Virus record (IMG/VR): IMGVR_UViG_3300006201_000009
DNA from: a virus
Lineage: Duplodnaviria; Heunggongvirae; Uroviricota; Caudoviricetes
Length of the DNA: 64,000 nt
Reading direction: 5' to 3' (one strand)
Shown here: positions 1 to 64,000 of the stretch, piece after piece
How the letters are laid out: the number at the start of each line of letters is the position of its first letter
How positions within the stretch are numbered: position 1 is the first letter of the stretch
Notes under the pieces: generated by a model
What the model was told of the DNA's origin: nothing
What the model saw: the letters and a program-made list of their open reading frames with translations, nothing else
The model's database searches: none
Made by a program: the position numbers and the translations under genes

Positions 1-53
1 TATTCTTACGTTTGTGTACATCGCATGACGATGGTAGTTTTGAAATACTTTCA

Positions 54-1883
54 TTAGCCTTCTCCAGAAATGTGTCCATAAATCTCTTCTTCATCTTGCT
101 GATAAAGTTGAGGCGGTGGGAAGGGGAGTGCGCCAGCGTACTCTTCGTCATCCCAACCATATCGTTTATCGAGAGACTCTTCGTCAACAAAGAAGCGTCT
201 TGATGGTTTGTCATAATACAAACCGGCGGAACTGCCCTCGAAGCCAAGTAATCTATCTTTTAAGATGTCACATAAGACATCGAACTTAATTGGCTCTTTG
301 TACCAGCCGCCGCGCTTATTTGGAACGCCGCGCCTATCTTCTTGCGTAACTCTATACAAACTTAAAATTCTGTGGGCTAAATCGATAATTGCCGATATAC
401 CCTGAATGTCCATTTTGTTGAGCCTACGCATTTGCTCGATTTTGTGTGGATGCACAACCAAGAGAACCGCGACATTATATTTCTTTGCAAAATCTATGAG
501 CCGTGTAACAAATTCTTCTTGCTTTTGATACTTGTTCTGCTCGTTTGCTTCGAGGTTTACTGACGTCAAGTTGTCTATGATATGTAGCTTGCATCCATAT
601 TTTCTTGTGGAGTCTTCCATAGATTTTAGAATGGAGTCTACTTTGTGATCATAGCCGTCCTTGTAAATAAAGAGTTTGCCGCGATAATGTTCGTTCATTT
701 TCTTTTGTGCATCTGGTGTTACTTTCCAGTAAGTTGCTCCGTTGAAACTATATTCTCGAACGTTACGTTGACCGGCGAGAATGTAGTTAATCCAGTTTTT
801 ACTTTGGAAGTTTGGCAACTCACCAGAATAGAGAAACGCATTCTTATCTTCGTCTATCGCATTGCACACAAGTTGCGACAGGAACGAAGATTTGCCAGAA
901 CCGTTAACGCCCGTTACGATAGTGAATGTTCCGTAGAACAACTTCATTAAACGCTTATCGAGTTCTGGTATGCCTGTTTTTATTCCGTCAATTTGGTCGA
1001 GGTCTATGTTCGTAATGTCGGCAAAATCTGCGACGCTATCAACAGGAGAGTCTTTCGCGTTATGTATGAGTTCGAGAACCGCGTCTTTACCCTCATAGTA
1101 AAGAACATGATTGATATCTTTCATTGGGAACTTCTTATCTTGTTCCGCATCATAATGAAACGGAGGTATATCAATAAACTTTGTTCTCCAAGAACCGAGA
1201 CGGAAGACGCATTCTTTTTGCATTTTAATACCAGCTTCGTCGTTATCCGAACATATGATGATGTTATCGAATTGCTCGAGCCAGTCAAAGTTTTCCTCAA
1301 TCCAGCCATAATTGTTCGCGCCAAGTGGGACGGATACTGCATTTGTGAAGCCTGCTTCGATAGCAGCCATGCAATCAATTTCGCCCTCGCAAATCAATAG
1401 GGGAGAGGTTGTGTTTACTCTATTCATATTAAACAATAGTGGAGTGACGTCGGCGTCTTTCTGACACCAAGCCTTTATATCGCCACGTGTCTTATCGATT
1501 TTATGCGAAGGTCTGTACTTGACTGTACAGAGCACATCGTTTGTATCGTAATAATTAAAGACAATATTTCCGTGTGCGTCTTCTCTTACGTCAACCGCAT
1601 CTACCGTTTCTTTTGATATGTGCCGTTGAGCCAAATATGTATAGACGTGTTCTTTGTCGTTCAACGGTTCTTCTTTCGGGTATCTGTACTGATACTTTGT
1701 TCTTACGCCCTTTTCTCCAAAAGAGATAGGGATTTTGGCTTCCTCAAAAAGTTTTTGCAGTGCTTCGAGATATGTCATTCCCGTGTGTGTGTACGCATCG
1801 ATGATGTCTGTATTCCTCCCACAACCGAAACAGTGAAAACTGAACGTCTTTGGGTTATATATGAAACTCGGTGAGTCTTCCAA
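54..1883 (-). CDS. Bifunctional DNA primase-helicase (zinc-binding DnaG-like primase/Toprim at the N-terminus, DnaB/gp4-like P-loop helicase at the C-terminus)
   Basis: CHC-type zinc finger FHCFGCGRNTD; Toprim-like acidic residues; Walker A GTFTIVTGVNGSGKSSFLSQL; Walker B-like HIIDNL; 609 aa. Confidence 0.7.
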   Translation of the reverse strand: MEDSPSFIYNPKTFSFHCFGCGRNTDIIDAYTHTGMTYLEALQKLFEEAKIPISFGEKGVRTKYQYRYPKEEPLNDKEHVYTYLAQRHISKETVDAVDVREDAHGNIVFNYYDTNDVLCTVKYRPSHKIDKTRGDIKAWCQKDADVTPLLFNMNRVNTTSPLLICEGEIDCMAAIEAGFTNAVSVPLGANNYGWIEENFDWLEQFDNIIICSDNDEAGIKMQKECVFRLGSWRTKFIDIPPFHYDAEQDKKFPMKDINHVLYYEGKDAVLELIHNAKDSPVDSVADFADITNIDLDQIDGIKTGIPELDKRLMKLFYGTFTIVTGVNGSGKSSFLSQLVCNAIDEDKNAFLYSGELPNFQSKNWINYILAGQRNVREYSFNGATYWKVTPDAQKKMNEHYRGKLFIYKDGYDHKVDSILKSMEDSTRKYGCKLHIIDNLTSVNLEANEQNKYQKQEEFVTRLIDFAKKYNVAVLLVVHPHKIEQMRRLNKMDIQGISAIIDLAHRILSLYRVTQEDRRGVPNKRGGWYKEPIKFDVLCDILKDRLLGFEGSSAGLYYDKPSRRFFVDEESLDKRYGWDDEEYAGALPFPPPQLYQQDEEEIYGHISGEG

Positions 1884-2033
1884 ATGCCACGGGCATAGTG
1901 CTTTTTTATTTACAGCATCGTACTTTTCGAGGTTTAATAGGTTCGCAATTATTTCGGCGTTTCGTTCGCCGAGTTTTGTCTTTGCTTTTATGATTTGTTC
2001 TTTCTCGACAAGAATAAGCCTATACCTCCAATG

Positions 2034-2789
2034 TTATATTTTGCTCTCGCAATATTCGCGATGATTACACAAGTTCTCGCTAAAGAACTCGTCGCACGTC
2101 GGTGTGAAATCCCAACACTCACGGATTTCTTTCACCGTCTCTTTCGCCCAACTTAACGCTTCGTTTAAGTCGGCTTCGACGAACGGTATATCAATGGCTT
2201 TATTTTTCCTTATCAGCATAAAGCGAAGTGTATCTGGGTATCTACCATACTTTTGCTTCACATACAATGCGTAAAGATATAATTGCCTTGCGTATTCCGC
2301 TTGCTCGCGTTTATTTTTGAAAGAACTCTTGGATTTATAGTCTTGTATTATAAGTTTTCCATCTTTGTCTTCAAAAACTAAGTCGATTATTCCATTAAAA
2401 ATCCAATCATCAATTTCTAAATCGAATTGAGATTCGACTTCTAAAATTTTTCTGTCGTCATATCCTGCAAAATTCTTAAGATATTCAAGTCCTTGGTCGT
2501 AGTACAGCTTACGCATATCTTTGCAATATTTGGTGGAGGGGAACTTTTCGGGCACCGCCGCGTCAAATTCCCACTCATATATTCCAACCAAATCCCAAAG
2601 TGAAAGCTCACCTTTTGCGTACCTTTCCATAATGGAATGGACTTCAAGACCATAGGAACTGAAGCAATTTCCAATTCCTTTTTTGTGGTCTATGTATGTC
2701 AACTTGTAACCGTATTTACAAGTATGAAATGCCGACAACTTTGAAAAGCTATACCGTTCTTTTCTTGGCTCGCCGCTTACCAAGGGCAA
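2034..2789 (-). CDS. PD-(D/E)XK nuclease, Cas4/RecB-like exonuclease with Cys cluster
   Basis: IIDLVFEDKDGKLIIQDYKSK (D..E.K motif); C-terminal Cys cluster TCDEFFSENLCNHREYC plus an N-terminal Cys. Confidence 0.55.
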   Translation of the reverse strand: MPLVSGEPRKERYSFSKLSAFHTCKYGYKLTYIDHKKGIGNCFSSYGLEVHSIMERYAKGELSLWDLVGIYEWEFDAAVPEKFPSTKYCKDMRKLYYDQGLEYLKNFAGYDDRKILEVESQFDLEIDDWIFNGIIDLVFEDKDGKLIIQDYKSKSSFKNKREQAEYARQLYLYALYVKQKYGRYPDTLRFMLIRKNKAIDIPFVEADLNEALSWAKETVKEIRECWDFTPTCDEFFSENLCNHREYCESKI

Positions 2790-3175
2790 GCGTCCTCAGC
2801 CGCCGCGGTACTTGGTTCGTCTTGCGGCTTATCGTTCTTTTTAGCTTCTTTTGCGGGAGTGTTGCCGCCGGCTCTTTCGCTGCCTTCGATTTCTGCTTCG
2901 AGAATGAGGAAGCGGAAGAAGGATTTTTTGCCGTTCTCTGTATCCTTGCGCTCGTTCGTAAATTTCGATTTTGTGATGATGATGCGGTCTTCGCGTTTTA
3001 ATCCTTTGAGAGTATTGACCGCTTTGCCGATAACGCGAGGGAACCACGACGAGTTGACGTAGTTGCCGTCGCTGTCTTTTTCCGATGTTGTGATTTGCAG
3101 ATCGACATATTTACCGTTTTCGGACGGCGTTACTTTCCATACCTTTGCGTAGATTTTATTTTCGTTAAAAATCAT
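2777..3175 (-). CDS. Single-stranded DNA-binding protein-like (OB fold) with acidic C-terminal tail
   Basis: Size 132 aa, basic core, acidic C-terminus DEPSTAAAED, position next to the recombinase; weak. Confidence 0.3.
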   Translation of the reverse strand: MIFNENKIYAKVWKVTPSENGKYVDLQITTSEKDSDGNYVNSSWFPRVIGKAVNTLKGLKREDRIIITKSKFTNERKDTENGKKSFFRFLILEAEIEGSERAGGNTPAKEAKKNDKPQDEPSTAAAEDACPW

Positions 3176-3954
3176 TTTGTTTCTCCTTTTGGTTTGCCTG
3201 ACTTTTTATCGTCTTTGGATGCTTCGAGTTTCTTAAACTCTTCCATAACCGCCGCGCATATTTCAAGCGTCTTAATGCTTGAAGGGTTCGAGTTGCCGTC
3301 GTTGAGTTTTCCTACAACAGCCATAACATCTTCGCGGACAAATCCTTTCTTTATGAGCTCCGAGCCTTTGCTGACAACTTCTTTAACAGCTTTTGCAAGT
3401 TCTTCAGCCGCAGCTTTTTGTCCCTTTTCCAAATCGTAATTTTCGGCTTCTTTCTGCTTGCTTCTGTACTCGTCGGGATCGTCTTCAGTTGTTGCGAGTT
3501 GCAATGCTTTCATCAGATAATATCTGTTGCCGTATGTTGCGCCCGCGCCGAATGCTTGTGCCGCGTCTTCCATTTGCCCGATGTAAGCCCATCTGCATTC
3601 AAATTTATCGTTTGGGTCGTCTGTGTTAACCCACGTATAAACGACTTCTGCTTTTACGATGACTTCGTTAACGGGAACTGTATAGTCGATGATGATGTCC
3701 TTGCCTTTGTCATCTTTTCCTTTTTTCGTTTTAGGTTTTTGGTATGTATAGGGTTCTACGGTCAAAGTTCCTGGCACGATGGAAGGGTAGAGCATAACTC
3801 CGTACTTCTGCATACAAGCCGTAACTTTTGCTTGAATTTCCTCTTCGGGTACATACCTGTAGTTAAAGCCCGCTTTTGTTTTTTGAAGCACACCGGCAGC
3901 ATCGGCAATCTTCAAAATCTTTTGATGAATGTTTAACTTTTCTGTATCTGGCAT
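3172..3954 (-). CDS. ERF-family single-strand annealing protein (recombinase)
   Basis: N-terminal KILKIADAAGVLQKTKAGFNYRYVPEEEIQAKV...GVMLY pattern typical of ERF; 260 aa; adjacent nuclease and SSB-like genes. Confidence 0.5.
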   Translation of the reverse strand: MPDTEKLNIHQKILKIADAAGVLQKTKAGFNYRYVPEEEIQAKVTACMQKYGVMLYPSIVPGTLTVEPYTYQKPKTKKGKDDKGKDIIIDYTVPVNEVIVKAEVVYTWVNTDDPNDKFECRWAYIGQMEDAAQAFGAGATYGNRYYLMKALQLATTEDDPDEYRSKQKEAENYDLEKGQKAAAEELAKAVKEVVSKGSELIKKGFVREDVMAVVGKLNDGNSNPSSIKTLEICAAVMEEFKKLEASKDDKKSGKPKGETK

Positions 3955-3969
3955 TTTTGCCTCCTTAAA

Positions 3970-4290
3970 TTATTTTTTCTTGGTTTGGCGTTGTGCATTG
4001 GCAAGCAACTTTTTAAGGTTTGCGTGAGTATAACCGCTCGCCTTGGCAAGACACATAAGTAGTCCTTTTTCTTCGTCGAACTTTTCATCGTGTGCCTTTG
4101 AAATGTACTTCTTGTTGCCGACAATTAAGATGGTGGTAGGGTCGTTAAAGATAACCCTCATGTTTCTTGTCTTGTCGGCAAGGTCAAGTCCTATTACGCC
4201 AATGGGTACAGTGTAGCTTGGGGTTTTGAGGATTTCGTTGACAACGCATCTATCAAGATGGCGTCTGAAATTTTCCAACATTTCGTCCAT
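3970..4290 (-). CDS. Hypothetical protein
   Basis: ORF with RBS; no recognised motif. Confidence 0.3.
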   Translation of the reverse strand: MDEMLENFRRHLDRCVVNEILKTPSYTVPIGVIGLDLADKTRNMRVIFNDPTTILIVGNKKYISKAHDEKFDEEKGLLMCLAKASGYTHANLKKLLANAQRQTKKK

Positions 4291-4301
4291 AATTTATCTC
4301 C

Positions 4302-4874
4302 TTATTTTTTTGTTTCTTCAAATAGGTTTGATGCTAACAAATCAGCGACGCTGATTAACGTTACGAGTTTCGAGTTATCTTGTGCCTTGCTCAAGCTGTA
4401 ATCGCCGCCCTTGGTGGCGGAATCGAAGCCGCCCATGTGCCAACGTATAGCGAGTAATTCTTCAAGTGAAAGCTTTATGTACCACTGCAAAATGATGCAG
4501 CTCTTTTCACCGTGACCAAGTGGAACTCTCTCGTCAACTTCGTAGACTTCCTTGACAACCCAGTTGCCGTTTTCGTCTTTGACATTTCGTGTTCCGCGCT
4601 TATAGTAATTAACCTTGCAAAGGTCATGGAAGAGAGCGGTGATTGCAATTGTTTCTTTTGAATAGCCGAGTTGGTAGATGTCGTTCAGCCTTGCCAATTC
4701 TCTATGAACGTTTAGCGAGTGCTCGCACAAACCGCCTTCATAGTTTCCGTGAAATCTTGTGCTTGCTGGAGCAGTGAAGAAGTCGCTGTCTTCAAGCCAC
4801 TTCAATAAATCGTTTATACCGTCTCGCTTGATATCTTCTTTACAGATAGCGAGGAATGTTTCTTTGTTTGTCAT
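4302..4874 (-). CDS. HD-domain phosphohydrolase
   Basis: H...H...HD pattern (HSLNVH...ALFHDLCK); preceded by GTGTCTAAATATG motif and AAGGA RBS. Confidence 0.55.
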   Translation of the reverse strand: MTNKETFLAICKEDIKRDGINDLLKWLEDSDFFTAPASTRFHGNYEGGLCEHSLNVHRELARLNDIYQLGYSKETIAITALFHDLCKVNYYKRGTRNVKDENGNWVVKEVYEVDERVPLGHGEKSCIILQWYIKLSLEELLAIRWHMGGFDSATKGGDYSLSKAQDNSKLVTLISVADLLASNLFEETKK

Positions 4875-4916
4875 ATTGTTTCCTTGTGTCTAAATATGTT
4901 TTATAATGATAAAAAA

Positions 4917-5150
4917 TTATGTGTCAGATTTACTACATTCGCTACAGATCATCTTTCCAAGTTCGGCGTCGCCAAGAGGAGCTCCGCAACAAACGCATAT
5001 TTCCGACATATTACGAAGCTCAAGTTTTTGCTGTTGCCGCAATTTATGGTTAAGCTGTCGTCTTGCTGTTCTTTTCAGCGATGGGGTAACGCTATCAAGG
5101 CGAGCGTCCCATCCGGCGTCTCTCGCAGTAATCTTCTTTGTGCTACGCAT
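4917..5150 (-). CDS. Small zinc-ribbon protein
   Basis: CVCCGAPLGDAELGKMICSECS; start ATGCGTAG overlaps stop of upstream gene (translational coupling). Confidence 0.4.
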   Translation of the reverse strand: MRSTKKITARDAGWDARLDSVTPSLKRTARRQLNHKLRQQQKLELRNMSEICVCCGAPLGDAELGKMICSECSKSDT

Positions 5151-6144
5151 TTGAAAGTTCCTCTCTGATTCGCATAAGAATTTTTCCGAGCTTGTTTTTG
5201 CCCTCACCGTTGCATACACCCCATTCTCTGTCGTTCCAATCGTTACCCTCGATGAGTTGTACGGAACCAGTGGAGAGTAGTTTTTCTTTTAGGTCAGGAT
5301 GTTGCATAAACTTAGCGCGGCAAACCTCGAGCATGATGTCTTCTTTGACTTGCTCCCAGTCGGAACGAAGTTGGACGTGTCGCCCAAGTTTCTTTGCCGC
5401 CGACGGGTCGAGGTCGCAAAACTCGCTTGCTCTTTCGGGACACTTCATTGCGTGGAACGCCGCTTCATTATTCTTAAATGTAAGACCGAAACAGGTAACG
5501 TCTCTTTCGTAGAAGTTGCTTAGGTAGTAATTGTTTCCTCTGAACTCTGTGATGTCATTCATAATTTGTTCTCCGTTTATCCTTAAAAGAATTTCTCGAA
5601 CAATCTCGTCATATCCTTTCACATCGCCTTCAATGGAGCGGTAGGGGATGTTTCTGTCTTTGAGGAGCGAGATAACCGATGCACCAAGTGCGTCTGACTC
5701 AGCTTCAGTCTGCTTACGCCCAACGGGATTGTACGGCTTAACTCTCAGCAAGAGGTAGTTAAGGTTGTCGTATGTGTTGAACACATCCATTACGGCTTTG
5801 TTAAAGTTTTCTGTAAGTCGTTCGTCGTTGTTGTACATTACACTTAAAGGAAGCGGGCTGTCGGTAACGATAACATCAACCTTACCGGCGCAGCGGCTTA
5901 TCCTATAAGATTGCTCTCCAAATATGTAGGCTTGGTTGCGGAACGCTTCATCGTTTCGTTCCCAAACTTTATCTTTTGCATATTCGGTTATAAGTTCTGC
6001 ATTGATGCCTGCCATTTTAATGCAGGAGAATATGTATGCGGCTCCCGTGCTTTTGCCTGCGCCAGGAACGCCAAATAGATTAACTACCAACGTATTAGCC
6101 ATTTCGTGTACTCCAAACTTTGATAGCTTCTTCGCGTGAGTCAT
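5143..6144 (-). CDS. P-loop NTPase/kinase fused to NADAR (YbiA-like ADP-ribose/N-glycosidase) domain
   Basis: Walker A FGVPGAGKST at N-terminus; C-terminal NADAR-like signature EGNDWNDREWGVCNGEGKNKLGKILMRIREEL. Confidence 0.55.
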   Translation of the reverse strand: MTHAKKLSKFGVHEMANTLVVNLFGVPGAGKSTGAAYIFSCIKMAGINAELITEYAKDKVWERNDEAFRNQAYIFGEQSYRISRCAGKVDVIVTDSPLPLSVMYNNDERLTENFNKAVMDVFNTYDNLNYLLLRVKPYNPVGRKQTEAESDALGASVISLLKDRNIPYRSIEGDVKGYDEIVREILLRINGEQIMNDITEFRGNNYYLSNFYERDVTCFGLTFKNNEAAFHAMKCPERASEFCDLDPSAAKKLGRHVQLRSDWEQVKEDIMLEVCRAKFMQHPDLKEKLLSTGSVQLIEGNDWNDREWGVCNGEGKNKLGKILMRIREELSNA

Positions 6145-6343
6145 AAATTAAACGACCTAATGGTTCATCTGGTTCTGTTGCGATAGGACAGTGAACACCG
6201 TCGGCTTCCTCGTGAACTAACATATAGCCTAAGCCGCTCCACGGATCGTCTTCGTATTCGTCTGGATGGATATTGCCTTCGTCATCACAGACTACAATTC
6301 TTACTTCTCTGCCGCAAAAGGGACAGGTTAACTTTTTGTCCAT
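6095..6343 (-). CDS. Lar-like restriction-alleviation family small protein (CPFCG zinc ribbon)
   Basis: LTCPFCGREV...HCP; 82 aa; resemblance to Lar family is from memory. Confidence 0.3.
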   Translation of the reverse strand: MDKKLTCPFCGREVRIVVCDDEGNIHPDEYEDDPWSGLGYMLVHEEADGVHCPIATEPDEPLGRLIYDSREEAIKVWSTRNG

Positions 6344-6385
6344 ATTTTCACCTCAATAAAATATCAGTTTTATTCAGACTTTTAA

Positions 6386-6472
6386 TTAAAATCTTGGCGG
6401 TCTGTTGTCGCCATCTATGTATAGCAGGGCAAGCAAAGCCCCGCACATAAGACCTAACATAAAGTAAAGCAT
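6386..6472 (-). CDS. Possible 28-aa hydrophobic peptide (MLYFMLGLMCGALLALLYIDGDNRPPRF)
   Basis: ATG preceded by GGAGA RBS and by the GTGTCTAAATATG motif (variant); below the ORF-track size cutoff. Confidence 0.25.
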   Translation of the reverse strand: MLYFMLGLMCGALLALLYIDGDNRPPRF

Positions 6473-6735
6473 AATTCTCTCCGTTGTGTCTAAATATGTC
6501 GTATAATATTTATATTTATTACCGCACAAATGGCGGCACTTATCCTATTATGTGTCTAAATATGTTTTATAATACCATATGTAAAGGAAATTGTCAAGAG
6601 ATTTTCGGCAATTTCCTAAAAAATTTTTTACATTTTCGCCACTTTCAATTACGTTTTCAAAAGCGATAGTTTTTACCTTGCCTTTAATGCTCATTTATTA
6701 TATAATGTATATACAAATTTCAAATGAGGTGCCCT

Positions 6736-6927
6736 ATGACAGAGTTAAAACTAAATGAATTCCTTGACCGTGCCGACGATTTTATAAATAATGCGTCAAT
6801 GGGGGAGGATTTCTATTCCGTTAAAACCAATTCAGGCAAGGCTATAATTATAAGCGAAGACGAGTGGAAGATAATGACCGATGCAATGAGAGTTGCAATG
6901 GGATGCAAGCCTCAAAATTGCGATTGA
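6736..6927 (+). CDS. Phd/YefM-like antitoxin-fold protein (orphan; possible small regulator)
   Basis: LKLNEFLDRADDFINNASMGEDFYSVKTNSGKAIIISEDEWKIMTD resembles YefM/Phd N-terminus; GAGGTG RBS; only plus-strand gene in a promoter-rich intergenic region; no toxin downstream. Confidence 0.4.
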   Translation: MTELKLNEFLDRADDFINNASMGEDFYSVKTNSGKAIIISEDEWKIMTDAMRVAMGCKPQNCD

Positions 6928-7650
6928 TTATTTGTAGAGCCAAGGATAGCGTTTTTTATTTTCCTCGTATTGCTTAATGCGCATATCGGATTGCTGCCAA
7001 GGTGACTCTTGCCTATTCCAACTATAATTTACCTTCTCTTCGTCTAACGCTCTTATAGTTAGCAAGTTGCATATACGCAAAATTAAACGAGCCGGTTCTG
7101 TTGCAAACAAATTAGATGCACGTCCATAATTATCATATTTATATACGATATCATCTATTGTTATTGAGGCGTTCGGTTCACCAAAGAATAGTTCGGGTCT
7201 ATCAATATACGGTGGCTGCCAAGGATAATACCATATTAAATCATGCAATCCCAATTGTTGTTGGGCTGGTTGCTGATTGCCTAAAATTTTTGCAAAGGCA
7301 CAATCATCTTCATAGTTTTCGGCAATTGATTTACAAGCTTCTTTATATAGGCGCGAATGTTTTTGTAGCGCAGATATCTTTTCGCTTTCCGATCTCGTAT
7401 CAGGGATATCGTATTTAACAAATAGAGACTCAATAGTTTCCATTATTGAGTTGCCGTCTACTGTCATCGATTGACTAATCTCTTCTAAGTCAGACATGAC
7501 TTTGGAAAAGTTATTACACCAAAGTTCATCCTGGCGCTTTACGTTCGTTATTGTTTTTTCTCTATATGTGCGCTTGTCTTCTTTTTTCTTTGCGGAGTCA
7601 AAGAACCACACAACCAAGAAGACTATGAGCACGACAAGTGCTAATGTCAT
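6928..7650 (-). CDS. Membrane-anchored hypothetical protein
   Basis: N-terminal TM helix MTLALVVLIVFLVVWFF. Confidence 0.35.
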   Translation of the reverse strand: MTLALVVLIVFLVVWFFDSAKKKEDKRTYREKTITNVKRQDELWCNNFSKVMSDLEEISQSMTVDGNSIMETIESLFVKYDIPDTRSESEKISALQKHSRLYKEACKSIAENYEDDCAFAKILGNQQPAQQQLGLHDLIWYYPWQPPYIDRPELFFGEPNASITIDDIVYKYDNYGRASNLFATEPARLILRICNLLTIRALDEEKVNYSWNRQESPWQQSDMRIKQYEENKKRYPWLYK

Positions 7651-7739
7651 ATTAAATTCTCCTTTTGCTGTGCGGAGACTGTGTCCACCGCCAACGCATT
7701 TCCATTATATCATAATGGAGATAAGTAGTCAAGAGCCTG

Positions 7740-8065
7740 TGAGAAGGGTAAAAGTTCTCTATGTCCACCATTTGTCCACGCCGCCTAAGTAACAGTAGGT
7801 GAGCGTGGATGTTTTTTAATGTTAATATATGATTTAGTGTCGCTAATTGCGGCACTTTTTTTCTGTTGTGAGTGTCTAAATATGTTGCGTAGTGAAACCT
7901 AATCTTTTTGTTGAGTAAAACAAATTTATTAGGAAACACTTTCACTTATTTTCGCTAAATTCACAAGATATAGTTAAAACGGCATAGATAAACACAATAT
8001 ATAGTGTGGCATTGTCCACGCTTTTTCTTTTTGTCCACGTATTGTCCACTGGTTGTAGAGCGGGT
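7740..8065. promoter_or_regulatory. Cluster of TTGTCCAC direct repeats plus one inverted copy (GGTGGACAAAAA); candidate integrase arm-type/attP or operator sites
   Basis: ttgtccacgcc (7771), attgtccacgc (8010), ttgtccacgt (8031), attgtccactgg (8040), gggtggacaaaaa (8062). Confidence 0.35.
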
Positions 8066-8074
8066 GGACAAAAA

Positions 8075-8515
8075 TCATTTGTAAAGCTGGTACTTTTTGC
8101 TGATGAGATGAGCAATATCATCAGGGAGTGGACGAAAACCTATACAAGTGAGTGTTCTGCCGATGCCATTCTCATCAATTTCTTCTGGTTCAAGCTCGGT
8201 AAGACAACTGTCTTTAATGAGAAAGAAATCTTTGCCCTCAATCAGACCAAGTTCGTTTGCCATAGTAACAGCTTTCATAAGTTGGTTGCGGTTCTTTGCC
8301 TCGCAAATTGTTTTCGTGAAAATACCGCAAATCCATTCCTTGTACACGTCGGTATCTATGTCCGCTTTGTACGTGATTCCGCCTGTTCCAACCCATTGGC
8401 AATTTCCGTTGCGCATTGGGCTTGTGATAAATGCCATAGAGGCGTGGCAGCATTGCGCTGCCAACTTACCCGCTGACATATTCAAATCCTTTCTTGCAAT
8501 TATTAACTGTCTCAT
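8075..8515 (-). CDS. PTH2-family peptidyl-tRNA hydrolase-like protein
   Basis: MRQLIIARKDLNMSAGKLAAQCCHASMAF matches the PTH2 N-terminal signature (K..vR.DL.M..GK.aAQ..HA). Confidence 0.5.
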   Translation of the reverse strand: MRQLIIARKDLNMSAGKLAAQCCHASMAFITSPMRNGNCQWVGTGGITYKADIDTDVYKEWICGIFTKTICEAKNRNQLMKAVTMANELGLIEGKDFFLIKDSCLTELEPEEIDENGIGRTLTCIGFRPLPDDIAHLISKKYQLYK

Positions 8516-8525
8516 CTTTGTTCCT

Positions 8526-9824
8526 TTATGCCGCGGGCGGTGTTGCCATTATCTCTTCAAAGGCGTCAGCGGCTTCTTGTTGCATATGCTCTGTGGCTTT
8601 AACGTAGGTCTGGAGCGTCGTAACGATGCTTCTATGACCAAGTCTCTGCTGTACTGCTTTCGGGCTTACACCGTTCTCTATAAGGAGCGTAGCGTGCGAA
8701 TGACGAAGCGAGTGGAAGTCAAAAGGTGTTTCTATTAGTCCCTGAATGACGCGAGTCGCATACTTGAACGTGTCTGTTGTAGAGAAGATTCCATTCTCTT
8801 CAACGCATACGAAGTTAATATGAGGTTGAACCGTTTCAATACATTTTTGTACCGGCACAATTCTCGTAATCTCATTACCTTTCTCGTCAATCTCATTTAC
8901 TGCCACATAGGTGGTGTAATATTCTCTATAGAGTTGCTCGTTACTTTCTTGGCGTTGCTTTTCTTGGCGGAGAATATCTATAAGGTGGTCTCCAATCTTT
9001 ATCACTCTACACGAGTCATATTTTGGAGGAGCAAAATACCAAGCAGATTTCTCGTTGTTTCTGCGGTAGCGCAATGAAGTCTTTTCTTCCAAACCATAGT
9101 TGCGCTTAATGATCTGTTTGTCAACGTTCAAGGTTTTATTTTCAAAGTCAATGTCTTCCCACGTAACAGCGAACGCCTCTGATATTCTCAATCCGCAGTA
9201 CCACCCAAAGAGAAGGGGGATGTGGAAGCGGTTTCCAAAAGGGAACCGTTGCATTATTTTTTCAAATTCTTCGCGACTTATTACTTGCCTTGCACGTTTT
9301 CGCTTGCCATTAGTAGGGAACTTGATATAAGTGATAGGGTTGTCTCGAATATATTTCAAGGGAAATACTGCGTAATCAAGAGCAACCTTTAAGGTGGAAA
9401 GTATCCCAAAAACATAAGAAATGGAATATCCTTTCTTGCTTAATTCGTTTGCATAGTCTTGCAATACGGAAGGGTTCAAACTTTTAAGTTTGTACATTCC
9501 TATGTGTGGTTTAATGTGTTTCTTGATAAGGTTTTGATATGTCACGAGCGTATTATATTTTAAGTTTGTAACGCAATACTGTTCATACCAATAATCAAGG
9601 TAATCATTAACACCAATCTCGGAGGGTTCAAAGTGAAGTCCTGCCGTATTATACTCCGACATCGCCAAAGCACCTGCTTCCAAGGCTTCTTTTTTTGTTT
9701 TGAACCCAGCCTTGGATATGTGCTTTCTTTTGCCATCAACCCGAGCTGCCTCAAATCGGTATTCCCAGTTTGGTTTCTTGTCGGGCTTGTTTCTGTTCCT
9801 GTCTCTTACGTTAATTTTTGCCAT
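8526..9824 (-). CDS. int: Tyrosine integrase (phage integrase family)
   Basis: C-terminal catalytic region HSLRHSHATLLIENGVSPKAVQQRLGHRSIVTTLQTYVKATE (H-x-x-R ... Y); LRISEAFAVTWEDI (R box); adjacent excisionase. Confidence 0.75.
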   Translation of the reverse strand: MAKINVRDRNRNKPDKKPNWEYRFEAARVDGKRKHISKAGFKTKKEALEAGALAMSEYNTAGLHFEPSEIGVNDYLDYWYEQYCVTNLKYNTLVTYQNLIKKHIKPHIGMYKLKSLNPSVLQDYANELSKKGYSISYVFGILSTLKVALDYAVFPLKYIRDNPITYIKFPTNGKRKRARQVISREEFEKIMQRFPFGNRFHIPLLFGWYCGLRISEAFAVTWEDIDFENKTLNVDKQIIKRNYGLEEKTSLRYRRNNEKSAWYFAPPKYDSCRVIKIGDHLIDILRQEKQRQESNEQLYREYYTTYVAVNEIDEKGNEITRIVPVQKCIETVQPHINFVCVEENGIFSTTDTFKYATRVIQGLIETPFDFHSLRHSHATLLIENGVSPKAVQQRLGHRSIVTTLQTYVKATEHMQQEAADAFEEIMATPPAA

Positions 9825-10020
9825 CGTCGAGCTCCTTAATATTGGTAGGCTCTGTTAAGTCTTTTCCTTCATACTTTTGCAGGAAGATTTCCAAAGACTC
9901 TTTCCTAACCTTGAAGGAGCCGAGCTTGATGAATGGCAATAATTTCGCTTTTCTGAGTTTGTGGACGTAATCCACATTTGTCTTTAAGATTGCCGCTACT
10001 TCAGCTACTGTAAATAACAT
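9811..10020 (-). CDS. xis: Excisionase/HTH_17 (AlpA/Xis-like) DNA-binding protein
   Basis: MLFTVAEVAAILKTNVDYVHKLRKAKLLPFIKLG winged-HTH pattern; TAGGAGA RBS before internal ATG; overlaps int start. Confidence 0.55.
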   Translation of the reverse strand: MLFTVAEVAAILKTNVDYVHKLRKAKLLPFIKLGSFKVRKESLEIFLQKYEGKDLTEPTNIKELDDGKN

Positions 10021-10158
10021 ATTGTCTCCTATATTGATTTTATTATGTATAGGCTGAGTAGCGCAACGGTCGTCATCAAATTTCATCTTATTAACCTCTC
10101 GATATTTAATGACCTTTTAATCCGTTTAATCCTCGCCGCATATGGCGGCGCAATTATT

Positions 10159-10404
10159 TTATTTTGTTACGGGGAAGACGTGGTAGAAATCTACGCGCCT
10201 TTTGTTGATGTACGCATAGCTGTCTTTGCCCGTTATAACTTTGAGTTTTCTCTTGCGTGTGTTCCAAATTTCTGTAAAGGCGGAAACCGTAAGAGGTGTT
10301 CCAACGCCGATCTGTGCGCCGTTTTTCATAATGAATACGACATTTGTTATGGGCTCGAATGATACGTCGTCCAAGTTTACGTTCAGTTCTTCAAGTGATG
10401 CCAT
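10159..10404 (-). CDS. Hypothetical protein
   Basis: ORF preceded by AGGAG RBS and GTGTCTAAATATG-family motif. Confidence 0.35.
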   Translation of the reverse strand: MASLEELNVNLDDVSFEPITNVVFIMKNGAQIGVGTPLTVSAFTEIWNTRKRKLKVITGKDSYAYINKRRVDFYHVFPVTK

Positions 10405-10462
10405 GTAATCTCCTATATGTCTAAATATGTTTTATAATCGTTAAAAATATAAGACCGTAATC

Positions 10463-11374
10463 TTATATTTCGTTGTTTTCAAGTGTCTTAACAAACTCTA
10501 CGTATTGATCGCGGTAGTTAAAGGCATAGTTTAGTGTACAACCCATTATTGACGTAATTTTATTGATAAGGCTTTGCTCACTTTTATCGTTATAGATTTC
10601 AAGGAATAAAGCATTCTTGTGCAAATTACGGAAGATAATCGATGTCTTCATTGAGCGAGGGACGCTCATATTAAACCGCTTAATTATTTGGATTATTTGC
10701 CCGCCGTCGAGTTTCTCACAATTCGCATCGGTCGGTCTAAACAGGTAATCATCATTGCCCTTTAAGATTACCTTTCTGCCCGACGGTAAACCTTTATAAG
10801 ACTCTAAATCTGATAAGTAGTATATTGCCGCGAATGGCTGTCCGTAAATCTCAAATGAGCCTCCTCTACCAGAAATCTTATAACCATCAAGTCCGATAGG
10901 GGTGAGGTCTCGAACAGTAAGGTTTGCTATGTCTTCGGGTGTAAACCCAAGCCAGCCCAATACACACACCGCCTTAACTCTTACAAGGTCTTGTGTGGGG
11001 TTGTAACCTGTCAATACTTCATCGCCAACAGCATCTATAAATGACAGAAGTTCGTTGATGCCTCTAAAATAGCAAACGCTTTCCTGAGAAGCAATTACTT
11101 CATCGCGGCTCGGCACTTCGGAGTTGACGCCCACATACTCAAAAACGTTAAGCAAATACTCTTTGATTTTTTGATAGTGCGGACGAGATATGCTGTTACC
11201 CGCTTTTTGTACATAAAAAGCGTTGCATAATAGTTGCTTGCTTTTCAATGCCTCGGCGATTGGCGTGTTACCAACCAACTCGCTAAGATTGTCAAGGAAT
11301 CTAATAACGTCGCTTTTGCGTGAAGCGTTCGCGGAAGGGTAATACCTTTCCACAAATTCTTGTTGGTTTATCAT
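10463..11374 (-). CDS. Hypothetical protein (possible degenerate integrase-like fold)
   Basis: Driven by perfect sigma70 promoter TTGACT-17-TATAAT at ~11385-11415 (minus); weak R/K/Y-like spacing only. Confidence 0.3.
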   Translation of the reverse strand: MINQQEFVERYYPSANASRKSDVIRFLDNLSELVGNTPIAEALKSKQLLCNAFYVQKAGNSISRPHYQKIKEYLLNVFEYVGVNSEVPSRDEVIASQESVCYFRGINELLSFIDAVGDEVLTGYNPTQDLVRVKAVCVLGWLGFTPEDIANLTVRDLTPIGLDGYKISGRGGSFEIYGQPFAAIYYLSDLESYKGLPSGRKVILKGNDDYLFRPTDANCEKLDGGQIIQIIKRFNMSVPRSMKTSIIFRNLHKNALFLEIYNDKSEQSLINKITSIMGCTLNYAFNYRDQYVEFVKTLENNEI

Positions 11375-11384
11375 TGTCTTATAC

Positions 11385-11416
11385 CTCCATTTTATTATAC
11401 AACATTATTAGACATA
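11385..11416 (-). promoter_or_regulatory. Consensus sigma70 promoter (TTGACTTATGTCTAATAATGTTGTATAAT) for gene 10463-11374
   Basis: Reverse complement of plus sequence gives TTGACT, 17-nt spacer, TATAAT, then GGAGG and ATG. Confidence 0.6.
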
Positions 11417-11480
11417 AGTCAATGCCGTATAAGTTAAATTTTATGTATAAGATAGGAAAAATGGGGGAAGTTTGTCAGGC

Positions 11481-12062
11481 TTACTTTTTGTTCTCTAAAT
11501 TGCTTCCGTTAAAGATATTTGTAAACAATTCTGCCATCGCCGCCTTGAATGTGTTGTCATCGAAAGGATATTCCTTTTTCAATGTTTTTGCGTCTGCTTT
11601 GTTCGGCGCAACATTGGGTGTGGGCGACTTTTCTTTTGTCTTAACCATTGACAGCAAAGGATTGAAAAGTGAGAGGAGGAGTGCATATTTTTCTTCAACG
11701 CTCATCCTTACGTCGAACTCAATTTCATCGCCTATGCCGCCAATAAATTCGTCATACTGCTCGTCCATTTCGTCAGACGCCTCGGCTATTGCGCAAATAT
11801 GTATATCGTGCTTTGTAAACTTCACAAGGAAGCTGACTGACTGAACGTCAAAAGGGAGGTTGAGTGGATGTCCACATTCCTCGAAGTCGTACTGGAATGT
11901 TACGACTTTTTCATCCGCATCGGCGTGTAGCGTCATAATAAGGTTGGGGTCAAATACAGCATCGTCGCATACAAGCTGCTTGCCCTTTGAGTTTCTGTTT
12001 GTACTGAAAAGTTTCATCTCTGATGTTCTCCTAATTTGATAATTTTTTTTCGAGTTGGTCAA
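11481..12062 (-). CDS. Hypothetical protein
   Basis: ORF only. Confidence 0.3.
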   Translation of the reverse strand: MTNSKKNYQIRRTSEMKLFSTNRNSKGKQLVCDDAVFDPNLIMTLHADADEKVVTFQYDFEECGHPLNLPFDVQSVSFLVKFTKHDIHICAIAEASDEMDEQYDEFIGGIGDEIEFDVRMSVEEKYALLLSLFNPLLSMVKTKEKSPTPNVAPNKADAKTLKKEYPFDDNTFKAAMAELFTNIFNGSNLENKK

Positions 12063-13050
12063 TCTTTGAAACTATATCATCGATTGTATAGTTATTGCCT
12101 GCTACGATTTCGTGTATGTCAGTCTTTCCCAGAACGAACTCGCTCACGGACTCACGGGCTTTGTCAAACATCTGTTGATAAGTGCCCAGATATCTCATAG
12201 TGACGCGCTGGTCGCTATGGTTCAAAAGCCCTTGGATTTTCGTGATTGCGTTCATGTCGATACTTGACTTATCTACACAAGCAGCAATGTTGGCGAAGCT
12301 TTTACGCATTGTGTGTGAGCCTATTATAATTGGTAGGTTCAAAGCTTTGCCGGCGTCGGACAAAATCTTCCACCCATATTCCTCAAACATTTTGCCCTTC
12401 GTCTTATTACTTTTGAAGAGGTAATCGTCTAACTCGAAGTCCCAATTTATTGAGTCAAATAACTTCGTCGCCGCGTCTTTGACTGATTGGGTTATCAGGC
12501 AATTATTTATCTTCAAAGTTTTTTGTTCGACGATATACATTCTTTGACGAAATGTTCTATCGTCATTGAGCAAGTAACTTATCTTTAGCGATAGTAAGTC
12601 CGAGATACGCAATCCAAGGCTTACTCCGATTGTCCACAACGCCCAATCACGTATTTTGCCTTGCTCCAAAAAATAATTTTGGATTGACGCAAAGTCTTCA
12701 TATGAACGTATCGGGTCTGCCGGACGTGGTTTCCTTTTGCCGTCGGACTTAAATTCAGAGAATACTATGGGTTCCGCGGCTTCCATTTCGGCTTTTGTTC
12801 GACGCTTACGACGTGGTTTATTTTCAAGCTCGCAAATTTGCCGTTGTAGTTTATCTACGCGATCTTCTGCATCACGTCTCATGATACGTTCAACCGCAAG
12901 CTCTTCAACGAGCTGTTTGTTTTCCAGTTCAAGGCGATCTGCTCTTTCTGCGTCTGTTTCAAATGCCCTTGGAACGGGAAAGTTTAATACAACTGAGTCG
13001 CGGCTACAATCAGTTCGCATCGTCATCTCCCTCCATATATATTTTTTCAA
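12031..13050 (-). CDS. Tyrosine recombinase (second copy) with N-terminal coiled-coil
   Basis: GVSLGLRISDLL (R), GSHTMRKSFA (H-x-x-R), VTMRYLGTY (Y); N-terminal heptad-like region. Confidence 0.55.
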   Translation of the reverse strand: MKKYIWREMTMRTDCSRDSVVLNFPVPRAFETDAERADRLELENKQLVEELAVERIMRRDAEDRVDKLQRQICELENKPRRKRRTKAEMEAAEPIVFSEFKSDGKRKPRPADPIRSYEDFASIQNYFLEQGKIRDWALWTIGVSLGLRISDLLSLKISYLLNDDRTFRQRMYIVEQKTLKINNCLITQSVKDAATKLFDSINWDFELDDYLFKSNKTKGKMFEEYGWKILSDAGKALNLPIIIGSHTMRKSFANIAACVDKSSIDMNAITKIQGLLNHSDQRVTMRYLGTYQQMFDKARESVSEFVLGKTDIHEIVAGNNYTIDDIVSKIDQLEKKLSN

Positions 13051-13207
13051 ATGTATTTAATTGGGTAAAAATTGCCTTAAGCATTGGGCAATTCGTGCAA
13101 CCGTTAGGCTTATGTATGAGGCACTCATTGGTGCCATATAACCGACAAGCAGCCATCTGGTTGCCGTTATCGTCGATTACTATTTTAGTTAATGGTTCGT
13201 AGCTCAT
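13010..13207 (-). CDS. Small Cys-rich protein
   Basis: CxxxxC / CTNCP pattern, 65 aa. Confidence 0.25.
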   Translation of the reverse strand: MSYEPLTKIVIDDNGNQMAACRLYGTNECLIHKPNGCTNCPMLKAIFTQLNTFEKIYMEGDDDAN

Positions 13208-13208
13208 A

Positions 13209-13550
13209 TTAAACTCCTATACCGATAGAAATCATAAGTTTTCTGTTAATGTCGTCAATTTTACTTCTATTAACAACTTCGCCCAACTTTTTCTTAAGTC
13301 TCGTTTTGTCTACAACTCTGACCTGCTCACATAACACCGTAGAAACTTTAAGTATTCCTGCATCGCTTGGCGTCAGCGTAACGTGAGTTTCTATCGGTGT
13401 TTTATCTTGAGATGTGAGAGGGCAAATGATAGTAGTAGGGGAATGTTGGTTCCCTTGTTCATTCTGTACTATCAAAGCGGGGCGAATACCGGTTTGTTCC
13501 GAGCCTACCTGATTACTTAAATCGACTAAATATATTTCGCCTCGGTGCAT
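13209..13550 (-). CDS. mazF: MazF/PemK-family endoribonuclease toxin
   Basis: GEIYLVDLSNQVGSEQTGIRPALIVQNE...IICPLTSQ...VLCEQVRVVDKTRL is collinear with the MazF/PemK consensus. Confidence 0.65.
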   Translation of the reverse strand: MHRGEIYLVDLSNQVGSEQTGIRPALIVQNEQGNQHSPTTIICPLTSQDKTPIETHVTLTPSDAGILKVSTVLCEQVRVVDKTRLKKKLGEVVNRSKIDDINRKLMISIGIGV

Positions 13551-13564
13551 AATTGATACCGCCT

Positions 13565-13789
13565 CTAAATTTCTTCCAAGGTACTTGCCGCCTGTCGAAT
13601 GTCAGAGATTGCATCTTCTATTTTATCACTACAGTCTTCCGATGTACAATAAGCGTCGCCCCCTTGCAAATTTTCGGGTGTGTTCTCTCTTGCGTAGTCT
13701 TCGTCAAACTTTATATCGTCAAGCTCATCGGCACACCCATTGATTGTAGCTATGACTTTGTTAATTCGTTTTCTTCTCTCTCTGTTCAC
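13565..13789 (-). CDS. Putative cognate antitoxin of MazF (acidic, no recognisable MazE/AbrB fold)
   Basis: Immediately upstream (14-nt gap) and co-oriented with the mazF-like gene; 74 aa, acidic. Confidence 0.35.
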   Translation of the reverse strand: MNRERRKRINKVIATINGCADELDDIKFDEDYARENTPENLQGGDAYCTSEDCSDKIEDAISDIRQAASTLEEI

Positions 13790-13802
13790 ATCTCACGACT
13801 CC

Positions 13803-15014
13803 TTATATATTGTGTTTAAGTAAGAATTGATTGCTGATACACTTAAAGCTAATTTTGTTGTCGTGGTCTCGTATAACAACGCCTTCTCTAAGCGTATCGC
13901 ACAATGTGGACTTTCCGTCAGCATAAGCAATCATTTCATCGACAGTGGGGAGCAGCTTAAAGTTCGCGTTAATAATCGGAACCCACTTGATTCCAAAGTC
14001 GTGCATCACATCTGTTGCGACTGCGCTGTCCATTTTTACCCCGTCGATTACAAGGTTGAAGGCATAGAAATCAATTCCCTTGAGACCGTATTTATTTTTT
14101 TGAATTGCCTCGCCAATGGTTTCGCCCTGAAGAACGACAGTAGTTGCTTTATATTTTTCAAGTATCTGCATAAGCACGTTGCGGATGTCGTACTTATTGG
14201 CGATTTGGTGGTACACATTGTCGTCGTAGAAACACTTTTGGTTGATGTCGGCTTGGCGCACGTTCCGTGAACACACCGCGAAGTCATATTTTCTTTTCTT
14301 TTCTTTTCTCAACCCAAAGCTCGTAGAGGTGCCGTCCAGCTTTTCAGTGACGACCATTGGCTTGTCCTTGTATGTATCGAGAACGAAAGGCATATTTTGC
14401 AAACGTGTTTCGTCCGTTTTAACGATCCAGTCGGGGAAGTTTTTCGGTTTCTTTTTCGGTGCGAGAAGTTTATAAACGGTTTTTCTAAACCACTTGAACT
14501 TCATAAACCATAAAAATACTTTATTTTTGAAGAGTTTTTTGTGGCGTTGCTTAATTGCCGCCGCGGGGTCTTTGACCTGTTGCTTGGGAACATCATCTTC
14601 GACCTGTTTAATCTTAAGGATGTCGGTAACATCGTCACCGATGCCGTGTGTTTTTTCGTCATGGAGAACAGAGAGGGGGAAGATGATGCCTTGAGATATG
14701 ACGCCGCGCATTTTCATTGTCTTAATTTTATAATGTTTAGACTCAAGAAACGCGAAGTCAGGATTGTCGGAAGGCATAATGCTGTCAATTTCAACGTAGA
14801 TTGCAAGATCGCCAACCTTAAATTCATTCTTTTTTACGATACACTGCCAGCCGAGTATGCCGGCGAGCTCGATTTTGTCAGCTCCTTCGATGGGGCGGAG
14901 CCATGCAATTTGTTCGATGTGAGCAAGTTTTCTCATAATACACTCCAAATTATTTTTTGTGTTTGGAACGAAGCCATTGAATATGTTTTTTAATGCTGTC
15001 TTGACGACTGTCAT
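13803..15014 (-). CDS. ATP-dependent RNA ligase with N-terminal OB-like domain (Rnl5/DraRnl/NgrRnl-like)
   Basis: Nucleotidyltransferase motif I KLDGTS (VVTEKLDGTSTSF); N-terminal MRKLAHIEQIAWLRPIEGADKIELAGILGWQCIVKKNEFKVGDLAIYVEIDS resembles N-terminal domain of this Rnl class. Confidence 0.55.
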   Translation of the reverse strand: MTVVKTALKNIFNGFVPNTKNNLECIMRKLAHIEQIAWLRPIEGADKIELAGILGWQCIVKKNEFKVGDLAIYVEIDSIMPSDNPDFAFLESKHYKIKTMKMRGVISQGIIFPLSVLHDEKTHGIGDDVTDILKIKQVEDDVPKQQVKDPAAAIKQRHKKLFKNKVFLWFMKFKWFRKTVYKLLAPKKKPKNFPDWIVKTDETRLQNMPFVLDTYKDKPMVVTEKLDGTSTSFGLRKEKKRKYDFAVCSRNVRQADINQKCFYDDNVYHQIANKYDIRNVLMQILEKYKATTVVLQGETIGEAIQKNKYGLKGIDFYAFNLVIDGVKMDSAVATDVMHDFGIKWVPIINANFKLLPTVDEMIAYADGKSTLCDTLREGVVIRDHDNKISFKCISNQFLLKHNI

Positions 15015-15315
15015 TTTCTTTCGTTCCTATGCTTCTGTCAACCGCGACGAAAATTTTGAATGAACCAATTAACATTTCCGCTAATTGTTCATCGGTGAGA
15101 CTTTCAAGCCATTCGCGGTTGGTTAAAACGGGTTCGGTTTGAGCCTCTTGAATTTTTGAATTTGCTTGCTGTTCGGCACGCTGACGCTGAATTGTACGAT
15201 TGCTTTTACTCCAATCGTCACCGCCGTGATTGCGGCACGCTGGATCAAATGCTTTCTCGCCATAGTAAGGTTTTCTCTTTTCTTTACCGTGTTGAATTGC
15301 TTTGTCGAGGCTCAT
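14950..15315 (-). CDS. Hypothetical protein
   Basis: ORF only. Confidence 0.3.
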   Translation of the reverse strand: MSLDKAIQHGKEKRKPYYGEKAFDPACRNHGGDDWSKSNRTIQRQRAEQQANSKIQEAQTEPVLTNREWLESLTDEQLAEMLIGSFKIFVAVDRSIGTKENDSRQDSIKKHIQWLRSKHKK

Positions 15316-15328
15316 AATTATTCTCCGT

Positions 15329-16438
15329 TTAAGGTTTAGGTATGATTATTGTTGCAGAGTCACCGCTCATAACATCTGGCAGTTCTCCGTTCCATTTTGA
15401 TAGATATTCGATATACTTGAGATAATCAGAAATGACAGAAATTTCCTCAGCACTTTTGCCCGTGAAGTCGATAGTGTATTCAATGATTGTTTCTCCATCA
15501 TTGTCTGTAACTTCATTTTCAAGAATAGTAAACCCAAGCATACGAGCAACTTCGATAGACTTAAGTTTTGTTGCTCTCGCCTCTGACTGCGCTATTGTTA
15601 CTTGCGCAGCGGCATCACCTTCGGCGGCGGCTATCTTTGCTTCGGCGTTTAACTTTGCAACAGCGAGCGAAGCTTCCGCTTCAATCTTTGCTATTTGAGC
15701 TGCGGCTTCCGCTTCAATTTTGGCTTTCTCCGCCTCATATTGTGCTTGCAATTGTTGTTGTTCAGCAATCATTTTTTGTTCGACAGTTTGTTCAAAAGCA
15801 TCCGAAAAGTCGATGTTTGTCAGAACGGCGGTATTTATGGTTACGAAATAATTTTCCGATATAACAAGCTTAATTGCGTCTTCAACTTCTGGTGATATTG
15901 AAGCTCTGGTTTCAATAATTGTCATCGCCGAATAGTTTGATAGAACAGATTTGGCACGTTCAATCGATACGCTGCGAATTCTACTTGATAAAGCATCAAG
16001 AGAGCCGTAGGTTGTTGCAATTTCTTTGACTTTATCTGTATCGATTTGATATTGAACTGTCATTGTCAAGTCCATTGTTTGGGCATCTTTTGAATAGGCG
16101 GAATCTTGTATGTCGAGCGTTTGTACCTTGGTATCGTACTTTTCGTATTTTTCCGTGATCCAGAAATCGTAGTACGTCCCTGCTGTGTGTACGTCTTTTA
16201 TCTGTCCGAGATGCTTTACTACGGCAATTTCACCAGTATCTACTGTGTGAAAACTTCCAGGAATAAAGAATGTAAGCAATGCAAATGCAATGCCAAGACA
16301 TAGGCATCCCCATTTGCTAACTTTCCAGCCGATAGCGTCCTCGCCATCATACACTTTGTATGCGCTTATGCCGAATACTACCCAGCCAGCCACACAAAGA
16401 GCAGCAAATAAAAAACCAAGTGTTAATGCTATTGCCAT
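15329..16438 (-). CDS. SPFH/band-7 (prohibitin/flotillin-like) membrane protein with Ala-rich coiled-coil
   Basis: N-terminal TM segments; SPFH-like core (VVKHLGQIKDV...); long A/E/K coiled-coil AEQQQLQAQYEAEKAKIEAEAAAQIAKIEAEA. Confidence 0.5.
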   Translation of the reverse strand: MAIALTLGFLFAALCVAGWVVFGISAYKVYDGEDAIGWKVSKWGCLCLGIAFALLTFFIPGSFHTVDTGEIAVVKHLGQIKDVHTAGTYYDFWITEKYEKYDTKVQTLDIQDSAYSKDAQTMDLTMTVQYQIDTDKVKEIATTYGSLDALSSRIRSVSIERAKSVLSNYSAMTIIETRASISPEVEDAIKLVISENYFVTINTAVLTNIDFSDAFEQTVEQKMIAEQQQLQAQYEAEKAKIEAEAAAQIAKIEAEASLAVAKLNAEAKIAAAEGDAAAQVTIAQSEARATKLKSIEVARMLGFTILENEVTDNDGETIIEYTIDFTGKSAEEISVISDYLKYIEYLSKWNGELPDVMSGDSATIIIPKP

Positions 16439-16462
16439 TATTGTGTAAATCTCCTTAAAAAA

Positions 16463-17101
16463 TTAGTGCTTATTAAATACAACGGACTCGCCGCTCTTAA
16501 TGTTCCAACACTGCAAGCAATTCGTGCAATCGCCAGAGCATTCAGCCGCGCTTTCCGGTATAGATTTGTTTTCGCTTTCCTTAAACCGAACATACGCAAC
16601 AGGGAAGGAGTATGGATTTTCAACTTTGAAATCGTCACCCCAAGCGCTAAATACGATGTGCAGGTTATCGGGAATAGTGCCGCCATTTTGTATGTATTCG
16701 TTTACAAGTTCAAACTTTTTAGTAAACGCAAGGAAGGATGTGAGGGGAAGTTCATTGGCGACTTTAACGACGCCCTCAAAATATTCTTTATCTACGAAAT
16801 CGCCCGAAGCGTGCCAACGAAAGTAAGAATATGAAACCATTCCGTTGTTGATTGCGTGTTTAATTTCTTCAAAGTATGACGCAGGATCGTGAAAGTAAAG
16901 CTTGTAATTGTTTGTTAGATTGTCCTTTACGTTTTGAAAACGAAAGCGTCCCTTTGTGGCATAGCAATCTTTTGCGCATGGGCAATGTGGTCGGCAGGTT
17001 GTTATCGGCGGCAAGTTCACCGACGGTATCAACCCAAGTTTGCTGTTGGTAGTTGATATCTTTACTGGCATATAAATCTCCTTATTTGGCTCATTGTCCA
17101 A
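16463..17101 (-). CDS. Cys-rich putative Fe-S protein (DUF5131-like?)
   Basis: CRPHCPCAKDC and CSGDCTNCLQC clusters. Confidence 0.3.
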   Translation of the reverse strand: MDNEPNKEIYMPVKISTTNSKLGLIPSVNLPPITTCRPHCPCAKDCYATKGRFRFQNVKDNLTNNYKLYFHDPASYFEEIKHAINNGMVSYSYFRWHASGDFVDKEYFEGVVKVANELPLTSFLAFTKKFELVNEYIQNGGTIPDNLHIVFSAWGDDFKVENPYSFPVAYVRFKESENKSIPESAAECSGDCTNCLQCWNIKSGESVVFNKH

Positions 17102-17150
17102 AGAGAAGATTTATATTTAGTTAAGTCAGTCTCTTTGGACTGAGAAGTTG

Positions 17151-17906
17151 TTACTCTAACGTAGCGGGCATATTTCTCTTGTGCTCTGACGCTTGGTGCA
17201 TTTGCTCTATTTTTAGAGCGGTTTCGTAATCCGTGTTTGAAGTTCCACCCGTGATATACCCGTCAAGCGTTGAGTATGTAAAGCCGAAACTATCTTCGTC
17301 ACTCTTGCCGCATAATCCATCGGACGGTGTCTTAACGACATACTTTTTATCTAATCCGAACTCCTCAGCAAGCAGTTCGCCGAGAGCAATAACCTCGGTA
17401 CAGGTTAGATGGGCAATGGGGTTGAAGTCGTATGCGCTGTCGCCCCATTTGGTTGTCCAACCGATATAAGCCTCGCTTGCATTGCCTGTTCCAATAACCC
17501 TGTATCCAAGGGTTTGGGCAATGGCGTACAGCACTGTCATACGAATACGAGGAGGGATATTGGTAAGTGATTTTCTTGAGATATTAAATACCTTACCGTT
17601 ACAATAATCCGAGCCAGAACCTTCGTCTTCGACAACCTCGAGCAATGAGTCATAAACTTTTCCGATATTAACTACCTTGAAGTTTATCCCAAGGGTTTCA
17701 ACAATTTTGAGAGAGTCGTCAAGGTCGGATTGGTTGTGATTTGGCATAAGAACGCCAAGCACATTGTCCCCCCAAACTTTCTTCGCAAGCATTGCTACAA
17801 CGGTGCTATCTTTGCCGCCACTTATTCCAAGAACAACTCCGCGACATCTTGTAATTTCTTTGTACTGTTCAAGCCAGTCTAATATTTCTTTTAGTTTAGC
17901 TTCCAT
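17151..17906 (-). CDS. nadE: NH3-dependent NAD+ synthetase (PP-loop ATP pyrophosphatase)
   Basis: PP-loop SGGKDS in GVVLGISGGKDSTVVAMLA; size 251 aa. Confidence 0.65.
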   Translation of the reverse strand: MEAKLKEILDWLEQYKEITRCRGVVLGISGGKDSTVVAMLAKKVWGDNVLGVLMPNHNQSDLDDSLKIVETLGINFKVVNIGKVYDSLLEVVEDEGSGSDYCNGKVFNISRKSLTNIPPRIRMTVLYAIAQTLGYRVIGTGNASEAYIGWTTKWGDSAYDFNPIAHLTCTEVIALGELLAEEFGLDKKYVVKTPSDGLCGKSDEDSFGFTYSTLDGYITGGTSNTDYETALKIEQMHQASEHKRNMPATLE

Positions 17907-18367
17907 ATTTCAACCTTCCATTTATCGTCGGCAAATTCTTCTTCGATGATTTTTCTCACTATGTTCCAGTCGCCGCCACCCAGTCCGCAACCGATGCCAT
18001 AAGGGAAGCCAATAGTAAATTCTGTATCGGCAATCTCTATCGGAATAAGGGTTTTAAGTTGTTGGCAGCATAGCCTAAACATCTCATAGTTCGTATGGTT
18101 AATGCCACGCGGCAAGTAATGAAGCTGTGCGAACATATTAGCAATGTAGTGGGTCTTAGCCTCTGAAATTGCGCATATTTGAGCAACTCCCATTAGGTAT
18201 TCCAGTTTATTCTGCTCGCATAGCTGTTTATATTTTGAAAAGATATGGGGGTAAGTGGCGCGTATCTGTTTTGCGATGCCTGAACCCATAACTCCTTGAC
18301 AGTTTACTTGGTGGCAGATGATATTGCAGTTGCTTTTAAGCAAATCTCCGTTTTTATATGTGATCAT
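17891..18367 (-). CDS. Macro-domain protein (ADP-ribose binding/hydrolase)
   Basis: ITYKNGDLLKSNCNIICHQVNCQGVMGSGIAKQI matches the macrodomain N-terminal signature. Confidence 0.6.
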   Translation of the reverse strand: MITYKNGDLLKSNCNIICHQVNCQGVMGSGIAKQIRATYPHIFSKYKQLCEQNKLEYLMGVAQICAISEAKTHYIANMFAQLHYLPRGINHTNYEMFRLCCQQLKTLIPIEIADTEFTIGFPYGIGCGLGGGDWNIVRKIIEEEFADDKWKVEIWKLN

Positions 18368-19860
18368 TAAAATTTATCTCCATAAAGCCTTCTGCGGACA
18401 TCGGCAAGACTATATTCGAGCGTCATCTTGCCGTCGTTAAAGACCGTCTTTAGGGCATTGTCGGCACGATAAGTCTCTTTGAAGTCGTGTTCGTCTTCGC
18501 TTGTTAACGCGCCGTCAGCCCCCGTTAAAACGAGCACACAGCCTTTGTGAGACTTTTTGAACGAAGCCTCTTTGGGATTTTTGAAAATCATTATAGGCTT
18601 TCCGTCTTTATCTTCAGCATAAGTCGCCTTGATGGCAATTCCGAACGTATCTCTTGTGTAGGGGTTGAACGTCGGGATAGCAGCGTGTTCCTCGTAAGAC
18701 TCAAGGCATTGCATAGAGAAGCTACCAACACCGAGAGCAACATTGCTTGCTGCAAATCCGTTGTCAACCAATATCGTGTAAATTGCTTCTGCTCTTTGAG
18801 GCGTAATGCTATCGCCGTATATTGCCTTGATATGGGGGTTTAGAACCTTGTAGCCCTTTGAGTTGACTGTTCCACCGAACTGCTCCCAAAGGTGGAACAC
18901 GGTCTTTGTGACGACCTCAACGGGGTCGCCAGAGTCGCCGCGCACCAAGAGACATCCGTTATGCTCGAGGATTTCTTTCTTACACATTGGCAAGATGTTG
19001 TCTACCAAGTTCCAGTAATCGTAGCTGTCGCTCACCATACTGAAAGACGTATTAGGATAGATTTCTGTGAGCAGACGCTTAATCATTGTGATTTCGTCAC
19101 CGTCAACCGCGAAATTGCTGCACATTACAGAGTGCTCAGTTGACACAGAACCAAAGCCGACTTCCTCTTTTGAACAGTCGCAGTTATAATATCTTTCCAT
19201 ATAATCTACCGCAGGAACGGTGGCAGTGTTCACGAATGATAACAGCCAACCGGCGGAAGATTTATATGCACTACGTTTTGACTCTTGTCCTCTCATTGAG
19301 AAATCTCCAAGAGCTTTTCTACGAGGGATATTGTCGTCGCAACTTAAATCATAGAAGTGATCTACAATTTTCCTATATTTGTACCCGACATTTGCCGAAA
19401 TCATGGCGTGCCACATTTCGCAACTGATGACAGATTCGAGCGCGTTTGTAAGCCAAGCAAAATCGGGGTGAGTGTTGCTTATCTCGAACATAGGAACGCC
19501 GATTGGAACGAGAGTGCCTTCTGCGAGTGCCTTAATCTCAATGGGCAGATAGCCCAAGTCGTGTAGTTCTGCGATGCGCTCAATGCCGTACAACCCTTCA
19601 CCGAGTGTGTTGTTGAGGAGATGTTTGTATTCGCGTACAACGTCTTCCTTAGGACGGGAAAAGAAGAACTCGTTAAAGTCTTCGATAAGATATTCTTTGA
19701 TGAAAGACTGTAACCCAAACATTATAAGGTGTTTATCGTTCTTTAATCTGCTCATTCTTGGCACAAAATAGCTTACGACCTTCGTGATGCCTTTTGGATA
19801 TTGGTTCCAATGAACTTGTTTATAAAAATCGCTTTCTAAAAGCGGGTTAATTCTGTACAT
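18367..19860 (-). CDS. nadV: Nicotinamide phosphoribosyltransferase (NAMPT/NadV)
   Basis: ESDFYKQVHWNQYPKGITKVVSYFVPR N-terminal NAMPT signature; 497 aa. Confidence 0.65.
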   Translation of the reverse strand: MYRINPLLESDFYKQVHWNQYPKGITKVVSYFVPRMSRLKNDKHLIMFGLQSFIKEYLIEDFNEFFFSRPKEDVVREYKHLLNNTLGEGLYGIERIAELHDLGYLPIEIKALAEGTLVPIGVPMFEISNTHPDFAWLTNALESVISCEMWHAMISANVGYKYRKIVDHFYDLSCDDNIPRRKALGDFSMRGQESKRSAYKSSAGWLLSFVNTATVPAVDYMERYYNCDCSKEEVGFGSVSTEHSVMCSNFAVDGDEITMIKRLLTEIYPNTSFSMVSDSYDYWNLVDNILPMCKKEILEHNGCLLVRGDSGDPVEVVTKTVFHLWEQFGGTVNSKGYKVLNPHIKAIYGDSITPQRAEAIYTILVDNGFAASNVALGVGSFSMQCLESYEEHAAIPTFNPYTRDTFGIAIKATYAEDKDGKPIMIFKNPKEASFKKSHKGCVLVLTGADGALTSEDEHDFKETYRADNALKTVFNDGKMTLEYSLADVRRRLYGDKF

Positions 19861-20656
19861 TTAGTAAGCCCTCCCTGTAACACCTTGTGACTTTGAGTTT
19901 TGGATGTGATACGGTACAAATACTGTCGGTAGTGAACACTGCATCTATATGATCGAACACCTCACCCTTAAGAATGTTATTCTCGCAATGTGATACAACG
20001 AGGGTAATATGTTCGACACCGCGTTTTCTTAATTCTTTCGCCGCCGCAACGAATGTTCCACCGTAGCTACAAATGTCGTCACGAATGATAACGCTCTTTG
20101 TCCCTTCTACGAAGTTCATCAACTCATAGCTTTCAATACGACCATCCGTGTTGCGGTGTTTATTTCCGATAATGAAAGGGTTGTCTGTCGGCTCAAGATG
20201 ATAACGAGGAGCGTACTTCTTTGCAGCTCCGTTGTCAGGAAACATAATGGTTGCTTGCTCATCTTTGGGCGAAACCCTGAACGGTAAGTCACTTTCTTCC
20301 ACACGATCAATGAGTGCCATTGAAACATCGGAGTGGGGGTCGAGTACAAACACTTTGTTAAACTTCATAAGATTTATGAGTTCTGCAAAATATTTGAGGG
20401 TAAACAGTCTATTGCTGACGTTTCTGTCTTGCCGTGCATGAGGAATATACGGCATACAAAGATTTATGAGAAGTGTAGGGTGTTGCTGGCGAATGTGTCC
20501 TACAAGACTCCACAGGCAAAACAGCTCTGCGTCATTGTCGTAGCACCACGTAATATAGATAAAACCACGCGCCGCTGCAATTGGTGGAATAGGGCATTTA
20601 AGCGTTCCGTCGCCAAATGTTTCTTGTTTAATAATCGTGTCTTCGATTTTAATCAT
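19847..20656 (-). CDS. prs: Ribose-phosphate pyrophosphokinase (PRPP synthetase)
   Basis: PRPP-binding loop IIRDDICSYGGTFVAAAKEL; DPHSDVS motif; linked to nadV as in other phage NAD salvage modules. Confidence 0.6.
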   Translation of the reverse strand: MIKIEDTIIKQETFGDGTLKCPIPPIAAARGFIYITWCYDNDAELFCLWSLVGHIRQQHPTLLINLCMPYIPHARQDRNVSNRLFTLKYFAELINLMKFNKVFVLDPHSDVSMALIDRVEESDLPFRVSPKDEQATIMFPDNGAAKKYAPRYHLEPTDNPFIIGNKHRNTDGRIESYELMNFVEGTKSVIIRDDICSYGGTFVAAAKELRKRGVEHITLVVSHCENNILKGEVFDHIDAVFTTDSICTVSHPKLKVTRCYREGLLNVQN

Positions 20657-20677
20657 TGTGTTTCTCCGTTATATGTC

Positions 20678-21448
20678 TTAGTCTTCGGATACAGCGCCGA
20701 GTTCTAATAAAATTGGTACGAGTTCATCTTCCAAGAAAATGTCATACCACTCGTCGAATGCGTCCTTTGTTGCTTCGTTGAACTTGCTTGCTTCGATGTC
20801 TGGCTTTAGGTCATAACCGACGTCATACAAAGCACAATCGGATAATGTTCCTTCGCCGTTAAGATAACCGTGTTCTTGTGCCCAGCTATGCACAAATGCC
20901 CTTAACTCATCGTTTGAGTTAATAACTGCAATCTGGCAACTGTGCATAACTTCCAACGCGGCTTCGTGCTTCTCTTTTGTTAGCCCTGCGCATAAGTCGG
21001 CAAGAACAAGTATGTTTGCTTTGCTGAACAAGGTTACAAGGTTAAGAGCGTTAGATACGACGCAAATATCGGTACAGGTTCCGCATAGTTGAATTTCTTC
21101 TGGGAACTCGCACTTTGTTTTAATTGCAACGTACAGCGGTGTACCCGCTGAGAATGTGGTTTTGTTCACTTTAAGGATTGTTGCCTTAGGGTTGCGCTCT
21201 GCCGCCGCGTAGATTTCTGTATTGATGTTCCATCCCTCAGTTAAGGCGATGCAGTGGGGGACTGGTAGGTTCTTGCCCTCGCGAGTGTCGAGATAATCTT
21301 CCTCGTGTGTGTCTCTTGTAAAAACAATCAGACCTTCAAAGTTCGATACATAGTTAGCAACTTTATTAACGATTGCCTGTGCCATAGGATTAGCCAGCGA
21401 ACCGTCGATAAAATCGTTCTGCATATCGACAACAACTAAAACTTTCAT
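20678..21448 (-). CDS. pncA: Nicotinamidase / isochorismatase-family cysteine hydrolase (PncA-like)
   Basis: VVVDMQNDF, catalytic Cys context LCGTCTDICV. Confidence 0.6.
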   Translation of the reverse strand: MKVLVVVDMQNDFIDGSLANPMAQAIVNKVANYVSNFEGLIVFTRDTHEEDYLDTREGKNLPVPHCIALTEGWNINTEIYAAAERNPKATILKVNKTTFSAGTPLYVAIKTKCEFPEEIQLCGTCTDICVVSNALNLVTLFSKANILVLADLCAGLTKEKHEAALEVMHSCQIAVINSNDELRAFVHSWAQEHGYLNGEGTLSDCALYDVGYDLKPDIEASKFNEATKDAFDEWYDIFLEDELVPILLELGAVSED

Positions 21449-21602
21449 TGTTCCTCCTGAATTTTTATTTCTTGTAATACTTGCTCTTTTGTTTGTATGC
21501 GTCGAGCATATTCAAGCGCATCCTCGAATGAAGAAGCCTTGATATTTTCCGTCGAAAAGCTATTCTTGTCCAGCTCGTAGAAAGTTATTAAATAGTTTTC
21601 CA

Positions 21603-21842
21603 TTATTTTTGTCCTGTTAGAATGTATTTAAGTTTTGCTTGATCTTCCGGTGTATCCATAGAGGGTTGATAAACGTTGCCACCGTCAGGTGAATTGTAGT
21701 CCACATATAATTGACCATTTTCATACCAAGCGGCTTCGATTTCTTCATCGTCCTCGAAAACAAAAACATCATAAATGCGGTCAATTTGTTCTTTGGTTAA
21801 ATAGTTATTCAAATCGTTTGGTGTTATCATATACGCCTCCAT
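21603..21842 (-). CDS. Hypothetical acidic small protein
   Basis: ORF only. Confidence 0.3.
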   Translation of the reverse strand: MEAYMITPNDLNNYLTKEQIDRIYDVFVFEDDEEIEAAWYENGQLYVDYNSPDGGNVYQPSMDTPEDQAKLKYILTGQK

Positions 21843-21891
21843 GCGCGGAAAAGTTTTGCGACGAATAATTAGCTCATTCGTCGTTATTGAT

Positions 21892-21968
21892 TGGTCGGAG
21901 CGACAGGATTTGAACCTGCGACCTTATGATCCCAAATCATACGCACTACCAAACTGTGCTACGCCCCG
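21892..21968 (-). tRNA. tRNA-Pro (anticodon UGG), CCA encoded
   Basis: Acceptor CGGGGCG/CGCTCCG, D arm GCACAGTTTGGTAGTGC, loop TTTGGGA, T loop GGTTCAAATCC, CCA. Confidence 0.7.
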
Positions 21969-22097
21969 ATGGCGGGTTAACGTGACCCGAACGGCATATC
22001 CCATAATTTAGCGCCGAAATGTGGTGCAACATTGTACTTCTGTTACATAATCCAACATTTCATTTAGGGCTATGGAAATCATTTGCTCTAACCCTCG

Positions 22098-22174
22098 TTG
22101 GTCGGAGTGAGAGGACTCGAACCCCCAAATTGCTGATCCTAAGTCAGCCGCCTATGCCAATTCGGCTACACTCC
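22098..22174 (-). tRNA. tRNA, type I, anticodon-loop CTTAGGA (anticodon UAG; Leu-like anticodon but no long variable arm)
   Basis: Acceptor CGGAGTG/CACTCCG + CCA; T loop TTCGAGT; D loop AATTGGCATA shared with two neighbours. Confidence 0.5.
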
Positions 22175-22177
22175 GTT

Positions 22178-22254
22178 GTGGTGGGAGAAGAGAGACTTGA
22201 ACTCTCAGAACCCAGTGTTTGAGGCTGGTACGTATGCCAATTCCGTCATTCTCC
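22178..22254 (-). tRNA. tRNA, type I, anticodon loop CTCAAAC (anticodon CAA?)
   Basis: Acceptor GGGAGAA/TTCTCCC + CCA; T loop GTTCAAGTC; D loop AATTGGCATA. Confidence 0.45.
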
Positions 22255-22359
22255 CGCGTCCTGCACCTAAGCATTGCTTATATACATCCGCAAGTTCTCG
22301 TTAAGCTATTCCTTGTTTCAGCTATTCCCAATACCCTTAACGTGGCTGGGAGGTGCAAG

Positions 22360-22436
22360 TGGTCAGGACGGTGGGAGTTGAACCCACAAAACACGGGGTT
22401 TAAGCCCGATGTCTATGCCAATTCGACTACGTCCTG
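22360..22436 (-). tRNA. tRNA, type I, anticodon loop CTTAAAC (anticodon UAA?)
   Basis: Acceptor CAGGACG/CGTCCTG + CCA; T loop GGTTCAACTCC; D loop AATTGGCATA. Confidence 0.45.
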
Positions 22437-22602
22437 ATAAAGCTCTTTCCAATTCGCCCAAGATTTCTCTTGCTCACGAGCAGATGAGTAGGTCGGTGAT
22501 GTTACCTGACGTTTCTTGGTTGTGATGTTATGTGCAATCATCACAAGCGCCGGTGCTTCTGGAAAGAGTTGTTATGTCGTTCTTGCACTGAACGGACATA
22601 AG

Positions 22603-22677
22603 TGGAGCGGGTAGCGAGAATTGAACTCGCACCTTCTGCTTGGAAGGCAGACGTCGTAGCCTTTTGACTATGCCCGC
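22603..22677 (-). tRNA. tRNA-Gly (UCC)
   Basis: Acceptor GCGGGCA; anticodon stem TCTGC/GCAGA, loop CTTCCAA; T loop GTTCAATTC; CCA. Confidence 0.65.
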
Positions 22678-23037
22678 AAAAAAAACTAATGGTGTGCTGT
22701 TACGCTAAAGACTCCAAGGGCACATATAGCATTGCCAGCGAACAGGGACTTAGCATATTCCACTGGGTTAAGTCGCAGAGTTTTCCTTTCTTTGCAACCT
22801 TACTATATTACACACTACTTACAGCTCTCGAACATCATAGATATCAGACCCTCGGGCGTATTTCAACGCCGTCCAAACTGCACTATATTGATGCCGTACC
22901 ACTTTCGTTTCCCTGAGGTGAAGATGTGTAGTGTAAGTTCACATCACATCGTTTCTTGTATGCCCGTGTACTTTGTCATACTTCCTCTCGTCACTCTTTA
23001 GATGGTGGCTGCTTCTAAGCCCACATTCCATTAGTGA

Positions 23038-23120
23038 TGGTGGGAGAGGTTGGACTCGAACCAACGAAGCCGAAACGCCTGATTTACAGTCAGGTGCAAT
23101 TGCCGCTATGCGACTCTCCC
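23038..23120 (-). tRNA. tRNA-Tyr (GUA), type II with long variable arm
   Basis: Acceptor GGGAGAG/CTCTCCC, anticodon stem CCTGA/TCAGG loop CTGTAAA, variable arm ~13 nt, T loop GGTTCGAGTCC, CCA. Confidence 0.65.
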
Positions 23121-23166
23121 ATGTAGTAAGAGCATCCTACCTAAACATTGAACGAACCGCCCCAGG

Positions 23167-23200
23167 TGGACGGTGTTGGAGTCGAACCAACATCTCTCTT
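23167..23200 (-). other. tRNA 3'-half-like remnant (T arm + acceptor 3' strand + CCA) immediately after tRNA-Lys
   Basis: Minus strand reads ...GTTGGTTCGACTCCAACACCGTCCA with no 5' half. Confidence 0.4.
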
Positions 23201-23276
23201 TGGTACCCGCGGTGAGAATCGAACTCACGACCCTTTGATTAAAAGTCAAATGCTCTACCGACTGAGCTACGCGGAT
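23201..23276 (-). tRNA. tRNA-Lys (UUU)
   Basis: GCGTAGCTCAGTCGGTAGAGCA D arm; anticodon stem TTTGA/TCAAA loop CTTTTAA; T loop GTTCGATTC; CCA. Confidence 0.65.
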
Positions 23277-23550
23277 AAAAAACAAGACACACCGAGACCT
23301 TCTATGTACATAAAGTAGCCAAAAATGGCAGAGGGCAACCAACGTAACACCTATATCCGCTCCCAGTTGCTTTTGCGGAGGAGTATGCTATTTAAGCATA
23401 AATCATTTAGCTTTGCTAAAAGTCATCTAACAACGGTTAGAACGTGGAAAACTCGCCAGCGAGCAGTCCTCAACTATACTGTTAATCTTCGTAAAGTTGC
23501 TGTGTGTGTCTTTAATAATGCGATGTTAAAAGGAGTGTACTTAATCGCAT

Positions 23551-23624
23551 TGGCAGGGACGGATGGGCTCGAACCATCACTGCGGGAGTCAAAGTCCCGT
23601 GCGCTACCGTTACGCTACGTCCCT
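23551..23624 (-). tRNA. tRNA-Gln (UUG)
   Basis: Acceptor AGGGACG/CGTCCCT; anticodon stem CGGGA/TCCCG loop CTTTGAC; T loop GGTTCGAGCCC; CCA. Confidence 0.6.
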
Positions 23625-23898
23625 ATAAAGGCTTTAAGGTCAGCCAACCGCACATACTTAACCCGAAAAATACTCAGGGTTGGATATTTGCTCCCCGAAG
23701 GTTTTACTCGATACTCAAACACACAAAGGGAATTTTCACTCGTCTCGTGAAATTCGTTATCGAATCGGATTTTCATGAGCTCGCGTAGTGAGCTTCTAAA
23801 AATCTGATTTGATGGAAGGGCGTTGTGATACATTTGCTATAAGCAAGTGCCTAACAGTATGTATAAAAGTTAGCATTGCTGTTTGAGTATCGGAGTAG

Positions 23899-23978
23899 TG
23901 GTGGAGCTGTTGGGATTTGAACCCAAGTCCTACGAATTCACTTTGGTTTTAATCGTAGTCGAAACCTTTCTCAGCCCC
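23899..23978 (-). ncRNA. tRNA-like RNA with canonical acceptor stem, T arm and CCA but aberrant D/anticodon region
   Basis: GGGGCTG...TTGGGTTCAAATCCCAA CAGCTCC A CCA; central part folds as an 5-bp stem (TACGA/TCGTA) with a 17-nt loop rather than a cloverleaf. Confidence 0.4.
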
Positions 23979-23979
23979 A

Positions 23980-24055
23980 TGGTTGGCAAGGATGGAATCG
24001 AACCATCGGCAACTGGTTTATAAGACCAGCCCCATCACCACTTGGGTACTTGCCA
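23980..24055 (-). tRNA. tRNA with anticodon UAU (Ile-like, AUA-decoding)
   Basis: Acceptor TGGCAAG/CTTGCCA, U8A9, D stem CCCA/TGGG loop AGTGGTGA, anticodon stem CTGGT/ACCAG loop CTTATAA, T loop TTCGATT, A73, CCA. Confidence 0.6.
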
Positions 24056-24060
24056 ATATG

Positions 24061-24136
24061 TGGAGCTGGATGTCGGACTTGAACCGACAACCTATCGCTT
24101 ACAAGGCGATTGCTCTGCCAATTGAGCTAATCCAGC
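24061..24136 (-). tRNA. tRNA-Thr (UGU)
   Basis: GCTGGATTAGCTCAATTGGCAGAGC; anticodon stem ATCGC/GCGAT loop CTTGTAA; T loop GGTTCAAGTCC; CCA. Confidence 0.65.
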
Positions 24137-24138
24137 GT

Positions 24139-24216
24139 TGGTCACCGCAGAGGGGGTCGAACCCTCAAACTCCACCGTGAAAGGGTGGTGACTTTAGCCA
24201 TTTTGTCTATGCGGCG
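24139..24216 (-). tRNA. tRNA-Glu (UUC)
   Basis: Anticodon stem CCACC/GGTGG loop CTTTCAC; T loop GGTTCGACCCC; CCA; acceptor with one G-U. Confidence 0.55.
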
Positions 24217-24368
24217 ATAAAAATATATAGGCTGTTCCTCAAACTCCATTTAACGTATCGTTATTTTCCGGCGCCCCAGTCAATAACTTTATCCATCCTT
24301 TCCCCGTTTCAATGCGGGTGTCTGCTTTACACTTCACTTCGCGGTTAGTACGGCACCTATATATTTTT

Positions 24369-24515
24369 TGGTGACTCGAACAGGAATTGAACCTGTACAT
24401 CTATCCCGTTTCTCGGCTACATACTGCAATGCAGGGATGTCGCGAACATCGCCGTAACCTACGCTTTAAGGCTTACTGTTCCCTCAGGGGTGTTCTATCA
24501 TTGAACTATCGAGCC
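24369..24515 (-). ncRNA. 147-nt tRNA-like RNA: canonical acceptor, U8A9, D arm, T arm and CCA, with ~70 extra nt replacing/inside the anticodon-variable region
   Basis: 5' GGCTCGA-TA-GTTC-AATGATA-GAAC ... 3' ACAGG-TTCAATT-CCTGT-TCGAGTC-A-CCA; 7-bp acceptor pairing (one G-U); internal small hairpins (CCCTGAGGG, GCGATGTTCGC, CTGCATTGCAG). Confidence 0.45.
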
Positions 24516-24518
24516 AAA

Positions 24519-24608
24519 TGGCGGAGGGTGTAGGACTCGAACCTACGCTCCGAATGAACGGAGAACGGCTTAGCAAGCCGCGGCAGTACCAACTATGCTT
24601 AACCCTCC
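24519..24608 (-). tRNA. tRNA-Ser (GCU), type II
   Basis: Acceptor GGAGGGT/ACCCTCC; anticodon stem GCGGC/GCCGT loop TTGCTAA; variable arm CTCCG-TTCATT-CGGAG; T loop GGTTCGAGTCC; CCA. Confidence 0.65.
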
Positions 24609-24622
24609 AAGCGGGAGCATCG

Positions 24623-24886
24623 CTACTCCCAATATGGATATATTTCAGCATCCGACACGTCTCCGTGAGACCATTTTACTGCCTTTCCGGCGTGAACAAT
24701 GGGCTCATCTTCTTTGTCATCGAATGATTGTTGTACCTTTTGCGTTGCGGCTTCTTCATTTTTTGCAAACACAACTCGTTGTCCATATATTCTGCCGCCG
24801 TCAAAGTAGGTTCCAGAGTAGGGAACTGTGAATTTCTTTAATCCTTTAATCATAAAACACCTATTCTGTATTGAAATTTTCGCCAT
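24623..24886 (-). CDS. Hypothetical protein
   Basis: ORF only. Confidence 0.3.
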   Translation of the reverse strand: MAKISIQNRCFMIKGLKKFTVPYSGTYFDGGRIYGQRVVFAKNEEAATQKVQQSFDDKEDEPIVHAGKAVKWSHGDVSDAEIYPYWE

Positions 24887-25133
24887 TCGCAGATATAAAG
24901 GTTGTAACAGCTTTTGCTATGTCATTTTTTTCACCTTTGATAACGAGAGTAAGTTCAGTTTGATACGATTGCTTGCACTTAACTATTGCTATATTAAATC
25001 GCGAATGATTTCGTATGAACCATTCCAGTGCGTGACGAACAGGGACATACAGGTATTCGCCAAATGAACACGTGCGGTCATATTTATGCACGGAATTTAT
25101 GTGAAGCACTTTCTTTCTTTTCATATTGACCAC
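24861..25133 (-). CDS. Hypothetical protein
   Basis: ORF only. Confidence 0.3.
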   Translation of the reverse strand: MVNMKRKKVLHINSVHKYDRTCSFGEYLYVPVRHALEWFIRNHSRFNIAIVKCKQSYQTELTLVIKGEKNDIAKAVTTFISANGENFNTE

Positions 25134-25156
25134 CTTTTTTGAATAAAAGAGTACTT

Positions 25157-25378
25157 TTATTTAAGGTTACGCAAGATTGTTTTCTTGTCTATGTCACACA
25201 TCTCGCAAAGTTCATCAAACCAGTCAGACGAAAAGAATTTTTTCAGCTCTTTCATATTGAAGTCCTTGCATTCCGTGGCTTGTCCGTTCCGTAATGCTCG
25301 GAAATCTGAGATTGCTTGTAGCAATACTGCGGCAATCAATCTGCGAATGGTTGTTTGATCAACATACTGTGTGCTCAT
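25157..25378 (-). CDS. Hypothetical protein
   Basis: ORF only. Confidence 0.3.
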   Translation of the reverse strand: MSTQYVDQTTIRRLIAAVLLQAISDFRALRNGQATECKDFNMKELKKFFSSDWFDELCEMCDIDKKTILRNLK

Positions 25379-25402
25379 ATTTATGTATCCTTATAAATTT
25401 TT

Positions 25403-25491
25403 TGGCGGAAGCGGTGAGATTTGAACTCACGAACCCTTGCGGATTGCCAGTTTTCAAGACTGGTGCAATAAACCAAGCTCTGCCACACTTC
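25403..25491 (-). tRNA. tRNA-Ser (UGA), type II
   Basis: Acceptor GGAAGTG/CGCTTCC; anticodon stem CCAGT/ACTGG loop CTTGAAA; long variable arm; T loop GGTTCAAATCTC; CCA. Confidence 0.6.
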
Positions 25492-25502
25492 CATAGTAGG
25501 GT

Positions 25503-25974
25503 TTAACCCCACACGACGGCGCATAAACTTGCAAGTCGCGCTCTATATTCAAAGTCTTTCGGTAAAAAATTGCCGTACAAGAGCTTCATTTCCGAAATCA
25601 AAGCCTCTTCGCTTTCATAAGCTTGCTCAAACAGCGACGCATACCTCGGTAAACACATCAAAACCCAATCATCGTTCTCAACATCAACACCTATTTCGTT
25701 AATGTCTTTGATAAGAGGGGTAAAATCACCGTAAATATCGTTTCCGTATGACCATTTGTGACAGATTACACCTTGTTCCCAATTTTCTTTGAGATAATAT
25801 TGGCTATCGTCGCAAATGTATTGTCTAATGGCGTCGTATATATCTTCGCCTTCGTCGGGTTCAAGCTCAATGCCGTCTTTTTCTTTAATATATTCGCGGA
25901 ATTTTTCCACGTCGATTTCCTGAATTTTGACCGCAAGCCCTTTATCGCTCACGGCATAGCTGTGTGTACTCATA
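25503..25974 (-). CDS. Hypothetical acidic protein
   Basis: AAGGAG RBS before MSTHSY start; longer ORF-track version overlaps tRNA-Trp and is rejected. Confidence 0.4.
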
Positions 25975-25988
25975 ATTGCTCCTTTTTT

Positions 25989-26062
25989 TGGCAAGGGTGG
26001 GGCGAATTGAACGCCCATCAATGGTTTTGGAGACCACCGTCCTACCATTAAACGACACCCTT
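25989..26062 (-). tRNA. tRNA-Trp (CCA)
   Basis: A1-U72 acceptor AAGGGTG/CACCCTT; anticodon stem GTGGT/ACCAT loop CTCCAAA; T loop GCGTTCAATTCGC; CCA. Confidence 0.6.
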
Positions 26063-26066
26063 AAAG

Positions 26067-26849
26067 TTAGTCATCAATTACAATGCAGTTTATTTGCTTT
26101 GAGTAAGCCGTACAAGCGTCAAGTGCTATGATGCCGTCAGCGTAAAAAGGGGAGAAGTCTGCATCATCGCCGTACTCACTCTTAATTTTTCCTACGAGCT
26201 TATGCCCGAATGATGTGTTCCAATGTCCGCAGACAATGGTTTTGTTCGGTATCGTTGCTCCACACTCAACTGCAAGAGACATCCCGTTTTCCCAGCGAGC
26301 CTCAGCCCATTCTTCGTCCGTCGCTTCTTTCAAGTTTTTAACGTAATATCCTTCTTGTGGATCAACGCCACAAGGCACCCAGCCGTGAACGAATACATAA
26401 TGCTCTGTCTCATAATAATTCAACATCTTTGGTATGATTATGCGAACGAGGGGAGTAGCGGCGGTAGCTCTTGATACCGCTAAAATATCATCGTACAGGT
26501 CTCTCATTTTCTTTCCCGTTAATTGAAACGCCGTATCGAGGGTTTTGTTGCTTGCATGATGCGAATATGCAATAGCAAACGGGTCGCCTTCATCCATATC
26601 TTTTATCATATCCAGCGTTAAATCTTCGTGATTGCCGCGAATGAGTATGACCTTATCCTTTTTGAGCAAAGATAGGATATAATCCTGCATCTTGCGTGCT
26701 TCCTTACCGCGATCCATTAAATCACCGCAAATAATAACCTTGTGTTCAGGATTGTTTTCGTCAAATCCTTGCTCAAGCAGCGCATTGTGCAATAAGGCGA
26801 AGAACCCGTGAGGGTCTGCTGTTACAAAATATTTCATATAATTCCTCAC
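26067..26849 (-). CDS. Calcineurin-like metallophosphoesterase (Ser/Thr phosphatase/ApaH-like)
   Basis: ADPHG, GDLMDRG, GNHE motifs. Confidence 0.6.
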   Translation of the reverse strand: MRNYMKYFVTADPHGFFALLHNALLEQGFDENNPEHKVIICGDLMDRGKEARKMQDYILSLLKKDKVILIRGNHEDLTLDMIKDMDEGDPFAIAYSHHASNKTLDTAFQLTGKKMRDLYDDILAVSRATAATPLVRIIIPKMLNYYETEHYVFVHGWVPCGVDPQEGYYVKNLKEATDEEWAEARWENGMSLAVECGATIPNKTIVCGHWNTSFGHKLVGKIKSEYGDDADFSPFYADGIIALDACTAYSKQINCIVIDD

Positions 26850-27346
26850 GTTTCAAAAATCAGTATCGGTTGATAGTTTATTCTCTCAACGCTGACGCAC
26901 TTCGTGGTTGCTGTATCGTGATATTTTTCATCGTTATGGATGTGTCCATAGTAATTAAAATACGGCGTTGTTTCGCTCAACTGAAGGGGAGCGTGCGACA
27001 ACAGAAAGAAGTTGTTATAAAGTATCGGAAATTTTGACACGTATGAGAAACCAGCCTCACGATAAAATTCATCTGACCAATTATCGTGGTTGCCCTTAAT
27101 GAGAATTTTCTTACCATTAAGTTGTTTGATGATTTCTCTGCAACGCTCTTTACGTCCAAGCATAAAATCCCCGAGGTGTATTATTGTGTCTTGTTGTGTA
27201 ACCACGGCATTCCAATTTTTTATTAAAGCCTTGTCCATATCCTCGACTGAGCGGAATGGGCGGTTGCAATAGCGGATAACATTCTCATGTCCGAAGTGCG
27301 TGTCGGCAATAATAAATATTTTCATATCAGTTGCTCCTTGAACCAC
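26846..27346 (-). CDS. Small metallophosphoesterase
   Basis: ADTHFGH, LGDF, GNHDNW motifs; 166 aa. Confidence 0.55.
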   Translation of the reverse strand: MVQGATDMKIFIIADTHFGHENVIRYCNRPFRSVEDMDKALIKNWNAVVTQQDTIIHLGDFMLGRKERCREIIKQLNGKKILIKGNHDNWSDEFYREAGFSYVSKFPILYNNFFLLSHAPLQLSETTPYFNYYGHIHNDEKYHDTATTKCVSVERINYQPILIFET

Positions 27347-28146
27347 TGACGCAGTACGTCAACTTTAATTTGCTCCAACTTTGCGTAAGCAGTTCCGTCA
27401 CAATCCGTGCCATGTTCGTCAATGTATTTGTTCTTCAATGCCGCGTTTTCGTCGTCCAATTCTTTTGCAATTTTCAGCGCGTCTGCAAGCGGAATAGTAT
27501 TGAGTTTGGCTTCCGTCATTAAAATGAGTGTTTGCTCGTCATGTGATGTAAGGCAATCTGTAAACGGCATACCGGATAGGTAGTTCTTCATAAATTCGTT
27601 GATGCGAATGATGTGATGAAGTTGCTTTCCGTCATACCCGTACTTGTCGATTTTATGTTTAATAGTAGGGTAGGGGTGGCATAGAGCCTTGTACTTTTCA
27701 TAGCTCATACCAGCCATTGTTTTAAGTGTTTGCGAAGGATGGCAGTGAGTCAACTCTTCAGCAAGGCGCCGCAATTTTCTCCAATGCTTTACATATTTGT
27801 CCGCGACAATGAAATATTTTGTAAAAAGTATTTCAACGAAGTTCACGTTCTGCTTCTTAAAAGTCTCAAACATGATTCGCATATCTTTCAGATCGATGTG
27901 TTCTTTATTGGCGCGCTCACAAGTGGTGGAGATTGGAGACTTACCGCGGCAAAAATCATCAAAAGAAGGAAGAACAATAACCTTCGTATCAACGTCACTT
28001 TGATACTGTTCGCTATACACATCGAGATTGTAGTTCTGGCTTCCTTGCAAGAAAACTCCAAAAACTTCGTTTCCCATAAGGCAGGCTTCTTTGTAGTGTT
28101 GTTGCACTTTTGCGTTGATGAGATTATTACGTTCTTTTTTGTCCAT
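27322..28146 (-). CDS. Pol-beta-superfamily nucleotidyltransferase
   Basis: GS...DxD motif FLQGSQNYNLDVYSEQYQSDVD; start taken at internal MDKKERNN preceded by AAGAGG. Confidence 0.45.
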   Translation of the reverse strand: MDKKERNNLINAKVQQHYKEACLMGNEVFGVFLQGSQNYNLDVYSEQYQSDVDTKVIVLPSFDDFCRGKSPISTTCERANKEHIDLKDMRIMFETFKKQNVNFVEILFTKYFIVADKYVKHWRKLRRLAEELTHCHPSQTLKTMAGMSYEKYKALCHPYPTIKHKIDKYGYDGKQLHHIIRINEFMKNYLSGMPFTDCLTSHDEQTLILMTEAKLNTIPLADALKIAKELDDENAALKNKYIDEHGTDCDGTAYAKLEQIKVDVLRQWFKEQLI

Positions 28147-28156
28147 TGATTGCCTC

Positions 28157-28819
28157 TTAAAGTCCTGTTTGTTCTGTATGGAAGCAGAGCGGCTGACCTG
28201 TTGTTTTGTCGATACCTTCACCAATAACTCGTATATACTTATCGTGCTTCGTGCTTGTCTGCTCAATGTAGACCGTGCCCTTAAAATTCTTAATAAGCGT
28301 AGTTGTCCACGGTTTTTCGGTGTGATAATCGAATTGCGGGTTGTAATTTAATACCTCGGACAAAAGGAAAACGCCAACCATACCAGCATCAGCACAGAAT
28401 TTGCCAAGCTCCCTATTCGTCTTGTCCTCAAAGGTGGTGCAGCTCCAATCACCGTAGATTGTGCTGTTGGTGAGGTATGTGGTGAGACCAAGTTTTTCCA
28501 TTTCATCCCCGTATGAGCAGATATACCAGTCATCAGGGTGAGCTTTATCCCACGCATCGTAAGCTTCACGCATTTTGTCGTACTGAGGGCGGAATTCATT
28601 CTTCATAATGTCAGCAATTTGCTCAGCCGTTAACCCTTCAGCTGCGAGGTCTTTGTCGTTGTAGCTTTTCCTGCTCATATAATCGTCCCACTTGGGTTCG
28701 TCGGTTGTGTCGCGATCCTTGGTAATATAACAAGGGTCTGTTATAATGATATCTCCGTCAAATGACATTAATTTGAGACGTTCTCTGACCATAATTTTCT
28801 CCTTACGCGCCGGCAACAT
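28157..28819 (-). CDS. Hypothetical protein (ITDPCY motif)
   Basis: ORF; no confident family. Confidence 0.3.
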   Translation of the reverse strand: MLPARKEKIMVRERLKLMSFDGDIIITDPCYITKDRDTTDEPKWDDYMSRKSYNDKDLAAEGLTAEQIADIMKNEFRPQYDKMREAYDAWDKAHPDDWYICSYGDEMEKLGLTTYLTNSTIYGDWSCTTFEDKTNRELGKFCADAGMVGVFLLSEVLNYNPQFDYHTEKPWTTTLIKNFKGTVYIEQTSTKHDKYIRVIGEGIDKTTGQPLCFHTEQTGL

Positions 28820-29699
28820 CGCACTGATGAAAAGTGTCTAATAATTTCGACAACTCGTCTGGCAATGCCGCGCTATATTTTGTGTGAAGGAACACATCCA
28901 TATGTACGTTAATAAGCCAATAAATCAATGCTCTCTGTTTGATATGTAGGGGAATGGTTTCTTCGTATCCAATGGCGAAGTAGCTTCCCACATTTTGATG
29001 GTTGTAGAAGTGAGCAATCTCGCTCGGTTCGCCGCGGCTATTCTTAAAGCCTTTCACGAATTTTTTCCCAATATCGTGTAGACTTGCCGCAATAAGCAAC
29101 GTAATTGCAACTCCTTTGTGTGAACTTCTGTTTTTCTGCAATTTTGCGGCTTCCGTCATAACTTTCAAAGTGTGTTCTTTGACTGTGTTGTTATGATGAG
29201 GATTGTCGTGTTCGCAATCGAGCCAATTTTCATAATCGCTGTGCTTATAAGATTCGTCGTTTACCTTAAACTCAATTTCATCCCAGCCCTCATCGTAATA
29301 GGGTGGCTGAAAATTAAGAAGCATACGCTTAATGACACTTTCGCCTACATTACGATTTCTGCTACAGTCCCTCGCTACGCAAGTTTCGTATCTTGCCCAT
29401 ACTACGCAGGCGATTTTCTTGCAAGGTATTTTGAGACTCGATAAGAGATGTTTGCGCTTTTTGCGACTGATGTTGGTTGCATCATATACAACATTCTTGC
29501 TGCTTTTAAGTGCGGCGATAGTGCGGCGCTGCATTTCCTCAAATATTTTAGAAGGGTTGTCCTGAATAGCTTCGTCGCCATAGAACTCTTTTCTTATCGC
29601 GTCGGAGGATAAAATAATTGTATTGTCGTTGGTGAGTTGTTTTGCAACCTCGGTTTTGCCGGAGCCAGGCAATCCTATAAGCATAGTGAATTTAACCAT
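28803..29699 (-). CDS. P-loop polynucleotide-kinase-like domain fused to HD phosphohydrolase (HD-Pnk-like)
   Basis: Walker A LIGLPGSGKTEVAKQL; C-terminal HD motif LLIAASLHDIGKKF; GGAGAGG RBS before MVKFTMLIG start. Confidence 0.5.
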   Translation of the reverse strand: MVKFTMLIGLPGSGKTEVAKQLTNDNTIILSSDAIRKEFYGDEAIQDNPSKIFEEMQRRTIAALKSSKNVVYDATNISRKKRKHLLSSLKIPCKKIACVVWARYETCVARDCSRNRNVGESVIKRMLLNFQPPYYDEGWDEIEFKVNDESYKHSDYENWLDCEHDNPHHNNTVKEHTLKVMTEAAKLQKNRSSHKGVAITLLIAASLHDIGKKFVKGFKNSRGEPSEIAHFYNHQNVGSYFAIGYEETIPLHIKQRALIYWLINVHMDVFLHTKYSAALPDELSKLLDTFHQCDVAGA

Positions 29700-30054
29700 A
29701 GACGACCTCTCCAAAAATCGCATACTGGATAATTGCGTCTGCATCTTCGGCATCGATTTCACCTGCATCGATTTTTCCTTCGTAAAGAATATCAAGCCCA
29801 CGCTCTTCGGCAATCTTTGTTAATCCGGCTATAAACTTTTCAAGATTAAGTTCATACCATTTGTCTTCATCGGAATCGTGAAGCCTAAGTGTGCCGCCGC
29901 GAGAAATCTGATCGCTTGCATATTCTCCGAGATGATCTCCAACAACTTCGGCGCAATCACACCAGTAAGAAATCCCGCCATCTAATGCGGTGCTCATTAT
30001 ATCGTCAATGCACTGATTGTCGTATTCAACTTCATAAGTAATGGTAAGTTTCAT
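29692..30054 (-). CDS. Hypothetical acidic protein
   Basis: Start MKLTITYE preceded by GAGG RBS and GTGTCTAAATATG motif; longer ORF-track version would translate the motif. Confidence 0.35.
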   Translation of the reverse strand: MKLTITYEVEYDNQCIDDIMSTALDGGISYWCDCAEVVGDHLGEYASDQISRGGTLRLHDSDEDKWYELNLEKFIAGLTKIAEERGLDILYEGKIDAGEIDAEDADAIIQYAIFGEVVYG

Positions 30055-30079
30055 GTTGCGCCTCGTGTCTAAATATGTT

Positions 30080-30694
30080 TTATTTTTGTTTAATTTTATC
30101 GCCAAAGAGTTGTTTGGCTTTCTTTATGTAAAACTTGCTCAAATCATCGTCGCTCATTTCGTTGTCGAAGAATTCATCGATACAAGCGGGGTCTTGACCT
30201 TGCATAGCGGGAGGCATATCACTGTACCACTCATGGATATATGCAGCATAGATCAAAATATCTTCAGGCTCATAACAATCAAGACCAACAAGAGGGGAGA
30301 TACCGCCGTCCGTAAGGACGTTGTCAAGTTCATCCCAGTTAATTTCCCAAAATTCATCGTTCTCGTTGAGTGCTTCCTGCCAATGGCTCACCAATTCATC
30401 TACGACTTTTATTGGTAATGCTTTAACAATTTCTTCGACTTCTTCTCCAAAATATTCCTTGGCTTGCGTTATCACGTCTTCTCTGTGATACTCCGCATCG
30501 ACCTCTCTTGAGATTATTTCGCGATTGTCATAAATGAACTGAACAAGTGCATCTTCAAAATCATAGTAGGGCTGATCTTTTAAGTGTGAAACCGCAGGAT
30601 TCTTATCGATAAATTCGGCAACCTTTTGCCTTATCGAGTTATCGCCACACTCGTCCCAAAATTTGTCGTTTCTCATATGGTCTCCTATTAACAA
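30080..30694 (-). CDS. Hypothetical acidic protein
   Basis: ORF only. Confidence 0.3.
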   Translation of the reverse strand: MLIGDHMRNDKFWDECGDNSIRQKVAEFIDKNPAVSHLKDQPYYDFEDALVQFIYDNREIISREVDAEYHREDVITQAKEYFGEEVEEIVKALPIKVVDELVSHWQEALNENDEFWEINWDELDNVLTDGGISPLVGLDCYEPEDILIYAAYIHEWYSDMPPAMQGQDPACIDEFFDNEMSDDDLSKFYIKKAKQLFGDKIKQK

Positions 30695-30741
30695 CGAGTT
30701 TATTTATAAGCACCATTCGGTGCTGATTTTTTGATTTTAGA

Positions 30742-31464
30742 TTAAATACAAAAGCCGAAAGCGACGCCGACACTGTAGTTGGCACTGAGGTAATTGCTGA
30801 AACCGGTGCTGGAGACATAGCAGAAGGAGCTGCTATTATTGTAATACGGAGAGCGAAGCCACTTCTCATTGTTAAACGTTCTATTTTCAGTCAGTACAAA
30901 ATACTCATACTGCTCATTCTCGCCAAGGCGGGAGTATTCAATCTCTCCACGGATTTCAACTTCGCTGAACAAGAAGCATTTATCTGTGGTGCTGACTATC
31001 TCTTGACTTCCGCCACCCGCAGAGGTGCGCTTAATAACAGGCTTAATGGCGTTGCGAAGTGTTTCGGGTAGCAGTCGCAAAATCCTTTCCATGCGAACAG
31101 TTCTCATTTCGCTGTCTTTCCAGCTCGTAGTGTTGGTACGTTCCGCGTTCATTCTGAAAAGACCGTCCATTTCCAAGATGCCGAAGGTTGCTTTCGCATT
31201 ACCTTCACGCTCTGCAAGTTTATCCTTGTCAGTATCAAGCAAAATCATTTTGACTTTTTCGCCCGTATAAAGCTCGATTATTTTGTAATCGCCAACGCCG
31301 AATCTTTCCGTAATATCGTCGTTGTTGTTGATATAATCGACGAGCTCTTCGAGGGAGCAGTCAATTTCCTGCGGCACGTGGGTTCTCGTCTTTTTGAAGA
31401 CCTTACAATTATGGCAATGGGGTTCCTTACCGAACATTTCACAGAAACTGCATTTTGCTTCCAT
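30742..31464 (-). CDS. Hypothetical protein with N-terminal zinc-ribbon
   Basis: CSFCEMFGKEPHCHNC. Confidence 0.3.
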   Translation of the reverse strand: MEAKCSFCEMFGKEPHCHNCKVFKKTRTHVPQEIDCSLEELVDYINNNDDITERFGVGDYKIIELYTGEKVKMILLDTDKDKLAEREGNAKATFGILEMDGLFRMNAERTNTTSWKDSEMRTVRMERILRLLPETLRNAIKPVIKRTSAGGGSQEIVSTTDKCFLFSEVEIRGEIEYSRLGENEQYEYFVLTENRTFNNEKWLRSPYYNNSSSFCYVSSTGFSNYLSANYSVGVAFGFCI

Positions 31465-31469
31465 ATGTA

Positions 31470-31925
31470 TTACCTCTTAATATTTTTTATCGCCTCAGTG
31501 GCGAGCTTGTCGCATTCATTATTGAATGCGTTATCGGAATGACCTTTAACTTTGATGAACCTAACCTTATGCTTCTTGGTAAGTTCGATAAGTTTGAGCC
31601 ACAAATCTTTGTTTTGTACTGGCTTTCTGCCACTTGTTCTCCAGGCGGAATTCTGCCAGTTTGTAATCCAGTTTTGGTTGAATGCGTTTACAACGTAGGC
31701 AGAGTCGCTATACAATGTTACTCGACTTGGTGTTTTTAATGCGAGAAGGGCATTTATAACGGCGGCTAACTCCATTCTATTGTTGGTAGTTTCGGCTTCA
31801 CTGCCACTTAACCGTTTAGAGTGTGTGCCGCACATTAAGATAGCACCCCATCCGCCCACACCAGGGTTTCCTGAGCAAGCTCCGTCTGTGTAAATTGTTA
31901 CATCATACATATTGCATTCCTCCAA
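31470..31925 (-). CDS. rnhA: Ribonuclease HI
   Basis: IYTDGACSGNPGVGGWGAIL...TNNRMELAAV...DSAYV...KGHSDNAFNNECDKLA is collinear with RNase HI catalytic DEDD residues. Confidence 0.7.
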   Translation of the reverse strand: MEECNMYDVTIYTDGACSGNPGVGGWGAILMCGTHSKRLSGSEAETTNNRMELAAVINALLALKTPSRVTLYSDSAYVVNAFNQNWITNWQNSAWRTSGRKPVQNKDLWLKLIELTKKHKVRFIKVKGHSDNAFNNECDKLATEAIKNIKR

Positions 31926-32474
31926 AAATATTTGCCGTTACAATCCATGTAAGAAATTGTTGATCATGAAGAGTCACTGAAGTCCGCCACGATGGAAGTT
32001 CTGTAAGTTCGTTAATCATAAATTTGATATTTTGTCAAGAAAGTTTCAATTGAAAGTGGGAAAATAAATTTATTTTCTTGCCGAATTACATTTGTTGTTG
32101 GCTCTTTCTGTGTCGAATTCCTCACCATATTGGTTTCAGGAGCAGGTGATTGCGCATTTGCTGCCTCTGGCAGGCACCGTCTCTCTGACATTTTGGCACT
32201 TTAGATTTAACCTAAAGCTCTATCCGAAGATAGACATAACGATTGTAATGTGAAGCTCAAATACGAGAAAGGGGCGGCGGCAAGCTCCAGAGGAGAGCCG
32301 CCGTTTACGAATCTAACTTTTATCATAAATTAAACTCAAGTTCGCAGAAATTGGTTTAATTTATTATCAAAGTTGGATTTGTATGTGGGATTGTCTTGTT
32401 ACATCCGATATAACCAGATGCCCAATGCTATGTATTAAATTGGAATTTCTATTTAAGCTTCATTTGCTTTTGTC
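31926..32474 (-). ncRNA. ~550-nt non-coding region downstream of RT containing structured repeat element A (candidate ncRNA)
   Basis: No ORF >=60 aa; contains conserved element at 32186-32260 with covarying hairpins. Confidence 0.3.
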
Positions 32475-33623
32475 TTAACCGGCGCGGAGAACCTCTTTGA
32501 TGGTTGCTTCCACGTCTTTGTGAAATTTCTCACTGTACGACTTGATTATCGTTTCGATTGTTTCTCCCTCGACCATTTTGTAATAGGAGATAAGCCCTTG
32601 TAGGTGTTGGGTATCTTCCAGTGACCACGTGTTGCCGTTTTGCTCATCGTTCATAAACGAGAACAGCATTGCCTTAAAGACTTTCTTTTTGGAGTGTCCA
32701 ATCGTGATTTGGTTGTCGTTGTTAAGCATAACGCCTAAATTCCAGTTACGCCCCGCCGAACTTCCGTATCTCGTTTTATTGGTGTTAAGAGTAAACGGAG
32801 CGTGGAATTTATTATTTACAATATCTAATACCGCGTTCTGCACATCGCCCCAGTTGAACGACAAGTCACTCGAAAGGATGATGTCGTCCGCATATCTTGT
32901 GTAAATGAGATGGGGAGTATGTTCTCTCGACATTTTTGCAATAGCGTGGTCAACCGGTATCATAAACAGATTGGTAAGAGTAGGGCTTATCGGGGTTCCT
33001 TGCGGCAAACCGTTATTCAAGTAACACAACGACAATGCTTTCGTTAATTCTTCGCGACCATCTTCACGTGCAAGTATCTCATTGTAGGGGAAGATAAGAG
33101 AAAGTTGCGCAAGAATAAATTCAGGCTTGGAACTTCCGAAGAAATCGTGGAAGTCGAGTTTGAGAAACCAGCGCGACTTATTACGTTGATGTCTCTTAAC
33201 CGCGTCGATTGTACTTCTGCCTTTAACGTAAGCAAACGCTGCGGTGTGATAACTCGCAAAAAGTTGCTTCTCAAATAAAAATTTGAGTTCTTTCAATGCA
33301 CCCATCAATTCATCGAGAGGCGCATTTATTTGGCGCAAGCCGCCGCTTCTTTTGGGAATTTTGAAACTCCTATACAAAGTGGACTTATCCTCGGTGTTGA
33401 TGAGGTCAATATGCCTTTCGTTGAACTTATGAAGAGCGGTTATCATTGCGTCTATATTAACGCGATCCAAAAGACGTTGCGGGGTTCTTTCGCGATAGAC
33501 GGTCTTCGTGTCGTGGGTGTTTTCCATTTGACGCGCAAATGCGGCTTCGTTCATTCCGTTCAAAATGTCGTCAAATGATACTTGGTACATTTTTTCAGGT
33601 ACCGGTGCTGTTATGTATGGCAT
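32475..33623 (-). CDS. Reverse transcriptase (stand-alone RT, retron/UG-DRT-like size; no maturase or endonuclease domains)
   Basis: RT motifs FKIPKRSGGLRQINAP (1/2), LDFHDFFGS (A/3), GLPQGTPISPTLTNLFM (4), YTRYADDIIL (YADD, 5); 382 aa. Confidence 0.75.
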   Translation of the reverse strand: MPYITAPVPEKMYQVSFDDILNGMNEAAFARQMENTHDTKTVYRERTPQRLLDRVNIDAMITALHKFNERHIDLINTEDKSTLYRSFKIPKRSGGLRQINAPLDELMGALKELKFLFEKQLFASYHTAAFAYVKGRSTIDAVKRHQRNKSRWFLKLDFHDFFGSSKPEFILAQLSLIFPYNEILAREDGREELTKALSLCYLNNGLPQGTPISPTLTNLFMIPVDHAIAKMSREHTPHLIYTRYADDIILSSDLSFNWGDVQNAVLDIVNNKFHAPFTLNTNKTRYGSSAGRNWNLGVMLNNDNQITIGHSKKKVFKAMLFSFMNDEQNGNTWSLEDTQHLQGLISYYKMVEGETIETIIKSYSEKFHKDVEATIKEVLRAG

Positions 33624-33934
33624 TTGTGTGCCTCCTAATAAACTGATTTTTGTGAAACGGGCTTCTGAAGGTGACCATGGGTCTCGTTGTTGATGTAGAT
33701 TACCGGTCAGTTTCGTGGAGAAACTCGTAGGATTTCTTAAATGTTGGGGTGATTTTGGGAGTTTTGATAAGGTTACGAATAGCTGATTTGGTGCTTTCGG
33801 CTACTCGCACGCCGATGACGTTCGGCGAGCATCTCGGGATGGAGGTGCTGGCGTCCTTCGTCGCCCTGACATTTTGGCACTCTGGATATAATCCAAAGCC
33901 TTATCCGAAGATAAGCATTGCTTTATTAGTTGTT
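33624..33934 (-). ncRNA. ~310-nt structured non-coding region upstream of RT containing repeat element B (candidate RT-associated ncRNA)
   Basis: No ORF; GC-rich hairpins (gccgatgacgttcggc) and UUCG-hairpin element. Confidence 0.3.
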
Positions 33935-34609
33935 TTAATATGCGTCTACTTCAAAATTGAACGCATCGATTGTTACAATCTTTTTCAGTTCGTTCTTACG
34001 GATGAAGTTCATAAAATTTGCTACACCGTATGAGCAAACAATTCGGACGGTCGGTGCAATGCCCATTTCTACGTGACACGCCGTCATAGGAGTGGACTCT
34101 TGCGCTTCTTCGTGAGAAAATTCCATTCCCTTAATGAAGTTGTCCACGCTTTTCGGATCGCGCCAATCCGCAGCATAATGCTGAGCATCTTCGAGCCTTG
34201 TCCTAAAATCAAACATTGCTTTGATGGACATATTCGGCTTATTTTTTGTCGCAATCGTTCTACGCAGGTCGATATTGTCAACGCAGAGAAAGACATAGCC
34301 ATTGAGCTTGGTCTTTTCCGACCAGCCGTCGTTGCAAATTTGGATGTCGTTCTTCGCTTCGGGATTGATTGCAAGAAGCATATCCCTTACGGCTTCCGTC
34401 TTTAATCGCTTAATGTCGGCATTTACAAACATCTGGTTCGCAAGGTTATGTGCCGATACAACGTCGAAGTCGTACAAAGATATCTTGGTAAGTCCAAGAC
34501 GAATGAGGAGTTCTGCTACCGTCGAGCCGACCGAGCCGCAGCCAATAATATGGCAACGGTTCGTAACCTTAATCGGGTCGAAGTAGTCCTGAGATTTTAC
34601 AAGATTCAT
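33935..34609 (-). CDS. Minimal E1-like ThiF/MoeB-family adenylyltransferase
   Basis: Rossmann GxGxxG IIGCGSVGSTVAELLIRLG followed by LYDFDVV; 224 aa; operon with JAB and Ubl-like genes. Confidence 0.6.
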   Translation of the reverse strand: MNLVKSQDYFDPIKVTNRCHIIGCGSVGSTVAELLIRLGLTKISLYDFDVVSAHNLANQMFVNADIKRLKTEAVRDMLLAINPEAKNDIQICNDGWSEKTKLNGYVFLCVDNIDLRRTIATKNKPNMSIKAMFDFRTRLEDAQHYAADWRDPKSVDNFIKGMEFSHEEAQESTPMTACHVEMGIAPTVRIVCSYGVANFMNFIRKNELKKIVTIDAFNFEVDAY

Positions 34610-34611
34610 AT

Positions 34612-35550
34612 TTATCTACCTCCGTATCGTCCGTAGCCGTACACACCACTATAATAGTCATCGTCAAGCGGGTCAGGGGCGTCATCGTCAAGAGCACTCA
34701 GTTGACGCGCTTCTTGCTTAGCTCCAATCTTCGGAGATTTTGTAGTTGTAGCGGGCGTCGTTTGCGCTGCCGCTGTGTTTCCATACGAACCGCCGTAATG
34801 GGAACCTCCGCCGTAATTGCCACCGCTATATCCACCGCTGTTATAGCTGTATGTCTTTTCCTTAACGAGCTCTTTTGCTTCGTCGAGGAACTTCGTAAGC
34901 CAGCCAGCGGACTCGTGAAGAATGTTGATTTCGTCCGTTGAGTAAAGCGCATTATTCTGTAAATCGTACACTTCACCGCTTATGTCGCCCTTTTTGTTAA
35001 AGATAAGGAAAATGTAGAAGTAATCGGACTTAGCCGACGGCATTCCGAAGTTGTTCAAAATATTTCTGCGGTAAGTCATATCAACGGTTGACGGGGTAAC
35101 GCCCATATTCACATGGGAATGTCCATGGAAACGGAGAGCGTTGAACGTGTTGTTATCGAGACCGTCAAGCCACTCTTCATAAGCCTTTTGGTCGGAAGTT
35201 ACAGTTGAACCTGTAACTTCGTGGGGGAAAACAAGGATATCCTCAATGAGGAACGTGTCGGGAGCGGTTCTCTTTACAACTCCGTGCCACTCAACCTCGG
35301 TAGAGTAGGAGTGGACGAGTGCAAAAATCTTTATCCACGCTGTTTCTGTAAAGATAATGTTTGCTTTACGATCGTCTTTTACTTCTTTGAGCTTGAAGTT
35401 GAGGGTTACGCCCTCGGATTGGTCGCCCTGAAATTTTTTCTTTTTGAGCTGGCGACTTTCTTCGATGAGTTGCGCCTGAGCGCTACGCAGAAATTCATTG
35501 ACTTCTGCTTCGGTAGGGAATATTTTTTTAGCCATTTTCAGCACCCTCAT
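34612..35550 (-). CDS. JAB/JAMM-family metallo-isopeptidase with Gly/Tyr/Ser-rich low-complexity C-terminal tail
   Basis: JAMM motif E...HGHSHVNMGVTPSTVD (HxHx7SxxD); C-terminal GGYSGGNYGGGSHYGGSYG...YYSGVYGYGRYGGR. Confidence 0.65.
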   Translation of the reverse strand: MRVLKMAKKIFPTEAEVNEFLRSAQAQLIEESRQLKKKKFQGDQSEGVTLNFKLKEVKDDRKANIIFTETAWIKIFALVHSYSTEVEWHGVVKRTAPDTFLIEDILVFPHEVTGSTVTSDQKAYEEWLDGLDNNTFNALRFHGHSHVNMGVTPSTVDMTYRRNILNNFGMPSAKSDYFYIFLIFNKKGDISGEVYDLQNNALYSTDEINILHESAGWLTKFLDEAKELVKEKTYSYNSGGYSGGNYGGGSHYGGSYGNTAAAQTTPATTTKSPKIGAKQEARQLSALDDDAPDPLDDDYYSGVYGYGRYGGR

Positions 35551-36913
35551 TTTGTCTATTCTCTCTTATATAAGCAAGAAATTCGTGAAGTGTCATCTCT
35601 TTCCCGTTATCAGCAAGTATGCACTTACGTGGCGTGTCAAATGTATTGCGTACATCGTCTACAAACTCTCTGATGACAGTAGAATCACCAAAGTTAATGT
35701 TTTTAACGGCGGCAATGGTTTGTTCGATAGCCATATCCCAATTACCTTGTTCCATATAAGAATTGATGTATCCCTCGTTACCACCAAGACAAGCGTGATG
35801 ATACAGGTGCGGATGGGGCAAATGGGTGTTGTTAAATTGTCCAGAAACGTAGCCTCTTCGAGCATTAAGACTTGAAAGGTTAACCAACCTGAACATACCT
35901 TCAACCCTAAAGACGCCCTTGTTTTCGGCAAACACCCCATAAAAGACATCTTTGATATCTTTACTTGCGCCACCGATTGCTGAATGTTGATTGTTATATA
36001 AGCGCAAGAATGCGTCGGCATCAAAATACTCTATCGTTTCGACAACAGAGAAGTCCATTACGTTGCCATCGGTGCCTTGCGAGGTATTACAAATTGTGAT
36101 CTGCCTATGCGACATAAAGAACTTGTAAACGCTGTCGTCTGCACTATTTCCTTGTGCTTGAAGTGCTTCTAAATTGATGCTGCTTTGATTGATCTTATTG
36201 AGCAAGCTTGTGATTTCCGCTTGATAACGTTCGATTGAACTGTGATATTCGTCGCATTGTCTTTTTAGAAGTGATATCTGCCTCGTGCGATAGCCGTCAT
36301 TCCAGCCGATAAGTACCTTTCTAAACCGAGATGACTTAAAATCATACGGCGCACATAAATTATCTATGATTGTCCTAAACGCATCCTCGTTTTTGTCGTT
36401 GATAGCTTTGAACAGATTTTTTTCGTCGTTACTTATGCCCTCGGTGAAATACCACGGAAGAATTCTGAACATTATGGAACAGAACATATCCATCCATTTT
36501 TCCGAAGAAGAATTTCTCACAAAGACGATAGTGCTTCTTAAAGCCATATTGGAATAAACGCGGGTTTCCGATGCACCGGAAAGATAGGGGGCGACAGGAT
36601 ATGGAGGCGTATCCAGCGCAACCCAACCCTCTTCGTTAATTGTAGGTAGCTGTGCGCCACGGGGTGCGGTTAAAATATAGAGTTCGATGCCATATTCTTT
36701 GGCGCGATAAGCATACTCGTTTCCGTTGGTACGCTCGTAAAACTGATCGGTTTCACACTTGATGGTTTTAATCGTTTCTATATCGCCCTGATGGTGTTTC
36801 AGGGCGATGAAACGTAAAACTGCTCCAAGCGTAAAACTACCCAAAGGGGAGTTATTATTGCCAAAGAAAGCGTTAGCATCAGAACTCGTGATGATAGTAT
36901 TCACGTAGTTCAT
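35528..36913 (-). CDS. Large protein with possible C-terminal E2/UBC-like element (HPH...C)
   Basis: THLPHPHLYHHACLGGNEGY resembles the UBC HPN-x(6-8)-Cys active-site context; position between Ubl-like and JAB genes. Confidence 0.3.
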   Translation of the reverse strand: MNYVNTIITSSDANAFFGNNNSPLGSFTLGAVLRFIALKHHQGDIETIKTIKCETDQFYERTNGNEYAYRAKEYGIELYILTAPRGAQLPTINEEGWVALDTPPYPVAPYLSGASETRVYSNMALRSTIVFVRNSSSEKWMDMFCSIMFRILPWYFTEGISNDEKNLFKAINDKNEDAFRTIIDNLCAPYDFKSSRFRKVLIGWNDGYRTRQISLLKRQCDEYHSSIERYQAEITSLLNKINQSSINLEALQAQGNSADDSVYKFFMSHRQITICNTSQGTDGNVMDFSVVETIEYFDADAFLRLYNNQHSAIGGASKDIKDVFYGVFAENKGVFRVEGMFRLVNLSSLNARRGYVSGQFNNTHLPHPHLYHHACLGGNEGYINSYMEQGNWDMAIEQTIAAVKNINFGDSTVIREFVDDVRNTFDTPRKCILADNGKEMTLHEFLAYIRENRQNEGAENG

Positions 36914-36938
36914 ATCCTGTACGCTCCTTTATGTATTC

Positions 36939-37175
36939 TTATCTTGCGCCGTCGGCTTTAACGATGCTGTTCAAGTTGACGGTTGCGCCGTCTGCCACGC
37001 CGAGCTGCTCGAAAGTCGAGTTCAAATCCGTTATCGTAAGAATGCTTCCGTTGAGGTTGACCATTGCGCCGGCAACGCCTGCATCCGCCTGTTCAAATAC
37101 CTGAGCGGGGGTCTTCGTTACTTCCGTGATAACTTCCTGGCGCATCGTGTTGGTTTTTACAAGAACTTTAATCAT
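36939..37175 (-). CDS. Small beta-grasp/ubiquitin-like candidate (78 aa)
   Basis: Size, predicted beta-rich fold, position at head of E2-JAB-E1 operon; ends ...VKADGAR (no terminal GG). Confidence 0.3.
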   Translation of the reverse strand: MIKVLVKTNTMRQEVITEVTKTPAQVFEQADAGVAGAMVNLNGSILTITDLNSTFEQLGVADGATVNLNSIVKADGAR

Positions 37176-37306
37176 AATGATTTCTCCTTAATTTTGATTT
37201 TTTGTGGATGTGGGTGACCGGTCACTGGCTCGCCGTACCTATCTGTCCTTTAAGTGAGCAACCCACAGGGGAATGGGGCGCGTTTCAGCGCCCCGCCGTC
37301 TGTTTG

Positions 37307-37708
37307 TTACGCTACGGTGATGCCGTCGATGAGCTTCTTGCGCTTGTCGGCAACCGCTTTCGCCGCTTCGGAAACACTCTTTTCGAGCTGTTCAAGGTAG
37401 GCAATCACGCCGCCGAACTCTTCCGCAACGAACTTCTTCGCTTCGTCGGTATTGAGATGAGGGGGGAGCATCTTGGTGATGGTTGCGCATCCTTCTGCGC
37501 CTTCGCCGCGCCCTTCGCCGCTGAACGTCACGCCGAACGGAGCAACGCTGGGTTTACCCTCGATGTAGTCTACGCCGAAAAGCGTTTTCTTGGTTTCTTT
37601 GTCCACGATAGTCAACGCTGCGGGGTTGTACTTCTTAAGAAGTGCGATGTCCGATACCTTGATGGTGGACGTGAGTGCATAAGCATCTCCGGTGATTGTG
37701 AGTTTCAT
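37307..37708 (-). CDS. Hypothetical protein
   Basis: AGGAGA RBS; upstream operator-like inverted repeat GTGTCTAAT...ATTAGACAC. Confidence 0.35.
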   Translation of the reverse strand: MKLTITGDAYALTSTIKVSDIALLKKYNPAALTIVDKETKKTLFGVDYIEGKPSVAPFGVTFSGEGRGEGAEGCATITKMLPPHLNTDEAKKFVAEEFGGVIAYLEQLEKSVSEAAKAVADKRKKLIDGITVA

Positions 37709-38166
37709 TACTTGACTCTCCTTTTGAAAAAATATTTTTTATCTCAACATTGAGTTGGATACAAACTATGTGTCTAATACATTGCCCCTCACTACATTAG
37801 ACACTTTTATAAACAATAGTAACGGAGAAACGAGAAGTTCGAGGGAACTTATTCGTTTTTGCAAATTACATTACCTATTCTGTATTGCGCTCCTTTATAG
37901 TTCTCGGTGTGCAAGTCAATAGGAACTTGCAACCAAAGCCCTGCTTCTCAGGACTAATAGCGACCTGTAAGTTATTCGCTCACTCCGCATCAATCTTAGT
38001 GTCGGGATCACACTTCGACTTGATTACGCATCCGTTCCATTTTGGATTATCTAATTGCCCTCTATGCCTACCGCAGGAAGAGGAGAGTGGGGCGGAGCCC
38101 GCTTCGGACGCTACGCTTTCAATTACAATGGCGTAGTCTTTTCTGATGACCGATATTTTATATATC

Positions 38167-39711
38167 TTAACCCTTAACGGCTTGCTCTACGAGAGCGTAA
38201 CGTTCGCTGTTAAGTTGTTCAAGCAAGCACTCAAACGGGTCGGTGGAATTGCTGAGAACCATTTTGACAATGGCGGGACTGAAACCGCTTACCAGAGCAA
38301 CGCCGAGTTCGTTTTCTTTTACGGGGATAGTTCCCGTGCGGCTGCAAATATTCCAGAAAACCAAGCGGGGGAGTTTGTAGCCGAGCTCTGCATAACGCTT
38401 TGCGATAACAGAGAAAAGCTTTTCGTCAACCCTCGCATATCCATATCCTGATCGACGAGAAGATACCGCACAGGAATCAAATTCCATATCGGAGAGGATA
38501 AGGATATTTGCGGGCAGTTCACTCTGCTTCATGTGTGCTTTTATCGCAGTTGTTAATATTAAGTCAAACACAGCTTCGATGTTTGTGTTTGCAACTTCAT
38601 TATGGGTGCGAGCAATGCCTATTTTATCGCGAAGCGATTTGCCGCTCGCGAGGTTGACGAGTTGCGGATGTTCGCTGAACGTGATGTACTTATCTTTGAA
38701 CTGCCCCGAACTTCTTTCGGCAAAGTAAATTGCCAAAGCGTTGGCGACATCGAGGCAAGAAACGCCCGTACCACCAACCGTCGAAGTCATACTGCCAGAC
38801 CCGTCGGCTACGCAGATCGTGTTGCCGTTTTCTTTGACGTAATCGGGAAGTGCCTTCCACATTTCTTCAAGGGCGGTATCCTTGTCCAAAAGACCGCCCC
38901 AGCTTCCTTTGCTGTATTTGTGAACGATATCGTGAGGGAAGAGGACACCCGCATTGATTTTTGTTTCACCCCTTTCGAGCTTGGAAAGATACTCTCTACG
39001 GCGTTCTTCGTCGTTGCGCAAGAAAGCTTTGTTGTAGATAAGGTTCGCTCTCGACGGAACCGCTGCGTATTCGATCGCCGACCACTCACGGTTGCTCATC
39101 TTAACTTCTACTACGTTCGTATAAGAGCGCAGAGCGGAGAGCATTTTACGATACTGTCTCTCAGTGATGCCGAGCTGACCGATAAGCAGTTTTGCATAGC
39201 GGCGAGTTTCTGCGGAAGAAGCATTTGCGGACGGCATCCATTTTGCACACAGCGAAATCGGTTGTTTGCGACCATAATTGCTCATATCACTGTCCAGCTG
39301 CTCTTTGATGATTGCCACAACCTCGTTGTGAAGCGCGGTGTCGAGCAGAACGATGAGATTATCCCATCGAGTGTATTCGGGGATGAGCTTGAGAAGTTTC
39401 AACGCAACGGCAGGTTCTTCCTGAATAAGATATTCCATACCGATACGGAACAATCTGCGTTCACCAAGACCGCCACGAACATCGCCGGCATAGAACAGCC
39501 ACTTGATAGCGAGCAATTTATCTTCGTAATATGCCTTTGCAAATCTCGCTCTGATATTTGCAGGAACCTCGTTACGTAACGAAGACACCGCAAAGTTGAT
39601 GTCGAGCAAAGCCTTGCCCGAAGTACGATACCCAACCGCGCCGTTTTCGGTACGCGATTCGTTGAAGTCTTCGCCGAGCGTGCGTTTGAGATTGTCCATA
39701 AAGTTGTTCAT
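38167..39711 (-). CDS. rsr: Ro60/Rsr-like protein (TROVE-like N-terminal region + vWA domain with MIDAS)
   Basis: vWA MIDAS CVADGSGSM; ~515 aa; GGAGG RBS before MNNFMDNL; the 611-aa ORF-track version is an artefactual extension across two tRNA-like genes. Confidence 0.5.
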   Translation of the reverse strand: MNNFMDNLKRTLGEDFNESRTENGAVGYRTSGKALLDINFAVSSLRNEVPANIRARFAKAYYEDKLLAIKWLFYAGDVRGGLGERRLFRIGMEYLIQEEPAVALKLLKLIPEYTRWDNLIVLLDTALHNEVVAIIKEQLDSDMSNYGRKQPISLCAKWMPSANASSAETRRYAKLLIGQLGITERQYRKMLSALRSYTNVVEVKMSNREWSAIEYAAVPSRANLIYNKAFLRNDEERRREYLSKLERGETKINAGVLFPHDIVHKYSKGSWGGLLDKDTALEEMWKALPDYVKENGNTICVADGSGSMTSTVGGTGVSCLDVANALAIYFAERSSGQFKDKYITFSEHPQLVNLASGKSLRDKIGIARTHNEVANTNIEAVFDLILTTAIKAHMKQSELPANILILSDMEFDSCAVSSRRSGYGYARVDEKLFSVIAKRYAELGYKLPRLVFWNICSRTGTIPVKENELGVALVSGFSPAIVKMVLSNSTDPFECLLEQLNSERYALVEQAVKG

Positions 39712-39831
39712 AGTTACCTCCAATGAATTAAAATATGAGATTTTAACTCCAAGACGGGATTCAAAAAGAGATTTCAAGTCCTTGTTTTGTAACGTTGCTG
39801 TTACCGTCTTTGAGTTGATGGTACGAAAGAA

Positions 39832-39950
39832 TGGGAGCGGTGGGACTCGAACCCACGACCACGAGCTTAAAAGGCTATTCAGTAAAATTGCTGTGAGAGA
39901 TTTTACAAACCTCGTAGTGATACGTGCTCTACCAACTGAGCTACGCTCCC
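39832..39950 (-). ncRNA. Y-RNA-like tRNA mimic 1 (acceptor + D arm + T arm; anticodon arm replaced by 8-bp stem with 41-nt loop)
   Basis: GGGAGCG-TA-GCTCAGTTGGTAGAGC ... GTGGG-TTCGAGT-CCCAC-CGCTCCC-A; no CCA. Confidence 0.55.
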
Positions 39951-39956
39951 AAATGA

Positions 39957-40073
39957 TGGAGATGGTAGGACTCGAACCTACAACCTTCGGCACCCTATGC
40001 AAAAGTAAAGTTGCTGTATGAGCCTAACAAGACTCGTCTTTAACGACGCTCTATCCAGTTGAGCTACATCTCC
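39957..40073 (-). ncRNA. Y-RNA-like tRNA mimic 2
   Basis: GGAGATG-TA-GCTCAACTGGATAGAGC ... GTAGG-TTCGAGT-CCTAC-CATCTCC-A; expanded central region; no CCA. Confidence 0.55.
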
Positions 40074-40491
40074 ATAAAAGGTAGGGAAGGGAAGAAAGTG
40101 GTTTTTGTGAGGAAAGTATCAATTTCTTCTTTTAGCTGTAAACGTGTTTGCTGTGTGCGAACCCTACCCATTTCGCAATAACAACACATTCTTCCCTTAA
40201 CACAAGGCACAAAATATAGATGTTAAATTTACCATAAAAATTTGATCTAAATAATTGCTGTATGTGCCTTTACTATATATAGTTTTACAGGCGATAACTA
40301 TAAACGCCAGCAGCCATCCAATGTTTTAAGCCCACGGGTTGCCATGACAGGCTCTCATCAGCCGACGCTACTGATGAGCAAATGTAAGTACAAGACGCTT
40401 TAAGTTTGCGGGAGTTGAACCCGCTCAAATTCTTTTACAGGAGAATATTTTTTACCGTTTATATGTAAGTTGTTGTAAGCGTCTTTCAACA

Positions 40492-40677
40492 TTAGTTATT
40501 TAATATACATAAATTTTTAACAGGTTCGACATCAAGCCTGTGTGAATGATCGTTTTCTCGATATCCGACGGCAAGCACTTCGTCATTTTTAACAACAAAA
40601 GCAAGAATAATAAATACGCCGCGCATATCTCGATAATCTTCTTGACAGGCTCTCAATTTGGGGAATAATTGTTCCAT
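40492..40677 (-). CDS. Hypothetical small protein
   Basis: ORF only. Confidence 0.25.
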   Translation of the reverse strand: MEQLFPKLRACQEDYRDMRGVFIILAFVVKNDEVLAVGYRENDHSHRLDVEPVKNLCILNN

Positions 40678-40689
40678 AAAAGACTCCTT

Positions 40690-40887
40690 TTATTGAGTGT
40701 TGTTGCACAAAGCGAGGAACTGAGGTTTAACTTTGTCTTGGAGCTCTTTTTGAACGGCTTCCGAGGCGAGTTCATGAGTGAACACAGAGCGACCGAGTTG
40801 CTTTTCAATAAACTCGTGTAGCTCTCCAAAATTAGTCATAAGAAATCCCGTGTAAGCCGATACAATAAGTTTTTCTTCTTGTGTCAT
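40690..40887 (-). CDS. Hypothetical small protein
   Basis: ORF only. Confidence 0.3.
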   Translation of the reverse strand: MTQEEKLIVSAYTGFLMTNFGELHEFIEKQLGRSVFTHELASEAVQKELQDKVKPQFLALCNNTQ

Positions 40888-40896
40888 ATTACTCCT

Positions 40897-41541
40897 TTAT
40901 TGCTCCGTATTCGCAAGTACTATTACTTCCTTGCCGATGTCATCATTCTCAAACGATGTTCCGGCTTGACAGTAAAAATTGCCAATACGGTCTTCGTGCA
41001 CTTTGACTTTTCTTACTTTCGATATTGCAAAGTCGCATTCGTCGGTGTAGCTATATCCGGCGACAACAAGATTTTTATCGTATTTTTGTAAAGCTTTAAT
41101 AAGCTCTCCGACAGTCATTCGTTTGGGTTTTTGAGTAAACTTTTTAGGAATATGGGCAAGTGCTTCTTCGTATGTTGCAAATGCAAGCCCTGCGCTTAAA
41201 ATGCCTTTATCAATGTGATCGTCGCACCAATACAACTTTTTGACTTGATATTTCCCGAACCATCTTCCTGGCGTATAATAAGCACACCCGAGGCGAGGAA
41301 AATCATTGCAGTCAATGATGCCCCAATGCTTAATTTTTTCAAAGTTTATCGTTGTTCTGCCTACGCCATAGTAAAACCAGCGATTTGCATTATATGCGTA
41401 ATATCCAAGGGCAATAGCATTTTTATCTTCGGACACTATAACAACTACGCTGGCGCTGCCGCACTTTTCCTCGTCGGGCGGTGGCAACTTGTCGTTGACA
41501 TCAAACCATTGAATGTTTTTGCGATTTTCTAACTCTTGCAT
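40897..41541 (-). CDS. Hypothetical protein
   Basis: ORF only. Confidence 0.3.
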   Translation of the reverse strand: MQELENRKNIQWFDVNDKLPPPDEEKCGSASVVVIVSEDKNAIALGYYAYNANRWFYYGVGRTTINFEKIKHWGIIDCNDFPRLGCAYYTPGRWFGKYQVKKLYWCDDHIDKGILSAGLAFATYEEALAHIPKKFTQKPKRMTVGELIKALQKYDKNLVVAGYSYTDECDFAISKVRKVKVHEDRIGNFYCQAGTSFENDDIGKEVIVLANTEQ

Positions 41542-41553
41542 AAAACCTCTTTT

Positions 41554-41775
41554 TTATCGATTGAGAGCACCGGAATTCTGCAACCGAGTAATATAAGTCA
41601 AAGAAAGCCTTGCTATCTTAGCGGTACAGTCGTTGGTATATTTGAATGGCAAGAGTGGGCAGTTGTTACAACGCGGTTCGCTAAGTGTTGCGCAGTTAAG
41701 CAATATATTGTAAATCAATTCATCAGGAATATCTGCGCAAATTGACATACAGTGCTCTATTAAATTCTGTGCCAT
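41554..41775 (-). CDS. Small Cys-rich protein
   Basis: CxxxC / CNNCP. Confidence 0.25.
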   Translation of the reverse strand: MAQNLIEHCMSICADIPDELIYNILLNCATLSEPRCNNCPLLPFKYTNDCTAKIARLSLTYITRLQNSGALNR

Positions 41776-42053
41776 AACAATCTCCTTATGGATTTTATAT
41801 TTCCCAAACGCGGTAAGGATTGAAAGTTACGAAGCTCGTCGCAGACTGAGCTGAGTAACGGAGTGTGGAGGCGCTCGCGCCTCCTTTTCAATCCATGTTA
41901 TTTTGCGTAAATGATGATGAAGACAGAACTGGGCGGTAGCCCGTGATGTCTTCATGATGGTTTACGTCAAAATGAGACAACGTTTTGTTACATTCGGTAA
42001 GACCAAATGCCCAAAAATGATATGTATTTGGAATAACCGTTTGGGTACATACG

Positions 42054-42395
42054 TTACGCCGGCACAGCCAGCAGTTGGTTCATCGTTTCGATGTCCGTAA
42101 ACACAATTCCTTTATTCGGAACTGTAACGCATTCTTTTTTGATAGCCACCCAACGACCTGTCGGTATGGGTTTGTCGCGTTCATCACGCCGTGCTTCAAC
42201 AACAAGCACTGCGTCCTTGAACTTTTCTTTGCATTCGGCACAAGGTTCGAGGCTCGTACACATATGTTGTGGTGCTTCGCCGTCGTAGTTCGCGCCGAGT
42301 AAAGCAATTTCGCCCGTTTCTTTCCCGCAATAGAAGCAGGTCGATAGGGTGGGATTTAAGCCGTACTTTGCGTGTAACCTTATACTATTAGACAT
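42054..42395 (-). CDS. Hypothetical zinc-ribbon protein
   Basis: CFYCG...CAEC; preceded by AAAGGAG RBS and GTGTCTAAATATG motif. Confidence 0.35.
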   Translation of the reverse strand: MSNSIRLHAKYGLNPTLSTCFYCGKETGEIALLGANYDGEAPQHMCTSLEPCAECKEKFKDAVLVVEARRDERDKPIPTGRWVAIKKECVTVPNKGIVFTDIETMNQLLAVPA

Positions 42396-42895
42396 AATCC
42401 TAACTCCTTTGTGTCTAAATATGTTTTATGCAATTCACAATCCTGTGTAACGTAGAAGGTGATCTCAGAAGGTTCCGGAGAAGCTTGGATACGGGAAAAA
42501 TTCGCAAGTTACCGTAACGAGAGGTCATTGAGAATAAGGAACTTAAAGAAATGTTACTTATCGTCTGCAATTATTAACTCGAAATGGTGAGGCGACCTGC
42601 TCCAAAGACCTTGGTTGTTCAGCCCGATGTCCAACGGCGGTGCCGTCGTCCCGCGGAGCTGCCTGCGGCGCCTGTCCGTCTCCCTGACATTTTGATACTT
42701 TGAGTTTTACCCAAAGCCCAAACCGTTAGGTAAGGAATACGATTGTGAAGTCCGCCAGCCACTCGGTAGGCAAAGGGGGATACCTACCGAGGGAGGTGTT
42801 TGTGAGGTATAAGACCTGTGCTGGCGGTGCGAAAGTGTCTAAATATGTCGTAAAAGCCTTAAAAAATTTAAGCACCTCGCAGGTGTCATTGGTGA

Positions 42896-42930
42896 TTGAC
42901 AAGACGATTATAAAACATATTTAGACATAA
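42896..42930 (-). promoter_or_regulatory. Consensus sigma70 promoter TTGACTTATGTCTAAATATGTTTTATAAT (leftward)
   Basis: Reverse complement of plus 42896-42930; paired with inverted partial copy at 42838-42858. Confidence 0.55.
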
Positions 42931-42973
42931 GTCAAGCGTTTTTACAAACTTTTTTTGATTTTTTTGAATTTTT

Positions 42974-43384
42974 TTATTCGTTCAAGAAGGTAAGCTGATT
43001 TGTCTGTGCTTTCTTCTTTTCACGATAGCGGCGATTATATTCCGCTTTCTTTGCTTTTGCCTTTTGTTCGGCGGAAAGCACTTCGGATTCGGGTGCTGCG
43101 CCGACGGGGGCAGGGGCGGTTCTGTGAACGGGCTGTTCGATTGCTCTTTGCGAGCGTGTCGTCAGCTCATACGACCTGATTTCGTCAAGTAACGCATACT
43201 TGGTGCGTTGGATGCGGCAGTAGATCGCATCATCCTTATGCACGACGAATTCCACGCCGGTGCAGTTAAGTTTGACTTTTGCCGAGCCGTTCTTGTCGAT
43301 TTTCGAGAGCAGTTTGTCGCAATGCTTTAACGCTTTCGATTTTTTGCCGATGGTTTCGGCGGTCACGATATCCATAATGTACAC
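42974..43384 (-). CDS. Hypothetical protein with basic C-terminus
   Basis: ORF only. Confidence 0.3.
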   Translation of the reverse strand: MYIMDIVTAETIGKKSKALKHCDKLLSKIDKNGSAKVKLNCTGVEFVVHKDDAIYCRIQRTKYALLDEIRSYELTTRSQRAIEQPVHRTAPAPVGAAPESEVLSAEQKAKAKKAEYNRRYREKKKAQTNQLTFLNE

Positions 43385-43433
43385 TCCTTATGAGAATAAA
43401 AAAGGCACCGCAAGGGTGCCGTTAGGTTTGTAT

Positions 43434-43841
43434 TTACTTTTTGGGTGATGCGGGTATCCAAGCGTCTTGGAATGTCATTGATACAGAAACATCACCTGTA
43501 GTCAGTGGACACGCTTCAAACGTATTCGCATATTTTAGCAACTCGCAAAATTTGTCAATCATATCAACAACGAATAGGCTTGATGTGATTTCCAAGCAAA
43601 GAGTTGTGCCCACAAGTTCGTCTGGACGAATTGTAATTTTCGCATCGCTATCGCAAAGCAAAGCTATTTCAGAGATTTCTCTTACCGCTTTTTCAACAAG
43701 CGGATAACGCTCTGCGTTTTTTATGAGATAGGCGGTGCGGGGCATATGATCTACATAGTAGTCGAGCAGTTCGTCAATTTTGTCTTTCACGCTATACCTC
43801 CTTATATGTTTTAAGATGATTGGCGGCAAGCGTGCAAGCAA
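43434..43841 (-). CDS. Hypothetical protein
   Basis: ORF only. Confidence 0.3.
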   Translation of the reverse strand: MLARLPPIILKHIRRYSVKDKIDELLDYYVDHMPRTAYLIKNAERYPLVEKAVREISEIALLCDSDAKITIRPDELVGTTLCLEITSSLFVVDMIDKFCELLKYANTFEACPLTTGDVSVSMTFQDAWIPASPKK

Positions 43842-44054
43842 CCAGCTAACGCAATCATCTATTTGATTTTTTTGCGGTAACTGTAAGTTGCCAAAAACAT
43901 ATCTTGCGAGATGTGATTATAAAAAAGGACGGGGGTTTACGATACCCCCAAAACGCAATGAAATGTTTTTCGTTTAAGCGAAAAACACACCACCACCCGT
44001 AGAAACGGGCATATAGCAAACCACCACGAATGCTATACTATAAAAAGTATATCA

Positions 44055-44363
44055 TCATGTGTCTGATTTGTCAAGATGTTTTTGAATAGTCACGCCATAC
44101 TTTTCTTCAACGGCACCTATACACAATTGTGTTATATTGAGCCCCGTATCGGATAGAAGTTTTTCAAGCACGGATTTGTTTTCAATAGGTATGCGCAATT
44201 TTGGCTCATATATCAAACCACGCGAGCGTTCGCGCTGTTTACGCTTCTGCTCTCTTATTTTATCGGGATGATTTGCCCGATATCGTTTTTGCGACGCATA
44301 GCCGCCTTCTTTGGTGGAAGAAAAGCCAGCCTTTGATGTTTTTTTATTGCTATCGTCCGCCAT
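44055..44363 (-). CDS. Hypothetical basic protein (possible DNA-binding)
   Basis: ORF; K/R-rich N-terminus. Confidence 0.25.
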   Translation of the reverse strand: MADDSNKKTSKAGFSSTKEGGYASQKRYRANHPDKIREQKRKQRERSRGLIYEPKLRIPIENKSVLEKLLSDTGLNITQLCIGAVEEKYGVTIQKHLDKSDT

Positions 44364-44529
44364 AATATACCTCGCTTAATATGTTATGTATATTATAGCA
44401 TAGCGCGACGTGAAAATCAATCGCAATCACGATTCGGTTTCGTTTTTTTACAATATTAGCGCATATCAGGGGCGTCATGTATCGCAATGACGCCCTATTA
44501 GTACGCTTACTTGACGTGATTAGCCGTGA

Positions 44530-45318
44530 TTAGTTGGACGCAGTTTCGTCTTTGTAACCCTTGTATCCGTCTACGCCGTATTTGCTGTTCGTTATGAGGC
44601 GATAGCAGATATCGACGAGTATGCGACGGAAGAACGCATCGTTCGATACGCGAACCGTGAGCATATTTTTGTTGGACTTTTTGCCGTACAAATCGTCGAG
44701 ATATGCCACGTCGTAGTTGTTACATTTGTAGGTCGGCGTATCGCCTTCGTGAGGCAGAATTTCGTCGATGACAGTTTGCAAAAGTTTGCATACCTGCGTA
44801 TTGCTGGTCGGTGTTTTGCCGAGTTTGATTTCGCGAGCCTTTTCTTTAAGGAAGTACGATTTCGCGATTTTGTCTACGTCCGCGCCCAACTCTTTGGCGG
44901 CACGCAAACACATCAACTGATTGAAACAACTCGCGGTGAGTTCCCAATGCGTATCGAGTTTTGCGTGAGAACAGAACGCAAGCAAGTCAATCTGACGCTT
45001 GCGGGTGTCGGGATTGATTGCGATAACGCGAGGATTGTCCTTATCGTCGCTGCGCTTTTCCTTATGCGCCAAAGTTTCGTAACTGTACGCCTTGATGATT
45101 TCGACGATGGGGTTTTCTTTGCCCGCATACTCGCTATACATAGCGATTGCCGCCGCTTTTGCGTAGTCCTTTTCCGCTTTGTCAAGCGCACCCATTGCCG
45201 CATTGTACGCCACGAGGTCTACGGGGTTCTTGCCGAGAGCGTCATTTGCCGCCTTAATCGCAACGTCATACGCTTCTTTTGCGATTTCGCAGGGGGTCTT
45301 CTTTGCTTCGTTTGCCAT
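44530..45318 (-). CDS. Hypothetical protein
   Basis: AGGAG RBS before MANEAKK; the longer 347-aa ORF is rejected. Confidence 0.35.
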   Translation of the reverse strand: MANEAKKTPCEIAKEAYDVAIKAANDALGKNPVDLVAYNAAMGALDKAEKDYAKAAAIAMYSEYAGKENPIVEIIKAYSYETLAHKEKRSDDKDNPRVIAINPDTRKRQIDLLAFCSHAKLDTHWELTASCFNQLMCLRAAKELGADVDKIAKSYFLKEKAREIKLGKTPTSNTQVCKLLQTVIDEILPHEGDTPTYKCNNYDVAYLDDLYGKKSNKNMLTVRVSNDAFFRRILVDICYRLITNSKYGVDGYKGYKDETASN

Positions 45319-46654
45319 AATGTTACACTCCTTGAATGTATGTATTTTTTTGAGCAATCGGTTGAGTATCCACGCCCGCCACGAGGAGGCTTGCTCATTG
45401 GGCGCATCGCCCCACATAACGTGGGGCATAAGGAGGAGAAAAATGAAAGAAGGGCAGAGATTATGCGGGTTTGTGCAAGTTGTCCAATAAAAAGGACACG
45501 AACCGTTCGAGGCATTTTTCGCCCCGTTTTGCGTAATGCGCCGCAATCTCGGACACTTGTGCCAGTGATACATTATCGGCTAAACACAACGCTGCCGAGC
45601 GTTCGGGCATCTCAAAGAGATACTTTTCCATAAACACCTCAAAGCGATTTTTATGTGGGTACGTCCACAAGCGTTAGGCAATTAGCAAAATCACACTCGC
45701 CACGGGAAGGCTTGCCTTTGAGTGCATAAAGAACGCCCCGCGCAATACTGCGCGAAGCGTTCCCATATTACAGCGTATTGCTACGCTAATTGTAAAGTTT
45801 TGATAATTCACGCTATTCAAAATCCGTTTCAGACGTACACCGAATACACGCTAACACCCCTTGGGGCATAGTCGCATACATACTCGCACGACGGGATTAC
45901 CTTCGATTTGACAAACATAACGCCGTTTGTCTTACCCACTTGGGGCAAGTAACGCTATGCTGGCGCACCATTGTACGAAAGTCGTAATAATGACATCACG
46001 CATAGACACACGTTGCACAAGCCGAGTTTAGGTTTGATGCCATACCTGTTGCCATTTTCACTATCTGACGCGCAAAGGGGCTTAATTCCGCGATTGCTTA
46101 ACCGACGCATTTTTGATTTGGCTGAATGTACAGCCTTATGCTTGCGCATATGCCACTCATCACTATACCCTGATGGTGAATAGGTCGAGCGCAAAAAGCA
46201 CTCAATGTTAGGCAAGTTCGCCGATATTACTATCGCCCACGCTACACCACGCGGAGGTTTGCCTATGTAGCGCAACACCAATGTGTGGACGTCCCTATTA
46301 AAGGGAACGCCCCACATAATTGAAAGTTAAACAAGTTTGTGTCTTGACTGTCCGCAAGTCATAGTTGTTGTAATGAACGCTATGCCGTCCACCCTTACGG
46401 GGCGCGTTTGGCACGCGACGCCCCATAGGTAATTAGTCCCTATGGTAACTGTTTTATATACGGTCGTGATGTGATGCACGACATAAAACCTAATTAAACG
46501 TAACGCAAGAGGTTTGTTTGCGTTGTGTCCGCTCACTTAAAGAGTAGCGGGGGGCGGGGTGTCCGTCCGTGTGGGCGGTTGCCGTGTCCGCTCACTTAAA
46601 GAGTAGCGGGGGGCGGGGTGTCCGTGTCATACGCTCGCGGGCGCACGGCAAACA

Positions 46655-46692
46655 CGGCAAAAAGAAAACCCCCGCGGGGGCGGGGGTTTAGG
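46655..46692 (-). terminator. Rho-independent terminator (GC hairpin CCCCCGC/GCGGGGG followed by U-tract on minus strand)
   Basis: aaaacccccgcgggggcgggggttt; on minus strand hairpin then TTTTCTTTTTG, just after the stop of 46705-47454. Confidence 0.55.
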
Positions 46693-46704
46693 TGGTTGCG
46701 GTGG

Positions 46705-47454
46705 TTATGCGTTAGCGGGTTGCGCTTGCTTGTATGTGGTGTATTTGCGTTGTATCGCTTGTAAATGCTCTTGTAGCGTTTTGCGGTGTATTTTCAAAAT
46801 GTCCGCTATTTGGTGTACGCTTTTACCGCTCAGCCGATAGCGTAAAATTTGCGCTTGTCGGCTTGTCAAATTTAACGCTTTAATCGTTGCGGTTACTTGC
46901 TTAAAGTCCGTTGCCGTTGGCATATCCCATTCGGCGGGTATTTCGTAGTAAAGCGTGTTGCCGTCCGCGCCGATTTCGTCCACATATACCCGCTTGTAGT
47001 CGTGTTGACGCTCGCCCATAATATAGCGGTTTACGGCTCTAAAACACGCCCGCAAAATGGTTGCGGGGTTGCCGTCCTTGTCTGTCTGTCCGTCCGCTGT
47101 CGCGTCTTGTAACGTCTTGCCGATATAGTCGCATAAAAACGCGCTCGCCGTTTGCGCTATGTCGTAGCCGTCCGACAACGGCGCGCCCGTCTTTTTGTTT
47201 TCGGTGATGTCCGCGACAAGTCCGCAATATAACGAGTATATAAAAGGCTGTCCGCCTTTTTGGTAGCAAGTTTTTAACGCTCTAATCGCTATACGCTCGC
47301 CCATTGTTTGCACGCTGTCCGCCGTGATAATTTCGGCGGGGTTTGCCGTGTCCGTTATGGGCGCGGGCGGGGTTTGCTTGCGGTTGCGCTTGCTTGCGGT
47401 TGCGGGGTTTGCTTGCCTTGCCGTCTTCGGCTGTTTGGTGTTGGTGGTTTTCAT
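46705..47454 (-). CDS. ECF-like sigma factor (region 2/region 4 with C-terminal HTH), high-GC gene
   Basis: C-terminal LTSRQAQILRYRLSGKSVHQIADILKIHRKTLQEHLQAIQRK (sigma region 4/LuxR-type HTH); GC content much higher than rest of phage. Confidence 0.45.
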   Translation of the reverse strand: MKTTNTKQPKTARQANPATASKRNRKQTPPAPITDTANPAEIITADSVQTMGERIAIRALKTCYQKGGQPFIYSLYCGLVADITENKKTGAPLSDGYDIAQTASAFLCDYIGKTLQDATADGQTDKDGNPATILRACFRAVNRYIMGERQHDYKRVYVDEIGADGNTLYYEIPAEWDMPTATDFKQVTATIKALNLTSRQAQILRYRLSGKSVHQIADILKIHRKTLQEHLQAIQRKYTTYKQAQPANA

Positions 47455-48467
47455 TTTTGTTTGTCCTTTGCCCTATATTTTGTTGACAACGGCGGGCGGG
47501 TGTTGTCGTGGTATAGTATAAAGGGCGGGCGGGGTGTTGTCAATGATTTTTGGCAAAATTTTTTCAAAAATATTTTTTCAAAACCTATTGACAACGGCGC
47601 GAAAAAGTGCCACCGCGTGGGGGTGCGCGTGCGCGTGTTATGCGCGGTTATTTCGTCGCGTGTGTGTGCGTGTCGCGTGGGTGTGGGTTTGCCCGCTGTC
47701 CGTGTCCGTCCGTCCGCTTGTCGGCGGTTTTGGCGGTTTGGTGTGGGCGTCCGTTTGGCTGTCGGCTGTCCGTGTGTGGGTGTGTTTGGTGTGGTGGTGT
47801 GGTGGTGTGGGTATGCGGGCGCGTGTTTTCCTTTACGGCTCACGGAATAACCGAAAACGCGCAACGGCTCACGGCTTGCGGGGGTCCGTGTGCTTGCGGT
47901 TGCGCTTGCCGTCCGTGTCCGTGTCGGCTGTTTTCGTCCGTCCGTCAAATATTATCTTTTTAACGTTGATAATATCGCCGTATAGTCGGGGGGTATTTTA
48001 CACGAAAACGGCAACCGAAAAACGGCGAACAGTGTGTGTCCGCTCACCATCACTCCCACAAACATTTCCCCGAACACCGACACCTCTTACCTCGGTGGAT
48101 CGTTTCGGAAACTTTCCCAATAGTGGGGGAGAATTTAGAAACGGGAATCTTGGCATTTTTTCTTGATCCATACAATCAATTTGTAAATTCTCCCGCACAG
48201 TAGGCATCTTTTCCGAAGACCTGCCAAATTCACAAAATAGGGCACATTTTACATGGCTCCGAACTGCACCCTTATTTGTGCCCGCAGCTGCTTTAGTAAC
48301 GGAGAGCTTCTTATATTATATATAGTAACAGTAAGCTCCCTTATATATAGCTTATAGTAACAGTAAGCTTACAGCGTATGCTCTCTTAGTTCAGAGTATA
48401 AAAGAAAAAAAATAAATAAAAAAAAGAAAGAAAACCTAAAATTTTTTTATTTTTTTTCGTAAAAACA

Positions 48468-48496
48468 CTTGACTTATGTCTAAATATGTTTTATAA
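48468..48496 (+). promoter_or_regulatory. Consensus sigma70 promoter TTGACTTATGTCTAAATATGTTTTATAAT heading the plus-strand gene block
   Basis: TTGACT, 17 nt, TATAAT exact; followed by ~300-nt leader before first plus gene. Confidence 0.6.
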
Positions 48497-48810
48497 TTAA
48501 AGGGTAATCTGAAGTGAATGAGATAATAAAGATATTCGCCTGATTGAAACCCATAGCCCCTCGGGCTGCAATCGACAAGAGTGCAATTACCCAGAGCTGC
48601 CTTGTTCCTATTGCTAACTGCGAGCGTCGTAAGCGGCGTCACAGCGAGCAGCCTATTAGGAAAAGTGGTAGCAAAATTGCTACTTTATTATCTCTTTCTT
48701 TTTAAGGGCACCAAATTCCGCCCCTACCATACGGGATAATTTTTTCGATTTGCAACCCCCAGGGTTGCATTTTTGATTTTTACCCCCTATAATTGGGGTT
48801 TGGAGGACGA

Positions 48811-50136
48811 ATGAAAGTTAAAGTTTGCGATGCTTTATGCGGCGCAGGCAAGACGGTATCTTGCATCAATATGATGAACTCCGACACGGAGCACAAATAT
48901 ATATTTGTAACGCCGTATCTCAACGAAGTAGACCGTATTAAAAATGCTTGTACGGACAGGGGGTTCGTATCCCCCGAAAAAACTTACGACAGCCACTTTT
49001 CAAAGATACGAGATTTACCTAAGTTGCTCGCGGCTGGCAAGAATATAGTCAGCACTCACGCACTCTTCTCATGTTATACGGATGAGATCAAAGACTTGAT
49101 CCGAGAACAAGGATACATACTTGTTCTTGATGAGGTAATAGATTTGTTCCAGCCGGTAGATATAGACCGCGGCGATATTGACTTCCTTAAACGCAACAAG
49201 ATTGCCAGAGAGGAAGGGGATAATATCATCTGGGAAGACGATGACTATAATGGTGTAGCGTTCAGCGAAGTGATGAGGTTGTCAAAGTCCAGAGATATGG
49301 TCAACTACGACGGATCGTTCTACTTCTGGGCGTTACCGATAGATGTGTTTAACTGTTTCTCTGGTGTGTACGTGCTAACTTATCTGTTTGAATACCAGCT
49401 CCTAAAATACTTTTTTGAAGTGAACGGTGTTGAGTATGAACTCATAGGCACGACCAAGAAGAACGGTACGTATCAATTCTGCCCGTTGGACGAAATGAAT
49501 AGGGCGCAGGATTTACGGGAAAAGATACATATCAATATGAGCGAACGCTTTAACGAAATAGGATATGAAAACTTCTCTCTCTCGTCCGGTTGGTTCGAGC
49601 GAGCTGAAAGAGAAGAAGGGCAGCCCAAGTTGGCTGTTTTACAAAACAACTTATACAACATATTTAGACACAAGGGAGTGGGTACAAACGATAAAATGTG
49701 GACGACACTCAACAAGTACAGAAAGTATTTGAAGGGCAAGGGATACGCAAACAACTTCCTGACGTTCAATCGCCGCGCATCAAATGACTACGTTGAAAAA
49801 CATCATTTAGCATATTGTCTCAACGTGTATATGATGCCTTGGATGAAGAACTATCTGGTGAGACTCGGCATCGATGACATCAACCAAGATATGTATGCGC
49901 TGTCGGTTCTTATTCAATGGATATTCAGGTCTGGGATACGGAACGGAGAGGAAATCTGGGTGTACGTGCCGAGCGGACGCATGAGGTATCTGCTTAAAAC
50001 TTGGCTTGATAATCTTGCCGAGGGTAACGATCTTAAAGAAATTAAATTCAGTATGAAGAACTTAAATAGGCTTGGTGTGGCTGCCTACCAAATGAAAAAA
50101 GCAGCGAGGACTAAAAATAAGGAGGCTAACAAATAA
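48811..50136 (+). CDS. P-loop NTPase (Walker A GAGKT, Walker B-like VLDEV); function unassigned
   Basis: CDALCGAGKTVSC; YILVLDEVIDL; GGAGG RBS before MKVKV. Confidence 0.4.
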   Translation: MKVKVCDALCGAGKTVSCINMMNSDTEHKYIFVTPYLNEVDRIKNACTDRGFVSPEKTYDSHFSKIRDLPKLLAAGKNIVSTHALFSCYTDEIKDLIREQGYILVLDEVIDLFQPVDIDRGDIDFLKRNKIAREEGDNIIWEDDDYNGVAFSEVMRLSKSRDMVNYDGSFYFWALPIDVFNCFSGVYVLTYLFEYQLLKYFFEVNGVEYELIGTTKKNGTYQFCPLDEMNRAQDLREKIHINMSERFNEIGYENFSLSSGWFERAEREEGQPKLAVLQNNLYNIFRHKGVGTNDKMWTTLNKYRKYLKGKGYANNFLTFNRRASNDYVEKHHLAYCLNVYMMPWMKNYLVRLGIDDINQDMYALSVLIQWIFRSGIRNGEEIWVYVPSGRMRYLLKTWLDNLAEGNDLKEIKFSMKNLNRLGVAAYQMKKAARTKNKEANK

Positions 50137-50324
50137 TGAAGACTTGCGAAAACTGCTATTGGGCTGACAAATGCCCCGATGCCGGTAAGCGCTGTGAATA
50201 TTACGATCCGATTATCGGCGGAGAAAACATTGTACGCAGAGAGTATGAAGAAGCGTTGACGGAGCGCGTCGAAGAATACAACGACCTCGTGCGCGAACAA
50301 CAAGACGATTATTACGGAGATTAA
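50136..50324 (+). CDS. Small Cys-rich protein
   Basis: CENCYWADKCPDAGKRC. Confidence 0.3.
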   Translation: MKTCENCYWADKCPDAGKRCEYYDPIIGGENIVRREYEEALTERVEEYNDLVREQQDDYYGD

Positions 50325-53126
50325 ATGAAGACAAGGTCAATAAGGATATTATCACTGGAATCTAAGGACATATACGCCGCGATGAATTTGGTAAACGGAG
50401 ACGGGCGCGGCTATAACATAAGGAACAAAGACGGAGCCATTTCGCTACGCAAATTCGAGAACACGCTCGATTGGAGCTTGGACACAATCAAACTGCAAGA
50501 AGAATACGAAAAGGCTGTTCGGCGCAGAGACTTCTACTTTATGGTAAACAAGCGGAAGTACACACAGGTTATCATCAATGTAAAATTCTCTTATTCATAT
50601 AAGGAGTTTAACAAAGTCGGGAAGAACGTGTTTGTGCGCGACGGATATGACTTCAGAGAATGCGTATTTACGGATGGAGTTTGCATTAAAGACGGTTTGC
50701 TTATAGGCATTCAAACAAACGTAGAAGTATTGAACGCAGCACCGAAGGATTTAATCCCGTCATACTTTACATACGCAGACGGTTGCTATCAACAGACAGG
50801 CGCAATACCTGTCATAAAAAATAAGGCGGACTTGCGGCAAGAACTTTACGAGAACGGTTTTATGTGCGACGGTGTTAAGTACGTGAGATACAAGAGAAGT
50901 GCGGGTAGCAGCAGAGTCGGTAAGTGCTTGTTCGTAAATGAGATTGTAGCAAAAAGAATGGCTCGTTGGGATAGGTGCGGATTAAGTATTCGCGACAACG
51001 CGCCGATAGACCTCGCTTCCTACGAAGCGTATATCGCATTACCTATGAGCAGCATTATAGACACAATGATTATTGAGCCAGAAAACATTCTCATTGTTGA
51101 CGATTTTGAAAGTACATTCAAAGACAGGGTTATTGCCGTAGAAGAAAAAGACGGAAGACTCACCGCCAGCGAAAAAGATGTCGAAGTATCTAACAATATC
51201 TGGGACGGAGAGTCGTTGCTTGACATAAGTATGTTCGGCAAATATGCGAGCAAAGGTATGGTCTTGCTGAGAAACCGTTTCTTTAAGACGTGCGCGTTCA
51301 ATGCAAATATACAAAAATGGTTTGCAGACAACGGTGTTACGAGCGTTGATCAGCTTAATGGCTTCACACTTGCTACGGATATTTCGCAAGTAAAATTGAT
51401 AACCACTCCGAGCAGCGTTAAGTATTTGAAGTTCGGCAGTATGGAAGACTGGCTTGCAAACATAGAACACACATTCGGCGTTGTTAAATATGAAAAGGAA
51501 ACTCACTTCTTTGATGGGCGAATGGTGCAATGTCACTACCAGCTTTTGAACACATTGCAATTAGCATATAAAGACGTAGAAGAACTTTTGAAACCGTCAT
51601 TGGATTATGTTGGCTCTATACGACAAGACCCCGCCGTGCTTCGTTATCATATCGGTTACGCATTCAAAAATGAAGGCGAAGATGAAGAGATAAGCTCGCT
51701 GACAACGAAGAACGAAATTATATTCAAGTTGCTTGGTATCAACGACAAGTTCAGTTGCACAAAAATCTATAAAGAGTTCCGCGATGCGATTGTTAAAGGG
51801 TTCTTCCGTAATTTGAAACGTGGACACATTTTACTCAATGGCAATTATTCAACGTTGCTCGGAAACGGATTAGAGTTGTTGAAGCAAGCAATTGGAACAT
51901 TCGATGGGTCGAGTGAAATCGGCGTAGGGAATATACATAGCCACAGGTTCGATTATGGTAAGACTGTTCTGGGTTCACGTAGTCCTCACGTTACGATGGG
52001 TAACATACTACTCTCAACTAACGTTGCAAATGCGGACATCGACACTTATTTCAATATGACCAACGAAATCGTTTATATCAATTCGATAGGCGAGAATATT
52101 TTGCAAAGGTTATCCGGCGCAGATATGGACAGCGACACAATGTTGTTGACCGATAATGAGTTGTTGATCAAGACGGCACAAAAGAATTATAATGTTTACT
52201 TGGTTCCTACGAACTGTGTGAGCGCACAAAAGACAAAACGCAGATACAACTCCAAGGACAAAGCAGACCTCGACGTTAGAACGAGCGTCAATAAAATTGG
52301 CGAGATAGTAAATCTTTCGCAACAATTAAATAGTTTGTATTGGGAGCGTCTTAATGGTGGAACGAGCATTGATTCAAACAAAGAGTTGTACTGGGATATT
52401 TGCAAATTGGATGTACTGTCAGGCGTAGAAATTGACAAGGCTAAGAAAGAGTTTACTATAGACAGCGGAAAGGAAATCGACATTCTTAAGCGCAAATATC
52501 ACTTGGAGGAAGATGGTAAAACTTTGAAGCCAATGTTCTTCAAGATGATTACGACCGAAAATGGATACGCACTTCCGCCAGATACGATGTACAGATATTT
52601 TGAAACGCCAATGGATTATTTACAGAAGATTATATCTTCGGCAAACTACCGCCAAGCACGCTTAACCAATAAAGACATCATTCCTTTAATGGACATCATT
52701 AAAAAGCCGAGTGGGAAAAGCGGGGCATACAACACCGTTCGGGATAAAATTATCGAGATGATTAAATTTTATAAGACGCGCATCTCAGAAACGTACATTG
52801 GGTATGACGACAAAGATAAGATAGGCAAGCAGCTTGCACGCGAAATAGCAATGCAATTAAAGCAAGAATGTGAAAATGCCATAAGCAAAATGTCATCGCA
52901 CGAATATCTCATGTATCTGGTTCTTAAGGAAGTAGAAAAAAAGGAAAATCGCTCGATTAAAAATTTAATGTTTGAGATTATGTTCGGTAAGCCGGATGAG
53001 ACATTTATGAAGATGGTCGCAGCGAGTAGGGAGTGTGTGTATATGCTCGTTGAAGACGCAGAGGGAGACGAAAAATATTATGATTTTTCCTTCAAAAGAG
53101 CCGCGTCATCCGAGGAATTTTCGTAA
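50325..53126 (+). CDS. Large hypothetical protein (933 aa)
   Basis: Long ORF; no confident polymerase/structural motifs recognised by eye. Confidence 0.4.
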   Translation: MKTRSIRILSLESKDIYAAMNLVNGDGRGYNIRNKDGAISLRKFENTLDWSLDTIKLQEEYEKAVRRRDFYFMVNKRKYTQVIINVKFSYSYKEFNKVGKNVFVRDGYDFRECVFTDGVCIKDGLLIGIQTNVEVLNAAPKDLIPSYFTYADGCYQQTGAIPVIKNKADLRQELYENGFMCDGVKYVRYKRSAGSSRVGKCLFVNEIVAKRMARWDRCGLSIRDNAPIDLASYEAYIALPMSSIIDTMIIEPENILIVDDFESTFKDRVIAVEEKDGRLTASEKDVEVSNNIWDGESLLDISMFGKYASKGMVLLRNRFFKTCAFNANIQKWFADNGVTSVDQLNGFTLATDISQVKLITTPSSVKYLKFGSMEDWLANIEHTFGVVKYEKETHFFDGRMVQCHYQLLNTLQLAYKDVEELLKPSLDYVGSIRQDPAVLRYHIGYAFKNEGEDEEISSLTTKNEIIFKLLGINDKFSCTKIYKEFRDAIVKGFFRNLKRGHILLNGNYSTLLGNGLELLKQAIGTFDGSSEIGVGNIHSHRFDYGKTVLGSRSPHVTMGNILLSTNVANADIDTYFNMTNEIVYINSIGENILQRLSGADMDSDTMLLTDNELLIKTAQKNYNVYLVPTNCVSAQKTKRRYNSKDKADLDVRTSVNKIGEIVNLSQQLNSLYWERLNGGTSIDSNKELYWDICKLDVLSGVEIDKAKKEFTIDSGKEIDILKRKYHLEEDGKTLKPMFFKMITTENGYALPPDTMYRYFETPMDYLQKIISSANYRQARLTNKDIIPLMDIIKKPSGKSGAYNTVRDKIIEMIKFYKTRISETYIGYDDKDKIGKQLAREIAMQLKQECENAISKMSSHEYLMYLVLKEVEKKENRSIKNLMFEIMFGKPDETFMKMVAASRECVYMLVEDAEGDEKYYDFSFKRAASSEEFS

Positions 53127-53304
53127 AAAACTTACAAAAATAAGCCAATAAAATACACCGTCAAAAAAACGCGGTGTTAAAAAACGCCCTACTATACGAC
53201 ATATTTAGACACATAAAAATTAAAAAATTGTTGTCGTATAGGAAAGAGAACAAAACACAACTCCCTATGGGAGTTACCAGATAAGATTAAGGAGGGATAA
53301 GGAC

Positions 53305-54534
53305 TTGAGTGATATCGACCAAGAACTGCAAAAGTACGGTCTTAGCAGAGAACAATACGAGCTCTGCTTGAAAGATATTAAAGACAAAATCAATGGTTCA
53401 AACGATATGGATTGGGCGGAAATCGTTGCCAAATACGAAATCGATTGTCATAGTGACACGCTGAGGAAAGCGAGTCAAACAATATTCGGCGGTAAGTTCG
53501 TAGCTGACTACTTTGCCGAAAAGAAATCGGTTGACAATGCGGGCGATGGCTATCTCGCACAGCTACGCCTTGAAAAAGAAGAAGTACGAAGAGAGCGCCA
53601 AAAACTCAGTGACGAGAAGCTTGAATACAATCGGTGGTTGAGAGAACAAGCAAGGGATGAATTGATCTGCGAAAAAATTTGCGGAGCCGTCAGAGAGTTA
53701 GAGCCGCTGCCGCTACCATCACCTATACCTTACAATCATCAAGAAACGGTTGGTGTGTTGTGCTTCGGAGATACGCATTATGGCACAGAGTTTACAATCA
53801 AAGGTTTGTACGGAGACATTGTGAACGCATATAGTCCGGAAATCTTTGAACAGCGTATGGACGAGTTGCTTGCACAGACAATAGCAAAAGTACAAAGAGA
53901 AGGCTTTACAAAAATTAAAGTCTATTCGCTTGGGGATGAGCTTGATGGTTGTCTACGTGCGTCTCAGCTTATGAAATTGAGGTACGGAGTCGTTGAAGCA
54001 ACAATCAAATATGCAGACTACATTTGCAGATGGCTCGCAAAACTTACCGAATACGTTTGCGTTGACTTTCAAATGGTGGGAGGAAATCATACCGAGTTGC
54101 GTATGTTGAACCAACCAAAAGGAACATTCAAAGACGATAATATGAGCGAGATTATCCGCAACTTCATTAAGACAAGATTGCAAGATAATCAAAACTTCAA
54201 AATGGGAGAGAATACGAGCGGCTTGATCTACGACGAAGTGATGGGATATAGCGTGCTTGCAATACACGGTGAAGTTAAAAATCTTGCCACGGCAATACAT
54301 AACTTCGGTAACTTGTACCACACGAATATCGATATTCTTATCGGCGGACATATGCACCATTCCCATACGGAAACGGTCGGAGTAAATCGCGACGTTATCA
54401 GTATTCCGTCAGTCATCGGCATTGATGATTATTCGGTACAACTTGGGAAGGCTTCAAACGCCGGTGCAACGTTCTTACTCATTGAAAGCGGTAAAGGAAT
54501 TGTGGAACAAACCACATTCAAGTTTTCAATATAA
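53305..54534 (+). CDS. Metallophosphoesterase-domain protein (Mre11/SbcD-like fold?), TTG start
   Basis: GDTHYG, GDELDG, GGNHTE, GGHMHH motifs; AAGGAGGG RBS. Confidence 0.5.
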   Translation: MSDIDQELQKYGLSREQYELCLKDIKDKINGSNDMDWAEIVAKYEIDCHSDTLRKASQTIFGGKFVADYFAEKKSVDNAGDGYLAQLRLEKEEVRRERQKLSDEKLEYNRWLREQARDELICEKICGAVRELEPLPLPSPIPYNHQETVGVLCFGDTHYGTEFTIKGLYGDIVNAYSPEIFEQRMDELLAQTIAKVQREGFTKIKVYSLGDELDGCLRASQLMKLRYGVVEATIKYADYICRWLAKLTEYVCVDFQMVGGNHTELRMLNQPKGTFKDDNMSEIIRNFIKTRLQDNQNFKMGENTSGLIYDEVMGYSVLAIHGEVKNLATAIHNFGNLYHTNIDILIGGHMHHSHTETVGVNRDVISIPSVIGIDDYSVQLGKASNAGATFLLIESGKGIVEQTTFKFSI

Positions 54535-54556
54535 CTGATTAAAGGAATACAAGGAA

Positions 54557-54835
54557 ATGATAAACAGAAAACAATTCGGCAGAAGGTTTGCCGAGACATA
54601 CGGTATTACATATCAAGATGCGGAGCAGATATGCAGAAACGCATTTGAATTACTCGGTAAGTTGCTTTACGAAGAAAAACAAGATGTTGTCATACATGGC
54701 TTCGGTGCATTTAAGCACAAGAAAGCAAAGCAAAAAAATGTAAGACATCCAGGCACGGGTGAGATGATAACGACACCCGAAAGAGATTTCGTAAAGTTCA
54801 CTCCGTCAGAGTTGCTTGATATAAAAGAAGATTAA
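54557..54835 (+). CDS. hup: HU/IHF-family DNA-binding protein
   Basis: FGAFKHKKAKQKNVRHPGTGEMITTPERDFVKF (arm region), 92 aa. Confidence 0.6.
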   Translation: MINRKQFGRRFAETYGITYQDAEQICRNAFELLGKLLYEEKQDVVIHGFGAFKHKKAKQKNVRHPGTGEMITTPERDFVKFTPSELLDIKED

Positions 54836-54854
54836 ACATTATTAGGAGGGGCGG

Positions 54855-55847
54855 ATGAAGAAGCTTGATGCAGTGACGCAAGAGCAGTGGAATGAAGTCT
54901 GCGAGTTTAATAGAAACCTTGTCGAATCTTTTTTAAGTGATTCCGTAGAGCTTTCTCCTAAATCAAGAAAAGCCTATGAGTCGAACTTAAAAATTTGGTT
55001 CGTATGGGTTAAAGATAATCTCAAAAACAAAAAGCAGATTGATATTAAACCACTTGAATATAAAAAGTTTCAAAACTGGATGGTTAACAGAGGTTGTTCG
55101 TCGTCAGATACGAATAATAAAAGGGCGGCAATATCTTCGCTCAATGGTTATATAGAAATATATTATCACGACGATTATCCAACATTCAGGAACTTCATAA
55201 ACAAATCCATCAAAAGACCGCCAAAGAATATAGTGCGGGAGAAAATTCCTCTTACAAAAGAGGAATTTCGTCATTTAGTGGATGTTTTGAAAGAGCGCGG
55301 CGAATATCAAATGGTCGCGTATATACTATTTACTTTTGATGCGGGGTGCCGCAGAGAAGAAAGTAGACAACTTACAAAAGATACAGTTAACTTTGAACCG
55401 ATAATCAAAACCCGTCTTACAAAAGGTGAGAACGGCGAAGACATTGAGAACGAAATAAAGATGTATTACACGAAACCAATTCGTTGCAAAGGCGGCAAAA
55501 TAAGACGTCTCGCATTTGGCGAAGAGGCAATGGAAGCTATGAAGAAGTGGCTTGATGTTCGTGGAGAGGATGATTGCCCCTTTATGTTTGTAACGAAATA
55601 TGGTGGGCAGGTAAGGCAGATTGGGGAAACCACTTTTAATAATTGGTTTACTACTAAAATAACTCCCATCGTAGGCAGACCGGTTCATCCACACACTTTG
55701 CGTTCCAGCCGAGCGACACAAGCAGTTGTCGAAGATGGTAAGGATGTAGAGTCGGTCAGACAGTTACTTGGGCATGAAGATTCAAGTACAACAATTAACT
55801 TCTACGTCGTAAGAGAAGATGATGACGAGGTAGATGATTTGTTCTAA
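54855..55847 (+). CDS. Tyrosine recombinase (third copy; XerC/D-like with N-terminal SAM-like domain)
   Basis: FDAGCRREESRQL (R), HPHTLRSSRATQ (H-x-x-R), LLGHEDSSTTINFYV (H...Y). Confidence 0.6.
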   Translation: MKKLDAVTQEQWNEVCEFNRNLVESFLSDSVELSPKSRKAYESNLKIWFVWVKDNLKNKKQIDIKPLEYKKFQNWMVNRGCSSSDTNNKRAAISSLNGYIEIYYHDDYPTFRNFINKSIKRPPKNIVREKIPLTKEEFRHLVDVLKERGEYQMVAYILFTFDAGCRREESRQLTKDTVNFEPIIKTRLTKGENGEDIENEIKMYYTKPIRCKGGKIRRLAFGEEAMEAMKKWLDVRGEDDCPFMFVTKYGGQVRQIGETTFNNWFTTKITPIVGRPVHPHTLRSSRATQAVVEDGKDVESVRQLLGHEDSSTTINFYVVREDDDEVDDLF

Positions 55848-55874
55848 GGACAATAAGGAATACGAGGAGGGAAT

Positions 55875-56987
55875 ATGTCAGAACAAAATGCAGGACGCCC
55901 CCTCGGGGGTAATATGCTGGAGCAGACAAAGATTTTGTCAAAGGCTCCCATAAAGATAAATAGCAATTTTCAAATGCCAAAGATAAGAGTGCAAGAGAGC
56001 AATTCGTCTCGCGAGTATGTCTGCACTTGCTGTGGCAAAAGCTACCAAAGGCAAGATGGGAACTTTCTAAAAGCGGGAAGTTCTATTCTATGGCAAGGCA
56101 ACAACGGATATATGCCAATATGTAAAAGCTGTGCCGAGACCATATTCAATGCGCTTGTTGACTTTTATAGCGGAAACGAGGAACACGCGCTACATCATTG
56201 GTGCGGGATTTTTGATTACCCATATGATTTAGAGGCGTCATCTATGACGGCTGTTCACGTTCAGCCTGGAAGATCGAGAGTTTCTCTATATCCATCTAAG
56301 CTCAATACAAAACAAGTACGCAGCCGTGGGACGAGCTATCTTGATACTGTTCGCAATGAGGCGGGTGAGGCTACACGTATTCATACGGTTAATGACATAG
56401 TTTTATCAGAAACCAATAAAGATGGGTTTATTGTAACGAAGCCTATGATAAAGAAATGGGGATACGGGCATAAACCAGAGGAATACGAATGGCTCGAAGA
56501 GCAAGAAGAAGATTGGCGTTCGCGTGTCGAATGTAAAAGCAAGGCGCAAGAGGAGCTGATAAGAACTATATGCTTATCGCAACTTAATATCCAAAAAGCT
56601 CAACAAGGCGGCGGCAAAGTAGCCGAAGCAATGAAAGCCTTCCAAGATTTGCTTGCCTCGTGTAATTTGCAACCGCGTCAAAATGCAAATGATGATCTCG
56701 CCGAACAAAACACGTTTGGTACTCTTATCAAGCAATTTGAGCAAGAAAAACCATTACCACAAGCAGAGCCGGAATGGGAAGACGTTGACGGCATCAAGAA
56801 ATATATCGATACATTTTTCTTTGGGCACCTTTGCCATTTGGTTGATATTAAAAACGATAACGAAGAACAGTATAGGCGCGAGATGGAGAAATACACAGTT
56901 AAGCCGCCCGAATACGACGGGGAAGAAGATGCGGTCGATATATCCTTGCTTGAAAAGTATAGCAACAAAGGAGATAAGAAGGAATGA
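55875..56987 (+). CDS. Possible terminase small subunit / DNA-binding protein (zinc ribbon)
   Basis: Position immediately upstream of TerL with overlapping stop/start; CTCCGK...CKSC. Confidence 0.3.
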   Translation: MSEQNAGRPLGGNMLEQTKILSKAPIKINSNFQMPKIRVQESNSSREYVCTCCGKSYQRQDGNFLKAGSSILWQGNNGYMPICKSCAETIFNALVDFYSGNEEHALHHWCGIFDYPYDLEASSMTAVHVQPGRSRVSLYPSKLNTKQVRSRGTSYLDTVRNEAGEATRIHTVNDIVLSETNKDGFIVTKPMIKKWGYGHKPEEYEWLEEQEEDWRSRVECKSKAQEELIRTICLSQLNIQKAQQGGGKVAEAMKAFQDLLASCNLQPRQNANDDLAEQNTFGTLIKQFEQEKPLPQAEPEWEDVDGIKKYIDTFFFGHLCHLVDIKNDNEEQYRREMEKYTVKPPEYDGEEDAVDISLLEKYSNKGDKKE

Positions 56988-58762
56988 GCGTAGCGACCGA
57001 AAGACAGACAGACGCAGAGATTAAAAGAGAAAAACAGAAGCGAATGATGGAAGGGGTTGCTACTTGGGCATCGTTCTATCGGGCAAATCCGCATAGGTTT
57101 GCACGCGATTATCTTGGTTTGAAGTTGAAAAAATTCCAACAGATAATACTGAACGAAATGTTCAGAAAGGTCAACTCGATTTATCTTGCAAGTCGTGGTG
57201 GTGGTAAATCATTTTTACTTTCGATATTTTGTGTTTGCTATTGTATTCTATTTCCAGGTACGACTATTTGTCTTGCGTCGAAAACACGTGGACAAGCAAT
57301 CGAAATTATAGATAAGATACAAACAATACTTATGCCTATGTCTGCAAATTTGCGGATGGAGATAGGGGAAGTAAAATCAAACCAAGCGGAGTCATTCGTC
57401 GGGTTTAGGAACGGATCGATAATCAAAGTTGTTACTGCCGCAGACTCGGCAAGACATAATAGGGCTACAATACTCATAGTGGACGAATATCGTATGGTGG
57501 ACAAAAACACTATTGATACAGTCCTCCGTAAATTCTTAACGTCGCCAAGACATCCAGGGTTTATGGATAAGCCGGAATATGCAAATTATCCGATTGAGAG
57601 AACAAAAGAACTTTATGCAAGTAGTTGTTGGTATGAGGCTCACTGGAGCTACAAACACGTTCAATCTTACGTCGTCCAAATGATGCGCGGCAGAAGTTAC
57701 TTCTGTTGCTCAATGCCATATCAGCTTGCCATTAAAGAGAATTTACTTGATAAAGAGAGGGTCGAAGACGAAATGTCGGAAGCCGACTTTAACGAAGTTC
57801 AGTTCCATATGGAAATGTGTGCTTTGTTCTGGTCGCAGGCAAGCAGCGGGTTGTACAGTTTTGATGAGATAGATAAGAACCGGCTCATTCAACATCCATT
57901 CTATCCGAGCTATATAATTGGCAAACATCAAGACAAACAGTTGCGCATACCTCCAAAACGAGAGGGCGAAAAACGTATTTTATCTGCCGATATAGCGTTG
58001 ATGGCTTCTGGGAAAAACAAGAACGACGCTACGTCGATCTTTATCAACCAGATGTTACCAACATCGTCGGGTAGGTATATTAACAACATTGTCTATACTG
58101 AAAACAACGAGGGCTTGCGAACTGAGGCGCAGGCTCTTGTCATACGTAAGTTATTCGCAGAGTTTGATTGCGATTACTTGGTTATCGATAGAACGGGGCT
58201 TGGTCTTGGCGTTGTCGATGCGCTAATGGGCGATATATACGATCAAGCGACAGGCGACACATATGGAGCATTGTCTTGTTGTAATGATGAAGAAATAGCA
58301 AAACGTTGCGCCGTACCGAATGCACCCAAAATGATTTGGGCAGTTAAGGGCGCTCCAGAGTTTAACTCCTCTTGTGCGCTTGGATTACGCGAGGCATTGA
58401 AACAAGGGCAAGTTAGGCTCTTGGTTTCGGAGTTTGATGCGGACGAGTTCCTGCACAATATTATCAAGGGATATGCTTCGTTGCAGACGCCCGAATCTTT
58501 ACAATTTAAGCTACCTTATATACATACCACATTACTCGTAAACGAGCTTGTAAATTTGGAATACGAAACAAAGAATAATGTAATCAGAGTCAAAGAAAAA
58601 TCTGGTATGCGAAAGGATAGATATAGTAGCTTAAGCTACAATATTTTTGTAGCGAAAGCCATAGAGAGAGAAATTGCACTCTCTGCAAAAAACAATACAG
58701 AAAACTTGGTGCTAAAATTCAGGGCGCCAAAAATAAGCAGAAACTATAGAGGAGGAAGGTAA
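56984..58762 (+). CDS. terL: Terminase large subunit
   Basis: Walker A-like LASRGGGKSFLLS; Walker B ATILIVDEYRMV; C-terminal RNase H-like nuclease LVIDRTGLGLGVVDAL. Confidence 0.7.
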   Translation: MSVATERQTDAEIKREKQKRMMEGVATWASFYRANPHRFARDYLGLKLKKFQQIILNEMFRKVNSIYLASRGGGKSFLLSIFCVCYCILFPGTTICLASKTRGQAIEIIDKIQTILMPMSANLRMEIGEVKSNQAESFVGFRNGSIIKVVTAADSARHNRATILIVDEYRMVDKNTIDTVLRKFLTSPRHPGFMDKPEYANYPIERTKELYASSCWYEAHWSYKHVQSYVVQMMRGRSYFCCSMPYQLAIKENLLDKERVEDEMSEADFNEVQFHMEMCALFWSQASSGLYSFDEIDKNRLIQHPFYPSYIIGKHQDKQLRIPPKREGEKRILSADIALMASGKNKNDATSIFINQMLPTSSGRYINNIVYTENNEGLRTEAQALVIRKLFAEFDCDYLVIDRTGLGLGVVDALMGDIYDQATGDTYGALSCCNDEEIAKRCAVPNAPKMIWAVKGAPEFNSSCALGLREALKQGQVRLLVSEFDADEFLHNIIKGYASLQTPESLQFKLPYIHTTLLVNELVNLEYETKNNVIRVKEKSGMRKDRYSSLSYNIFVAKAIEREIALSAKNNTENLVLKFRAPKISRNYRGGR

Positions 58763-60285
58763 TGGCGAAAGAAAATGACAATCGCGGTCGCAGAAACAAC
58801 AATAGACCAAACAATCGAAGAAACAATCAGAACCGCAACAGCCAGCAAAGAATGGTTGAAATGCCGTTGTATTTTGCGAAAGCGTTAATGCGTCAAATTA
58901 CATATAACCCTCAGAATGCTTCTTCAAAAAAATCACGCTCGTATTCTGTTTACACCAAAGAGAACATCATCAAGTGGTTGCAATCACCAACGAGTTCATC
59001 CAACGAAAAGAGTTTGCGCGACGCATCGAACTATATGTATTTGTCTTCGATGCACTACAACAGGTTGTTGAATTATTATGCCGGACTTTATACCGGTGCT
59101 TACGTTATTTCCCCGCTGGGATTTAATGGTGAAGCCGTAAAAGATAATTTCGTTAAGCAGTATAGAAAGGTTTCAAAAGCGATAGAGCTTATGAATATAC
59201 CAACTATCCTAAGAGAGGAAATTCTCATCGCCTTACGTGACGGGGCGTTCTATGGCGTTTTGCTTAGCGACAACAACTCTGCTTTCATCCAGCAAATAGA
59301 CCCCGATTATTGTAGAATCACATCAATATGCGATGGAAGTTTCTTATATAAGGTTGATATGACCAAAATTGCAAGCAAGCTCGAATTTTATCCAGCGGAA
59401 TTTACGAAGATGTATAACAATTACATCGCTACGGGTGACCAATGGCAAGAGGTTCCAGTTGAGATTTCTGTTTGTATCAAGGCAGATAGCACCTTAATCG
59501 ATTATACAATACCGCCGTTTGCGGCAGTAATGCCGTCGCTTTACACAATCGCCAATACGGAAGCACTCCAAGAGACCGCGACAGAATTAAAGAATTACAA
59601 GATGCTTGCGGGTAAAGTGCCAGTAGATGATAAAGGCAACCAGTTAATGCCAGACGATGTTGTGCAGAAGTATTATGCGCATATAGCGAATGCGCTTGGC
59701 GACAATGTTGGTCTCGCTTTGTCTCCGTTTGAATTTGAAACATTTAGTTTTGAGAATAAAAGCGGTGTGGCGGATGTAGATGATCTTTCTAATGCTGTGG
59801 CAAACTTCTGGTCAACGGCTGGTACATCTGGTTTGCTGCACGGAAGAGAGAACGATACAAGCGGTGTAGCGAAGTTGGCTATTAAAAATGATGAGACATA
59901 CGTTCTCGGAATAGTACAACAAGTCGAGAAAGTGATCAACAGATACTTGAAGGTAGGATTTTCAGGTACAACGAAATTTAAGATTACCATTTTACCTATT
60001 ACAGTATTTAACAAAGAGGAGCATTTGAAATATTACAAGGAAGCGGTTGCGTTTGGCATAGGCAAGTCACAATATGCTGCCACGCTCGGCATTCCACAGT
60101 GTGATATTGAGGGGCTTTCATATATCGAAAGTGAAATTATACCTTTCGATAAATTGCGTCCATTGAAAACTTCATACACGTCGGGCGGCGGTGATGACGA
60201 AGCCGGTAGACCCAAGAGTTCAGACAATGATTTGGGTGACGCGGGCGAAGCAACACGCGACGACGATACAAATGCAAATAGGTGA
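58762..60285 (+). CDS. Portal protein (candidate)
   Basis: Size 507 aa and position directly after TerL; basic N-terminus, acidic C-terminus. Confidence 0.45.
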   Translation: MAKENDNRGRRNNNRPNNRRNNQNRNSQQRMVEMPLYFAKALMRQITYNPQNASSKKSRSYSVYTKENIIKWLQSPTSSSNEKSLRDASNYMYLSSMHYNRLLNYYAGLYTGAYVISPLGFNGEAVKDNFVKQYRKVSKAIELMNIPTILREEILIALRDGAFYGVLLSDNNSAFIQQIDPDYCRITSICDGSFLYKVDMTKIASKLEFYPAEFTKMYNNYIATGDQWQEVPVEISVCIKADSTLIDYTIPPFAAVMPSLYTIANTEALQETATELKNYKMLAGKVPVDDKGNQLMPDDVVQKYYAHIANALGDNVGLALSPFEFETFSFENKSGVADVDDLSNAVANFWSTAGTSGLLHGRENDTSGVAKLAIKNDETYVLGIVQQVEKVINRYLKVGFSGTTKFKITILPITVFNKEEHLKYYKEAVAFGIGKSQYAATLGIPQCDIEGLSYIESEIIPFDKLRPLKTSYTSGGGDDEAGRPKSSDNDLGDAGEATRDDDTNANR

Positions 60286-60509
60286 GGTGGAGTATGAACA
60301 CAAAATTCATAAAATTATTTGATGAAAGAATCGCCAACGCTTTAAGTGATGGCGGTTTTTCATATATAGAGGAAAAAGTTAACGGCAATCAGACAGTTTA
60401 TTGTTTTGAAGAGTCTCCAGAACTTATAGAGGCAATCCGCGGCTTCTGTGGGGAGAAAAATTATCAAGAGGCAATAATTGTCGTTCAAGATGGCTCGTTA
60501 TTTTTCTGA
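60282..60509 (+). CDS. Hypothetical small protein
   Basis: ORF only. Confidence 0.3.
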   Translation: MRWSMNTKFIKLFDERIANALSDGGFSYIEEKVNGNQTVYCFEESPELIEAIRGFCGEKNYQEAIIVVQDGSLFF

Positions 60510-60522
60510 GGAGGATAGGCTA

Positions 60523-62136
60523 ATGGAAAAGAAACTTATAGAAATTACGTTCAAAGCTAAGATTAAGCCTGTCAAACCTATCAACGACCAACTGACACTG
60601 TGTAAGTGTTATGTAATGGCGCTTGGTAAAAATGTCAACAAGACAATCATCTCGAAAGAAGCTGTCGATGATGCTTTGCCTACGTTATTTAACATTCCGG
60701 TTGTAGGACATTTATATATGGACGAAGACGGCGTTATCCGTCTCGGCGGTCACGATATAATACTTGAGAAAGATGCCGACGGTAAATATAAATTCACATC
60801 GGTTACTGTTCCGTATGGTACAGTTCCACAGCAAGACAATGTCCACTATGAAGAAGTGGAAGAAGCAGACGGTACTAAAAACACCTATTTGGTTGCAGAC
60901 ATAATTCTTTGGACGGGCAGATACCCTGAATTGCTTGACGCACGTTACGATGAGGATATCTATTTTGCTCAAAGTATGGAGATTTTGCCTTCTGATACAA
61001 AGAAGACACCAGAGGGATTGGAAGTAAACAAATTCCAATTCTCCGCATTATGTTTGCTTGGTAAGAGCGATGATGCAACCAAGAACGTGGTGCCATGTTT
61101 TAAGTCTGCGAGGGTTGAGCCATATAAATTCTCCGACGAGGGAAATTGGCTTGAGCTGTTTACGGAATTTAAGGAACAGTTGGCAAAAAGTTATTCGGCG
61201 GTTGACGTCGTGAAAGGAGGAAAAAAAGCATTGAACACTGAAACTATCAAAAAGATTTTACTCGAATTCGGTTTAGCCGAAGACACTGTTTTATCTTTTG
61301 AAGTTGCGGAAGAGATGACGGAAGATGAATTAAGGGAGAAAATCAAGGAACTTTATTCCCAAGACAATCAAGCAGATACATCGGCGGAGGGTGGAGAACC
61401 CGAAGATAATGATGTGGCTACCGGCGAGGACGCTGGTGCTAACGAACCTGCACAAGAACCAGAGACATTCACAGAAAATGGCGAAAACTCTACAGGAGAA
61501 CCCGCTACTAATGAACCTTTGAAGTTCTCGGTTGAGCTTACTTATGAGGAAAAACGCGATGCTTTATATAAAGCTCTCGGAGCTTATGAGATGCACGACG
61601 AAAAATCCTACATATGGTATTGTCTTGTTGATTTCGATGACACTTATGTCTACTCTTGTTTCCATTTTGCCGGCGTCGATATTGCAGAAGAAAGAGGAAT
61701 GATAAGAATTCCCTATGCTTTTGCTGATGATAAAGCCGTACTTGATATGGCACGCAACGAAAAAGTAAGACAGGTTTGGCTGACTAAGGCAGACGAAGAT
61801 AAACTCACGGCGGATAAGGCGCAACTTGCGGAACTTGTGCAGTACAAAGCCGATAGACTGGAAGAAGACAAAAGACAATCATATGCCGCAGTTATTTCGG
61901 AGTTCTCCGATCTTGGAGAAATTGACGAATATAAGGCGGTGGTTAAAGACGCTATGACGTTTGAAAGCGTTGAGGCTTTAACCGAAAAACTTTATGCGAT
62001 TCGCGGAAAGAATGCGGGGAATATCGAAAAGAAATCCCTTGACAAAGTGCGCATTCCCGTTGGATTTGAAGCAAAATCAAAGCAGAGCGAGTATGACGAA
62101 TTCATGTCGAAATATCTTGCTCCAAATAAAAAATAA
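60523..62136 (+). CDS. Candidate prohead protease/scaffold fusion
   Basis: Position between portal and capsid; acidic low-complexity central region; GAGGAGG RBS. Confidence 0.35.
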   Translation: MEKKLIEITFKAKIKPVKPINDQLTLCKCYVMALGKNVNKTIISKEAVDDALPTLFNIPVVGHLYMDEDGVIRLGGHDIILEKDADGKYKFTSVTVPYGTVPQQDNVHYEEVEEADGTKNTYLVADIILWTGRYPELLDARYDEDIYFAQSMEILPSDTKKTPEGLEVNKFQFSALCLLGKSDDATKNVVPCFKSARVEPYKFSDEGNWLELFTEFKEQLAKSYSAVDVVKGGKKALNTETIKKILLEFGLAEDTVLSFEVAEEMTEDELREKIKELYSQDNQADTSAEGGEPEDNDVATGEDAGANEPAQEPETFTENGENSTGEPATNEPLKFSVELTYEEKRDALYKALGAYEMHDEKSYIWYCLVDFDDTYVYSCFHFAGVDIAEERGMIRIPYAFADDKAVLDMARNEKVRQVWLTKADEDKLTADKAQLAELVQYKADRLEEDKRQSYAAVISEFSDLGEIDEYKAVVKDAMTFESVEALTEKLYAIRGKNAGNIEKKSLDKVRIPVGFEAKSKQSEYDEFMSKYLAPNKK

Positions 62137-62160
62137 ATTAAGGAATAAGGAGAAACAAAT

Positions 62161-62640
62161 ATGTACGCTTATGTAAGAACCGATAATATGTCGGGAACAG
62201 TTGTTGCTAAAGACCTCGCTTCTGCAAAATTCTACAAAGGCAGCGAAGAGGCAGAAATCGAAAACGGAAACATCGTTACGCTCGGCGATTATCTTGAAGG
62301 AGAAAGAGAACTCAGAAAGGCTACGGCGCCTACCGCCACTACAAAACTTCGCGACTTGTATCTTGTCGCAACTCCAGAGGTTGTTAAGGACAAGACCTAC
62401 TACGGCTTGGGCGAATTTACCAACAAAAAGGGCGAAGCAATCCGTTGCTACCGTTTGACTTCCGGCGATATCTTCTCGGTATCCAAAGAAGCACTCGACG
62501 GCGAAGCGGCTGTGGGTTCGGTTGTCGAAGCGCAGGCTGGCACGAAGCTTAAGGTCGTGAAAACTGCAACAAGCGGCTCTACCACGGTCGGCAAAGTCAT
62601 GGCTATCGAAGGCAATTATTTTGTTATCGAAGTAGCCTAA
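62161..62640 (+). CDS. Head-associated protein (decoration/unknown)
   Basis: AAGGAG RBS; position. Confidence 0.3.
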   Translation: MYAYVRTDNMSGTVVAKDLASAKFYKGSEEAEIENGNIVTLGDYLEGERELRKATAPTATTKLRDLYLVATPEVVKDKTYYGLGEFTNKKGEAIRCYRLTSGDIFSVSKEALDGEAAVGSVVEAQAGTKLKVVKTATSGSTTVGKVMAIEGNYFVIEVA

Positions 62641-62675
62641 GAAAAAATTAAAATAAGGAAAGGAGAAAACATATA

Positions 62676-63671
62676 ATGGAACTTTTACAAGTTATGATTG
62701 ATGCCGTTAAAGGTACATATCAAGAAAATTATACCAAGGGTCAAACTTCCGACGCCATCCGTAATGCGCTTATCGAGGCGAACGGCGGCTCGAACAAAAT
62801 CAACATCAAGAACTTCTATCGCGGAAGTCAGGTTTATGCGCTTATCGAGGAACTCATTCCTACGATAATCGACGAAGGGTTCAAAGACGAAGACGTTATC
62901 TTCTCGCTTGTGGACTACAGAAATATCGCGGACGGCGACGAACAGGAGTTCGAGGTTGAAGGTAATTCTCTGTTCGCCGTTGCGGACGCGGCTGCCGGCA
63001 TCAAGGGCGTGAGACGTCAAAGAATTGACGAGTCGCAAAAAGTGACCGTTAAAACTTCTATGAAGATTGCTCGCGTGTACGAGGAACTGAATCGCTTGCT
63101 TGCGGGACGTATCTCGTTCGATACCTTCGTTGACCGTCTTGCAAAATCTTTCAAACAGCAAATCCTTGCGGACGCTTACAAGGCTATCGACGCTATCGCA
63201 ACGGATACCGTTGGTCTTAACGCAGACTACGTAGTGGCAGCCAACGTGGCGGGCGCAGAGGACAAGCTTTTGGAACTCATTGCGCACATCGAGGCGGCTA
63301 CCGGTAAAACCGCCCGCATTTACGGAACGAAGGCGGCTCTTCGCAAGGTTCCCAATGCGGTTGTGTCCGACGAAGCAAAGAGTGACCTTTACAATATGGG
63401 CTACTTCGGCAAGTTTAACGGCAACGAAATGATTGCGTTAAGACAGGTTCACAAACCTGGAACTACCAAGTTCGCTATGAACGACAGCAAACTCTTCATT
63501 ATCGCAGGCGGCGATAAACCCGTTAAGGTGGTTAACGAAGGCGAAGGTCTCATGATTGAGGGCGAAGCTACGGATAACCAAGACTTGACGAAAGAGTATG
63601 TTTACGGTCAGCCTATGGGCGTCGGCGTAGCGTGCGCGGAAGCTATGGGCGTATTCACGTTCAGCGCCTAA
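62676..63671 (+). CDS. Major capsid protein (candidate)
   Basis: 331 aa, strong RBS AAGGAGA, position after protease/scaffold. Confidence 0.45.
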   Translation: MELLQVMIDAVKGTYQENYTKGQTSDAIRNALIEANGGSNKINIKNFYRGSQVYALIEELIPTIIDEGFKDEDVIFSLVDYRNIADGDEQEFEVEGNSLFAVADAAAGIKGVRRQRIDESQKVTVKTSMKIARVYEELNRLLAGRISFDTFVDRLAKSFKQQILADAYKAIDAIATDTVGLNADYVVAANVAGAEDKLLELIAHIEAATGKTARIYGTKAALRKVPNAVVSDEAKSDLYNMGYFGKFNGNEMIALRQVHKPGTTKFAMNDSKLFIIAGGDKPVKVVNEGEGLMIEGEATDNQDLTKEYVYGQPMGVGVACAEAMGVFTFSA

Positions 63672-63754
63672 TCTGAACGATAAAATAAGTGGGCAGGCGT
63701 GTATTAGTATGCGCTTGCCCATTTTTAATTTTGAAAAATAAGGAGAACAAGGGA

Positions 63755-64000
63755 ATGTCAGAAGAAACAAAAAACACTAAAACACAGCCAAGACCAGTAA
63801 AGATCGAGGACGGCGTTTCTATAAAAGTTAAGAGCGGATTCTACGGCGTGTTATGCTACAAAAATCCAAGAAGCCAAGAGACTTTTGTTTGGGAACATAT
63901 CGGCGATATACAATTCATGTCGATGTCAGACCTCAAAACTATGAAGGCACAAGACGTAGGCTATTTCAAAAACCAGTGGATAGTTATCGTCGGCGTGTCG
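63755..64000 (+). CDS. Hypothetical structural protein (5' partial, continues past window)
   Basis: AAGGAGAACAAGGGAATG start; runs off window end. Confidence 0.3.
   Translation, partial: MSEETKNTKTQPRPVKIEDGVSIKVKSGFYGVLCYKNPRSQETFVWEHIGDIQFMSMSDLKTMKAQDVGYFKNQWIVIVGVS

What the first reader, a model, noticed from the sequence alone, without database searches (positions are those of the whole stretch)
32186..32260. Repeated structured RNA element (copy A) at an operon 3' end; three copies share covarying hairpins including a UUCG tetraloop
Three copies of a ~60-75 nt element (32186-32260, 33858-33916, 42684-42740) share CTGACATTTTG, then a hairpin whose stems differ but stay complementary, and ACGATTGT..GTGAAG. 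The stems are ctttag/ctaaag in A, ctctggat/atccaaag in B and ctttga/ccaaag in C. A and B add a second hairpin that reads on the minus strand as CTATC-UUCG-GATAG in A and CTTATC-UUCG-GATAAG in B. Compensatory changes and UUCG loops on the transcribed (minus) strand argue for a functional RNA motif. Each copy lies just downstream of an operon end: after the RT, after the E1 gene, and after gene 42974-43384.
Basis: seen in the sequence. Interest (0 to 1): 0.6.

Follow-up and report, generated by a model that had tools for sequence, protein, structure and literature searches.

The report
Phage retron with six template RNAs
The three repeats are the conserved front ends of retron-type template RNAs: this roughly 100-kb phage carries six such RNA genes but only one retron reverse transcriptase and no recognisable toxin, an arrangement I found described only as an engineered tool.

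Summary
Three copies exist at the stated sites, they are the only three matches to the shared core in the window, and their two hairpins covary strongly.

The "operon 3' end" reading does not hold. Read on the transcribed minus strand, each copy is the 5' module of a 180-316 nt unit. Each unit has an 8-12 nt arm, an invariant G, two covarying hairpins, a variable region, a second G and the complementary arm. That is the layout of a retron msr-msd RNA.

A covariance model finds six such units in the window: B, D, A, C, E and F. Three of them flank the only reverse transcriptase, which is retron-type. A phage RNase HI gene follows directly.

The same syntenic units occur in every relative examined down to 55% RT identity. 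Units with the same architecture follow the RT in relatives at 36-40% identity.

D, E and F have long stable template hairpins, as in canonical retrons. A, B and C have about 200 nt of unstructured, G-poor, fast-evolving template.

No known retron effector is present. A ThiF/E1-like gene always sits just upstream of the RT.

DNA synthesis from these RNAs and their biological role are untested. I found no published natural multi-template retron, so I rate this a new variant of a known kind.

The parts
31938..32248 (-). 5' arm a2 at 32241-32248; putative branching G at 32240; hairpin 1 (UUCG loop) at 32219-32234; hairpin 2 at 32198-32218; conserved GCCAAAAUGUCAGAGAGACG at 32178-32197; about 220 nt of variable, G-poor template; opposing G at 31946; 3' arm a1 at 31938-31945. 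The unit ends 12 nt before the RNase H start codon.
32252..32461 (-). It starts 14 nt after the RT stop codon. a2 at 32450-32461; G at 32449; two msr hairpins; msd made of a long hairpin plus a GC-rich hairpin; opposing G at 32264; a1 at 32252-32263. Its a1 lies 3 nt from the a2 of unit A, so D and A form a tandem array.
   Evidence: msd z = -5.2
33635..33929 (-). a2 CUAAUAAA at 33922-33929; G at 33921; hairpin 1 at 33900-33915; hairpin 2 at 33879-33899; conserved motif at 33859-33878; template at 33644-33858; opposing G at 33643; a1 UUUAUUAG at 33635-33642. The a1 abuts the RT ribosome-binding site (UUUAUUAGGAGG...AUG).
42434..42749 (-). a2 UUCACAAUC at 42741-42749; G at 42740; hairpin 1 at 42718-42735; hairpin 2 at 42697-42717; conserved motif at 42677-42696; opposing G at 42443; a1 GAUUGUGAA at 42434-42442.
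41803..42045 (-). Unit E (D-type subfamily). a2 at 42038-42045; G at 42037; msd with two long hairpins; opposing G at 41811; a1 at 41803-41810. It starts right after the stop codon of ORF 42054-42395.
   Evidence: msd z = -8.2
23710..23891 (-). Unit F (D-type subfamily), inside the tRNA gene array between tRNA-Ile and tRNA-Gln. 12-bp a2 at 23880-23891; G at 23879; opposing G at 23722; a1 at 23710-23721.
   Evidence: msd z = -4.1
32475..33623 (-). Retron-type reverse transcriptase, 382 aa, with a YADD catalytic motif. It is the only RT seen in the window.
   Evidence: RT_II-A 1.5e-53, RT_I-A 2.4e-48; retron_St85_RT 1.8e-56, 191.6 bits, below the 235-bit cut-off; best solved relatives are all retron RTs: Ec83, Ec78, Ec67, Ec86
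31470..31925 (-). Phage RNase HI gene directly after unit A. It is a candidate for removing template RNA from the RNA-DNA hybrid; that role is inferred.
   Evidence: PF00075 1.4e-43; ribonuclease HI 5.6e-60; synteny
33935..34609 (-). ThiF/E1-like adenylyltransferase gene immediately upstream of unit B and the RT. This pairing with the RT is kept in relatives at 36-40% RT identity. Its role is unknown.
42907..42935 (-). Sigma-70-like promoter (TTGACT-17-TATAAT, 11 of 12 matches), about 155 nt upstream of unit C.
   Evidence: consensus match only

Best explanation
The repeats are the msr (RT-recognition and priming) modules of retron-type non-coding RNA genes. The window holds six such genes, all on the minus strand, and one retron-type reverse transcriptase.

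Each transcript is predicted to fold so that its 5' arm (a2) pairs with its 3' arm (a1). This places the invariant G that follows a2 opposite the G that precedes a1.

By analogy with characterised retrons, the RT would bind the two shared hairpins. It would use the 2'-OH of the first G as primer and copy the variable region backwards from a1 into single-stranded DNA. RNase H, here encoded next door, would then trim the template.

Because all six units share the same msr hairpins but carry different templates, one enzyme would make six different DNAs. Three would be hairpin-type of roughly 80-150 nt (D, E, F). Three would be about 200 nt long and unstructured (A, B, C).

Shown here: the architecture, its covariation, its conservation and its linkage to a retron-clade RT. 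Inferred: reverse transcription, the branch linkage, the RNase H role and any biological function.

As for function, no reading is established. My preferred guess is that this effector-less RT plus msDNA set serves the phage, either as a decoy or antitoxin mimic against host immunity or as a ThiF-linked exclusion system.
For: 1. RT family. PADLOC retron RT models are the best hits. The NCBIfam retron St85 family scores 1.8e-56. All top solved-structure hits are retron RTs.

2. Terminal pairing. In 42 of 45 model hits, an 8-12 bp helix joins the bases immediately 5' of an invariant G to a site 170-370 nt downstream. A curated set of 38 units has 20 distinct arm sequences. On average 9.1 of 10 positions pair, against 5.6 for permuted partners (maximum 6.6 in 2000 permutations).

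3. The two G residues. The G after a2 is invariant in all full-length hits. The base before a1 is G in 37 of 38 units and in all six window units. [quoted passage not shown]

4. msr hairpins. The two hairpins covary: 14 of 15 pairs show double changes, and 0 of 500 shuffles reach the observed score.

5. msd hairpins. D-, E- and F-type msd regions are long, very stable hairpins (z = -4 to -12).

6. Constraint pattern. The msr and the arms stay 93-100% identical between close relatives, while A and B templates fall to 51-88% with indels.

7. Synteny. Unit B lies before the RT and D then A after it in every relative from 99% to 55% RT identity. L010 and L011 have three units after the RT. Distant relatives keep a2-G...G-a1 units after the RT: L001 at 36% identity and L020 at 40%.

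8. Feasibility. Engineered arrays of tandem msr-msd units are processed by a single retron RT (10.1101/2023.07.17.549397).
Against: - No experiment shows DNA synthesis from these RNAs.
- A-, B- and C-type templates lack the long stable stem-loop expected of an msd (mean z = -1.1, +0.2 and -0.6).
- Three units (C, E, F) lie about 8-9 kb from the RT, whereas retron ncRNAs are normally contiguous with it.
- No known retron effector was found among the six neighbours scanned.
- The RT scores below NCBIfam's curated cut-off. It has NLG where Ec83 has the VTG triplet.
- No Rfam family matches the elements.
Confidence: 0.85

Rival explanations
1. The repeats are RT-independent structured RNAs such as 3'-UTR stabilisers, processing sites, terminators or small regulatory RNAs. 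They would be repeated at operon boundaries and act in cis on neighbouring genes.
For: All copies are intergenic and co-oriented with the genes. C, E and F are far from the RT. The a1 of unit B abuts the RT ribosome-binding site, so a cis-regulatory side effect is conceivable.
Against: - No U-run follows the hairpins, and no minus-strand terminator-like site was found there.
- C follows a promoter rather than an operon end.
- This view does not explain the covarying long-range arms that end exactly at two conserved G residues.
- It does not explain the invariable flanking of a retron-type RT by three units in all relatives.
Confidence: 0.06
2. The repeats are RNAs used by the RT in a way that differs from retrons. 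Examples are templates for unbranched or concatemeric cDNA, as in DRT2 or DRT9-type defence reverse transcriptases, or RNAs that only regulate or scaffold the RT.
For: A-, B- and C-type templates are long and unstructured, unlike canonical msd regions. The RT has weak secondary hits to Drt2 and Drt3a models.
Against: Retron models outscore Drt2 and Drt3a by about 40 orders of magnitude in E-value. No stop-free reading frame is conserved across templates on either strand, so a Neo-like gene is not supported. The a2-G/G-a1 geometry is specific to 2'-OH priming in retrons.
Confidence: 0.06
3. The repeats are copies or remnants of a small non-autonomous mobile element (MITE-like) bounded by terminal inverted repeats.
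For: The units are bounded by inverted repeats and occur at several dispersed sites.
Against: The arms differ between units (20 distinct 8-mers) yet stay complementary within each unit, which indicates selection on pairing rather than on a transposase site. The units sit at the same syntenic positions in genomes whose RT is only 55-85% identical. The internal msr is under strong constraint while the middle drifts.
Confidence: 0.02

Closest known systems
Canonical bacterial retrons of types I-A and II-A (Ec78/Eco7, Ec83, St85/Sen2) and Ec86
   Same: Same RT clade by profile and by solved-structure hits. The ncRNA has terminal inverted repeats, a G after a2 with an opposing G before a1, short msr hairpins and, in units D, E and F, long msd hairpins. 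One unit lies directly upstream of the RT. RNase H is involved in maturation, which is established knowledge for retrons.
   Different: Six ncRNA genes per RT instead of one. They are arranged in tandem after the RT and dispersed up to about 9 kb away. Two structural subfamilies exist. Three units have about 200 nt of unstructured, G-poor, rapidly evolving template. No known effector or toxin is present. The conserved partner is a ThiF/E1-like gene. The system sits in a roughly 100-kb tailed phage that carries its own RNase HI. The VTG triplet reads NLG.
Engineered 'multitron' retron arrays (10.1101/2023.07.17.549397)
   Same: Several msr-msd units in tandem, each with its own template, are served by a single retron RT.
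   Different: Multitrons are man-made from retron Eco1 for multiplex genome editing. Here the arrangement is natural and conserved across a phage clade, and the templates show no homology to other parts of the window.
Retron-like RT of Staphylococcus jumbo phages such as MarsHill gp206 (10.1101/2020.12.14.422802)
   Same: A virulent-type large phage encodes a retron-like RT with no recognisable effector and an adjacent long non-coding region presumed to hold the ncRNA.
   Different: It is only a distant relative (about 25% identity). Its RT has an extra N-terminal domain. No ncRNA structure, copy number or ThiF partner was described for it.
DRT2 and DRT9 defence reverse transcriptases with structured ncRNA templates
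   Same: An RT plus an adjacent structured ncRNA that is copied into DNA.
   Different: They belong to a different RT clade (UG/Abi). They have no a2-G/G-a1 geometry. DRT2 templates carry a stop-free frame, which is absent here.

Membership tests
Retron (msr-msd ncRNA plus RT) | RT belongs to the retron clade | tested here: met
   PADLOC RT_II-A 1.5e-53 and RT_I-A 2.4e-48. NCBIfam retron_St85_RT 1.8e-56, though 191.6 bits is below the 235-bit cut-off. The top 13 PDB hits are all retron RTs.
Retron (msr-msd ncRNA plus RT) | Retron-specific RT motifs: NAxxH in region X and the VTG triplet in region Y (PMC7736814) | tested here: inconclusive
   The pairwise alignment to the Ec83 RT puts NLG opposite VTG, so the most conserved G is kept. 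The region X block H-x-A-A-x-A-Y-V-x-G is shared with Ec83. No family-wide alignment was made.
Retron (msr-msd ncRNA plus RT) | Inverted repeats a2/a1 at the ends of the ncRNA that pair with each other | tested here: met
   42 of 45 units have an 8-12 bp helix. On average 9.1 of 10 positions pair, against 5.6 for permuted partners, with 20 distinct arm sequences.
Retron (msr-msd ncRNA plus RT) | Conserved branching G immediately 3' of a2, opposed by a G immediately 5' of a1 | tested here: met
   The first G is invariant in all full-length model hits. The opposing G is present in 37 of 38 units and in 6 of 6 window units. That this G is actually the branch point is not testable here.
Retron (msr-msd ncRNA plus RT) | msr with one to three short hairpins | tested here: met
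   Two hairpins are present. 14 of 15 pairs have double compensatory changes, and 0 of 500 shuffles reach the observed score.
Retron (msr-msd ncRNA plus RT) | msd folds into a long stable stem-loop | tested here: inconclusive
   Met for the D, E and F subfamily (z = -4 to -12). Not met for the A, B and C subfamily, which includes all three copies of the finding (mean z = -1.1, +0.2 and -0.6).
Retron (msr-msd ncRNA plus RT) | ncRNA gene contiguous with the RT gene | tested here: met
   B lies upstream of the RT; D and A lie downstream. C, E and F are 8-9 kb away and are therefore atypical.
Retron (msr-msd ncRNA plus RT) | Production of multicopy single-stranded DNA joined 2'-5' to the RNA | not testable with these tools
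   This needs nucleic-acid extraction from infected or expressing cells.
Retron (tripartite defence system) | An associated effector or toxin gene of a known retron type | tested here: not met
   A PADLOC scan of six neighbouring genes found only E1-E2-like hits for the ThiF gene. Pfam and PHROGs gave no effector-like domain. I found no paper linking retrons and ThiF.
Any curated Rfam RNA family | A match to a covariance model | tested here: not met
   cmscan of 28000-46000 at E <= 1 returned only two tRNA-model matches and two weak hits below their gathering scores (a miRNA model and YrlA). None lies on a retron-like unit.
Diversity-generating retroelement | Template and variable repeat pair near the RT, and a DGR-clade RT | tested here: not met
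   A sensitive self-BLAST of the RT region against the window found no TR/VR-like repeat. The RT hits retron models, not DGR models.
Intrinsic terminator | GC-rich hairpin followed by a U-run on the transcribed strand | tested here: not met
   No minus-strand terminator-like site was found at the copies. The hairpins are followed by the conserved CAAAAUG motif, not by U-runs.

The most novel reading that the evidence does not exclude
A clade of roughly 100-kb phages or prophages of gut Clostridia (probably Christensenellaceae) has turned the retron into a natural multi-template DNA factory. One RT, coupled to a ThiF/E1-like enzyme and a phage RNase HI, would make six or more distinct msDNAs and carries no toxin.

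The products would work for the phage. They might supply surrogate RT-msDNA 'antitoxin' or ssDNA decoys that silence host retrons or ssDNA/SSB-sensing immunity. The fast-evolving A/B/C templates would then reflect an arms race. Alternatively, the products might feed a new ThiF-dependent exclusion system.
Probability: 0.25. Interest if true: 0.85.

Novelty: new variant of a known kind. Interest (0 to 1): 0.72.

Why it matters
Retrons are currently understood as bacterial three-part defence systems made of one RT, one ncRNA and one toxin. They are also heavily engineered as in-cell DNA factories.

A conserved natural system with six templates per RT, two template classes, no known toxin and a new conserved partner (ThiF/E1-like) would show that retron biology extends beyond toxin-antitoxin defence. 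It sits in a phage that also brings its own RNase H.

It would give a natural precedent, and natural parts, for multiplexed retron arrays. One RT recognises many msr variants and about 200 nt of unstructured template.

It would also open a testable question: what does a phage do with multicopy single-stranded DNA?

Tried and rejected
- **DGR (template/variable repeats).** No such repeat lies near the RT, and differences between copies are not adenine-specific.
- **Small ORFs starting at the conserved AUG.** Orthologues have stop codons after 2-3 codons (L008_B AUGUCGGAAUGA, L012_B AUGAUAGGGUGA). The AUG also changes to UUG or AAG in some units.
- **Neo/DRT2-like stop-free frame in the templates.** Absent on both strands.
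- **Templates as homology donors or antisense to the phage genome.** Only chance-level matches of 10-15 nt occur elsewhere in the window.
- **Known RNA families.** No Rfam match.
- **Close relatives in deposited phage genomes.** No DNA match. The best protein match is 41.7% identical, in an unannotated gut contig.
- **Exact core motif in IMG/VR.** No hit.
- **crAss-like phage affiliation (my first guess).** Not supported. The closest genome bins are Christensenella/Christensenellaceae MAGs, and genes carry Shine-Dalgarno sites.
- **Annotating the conserved upstream genes (461, 312, 133 and 78 aa).** Pfam, PHROGs and PADLOC returned nothing useful.
- **Literature.** Searches for phage-encoded or multi-ncRNA retrons and for retron plus ThiF found no description. 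Subscription-only papers are not covered by this library.

Full report
**1. The observation**

The shared core, written on the minus strand as YCAAAATGTCAGRGMGACG, matches exactly three times in 64 kb, even with three mismatches allowed. The chance expectation is 0.12, and no shuffle out of 100 reached three. Repeat search gives the same three sites at 78-80% identity over 50 nt.

All genes in this part of the window are on the minus strand, so the element must be read there. In that orientation each copy has this order:
- a short arm (UUACAAUC in A, UUCACAAUC in C, CUAAUAAA in B);
- a G;
- about five bases;
- hairpin 1, which has the UUCG loops in A and B;
- hairpin 2, a 9-bp stem beginning GCUUU;
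- a conserved single-stranded AGUryCAAAAUGUCAGRG motif.

**2. Surroundings**

Between copies A and B lies a 382-aa reverse transcriptase gene at 32475-33623 on the minus strand.
- Its best matches are retron RT models: PADLOC RT_II-A at 1.5e-53 and RT_I-A at 2.4e-48.
- NCBIfam retron St85 family scores 1.8e-56, although it falls below the curated cut-off.
- All of its best solved relatives are retron RTs: Ec83, Ec78, Ec67 and Ec86.

A ThiF/E1-like gene lies directly upstream of copy B. An RNase HI gene lies directly downstream of copy A.

The window belongs to a tailed phage with a terminase, a portal, a primase-helicase and a 14-gene tRNA array. The phage has no close relative among deposited phage genomes.

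**3. Relatives**

The RT has more than 100 homologues at 60-99% identity in metagenome assemblies. Many sit on contigs of 94-103 kb.

Thirteen fetched loci keep the same gene order: two unknown genes, ThiF, a gap of about 310 nt, RT, a gap of 540-900 nt, then usually RNase H and a DUF6273 gene. The element is found in both gaps and about 7-10 kb upstream in these loci.

A 13-sequence alignment gave a consensus of two hairpins, with 11 of 15 pairs showing compensatory double changes.

On the 43 distinct sequences collected with a covariance model:
- 95% of cells pair, against 72.8% in shuffles;
- 14 of 15 pairs show double changes;
- no shuffle out of 500 reaches the observed covariation;
- sliding the partners by 1-3 columns drops pairing to 27-47%.

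That alignment was fitted to the model's structure, so it leans towards it. The independent MAFFT/RNAalifold result agrees.

**4. More copies than reported**

The model finds six units in the window, all on the minus strand. A second, broader model run without speed filters finds the same six and nothing else above noise.

Besides A, B and C there are three units of a diverged subfamily:
- D, starting 14 nt after the RT stop codon;
- E, about 700 nt downstream of C;
- F, inside the tRNA array.

This subfamily has a hairpin-1 loop rich in AUACAUA and GGCAU...AUGUAACA in place of GCUUU...AGUryCAAAAUG.

**5. The full unit**

Folding the flanks suggested that the arm 5' of the hairpins pairs with a site about 300 nt downstream. 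I tested this systematically.
- In 42 of 45 model hits, an 8-12 bp helix joins the bases that end exactly at the invariant G to a site 170-370 nt downstream.
- The arms differ between units and between orthologues but remain complementary. Examples are CUAAUAAA/UUUAUUAG, UUACAAUC/GAUUGUAA, GAAGCUUAAAUA/UAUUUGAGCUUC, GAUACUCAAACA/UGUUUGAGUAUC and UAAGCUCGGAUA/UGUCCGAGCUUA.
- Across 38 curated units with 20 distinct arms, 9.1 of 10 positions pair. Permuted partners give 5.6, with a maximum of 6.6 in 2000 permutations.
- The base immediately 5' of the downstream arm is G in 37 of 38 units and in all six window units.

Terminal inverted repeats that bring two G residues face to face, short hairpins after the first G, and a template region before the second G are the published description of retron msr-msd transcripts (PMC7736814).

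The window units, written from a2 start to a1 end on the minus strand, are:

| Unit | Coordinates | Length |
|---|---|---|
| B | 33929-33635 | 295 nt |
| D | 32461-32252 | 210 nt |
| A | 32248-31938 | 311 nt |
| C | 42749-42434 | 316 nt |
| E | 42045-41803 | 243 nt |
| F | 23891-23710 | 182 nt |

The a1 of D lies 3 nt from the a2 of A, so D and A form a tandem array. Relatives L010 and L011 have three units after the RT. The a1 of B abuts the RT ribosome-binding site.

**6. Two classes of template**

The region between the msr and a1 differs sharply between the two subfamilies.
- In D-, E- and F-type units it folds into long hairpins that are far more stable than shuffled sequence (z = -4 to -12). 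This is what is expected of a retron msd.
- In A-, B- and C-type units the roughly 200-nt region is no more structured than shuffles (mean z = -1.1, +0.2 and -0.6).
- The distal 150 nt of the A/B/C region is G-poor: 14-15% G against 22% in the surrounding strand.

Between close relatives (RT 94-99% identical), the msr and the arms are 93-100% identical. A and B templates are only 51-88% identical, which is at or below the identity of third codon positions in the flanking genes (66-88%). They also carry indels, including a 49-nt deletion. The D template stays at 80-95%.

So in A, B and C the sequence of the middle of the template is unconstrained or diversifying, while its ends and its length are kept.

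The templates have no significant match elsewhere in the window. They carry no conserved stop-free frame. The conserved AUG does not start a conserved ORF.

**7. Breadth**

- RT homologues at 80-84% identity sit in MAGs assigned to Christensenella and Christensenellaceae. This points to gut Clostridia as hosts, though some of these contigs may be binned phage.
- Units B, D and A are present in every relative down to 55% RT identity.
- At 36% identity (L001) the ThiF gene overlaps the RT start. Two tandem a2-G...G-a1 units with hairpin templates follow the RT.
- At 40% identity (L020) ThiF again abuts the RT, and a canonical unit with a roughly 105-nt hairpin follows the RT stop.

The ThiF-RT-ncRNA module is therefore older than this phage group.

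**8. How it most likely works**

The following steps are inferred from established retron biochemistry.
1. The minus strand is transcribed. Unit C has its own sigma-70-like promoter. B, D and A probably ride on the ThiF-RT-RNase H transcript.
2. Each unit closes its a2/a1 stem.
3. The single RT recognises the shared hairpins and primes on the 2'-OH of the G after a2.
4. The RT copies the template from the a1 side towards the msr.
5. RNase H, here phage-encoded and adjacent, removes the copied RNA.

Engineered tandem msr-msd arrays show that one retron RT can serve several units on one transcript.

The outcome would be six different msDNAs: three hairpin-type and three long, unstructured ones.

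What they are for is open. No known retron toxin is nearby, so the classical toxin-antitoxin defence model does not obviously apply. Candidate roles are:
- surrogate antitoxin or ssDNA decoy against host immunity;
- a ThiF-linked exclusion system;
- a role in phage DNA metabolism.

None of these was tested.

**9. Comparison and novelty**

By architecture and RT family this is a retron. It departs from every described type in these respects:
- six ncRNAs per RT, in tandem and dispersed;
- unstructured templates in half of the units;
- no known effector;
- a conserved ThiF partner;
- residence in a large phage with its own RNase HI.

Full-text searches found no description of natural multi-ncRNA retrons, of phage retrons of this kind, or of a retron-ThiF link. 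The nearest items are the engineered multitrons and an uncharacterised retron-like RT in Staphylococcus jumbo phages. The library does not include most subscription journals, so prior description cannot be excluded.

**10. Verdict**

The best explanation is an array of retron msr-msd genes for a single phage RT (confidence 0.85 for the architecture and its assignment to the retron family). The biological function is unknown. I rate it a new variant of a known kind, with interest 0.72.

Noticed in passing
window 38167-40073 (minus strand): ORF 38167-40002 matches PHROG 850 'RNA-binding protein'. Its orthologues carry DUF2828/DUF7788. Its 5' end overlaps two adjacent matches to the Rfam tRNA model of unusual length, 119 and 117 nt, at 39832-39950 and 39957-40073 (51.7 and 50.6 bits). 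A weak YrlA (Y RNA-like) hit lies at 39899-40009. ARAGORN did not call these as tRNAs. This may be a phage Ro60-like protein with Y-RNA-like partners, and the true ORF start is probably downstream of the RNAs.
   Followed up: partly
window 4878-4919, 6478-6582, 10409-10450, 30057-30098, 42403-42444, 42836-42865, 48476-48506; opposite orientation at 11394-11422, 42907-42935, 49650-49678, 53193-53213: A repeated motif of about 21-30 nt, TGTCTAAATATGTTTTATAAT, occurs 12 or more times in both orientations. In full copies it fills the spacer and -10 box of a TTGACT-17-TATAAT promoter (for example 42935->42907). It is probably a phage promoter with an embedded regulator site.
   Followed up: partly
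window 33935-34609; L001 2297-2956; L020 1733-2455: A short ThiF/E1-like adenylyltransferase gene sits immediately upstream of the RT in every relative, down to 36-40% RT identity. In L001 its stop overlaps the RT start. It is preceded by conserved unknown genes of about 460, 300, 79 and 131 aa. It may be a functional partner of the retron. I found no literature link.
   Followed up: partly
A/B/C-type units, e.g. window 33643-33790, 31946-32100, 42443-42600: The distal part of the long templates is G-depleted (14-15% G, C>G skew about -0.25) and evolves at or faster than third codon positions of neighbouring genes, with indels. The first 40-60 nt after the CAAAAUGUCAG motif are GC-rich and better conserved. 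The reason is unexplained.
   Followed up: partly
window 46525-46625 and 47058-47922: There is an exact 42-nt direct repeat spaced 59 nt apart (GTGTCCGCTCACTTAAAGAGTAGCGGGGGGCGGGGTGTCCGT). Nearby are G/T-rich GTCCGT-type repeats. They lie where gene orientation switches from minus to plus, so this may be an origin, a packaging site or another regulatory region.
   Followed up: no
window 21892-26062: An array of 14 tRNA genes lies on the minus strand, and retron-like unit F is embedded in it (23710-23891). Relatives carry RNA-repair-type genes nearby: KTI12/AAA_33 kinase-like, HD, metallophosphatases, and Thg1 in L011. The window also has a nicotinamide phosphoribosyltransferase gene at 18367-19860.
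   Followed up: no
L011 18252-19829: One relative carries a PemK-type toxin gene and a phage integrase gene about 8 kb downstream of the RT. RT homologues also lie on MAG contigs of 179-278 kb. At least some members of the group may therefore be temperate prophages.
   Followed up: no
window 30742-31464 and orthologues: A DUF6273-domain protein, with a distant Hoc-like or surface-decoration match in PHROGs, always follows the RNase H gene. A second DUF6273 gene occurs upstream in L008 and L009.
   Followed up: no

What the first reader, a model, noticed from the sequence alone, without database searches (positions are those of the whole stretch)
33935..37175. Phage-borne ubiquitin-like conjugation operon: Ubl-like, E2-like, JAB/JAMM and minimal E1 in Bil-like gene order
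Four tightly coupled minus-strand genes (2-23 nt spacing or overlap). In transcription order they encode (i) a 78-aa beta-grasp-sized protein; (ii) a 461-aa protein whose C-terminus carries an HPH-x5-Cys element resembling the UBC E2 active site; (iii) a protein with a textbook JAMM motif (HGHSHVNMGVTPSTVD) followed by an unusual Gly/Tyr/Ser-rich tail; (iv) a 224-aa ThiF/E1 core (GCGSVGSTVAELLIRLG). The order Ubl-E2-DUB-E1 mirrors the bacterial BilABCD antiviral ubiquitination operon, but here it sits inside a phage genome next to a reverse transcriptase. It could be a prophage-carried defence module that protects lysogens, or a phage tool that modifies its own or host proteins. A phage-encoded Bil-like system with an enlarged E2 and a GY-tailed JAB is not something I recognise as described.
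Basis: partly seen in the sequence, partly recalled or inferred. Interest (0 to 1): 0.82.

Follow-up and report, generated by a model that had tools for sequence, protein, structure and literature searches.

The report
Phage ubiquitin-like cascade wired to retron
A gut phage carries a complete ubiquitin-like protein-tagging toolkit that always travels together with a retron-type reverse transcriptase and its RNA, a widespread combination that I found described nowhere and that probably acts in phage-host or phage-phage conflict.

Summary

They are not a free-standing Bil operon. Sequence comparison with E. aridi BilA, BilB and BilD finds nothing significant, and the E1 is single-domain.

They form the 5' part of a fixed cassette: p133, Ubl, E2-like, JAB, E1, retron-type ncRNA, RT, often with RNase H. 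I found 127 distinct cassettes in phage and prophage contigs, with more than 50 unrelated neighbour families on each side. In at least 22 distinct relatives the Ubl is fused to p133.

The E1-RT gap carries covarying a1/a2 inverted repeats followed by a G. The window holds three such ncRNAs.

Best reading: a phage-borne retron whose effector arm is a Ubl-conjugation cascade. The E2-like family has about 2,200 clusters and no annotation. No biochemistry was possible; the E2 assignment and the RT coupling are inferred.

The parts
37307..37708 (-). p133: a 133-aa protein of unknown fold, the first gene of the cassette.
   Evidence: It is present directly upstream of the Ubl in every complete locus. 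In 23 loci (22 of them distinct, diverged relatives; the 23rd, L001, reads p133-then-Ubl and is probably a sequence or ORF-calling artefact) it is fused in one ORF to the C-terminus of the Ubl, as Ubl-...KADNA-A-p133. It has no Pfam, PHROG, PADLOC, NCBIfam or PDB sequence match. A promoter-like TTGACT-17-TATAAA lies at about 37915-37887 (read by eye).
36939..37175 (-). Ubl: a 78-aa beta-grasp protein. It looks like a precursor with a short C-terminal extension (...IVKADG-A-R).
35528..36913 (-). E2-like protein of 461 aa. N-terminal alpha/beta domain (residues 1-200), long helix (204-253), C-terminal UBC/RWD-like domain (261-461). Candidate active site is H369 (35809-35807) and C375 (35791-35789).
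34612..35535 (-). JAMM/MPN+ metallopeptidase of 307 aa, with a variable low-complexity tail and an acidic/aromatic C-terminus. The JAMM motif lies at 35127-35080.
   Evidence: E80...H139-x-H141-x7-S149-x2-D152 is invariant in 124/124 homologues. There is no Pfam, PADLOC, NCBIfam or PDB sequence match. The fold was not modelled. The start at 35535 comes from the identical called protein P0088.
33935..34609 (-). Single-domain E1 (ThiF-type adenylation domain) of 224 aa. Nucleotide loop GCGSVGS at 34543-34523; candidate catalytic Cys178 at 34078-34076.
   Evidence: Pfam ThiF 9.5e-22, 77.7 bits against a cut-off of 28.1. PADLOC Cap2 'E1-E2' models hit at about 1e-15, N-terminal half only. Best PDB relatives are UBA5, MoeB, Uba1 and MccB, at 2e-12 to 8e-11. 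G23, G25 and G28 of the GxGxxG motif, D47, N55, Q59, K70, D111, R136 and C178 are invariant in 121/121. It has no CxxC zinc motif, and the Arg of NLxRQ is replaced by Asn58.
33634..33928 (-). Retron-type ncRNA 1. a1 is 33928-33921 (CTAATAAA), the candidate branching G is 33920, two msr hairpins follow, then a variable msd part. a2 is 33641-33634 (TTTATTAG) and abuts the RT Shine-Dalgarno sequence.
   Evidence: Fold z-score -4.6. The 5' ~95 nt is conserved, and the a1/a2 stem and both hairpins show compensatory changes. In 68 of 96 distinct cassettes there is a perfect 5'/3' complement of at least 8 nt (7 in shuffled controls), and the next base is G in 63 of those 68.
32475..33623 (-). Retron-type reverse transcriptase of 382 aa; YADD at 32894-32883.
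   Evidence: Pfam RVT_1 3.8e-19. PADLOC RT_II-A 1.5e-53 and RT_I-A 2.4e-48. NCBIfam retron_St85_RT 1.8e-56, 191.6 bits, below its cut-off of 235. YADD is invariant. It is always downstream of the E1 in the cassette.
31938..32248 (-). Retron-type ncRNA 2. a1 is 32248-32241 (TTACAATC), G is 32240, a2 is 31945-31938 (GATTGTAA), just before the RNase H ribosome-binding site.
   Evidence: nhmmer match to the msr profile, 3.5e-11. Sequence read. The MFE fold closes with the a1/a2 stem and both hairpins. The copy recurs downstream of the RT in related loci.
31470..31910 (-). RNase H1. It is frequently, though not always, linked to the cassette. Its probable role is trimming the template RNA of the RT product.
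   Evidence: Pfam RNase_H 1.4e-43. In related loci it sits after the RT, between the E1 and the ncRNA/RT (L020, L021), or before the E2-like gene (L043). The start at 31910 is inferred from the GGAGG upstream.
42434..42749 (-). Retron-type ncRNA 3. It lies outside the cassette but belongs to the same msr family. a1 is 42749-42741 (TTCACAATC), G is 42740, a2 is 42442-42434 (GATTGTGAA).
   Evidence: nhmmer 1.2e-10. Sequence read. The fold has the a1/a2 closing stem. A promoter-like TTGACT-17-TATAAT lies at about 42935-42907 (read by eye).

Best explanation
The four genes encode a complete, catalytically intact ubiquitin-like conjugation set. That set is the effector arm of a larger phage-borne retron-type cassette: p133, Ubl, E2-like, JAMM, E1, ncRNA, RT, with RNase H often linked.

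**Shown in silico**
- The folds of the Ubl and the E2-like protein.
- Invariant catalytic residues in all four enzymes.
- The fixed gene order of the cassette against highly variable neighbours.
- Ubl-p133 gene fusions in relatives.
- ncRNAs with covarying a1/a2 stems followed by a G.

**Inferred steps**
1. The JAMM peptidase trims the Ubl. In the window it removes the extension after Gly76 or Ala77. In relatives it cuts the Ubl-p133 fusion. Either way it exposes a ...D-[G/N]-A carboxyl end. It probably also reverses conjugates.
2. The single-domain E1, presumably a homodimer like MoeB or UBA5, adenylates that end and takes it onto Cys178.
3. The Ubl passes to Cys375 of the E2-like protein. 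Its fast-evolving N-terminal domain and coiled coil choose the target.
4. The RT copies part of each of the three ncRNAs into msDNA, primed from the G after a1. RNase H trims the template.
5. As in other retrons, the RT-msDNA complex senses an infection-related disturbance and gates the effector. Here the effector tags proteins rather than killing the cell directly.

The carrier is probably a temperate phage of gut Clostridia or Christensenellaceae. The most likely role is therefore exclusion of competing phages from lysogens. Counter-defence on the phage's own behalf is the alternative.
For: **Components**
- Ubl: beta-grasp model.
- E1: ThiF family above cut-off, with invariant Cys178 in the TP-x-[ST]-A-C loop.
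- JAMM: motif invariant in 124/124.

**Processing**
- The Ubl carries a variable extension after K-x-D-G-A.
- Most relatives end exactly at ...KADNA.
- 22 distinct natural Ubl-p133 fusions join the two at that same point.

**Cassette unity**
- Every locus long enough to judge shows p133, Ubl, E2-like, JAB, E1, RT. This held whichever gene was used to find it: the E2-like protein, the RT or the E1.
- There are 127 distinct cassettes. Their upstream neighbours fall into 56 unrelated families and their downstream neighbours into 54.

**Retron features**
- The RT's best HMM matches are retron RTs.
- a1/a2 stems with compensatory changes, plus a G after a1 in 63 of 68 cases.
- Three ncRNA copies in the window share this design.
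- An RNase H is linked.

**Context**
- The window is a phage genome with an integrase-like gene.
- Identical proteins occur on contigs up to 926 kb and in Clostridia/Christensenellaceae MAGs.

**Literature**
- Full-text searches found no paper linking a retron or RT with ThiF/JAB/Ubl genes.
- The 13-type retron classification mentions none of these.
Against: - No biochemistry: no thioester, conjugate or msDNA has been observed.
- The JAMM fold was not modelled, and no JAB HMM matches.
- The Ubl C-terminus is not Gly-Gly. In most relatives the Gly is Asn, which is unusual for conjugated Ubls.
- The E1 lacks the Arg of NLxRQ.
- The RT scores below the curated cut-off of every named retron family.
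- The functional link between RT and Ubl cascade rests only on conserved adjacency. Two further ncRNA copies lie outside or beyond the Ubl genes, so the RT may have a role of its own.
- All cassettes come from one broad group of phages, so shared ancestry contributes to the co-occurrence.
Confidence: 0.55

Rival explanations
1. A self-contained Bil-type ubiquitination operon carried by the phage as a moron. It tags proteins of competing phages, and the reverse transcriptase next door is an unrelated, independent retron or accessory gene. This is essentially the first reader's reading.
For: The order Ubl, E2, DUB, E1 is the Bil order. BilA is among the best structural matches of the Ubl. Like BilA, the Ubl has a short C-terminal extension; BilC is reported to remove such an extension from BilA. 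Extra ncRNA copies at 32.2 kb and 42.7 kb show that the RT serves templates not tied to the Ubl genes.
Against: There is no significant similarity to E. aridi BilA, BilB or BilD. The E1 is single-domain, without a CYS insertion or zinc site. The RT and ncRNA are never separated from the E1 in 127 distinct cassettes, although the flanks vary freely. When RNase H moves, it inserts between the E1 and the ncRNA without breaking the block.
Confidence: 0.2
2. This is not protein conjugation. It is a carrier-protein or adenylation pathway of the ThiS/MoaD-ThiF/MoeB or MccB type. The E1 activates the C-terminus of the small beta-grasp protein for thiocarboxylate formation (for example thiolation of the phage's many tRNAs) or for a C-terminal Asn modification. 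The JAB acts as the maturase, as with CysO/Mec+ and QbsE/QbsD. The 461-aa protein is a non-E2 partner.
Against: All sulfur-carrier HMM hits are far below their cut-offs and cover only the Rossmann half. No rhodanese, cysteine desulfurase, PP-loop or MoaE/ThiG-type partner appears in any cassette. The C-terminal domain of the 461-aa protein has UBC/RWD topology with invariant His and Cys. The window's own clade has Gly, so succinimide chemistry at Asn cannot be the shared mechanism. This reading does not explain the RT/ncRNA linkage or the Ubl-p133 fusions.
Confidence: 0.1
3. The 461-aa protein is a non-catalytic RWD/UEV-type scaffold. The system is then E1, Ubl and JAB only, with transfer directly from the E1. 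Alternatively the Ubl machinery modifies the RT itself, priming or regulating it much as Cap2/Cap3 regulate the CD-NTase in type II CBASS.
Against: [N/H]-P-H-x5-C-[L/M]-G sits exactly where the HPN...Cys of E2s lies. It is the only absolutely invariant segment of a family that has otherwise diverged to about 20% identity. That pattern is hard to explain for a mere scaffold.
Confidence: 0.1

Closest known systems
BilABCD (bacterial ISG15-like) systems, types I and II
   Same: Four genes in the order Ubl, E2, JAB deubiquitinase, E1. A beta-grasp Ubl, with BilA as a top structural match. A short C-terminal extension, which in Bil is removed by the DUB. Cys-bearing E1 and E2. A conflict-system context.
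   Different: No detectable sequence homology to E. aridi BilA, BilB or BilD. The E1 is a 224-aa single adenylation domain, not IAD+AAD with a CYS insertion and zinc site. The E2-like protein is 461 aa, with an extra N-terminal domain and a coiled coil. The mature C-terminus is probably D-[G/N]-A. It is encoded by phages rather than chromosomal defence islands. It is always joined to p133, a retron ncRNA and an RT.
Retrons (tripartite RT, ncRNA, effector systems; types I-XIII)
   Same: The RT is closest to retron RTs. The ncRNA lies directly upstream of the RT, with a1/a2 inverted repeats, a G after a1 and two msr hairpins. Accessory genes are fixed next to the RT. Mobile-element carriage has precedent in retron-carrying prophages such as phiR73 (from my own knowledge).
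   Different: The effector arm is a five-protein Ubl-conjugation set, which is absent from the 13 described types. One RT serves several ncRNAs: three in the window, and up to three in tandem in L105. The RT is below every curated family cut-off. The ncRNAs are about 300 nt. msDNA has not been demonstrated.
Type II CBASS Cap2 (E1-E2 fusion) and Cap3 (JAB)
   Different: The E1 and E2-like proteins are separate. There is a dedicated Ubl, whereas in CBASS the C-terminus of the CD-NTase is what gets conjugated. There is no CD-NTase and no cyclic-nucleotide effector.
Bub (bacterial ubiquitination-like) operons
   Same: A Ubl made as a fusion protein that the operon's own peptidase cuts. Diverged E1 and E2 proteins.
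   Different: Bub works through oxyester intermediates, lacks the catalytic cysteines and uses a Ser-His protease. Here both cysteines are invariant and the peptidase is JAMM.
Minimal E1s: UBA5, MoeB/ThiF, MccB
   Same: These are the best sequence relatives of the 224-aa E1. They are also single adenylation domains. UBA5 likewise lacks the Arg of NLxRQ (alignment).
   Different: No UFM1, sulfur-transfer or microcin partners are present. There is no CxxC zinc site. The gene context is entirely different.

Membership tests
E1 superfamily (ThiF, PF00899) | Adenylation-domain HMM match above the curated cut-off, with the nucleotide-binding GxGxxG, the Asp for Mg-ATP and the Lys. | tested here: met
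   77.7 bits against a cut-off of 28.1. G23, G25, G28, D47, K70 and D111 are invariant in 121/121. The Arg of NLxRQ is replaced by Asn58.
E1 superfamily (thioester-forming E1s) | A catalytic Cys in or after the crossover loop. | tested here: inconclusive
   An invariant TP-x-[ST]-A-C178 sits at the expected place just before the GxAP helix. Its position relative to the active site was not modelled.
Ubiquitin-like beta-grasp modifiers | A beta-grasp fold with a flexible C-terminal tail. | tested here: met
Ubiquitin-like beta-grasp modifiers | A C-terminal Gly(-Gly) as the activated residue. | tested here: not met
   The window's clade has K-x-D-G-A-x(1-3). Most relatives end K-A-D-N-A with no Gly. 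The shared end is probably a small residue (Ala).
UBC/E2 superfamily | The UBC fold (a1, a four-stranded meander, then helices). | tested here: inconclusive
UBC/E2 superfamily | An HPN-type motif followed by the catalytic Cys after strand 4. | tested here: met
   [N/H]-P-H-x5-C-[L/M]-G directly follows strand 4. H369 and C375 are invariant in 137/137. Catalysis was not tested.
JAMM/MPN+ metallopeptidases | E...H-x-H-x7-S-x2-D zinc and catalytic motif. | tested here: met
   E80, H139, H141, S149 and D152 are invariant in 124/124.
JAMM/MPN+ metallopeptidases | An MPN fold, or an HMM match to JAB, Prok-JAB or RadC families. | tested here: not met
   No Pfam, NCBIfam or PADLOC hit, even at E up to 10 for 12 members. 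No PDB sequence hit.
BilABCD | Gene order Ubl, E2, DUB, E1. | tested here: met
   compared with the order stated.
BilABCD | Sequence homology of the components to BilA, BilB and BilD. | tested here: not met
   hhalign probabilities of 0.07-0.7% against the E. aridi proteins.
BilABCD | An E1 with an inactive plus an active adenylation domain, a mobile CYS domain and a structural zinc site. | tested here: not met
   224 aa, one adenylation domain, no insertion and no CxxC.
Retron | An RT of the retron clade with an intact YxDD. | tested here: met
   The best matches are retron RT models at 1.5e-53 and 1.8e-56, and YADD is invariant. The score is below the curated cut-off of the St85 family (191.6 against 235), so it is not a member of a named type.
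Retron | An adjacent ncRNA with a1/a2 inverted repeats flanking msr-msd, and a branching G at the 3' end of a1. | tested here: met
   covarying stems, 68/96 against 7/96 in shuffled controls, and G after a1 in 63/68. Three copies in the window.
Retron | Production of branched msDNA. | not testable with these tools
   This needs RT-DNA gels or sequencing.
Retron | Accessory effector gene(s) specifically co-conserved with the RT. | tested here: met
   p133, Ubl, E2-like, JAB and E1 are always present upstream of the ncRNA/RT, with variable flanks.
Sulfur-carrier pathways (ThiS/MoaD with ThiF/MoeB) | A Gly-Gly C-terminus, a sulfur-transfer partner (rhodanese, IscS/NifS, MoaE/ThiG), and an HMM match above cut-off. 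| tested here: not met
   All ThiF and MoeB models are far below cut-off. No such partner occurs in or around any cassette. There is no Gly-Gly.
Type II CBASS (Cap2/Cap3) | An E1-E2 fusion next to a CD-NTase and an effector. | tested here: not met
   The proteins are separate. Only the Rossmann half of the E1 matches Cap2 models. There is no CD-NTase in the neighbourhood.
Bub | E1 and E2 without catalytic Cys (oxyester intermediates), and a Ser-His protease. | tested here: not met
   Both Cys residues are invariant and the peptidase is JAMM.

The most novel reading that the evidence does not exclude
This would be a new class of retron, carried by phages, in which reverse-transcribed DNA from several ncRNA templates controls a full ubiquitin-like conjugation cascade. 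Alternatively the msDNA, or the RT bound to it, could itself be the substrate of that cascade. The cascade would be Ubl, single-domain E1, enlarged E2-like enzyme and JAMM, plus the Ubl-fused partner p133. That would be a direct mechanistic link between nucleic-acid sensing by reverse transcription and protein tagging. The E2-like family already numbers about 2,200 clusters at 50% identity, mostly without any annotation.
Probability: 0.4. Interest if true: 0.9.

Novelty: new variant of a known kind. Interest (0 to 1): 0.8.

Why it matters
Bacterial ubiquitin-like conjugation (Bil, Bub, CBASS Cap2/3) and retrons are both recent, active topics, and they have been treated as separate kinds of immune system. 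This cassette joins them physically. It does so on the virus side of the conflict, and it is common: about 2,200 clusters at 50% identity for the E2-like protein, and hundreds of IMG/VR contigs.

If the coupling is functional, it would define three things:
- a new retron effector logic, tagging rather than killing;
- a new lineage of minimal E1, E2 and DUB enzymes with a non-Gly Ubl terminus;
- a case of one RT serving several templates.

It also provides a compact set of proteins and RNAs in which Ubl target choice and retron sensing can be tested directly. The small E1/E2/Ubl set and the multi-template RT may also be useful as tools.

Tried and rejected
1. Pfam, PHROGs, PADLOC and NCBIfam scans of the Ubl, the 461-aa protein, the JAB and p133 gave nothing. 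Member-wise scans at E up to 10 also gave nothing consistent.
2. Profile searches of PDB sequences with the JAB, 461-aa and p133 alignments returned only coiled-coil noise.
4. blastn of the operon against GenBank phages found no match. tblastn found one weak hit, MT835544 at 21% identity, which I did not follow.
5. hhalign against E. aridi BilA, BilB and BilD was non-significant, so Bil membership is rejected.
7. A diversity-generating retroelement is rejected. The RT is retron-like, and no copy of any ncRNA template region occurs elsewhere in the window.
8. The consensus promoter and terminator scan was no better than shuffled sequence.
I therefore spent the last protein search on building an allowed Ubl alignment, and the JAB and p133 could not be modelled.
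10. The first pattern-based scan of IMG/VR with the single 461-aa protein found nothing. Alignment-based and RT- or E1-based scans were needed.

Full report
**Observation.**
- Ubl-like protein: 78 aa, 36939-37175.
- 461-aa protein: 35528-36913.
- JAB: 34612-35550 as the longest ORF. It more likely starts at 35535 (307 aa), because the identical called protein P0088 starts there.
- E1: 224 aa, 33935-34609.

The gaps are 25, 6 and 2 nt, and each gene has its own Shine-Dalgarno sequence. The window is a phage genome. It encodes a large terminase, a portal, a primase/helicase, an integrase-like recombinase, NAMPT, an RNA ligase and 14 tRNAs.

**The E1.** Pfam ThiF scores 77.7 bits against a cut-off of 28.1.
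- PADLOC Cap2 models and NCBIfam ThiF, MoeB and 6A-MBL models match only the Rossmann half, far below their cut-offs.
- The best solved relatives are UBA5, MoeB, Uba1 and MccB.
- It is a single adenylation domain with no CxxC zinc site.
- The Arg of NLxRQ is Asn.
- A Cys in a TP-x-[ST]-A-C loop (Cys178) is invariant in 121 distinct homologues.

The C-terminus needs care.
- In the window's clade, K-x-D-G is invariant and followed by A/G plus 1-3 variable residues.
- Most IMG/VR relatives end exactly at ...K-A-D-N-A.
- In 22 distinct, diverged loci the Ubl is the N-terminal part of a roughly 205-aa fusion. In these...KADNA is followed directly by the p133 domain.
- So the shared mature end is probably D-[G/N]-A, and a processing peptidase is required in at least two of the three arrangements.

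**The JAB.** No HMM or PDB sequence matches it. However, E80...H139-x-H141-x7-S149-x2-D152 is the canonical JAMM pattern, and it is invariant in 124/124 homologues. The Gly/Tyr/Ser tail is a variable low-complexity linker that ends in an acidic/aromatic patch. I could not model the fold.

**The 461-aa protein.** A 49-sequence alignment gives a good model (pLDDT 88.7; pTM 0.52, indicating several domains).
- The C-terminal domain repeatedly hits the UBC/RWD/UEV superfamily: FANCL 6.4, Ubc12 6.1, RWD 6.0, Cap2 6.0, Ubc13 5.7, Tsg101 5.6.
- These scores are modest, and Foldseek against PDB found nothing significant.
- The secondary-structure order is that of an E2: a1, b1, b2, a two-helix insert, b3, b4, then LPHPH, C375, a2, a3.
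- In 137 distinct family members, whose median identity to the window protein is only 21%, H369 and C375 never change. The consensus is n-P-H-i-x4-C-l-G.
- I therefore accept 'E2-like with a probable catalytic Cys'. I rate it the weakest of the four assignments.
- A profile search of 1.84 billion representatives finds 2,200 clusters, nearly all 440-500 aa. None of the 87 relatives listed carries a Pfam domain.

**The unit is larger than four genes.** Distant homologues of the 461-aa protein (28-39% identity) all sit in the order ~130 aa, ~79 aa, ~460 aa, JAB, ThiF, a gap of about 300 nt, then RT.
- I fetched 183 loci. Some were found through the E2-like protein in genomes and viral contigs. 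Others came independently through the RT (509 IMG/VR relatives) and the E1 (229 relatives).
- HMM annotation of all ORFs shows the same block in every locus long enough to judge. The only exceptions are loci cut by contig ends and loci with a Ubl-p133 fusion.
- There are 127 distinct cassettes. Their upstream neighbours fall into 56 unrelated families and their downstream neighbours into 54.
- RNase H is often nearby but moves. It sits after the RT, between the E1 and the ncRNA, or before the E2-like gene.
- This is the signature of a discrete functional module, not of background synteny.

**The RT and its RNA.** The RT has an invariant YADD, and its best HMM matches are retron RTs: PADLOC RT_II-A at 1.5e-53, and NCBIfam retron St85 at 1.8e-56, which is below that family's cut-off.

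The 311-nt E1-RT gap folds better than shuffled sequence (z = -4.6). Its 5' ~95 nt is conserved among relatives. It shows the retron design:
- An 8-nt a1 (33928-33921) pairs with an a2 (33641-33634) that abuts the RT ribosome-binding site.
- A G (33920) follows a1.
- Two hairpins follow the G.

The a1/a2 stem and both hairpins keep pairing through compensatory changes. For example, L020 has TTCTGTAAT paired with ATTACAGAA. Across 96 distinct cassettes, 68 have a perfect 5'/3' complement of at least 8 nt, against 7 in shuffled and 23 in reversed controls. The a1 sequences differ widely, and the next base is G in 63 of the 68.

An nhmmer profile of the msr part finds two more copies in the window. 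One lies between the RT and RNase H (a1 32248-32241, a2 31945-31938). The other is at 42.7 kb (a1 42749-42741, a2 42442-42434). Each has its own a1/a2 pair and G, and each folds the same way. Related loci have up to four copies (L005), and up to three in tandem between the E1 and the RT (L105). No template region recurs elsewhere in the window, so this is not a diversity-generating retroelement.

**Comparison with known systems.**
- Bil: same gene order and same Ubl fold. But hhalign against E. aridi BilA, BilB and BilD is non-significant, and BilD is a two-domain E1 with a CYS insertion and zinc site. This is not a family member.
- Bub: uses oxyesters and a serine protease. Here both cysteines are invariant.
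- Type II CBASS: has an E1-E2 fusion and a CD-NTase, neither of which is present.
- Sulfur-carrier and MccB-type pathways remain a minority rival. In their favour are the Asn-Ala terminus, the Mog-like N-domain and the ThiF-like hits. Against them, no sulfur-transfer partner is present, the window clade has Gly, and they explain neither the E2-like protein nor the RT linkage.
- Retron classification: the 13 described types contain no ThiF, JAB or ubiquitin-like effector.
- Literature: several full-text searches found no paper joining these parts. Retron-like RTs in lytic phages have been noted before, but without effectors.

**Mechanism (inferred).**
1. The JAMM trims the Ubl.
2. The E1 adenylates it and carries it on Cys178.
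3. The E2-like protein takes it on Cys375. Its poorly conserved N-domain and coiled coil choose the target.
4. The RT makes msDNA from its ncRNAs, with help from RNase H.
5. As in other retrons, the RT-msDNA complex gates the effector arm.

Identical proteins occur on contigs of up to 926 kb and in Clostridia/Christensenellaceae MAGs, and the phage has an integrase-like gene. The carrier is therefore probably temperate, which favours exclusion of competing phages. The surrounding genes (NAMPT, RNA ligase, tRNAs, a Ro60-like protein with Y-RNA-like RNAs) are typical of counter-defence. A role for the phage's own benefit is therefore a live alternative.

**Verdict.** The real feature is a widespread, undescribed phage cassette that joins a Ubl-conjugation cascade to a retron.

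Noticed in passing
window 39832-40073 (-), upstream of the gene at about 38167-39711 (-): Two tandem tRNA-like RNAs of about 118 nt each. They match Rfam tRNA at 51 bits with long insertions, and overlap a weak YrlA (Y RNA-like) match. ARAGORN does not call them. They lie directly upstream of a DUF2828/DUF7788 protein (phrog_850 'RNA-binding', TROVE/Ro60-like with a vWA-like part). This looks like a phage Ro60-Y RNA pair.
   Followed up: partly
window 31938-32248 (-) and 42434-42749 (-); L105 7725-8517; L005 8220-13124: There are extra copies of the retron-type ncRNA, each with its own a1/a2 pair and G. That makes three in the window, three in tandem in L105 and four in L005. One RT appears to serve several templates whose msd parts are unrelated.
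   Followed up: yes
L134, L065, L050, L160, L108, L145, L172 and others (ORFs of about 200-235 aa upstream of the E2-like gene): Natural Ubl-p133 fusion proteins, joined at ...KADNA-A.... In the window's clade the two are separate genes in the opposite order, p133 then Ubl.
   Followed up: yes
Ubl homologues in loci L024-L183: The 'invariant' C-terminal Gly of the window's clade is Asn in most relatives, which end ...K-A-D-N-A with no extension. That is an unusual terminus for a conjugated Ubl.
   Followed up: partly
window 37274-37295, between p133 and the Ubl: A strong GC hairpin (CGGGGCGC-tgaaac-GCGCCCCA) without a T-run lies right after the p133 stop codon. It may be an attenuator or a processing site that separates p133 expression from the rest of the operon.
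   Followed up: no
window 13803-15014 (-), 18367-19860 (-), 21892-26062 (-): An RNA ligase, a nicotinamide phosphoribosyltransferase and an array of 14 tRNA genes. Related loci add a polynucleotide-kinase-like AAA_33 protein, a metallophosphatase, a macro domain and an NAD synthase. Together these form a counter-defence and repair arm next to the cassette.
   Followed up: no
window 30742-31464 (-): A DUF6273 protein with an N-terminal Cys-rich (CxxC...CxxC) segment. It is often found on one side or the other of the cassette: upstream in 27 loci, downstream in others.
   Followed up: no
window 46001-48000 and about 48 kb: There is a local GC peak (0.52 against about 0.42) with strong negative AT skew. 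GC and AT skew change sign near 48 kb, where transcription switches from the minus to the plus strand.
   Followed up: no
PDB entries 9egb, 9egc and 9egd: A solved 264-aa 'ThiF-type NAD/FAD binding fold domain-containing protein' is among the closer solved relatives of the E1 (1e-10). I did not identify which system it belongs to.
   Followed up: no

Follow-up and report, generated by a model that had tools for sequence, protein, structure and literature searches.

A conserved divergent control region with predicted HDV-like ribozymes and a candidate packaging site in an SPbeta-like temperate phage

The GC-rich, strand-skewed region between the two gene arms of a 64,000-nt stretch of viral DNA (IMG/VR record IMGVR_UViG_3300006201_000009; hereafter the window) is the conserved control region from which the two arms of an SPbeta-like temperate phage diverge, rather than a segment gained from elsewhere. 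Every related prophage examined has the same gene, promoters, terminator, repeats and skewed tract. Read along the minus strand, the region runs from an invariant block through a G/T tract, a promoter, an early regulator, its terminator and one to three hairpin repeats into a putative RNA-processing module with three ribozymes. We consider below what the sequence and its relatives say of each part, and why the spacer may mark the packaging terminus.

Conservation among SPbeta-like prophages

The relatives are SPbeta-like prophages in Christensenella-like gut MAGs and carry homologues of yonV, yonO, yonJ and TerL; kinship to SPbeta itself is seen in TerL (44% to YonF), in a YonV homologue (40%) and in a YonO homologue (E 3e-8). 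The regulator gene has 262 homologues, one of them present on 304 contigs of up to 926 kb, and its neighbourhood is constant, with the regulator on one side of the spacer and YonV_C, a 62-aa ORF, a 933-aa protein, a YonJ-like protein, HU and an integrase on the other. The window and the relative L002 have the island sequence, repeats, terminator and promoters in common, and in all eight relatives the sense strand is C-rich and T-poor between -600 and -200 and again between +0 and +200.

These observations run against a proposal of the sequence-only reading, that the region is a regulatory cassette gained by horizontal transfer. In such a case its composition would be foreign and its bounds would be set by the 13-nt repeat TGTGTCCGCTCAC. 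Such an origin would fit a GC content of 51-63% against 43% for the window, the unusual third-position usage, the presence of the 13-mer at 46524, 46583 and 48035, and the many short contigs (1-1.5 kb) that bear the regulator gene, although the latter can be attributed to the flanking repeats. The entire module, composition included, is however kept at the same locus in every relative examined, down to 62% protein identity; the TGTGTCCGCTCAC copies in the relatives' repeats vary independently of the block copy, and the segment contains no recombinase. We therefore regard acquisition as very improbable.

Composition, strand skew and repeats

GC content is 43.1% over the whole window, 63.4% at 46500-46704, 51.5% in the regulator ORF (46705-47454) and 62.7% at 47600-47950, with maxima of 0.63-0.64 in 200-nt windows. 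A GC-rich island had been claimed over ~2.5 kb; the island is real but spans only ~1.45 kb (46500-47950), because 45670-46500 has 47% GC and no skew. The reported G/T skew of the plus strand held up when composition and skew were computed: 47300-47950 is 9.8% A, 21.2% C, 35.8% G and 33.2% T, A makes up just 7.1% of 47600-47950, and skew within the island peaks at +0.34 (GC) and -0.78 (AT). The pentamer GTCCG is concentrated beyond chance, with 28 of its 55 copies in the window falling within 46500-48060 (2.4% of the window) and on one strand throughout, whereas CGGAC is absent from that interval against 30 copies window-wide.

Two exact copies of a 42-nt direct repeat also exist, 7 nt from where they had first been placed, at 46525-46566 and 46584-46625 (minus strand, period 59). 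Each contains a hairpin preceded by a C-rich run, and copy number varies from one to three among relatives (three in L004, one in L014). The interval holding these hairpin repeats (46505-46704) folds with z = -4.6.

Runs of three or more Gs are enriched about threefold (29 observed, 10 expected), and all seven GGGCGGG copies of the window fall within the island, as had been noticed. Both features would suit a G-quadruplex-forming regulatory element on the top strand. Against this, the canonical motif (G3+N1-7)x4 occurs nowhere in the window on either strand, so that the supposed quadruplex-like tracts were not borne out, and the G-runs are scattered, some of them lying within coding sequence, hairpins or the terminator. 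We give a quadruplex element almost no credence.

Predicted ribozymes and a conserved non-coding RNA

The region 45350-46520, for which no convincing ORF had been noted, harbors on the minus strand three HDV-like ribozymes, so assigned by structure and covariation and with cleavage predicted, together with a conserved non-coding RNA. None of the three reaches the 44-bit gathering threshold of RF02682, with 31.3 bits (E 0.0013) for ribozyme A, 17.6 bits for B and a partial match of 16.3 bits for C. Ribozyme A (46208..46273; 80.3 bits with the search model R1) is of the full type with P4, and all five of its helices form, with compensatory changes. Ribozyme B (45674..45725; R1 27.1 bits, E 1.3e-4) is minimal, lacking P4, and its P1.1 has U-A/C-G in place of C-G/C-G, a compensatory change in a pseudoknot that lies outside the model. 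Ribozyme C (45350..45405; R1 25.0 bits, E 4e-4) sits in the 5' UTR of a 263-aa gene starting at 45321; its P1 (GCGCCC/GGGCGT), P3, P1.1 and P2 (TGAGCAA/TTGCTCA) all form, and orthologues carry a compensatory change in P1. Between B and C the ORF list has a small variable ORF of 69 aa on the same strand (45461..45670); relatives have another ORF in its place, 56 aa long in L002 and 116 aa long in L014.

The HDV-like fold is defined by a nested double pseudoknot of P1, P2, P3 and P1.1, with P4 dispensable. When checked sequence by sequence, 13 of 13 ribozyme copies form a P1 of 6-7 bp, a P3 of 3 bp and a P2 of 6-7 bp. Across these 13 copies from five genomes, 95.2% of cells are paired, compared to 31-46% when the partners are slid, and eight pairs have changed on both sides, including P1.1 and P2 pairs outside the search model; covariation thus supports P1, P1.1, P2, P3 and P4. 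The pair closing P1 at the cleavage site is G.U in 12 copies and G-C in the remaining one, and a J4/2 cytosine, invariant in the alignment, precedes the 3' strand of P2 by 2-4 nt in all 13.

With RF02682 (drz-Fpra type) and the theta ribozymes (PMC10879173), these elements have in common the nested double pseudoknot P1/P1.1/P2/P3(/P4), the G.U at the cleavage site, an L3 of 7 nt (UCCNCGU), the conserved J4/2 C and the gut-phage setting. Theta ribozymes, however, were selected and named for an adjoining tRNA, whereas a plain hairpin precedes each cleavage site here; ARAGORN and Rfam found no tRNA in 40.1-64 kb, and assignment as theta ribozymes (tRNA within ~5 nt of the cleavage site) was rejected. 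Lacking a link to a tRNA, the three fall into the group to which the theta-ribozyme study ascribed 'unknown biological functions' (PMC10879173). They further differ from both groups in standing in tandem within 920 nt, where they delimit the non-coding RNA and early-operon cistrons.

The body of that RNA (~480 nt; 45726..46207, minus strand) was delineated in alignments of relatives and lies between ribozymes A and B. Its core (~45800-46120) is almost invariant, gene callers run on the relatives placed no gene at its position in any of them, and it ends in a hairpin 4 nt ahead of the ribozyme B cleavage site. A second conserved non-coding segment (46274..46520, minus strand; alignment columns ~330-590; absent in L014) lies upstream of ribozyme A and is likewise closed off by a long hairpin ahead of the cleavage site.

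Inside the body, 46046..46120 (minus strand) resembles RAGATH-16 (RF03047), an orphan motif found near self-cleaving ribozymes; at 19.1 bits the match does not reach the gathering score of 65.6, and the motif is only partly present, while bona fide RAGATH-16 (81-85 bits) occurs in other phage contigs with the same pattern. Common to the two are GGAAUUAAGCC and AGAUAGUGAAAAU in the same order and the association with ribozymes in phage DNA. Unlike RAGATH-16, the motif here lacks the first hairpin and is embedded in the longer (~480 nt) near-invariant RNA.

If active, the ribozymes would cut the early transcript at 46273, 45725 and 45405, each time just past a stable hairpin. Three products would result, all of them with a 5'-OH ribozyme cap: a ~548-nt RNA made up of ribozyme A and the ~480-nt body, a small mRNA with a single cistron, and the message for the genes that come next. 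Owing to its 5'-OH and 2',3'-cyclic-phosphate ends, the excised RNA would, we propose, be a ready substrate for RtcB-type ligation or circularisation.

The sigma-like regulator

The regulator gene (46705..47454, minus strand; 249 aa) belongs to a region that sits, as the sequence-only reading stated, where the transcribed strand switches. That reading took it for an ECF-like sigma factor, and a sigma-like character is supported, in that the C-terminal HTH is of the sigma-4/LuxR type and the top Foldseek matches are sigma factors. By sequence, the protein carries a LuxR/GerE-type HTH: it scores 38.1 bits (E 1.2e-9) against PF00196 (GerE; cut-off 23.5) and 16.5 bits, under the cut-off, against Sigma70_r4_2, with weak NCBIfam matches to SigH and ECF families. 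All HTH matches are limited to residues 180-245, profile matches in the PDB (RhlR, SdiA and similar) cover the HTH alone, and none of the sigma region-2 models matched. The N-terminal 40 aa are of low complexity and vary among homologues.

The predicted fold, by contrast with these local matches, appears sigma-like over its full length. An AlphaFold2 model of moderate confidence (pLDDT 64) places four helices at residues 48-153, and Foldseek ranks SigH (5e-5) and the ECF sigma factor SigL (1e-3) highest, with alignments of ~200-228 columns that take in the whole chain at TM-scores of ~0.25, low values that we ascribe to differing domain orientations. The regulator is thus like ECF and SigH-type sigma factors in its C-terminal four-helix HTH (GerE; Sigma70_r4_2 weakly), like LuxR-GerE regulators in having a GerE-type HTH at the C-terminus, and, in its two-domain helical model, alignable with sigma-2 and sigma-4 of SigH, SigL, SigE and SigB; it departs from both groups in lacking a region-2 sequence match and in its own 40-aa low-complexity N-terminal tail.

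The 'foreign' codon usage attributed to this gene is a real bias (GC3 0.60, T3 0.11), but one common to all orthologues. Transcription would start from a sigma-70-type promoter (47515..47543, minus strand; TTGACA-17-TATACT, 11/12 matches; TTGACA-17-TATAAT at the same position in relatives) and end at an intrinsic terminator kept in relatives (46666..46689, minus strand; a 10-bp stem followed by TCTTTTT).

The divergent spacer and the plus arm

Upstream of the regulator promoter lies a non-coding tract, G/T-rich on the top and C/A-rich on the bottom strand (47546..47950), whose composition is conserved among relatives and whose sequence is not. It holds ~12-13 oriented GTCCG copies, against 1-6 in relatives, and neither of its strands folds more stably than shuffled versions do (z = -0.7 and -1.1). 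Back-to-back sigma-70-type promoters flank it, and it adjoins a unique 310-bp block (47940..48260), near-invariant in alignments of relatives and a candidate pac/DTR core. The block carries the motif GGGGGGTATTTTACA (47988-48002), which occurs once in the window and recurs in MT835469 and every relative. It also includes an imperfect inverted repeat of 38 nt (48104-48217) and, on the minus strand, a hairpin that resembles a terminator (48051-48021).

On the plus-arm side, an operator-like 32-nt tandem repeat of 2.5 copies (48294..48370), kept in L002, is located upstream of the promoter of the yonV/yonO arm (sigma-70-type, TTGACT-17-TATAAT, 48469..48497, 11/12 matches). A conserved ~270-nt leader (48498..48775) follows, ending in a terminator-like hairpin (48751-48769) just 5' of the start codon of a yonV-like gene (48793-50136; 40% identical to YonV, E 6e-96). 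Next come the 62-aa ORF, between the yonV-like and yonO-like genes (span 48793..53126), and the yonO-like gene (50325-53126), all on the plus strand; the last is predicted to encode a single-chain RNA polymerase, with 20% identity to YonO over 535 aa, a GADMDSD motif aligning with FDNDGD of SPbeta, and tblastn matches to genes annotated 'RNA-dependent RNA polymerase'.

A tract of this composition between two strong promoter matches might serve transcription alone. In one version, the C-rich, G-/U-poor sense strand, both ahead of the regulator gene and inside it, would act as an insulator, e.g. Rho-utilisation-like, that stops read-through between the divergent promoters; in the other, CGGAC and GTTGTCAA would be binding sites for the sigma-like protein or a repressor. 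The setting between promoters of 11/12 matches each is in keeping with this, as are a sense strand of 42-47% C and 14-20% G with little structure, the copies of TTGACAAC/GTTGTCAA and palindromes adjoining the promoter, and a bias that runs through the regulator's own transcription unit to the hairpin repeats. We nevertheless find a purely regulatory spacer unlikely: the predicted promoters include none from which the tract would be read in sense, its sequence and motif counts are poorly conserved in relatives, and this reading accounts neither for the matching C-rich tract that MT835469, SPbeta and Perkons have on the opposite side nor for the contact with the Perkons DTR.

The same poor conservation could indicate functionless filler, grown by slippage or duplication of short units under a local mutational bias, in a spacer constrained in length alone. 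The tract is indeed unconserved and indel-rich between conserved flanks, has no structure signal, and shares units such as TTGCGGTTGCGC with the regulator's variable N-terminal tail. Yet the composition is kept in all relatives despite the sequence turnover, similar skewed tracts recur at the corresponding position even in the distant phages SPbeta and Perkons, and the tract is identical among near-identical prophages, which argues that it is not actively unstable. Filler, too, seems to us an improbable account.

A candidate packaging terminus

The reading we prefer, tentatively and as a serious possibility just short of an even chance, is that the G/T tract forms the sub-terminal flank of a pac/DTR site. 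A packaging terminus was among the options raised for this region at the outset, and the support gathered for it is indirect, through synteny with mapped termini. The SPbeta pac site has been mapped near yonR-yonP (PMC8270828), which on the SPbeta gene map is the divergent spacer adjoining yonO. Perkons, a Psychrobacillus phage, has 264-bp DTRs identified by PhageTerm (PMC13245101), with the yonP-like and YonO-like genes 1.4 kb downstream of them. The Clostridioides difficile phage phiCD211 has 378-bp DTRs (PMC5557969), with a minus arm of regulators to one side of its record ends and, to the other, a plus arm that extends to HU, an exonuclease and TerL (at 9.75 kb). In these three phages with homologous terminases, the termini thus map to the equivalent spacer, ~9 kb upstream of TerL; from the near-invariant block, TerL is 9.0 kb away here and 8.6 kb in SPbeta.

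The window shares with the three phages homologous packaging and 'yon' genes (TerL, YonV and the YonO-like RNA polymerase) and a topology in which a minus regulator arm, a large non-coding spacer and a plus arm leading to exonuclease, HU, TerS and TerL ~9 kb away follow one another. With SPbeta and Perkons it also shares a switch from G-rich to C-rich top strand within the spacer. GC skew goes from up to +0.34 to -0.15 to -0.20 in the window, from +0.48 to +0.57 to -0.46 to -0.62 in MT835469, and from +0.46 and +0.70 to -0.31 in SPbeta, and in Perkons the values are +0.57 to +0.81 where the sequence meets the right DTR and -0.33 to -0.44 beyond the left one. The ends of the phiCD211 record show no clear bipartite skew.

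Several points do not sit easily with this picture. In PMBT24, the pac site determined by PhageTerm lies 9.8 kb from the YonO-like gene (PMC11035940), so that a pac site beside yonO is not a universal rule. In the window family just one half of the switch is strong, the yonO-distal one, whereas the stronger half in Perkons and SPbeta is yonO-proximal. The window family further differs in having a spacer that is GC-rich (55-64%) rather than AT-rich, and a first minus-arm gene that encodes a sigma-like protein rather than the Xre-type YonR. Contig ends near the region are many but scattered in position, and the breaks can be put down to the 42-nt repeats. A metagenome scan with the 15-mer GGGGGGTATTTTACA returned matches that were too unspecific.

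The tract might instead belong to a replication origin, where a stable R-loop or D-loop would displace the G-rich top strand, much as happens in the mitochondrial CSB regions and the origin of ColE1; a rightward RNA over 47600-47950 would prime DNA synthesis, and the oriented repeats and invariant block would bind an initiator. Strong keto-richness and A-poverty are the composition expected of an often single-stranded strand, short oriented repeats (GTCCG) exist, MT835469 has ~7 iteron-like ATTATGAAYA copies at the centre of its switch, and SPbeta replication is uncharacterised (PMC8270828). The polarity of the switch, G-rich on the left and C-rich on the right, is however opposite to that of a bidirectional origin; there is neither a good plus-strand promoter leading into the tract nor a recognisable initiator gene beside it, and no AT-rich unwinding element accompanies the repeats inside the tract. 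An origin at this place is, in our view, doubtful.

Discussion

Under the packaging-terminus reading, synteny suggests that terminase would begin its work within the divergent spacer and, most probably, inside the invariant block. In a pac/DTR layout, the strand running 5' to 3' toward the end would be the G/T-rich one. Three consequences, which are not mutually exclusive, may follow for the tract. The oriented GTCCG(T/C) copies could be a landing array for the small terminase subunit, although a conserved TerS array is hard to square with the drop in GTCCG from ~12 to 1-6 in relatives, unless TerS co-varies. The G/T-rich, 3'-ended strand would have the orientation needed by Chi-like or RecA-loading sequences and could protect or recombine the freshly injected end. 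Finally, repeated single-strandedness of the 3' tail would drive C->T and A->G changes, and these would account for a strand that is rich in keto bases and poor in A and C, a bias that reaches synonymous sites in the neighbouring gene.

There are precedents for such a layout: T7 terminal repeats are adjoined by sub-terminal arrays of short repeats, and Chi sites are oriented. The tract would resemble both in placing short oriented repeats and strand asymmetry beside a packaging end, with the G/T-rich strand as the one ending 3' at the terminus; it has no sequence relationship to either. A bolder reading, in which two HDV-like ribozymes excise a ~550-nt RNA from an early SPbeta-like transcript and, separately, the tract is a telomere- or Chi-like end-protection array at the packaging terminus, is in our view rather unlikely.

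SPbeta-like phages are large prophages and common in Firmicutes, yet their pac site, origin and YonO promoter have still to be defined. For the packaging site there is now a concrete candidate, marked at the syntenic position in four distant members by a unique conserved block, a single-copy motif and a bipartite switch in skew. As for the ribozymes, their positions suggest a function, namely splitting an early polycistronic transcript into separately stabilised units and freeing a highly constrained non-coding RNA. If true, this would be a natural counterpart to the ribozyme insulators of synthetic biology, would reveal a new class of large phage non-coding RNA with ribozyme-dependent biogenesis, and would give RAGATH-16-like RNAs a defined transcript context.

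An SPbeta-like phage and its conserved divergent locus

The genome under study (43% GC) is divided into a minus-strand arm (1-47454) and a plus-strand arm that runs from 48793 onward. Along with a 62-aa ORF, genes on the plus arm specify a homologue of YonV (40% identity with the SPbeta protein, E 6e-96), a 933-aa YonO-like single-chain RNA polymerase, a YonJ-like exonuclease, a tyrosine integrase, TerL (44% identity with YonF of SPbeta, E 2e-170) and a portal protein. The YonO-like protein is 20% identical to SPbeta YonO over 535 aa (E 3e-8), its GADMDSD lining up with the metal-binding motif, and its tblastn matches are genes annotated 'RNA-dependent RNA polymerase'. Judging from these homologues of YonV, YonO, YonJ, integrase, TerL and portal, the phage is an SPbeta-like temperate phage. 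Its relatives are prophages within contigs of up to 926 kb, and both matches in the genome collection are MAGs named 'uncultured Christensenella sp.'. A search of 50,697 deposited phages, blastn included, found no DNA similarity, and a tblastn search of deposited phages with the regulator gave no match; regulator scans of viral contigs and of genomes returned two loci each, all cut at contig ends.

Elsewhere in the minus arm, ARAGORN called 14 genes in a tRNA array (21892-26062, minus), which also contains an 80-nt stretch matching the Rfam model for tmRNA (23899-23978, 69.4 bits), far too short for a tmRNA. Two further Rfam tRNA-model matches of 117-119 nt (39832-39950 and 39957-40073, minus; 50.6 and 51.7 bits), not called by ARAGORN, sit at the 5' end of ORF 38167-40002 (DUF2828 and DUF7788, PHROG 'RNA-binding protein'). 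They may represent tRNAs with introns, or else tRNA-like (Y-RNA-like) partners of the protein encoded by that ORF.

At the 47454 end of the minus arm lies a 249-aa regulator gene (46705-47454, minus) with 262 homologues. Every retrieved context showed the same order, namely the regulator gene, a spacer of 1.3-1.6 kb and the divergent yonV/yonO arm, and the related prophage contig L002 has the repeats, terminator, promoters, skewed tract and ORF-less DNA in common with the window. In some prophages a 63-aa cysteine-rich (zinc-ribbon-like) ORF precedes yonV (L002 6418-6591); it is missing as a clean 174-bp indel in others, as the comparison of L002 with the window and with a second prophage contig, L004, shows.

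Composition of the island

The sequence-only reading had described 45670-48200 as a GC-rich, strand-skewed island, possibly acquired from elsewhere. The anomaly is real and narrower than proposed, since 45670-46500 has 47% GC and no skew. GC stands at 63% in both 46500-46704 and 47600-47950 and at 51.5% in the ORF; the top strand of 47600-47950 contains 7% A, with GC skew up to +0.34 and AT skew of -0.78. Within 46500-48060 lie 28 of the 55 window copies of GTCCG, all on one strand, and all seven copies of GGGCGGG. G-runs are enriched about 3-fold, yet the canonical G-quadruplex motif is absent from both strands of the whole window, so that the suggested quadruplexes find no support. Foreign origin is likewise contradicted by the same arrangement and composition at this locus in every relative retrieved. 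All eight relatives compared, down to 62% protein identity, have a sense strand rich in C and poor in T, both from about -600 to -200 and over the 200 nt past the stop codon, and the regulator gene itself has a T content of 15-19%. The odd codon usage (GC3 0.60, T3 0.11) was correctly noticed; because the composition bias is common to all eight, it is a family trait rather than a foreign one.

The exact 42-nt repeat was confirmed, at 46525-46566 and 46584-46625. Each unit consists of a C-run followed by a hairpin, with one to three copies in relatives, and the 200 nt past the regulator stop codon fold with z = -4.6. When aligned units were compared by eye, a C-G pair of the stem had become U-G or U-A in one lineage, changes that fit a role in a minus-sense RNA. 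Because of these repeats, many assemblies break here. The 13-mer TGTGTCCGCTCAC (plus; 46524, 46583 and 48035) occurs in both units, in the second with one mismatch, as well as in the invariant block at 47940-48260, and therefore brackets the GC-rich segment; this correspondence between repeats and block is not kept in relatives.

The regulator and flanking transcription signals

Sequence matches of the regulator are confined to its C-terminal 55 residues (GerE/LuxR, 38 bits; weak sigma region 4, SigH and ECF). In an AlphaFold2 model built with 13 homologues (pLDDT 64), four helices make up an N-terminal domain and four more a C-terminal HTH; the best Foldseek matches of this model in the PDB are SigH (5e-5) and the ECF sigma factor SigL (1e-3), then SigB, SigE and SigH of M. 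tuberculosis, the sigma-factor alignments spanning 200-228 columns. On the strength of this model the sigma-like assignment made from sequence alone appears reasonable; none of the region-2 models matched the sequence.

A predicted promoter (TTGACA-17-TATACT, 47543-47515, minus) precedes the gene and an intrinsic terminator (46689-46666, minus) follows it. On the other side, the predicted promoter of the yonV arm (48469-48497, plus; 11/12 matches, as for the first) leads into a conserved leader of ~270 nt, closed by a terminator-like hairpin (48751-48769) that immediately precedes the yonV-like start. The leader region (48469-48792, plus) has no Rfam match, and promoter, leader and hairpin together could act on the yonV/yonO operon as an attenuator or antitermination switch. 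Upstream of this promoter, a 32-nt tandem repeat of 2.5 copies (48294-48370) and A/T-rich palindromes, conserved in L002, look operator-like (48294-48474).

A predicted ribozyme-delimited RNA module

Taken as a whole, the sequence-only observation was largely correct; what is new here is a non-coding RNA module delimited by ribozymes. An Rfam E-value scan of the ORF-less DNA found three HDV-like ribozymes on the minus strand, A (46273-46208, 31.3 bits), B (45726-45674, 17.6 bits) and C (45404-45373, 16.3 bits), all below the gathering score of 44 of the F. prausnitzii HDV ribozyme family. When the five copy-A orthologues were used to build a covariance model, R1, its matches in the window were A, B and C (80.3, 27.1 and 25.0 bits, respectively) and no others; in relatives it picked out the corresponding sites. 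Across 13 copies, 95% of cells are paired, compared with 31-46% when partners are slid; eight pairs show double changes, and none of 500 shuffles reached the covariation score. All copies form P1, P3 and a 6-7-bp P2, the last with compensatory variants; the P1.1 C-G pair is U-A in copy B, and both P1.1 and P2 lie outside the search model. A G.U is present at the cleavage site in 12 of the 13, and a C stands immediately before the 3' strand of P2 in all of them. Because no tRNA lies nearby, they fall outside the definition of theta ribozymes (PMC10879173). A weak R1 match in the distant relative MT835469 (22942-22994, minus; 19.6 bits, E 0.012) may be another HDV-like ribozyme.

A stable hairpin precedes each predicted cleavage site. 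Cleavage would yield (i) ribozyme A with a ~480-nt RNA (46273 to 45726), (ii) ribozyme B with a small variable ORF and (iii) ribozyme C with the mRNA of the downstream genes. Prophages with regulators 62-85% identical to one another share about 250 nt of RNA (i) without any difference; variation in the core of this RNA is too low to judge covariation or establish a structure, although a few hairpins carry compensatory changes. RNA (i) also contains a RAGATH-16-like motif (19 bits in the window), and the shared pattern recovered bona fide RAGATH-16 (81-85 bits) from other phage contigs. These are two unrelated IMG/VR contigs, L019 (3321-3485, 7645-7716) and L020 (89-161, 3831-3994), which also carry RAGATH-36 (96-111 bits); their RAGATH RNAs adjoin tRNA genes, and RAGATH-16 lies within ~150 nt of a contig end in both.

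The G/T-rich tract and the invariant block

The G/T-rich tract (~47546-47950) lies between two back-to-back promoters, and no predicted promoter reads across it. Structured RNA can be dismissed, as neither strand folds better than shuffled sequence (z = -0.7 and -1.1). The long ORFs 47451-47948 (minus), 47308-47850 (plus) and 47534-48166 (plus) are composition artefacts, because stop codons are missing from a strand poor in A and from its T-poor complement, and many indels separate the relatives here. The tract is indel-rich across relatives while its composition is kept, and it is improbable that it is functionless filler; nor is it likely to be purely a regulatory spacer for the flanking promoters. 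Contingency-type hypervariability is ruled out by its identity among near-identical prophages. The repeat unit TTGCGGTTGCGC(TTGC) occurs at 47372-47409, in DNA of the regulator's variable low-complexity N-terminal tail, and at 47888-47909 in the non-coding tract; the tail therefore seems to be made from the same repeat material.

In the adjoining block (47940-48260) even the most divergent relative shows hardly any change, and variation is too low for covariation to be judged. The block's element GGGGGGTATTTTACA recurs in all relatives and also in MT835469, a phage with a YonO of only 47% identity; with one occurrence in the window, it is ruled out there as a multi-copy phage promoter. This element (47988-48002, plus) corresponds to a motif, GGGGGG(A)TA(N)TTTTACA, that the window family and MT835469 have in common, and a second ATTTTACA lies 260 nt downstream (window 48249-48256, plus); the MT835469 positions are 3513-3527 and ~4345-4368. 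G5-6+TA strings recur, in inconsistent orientation, in the Perkons DTR and the SPbeta yonP-yonR spacer. The SPbeta P_YonO region, placed via published primers, shares no convincing motif with the window.

A possible packaging terminus

DNA ends have been mapped in three relatives whose terminases are homologous, and in each of them they fall in the equivalent divergent spacer. The SPbeta pac site has been placed 'between or around yonR and yonP' (PMC8270828), 8.6 kb from TerL on the gene map; the Psychrobacillus phage Perkons has DTRs of 264 bp, identified with PhageTerm (PMC13245101), with 1.4 kb separating them from the yonP-like and YonO-like genes downstream; and C. difficile phage phiCD211 has 378-bp DTRs (PMC5557969), its record ending in the minus arm of regulators on one side and, on the other, in the plus arm that reaches TerL at 9.75 kb. 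The invariant block of the window lies 9.0 kb upstream of TerL. PMBT24 is an exception, with its pac site 9.8 kb from the YonO-like gene (PMC11035940). Enterocloster phage records have AT-rich, uninformative ends, and a metagenome scan with a 15-mer yielded no physical ends, the pattern being too unspecific (1 of 120 loci homologous).

In four phages the top strand switches from G-rich to C-rich inside the spacer: up to +0.34 and then -0.15 to -0.20 in the window, +0.48 to +0.57 and -0.46 to -0.62 in MT835469, +0.46 and +0.70 and then -0.31 in SPbeta, and, in Perkons, +0.57 to +0.81 abutting the right DTR and -0.33 to -0.44 after the left one. At the known ends of Perkons, it is the G-rich strand that runs 5' to 3' into each terminus; phiCD211, in contrast, has no clear skew. 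That the tract is instead a replication origin, as the sequence-only reading had also offered, we regard as unlikely. In MT835469, a phage of 27% GC, about seven iteron-like ATTATGAAYA copies (~2980-3100) lie exactly between the G-rich and C-rich tracts.

Position, conservation pattern, orientation and the absence of structure or coding are observed features. Among the functions initially suggested, a packaging terminus is best supported by the comparative evidence; we give it somewhat less than an even chance. The invariant block would then be the pac/DTR core and the G/T tract its sub-terminal flank, for which three non-exclusive roles would fit the orientation. The oriented GTCCG(T/C) copies may be a landing array for TerS, whose putative gene spans 55875-56987, or the tract may provide a Chi-like or RecA-loading strand, 3'-ended at the DNA end. 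It may also be a mutational footprint, with C->T and A->G changes building up on the 3' tail bared by end resection, and this would account for the bias extending to synonymous sites of the adjacent gene.
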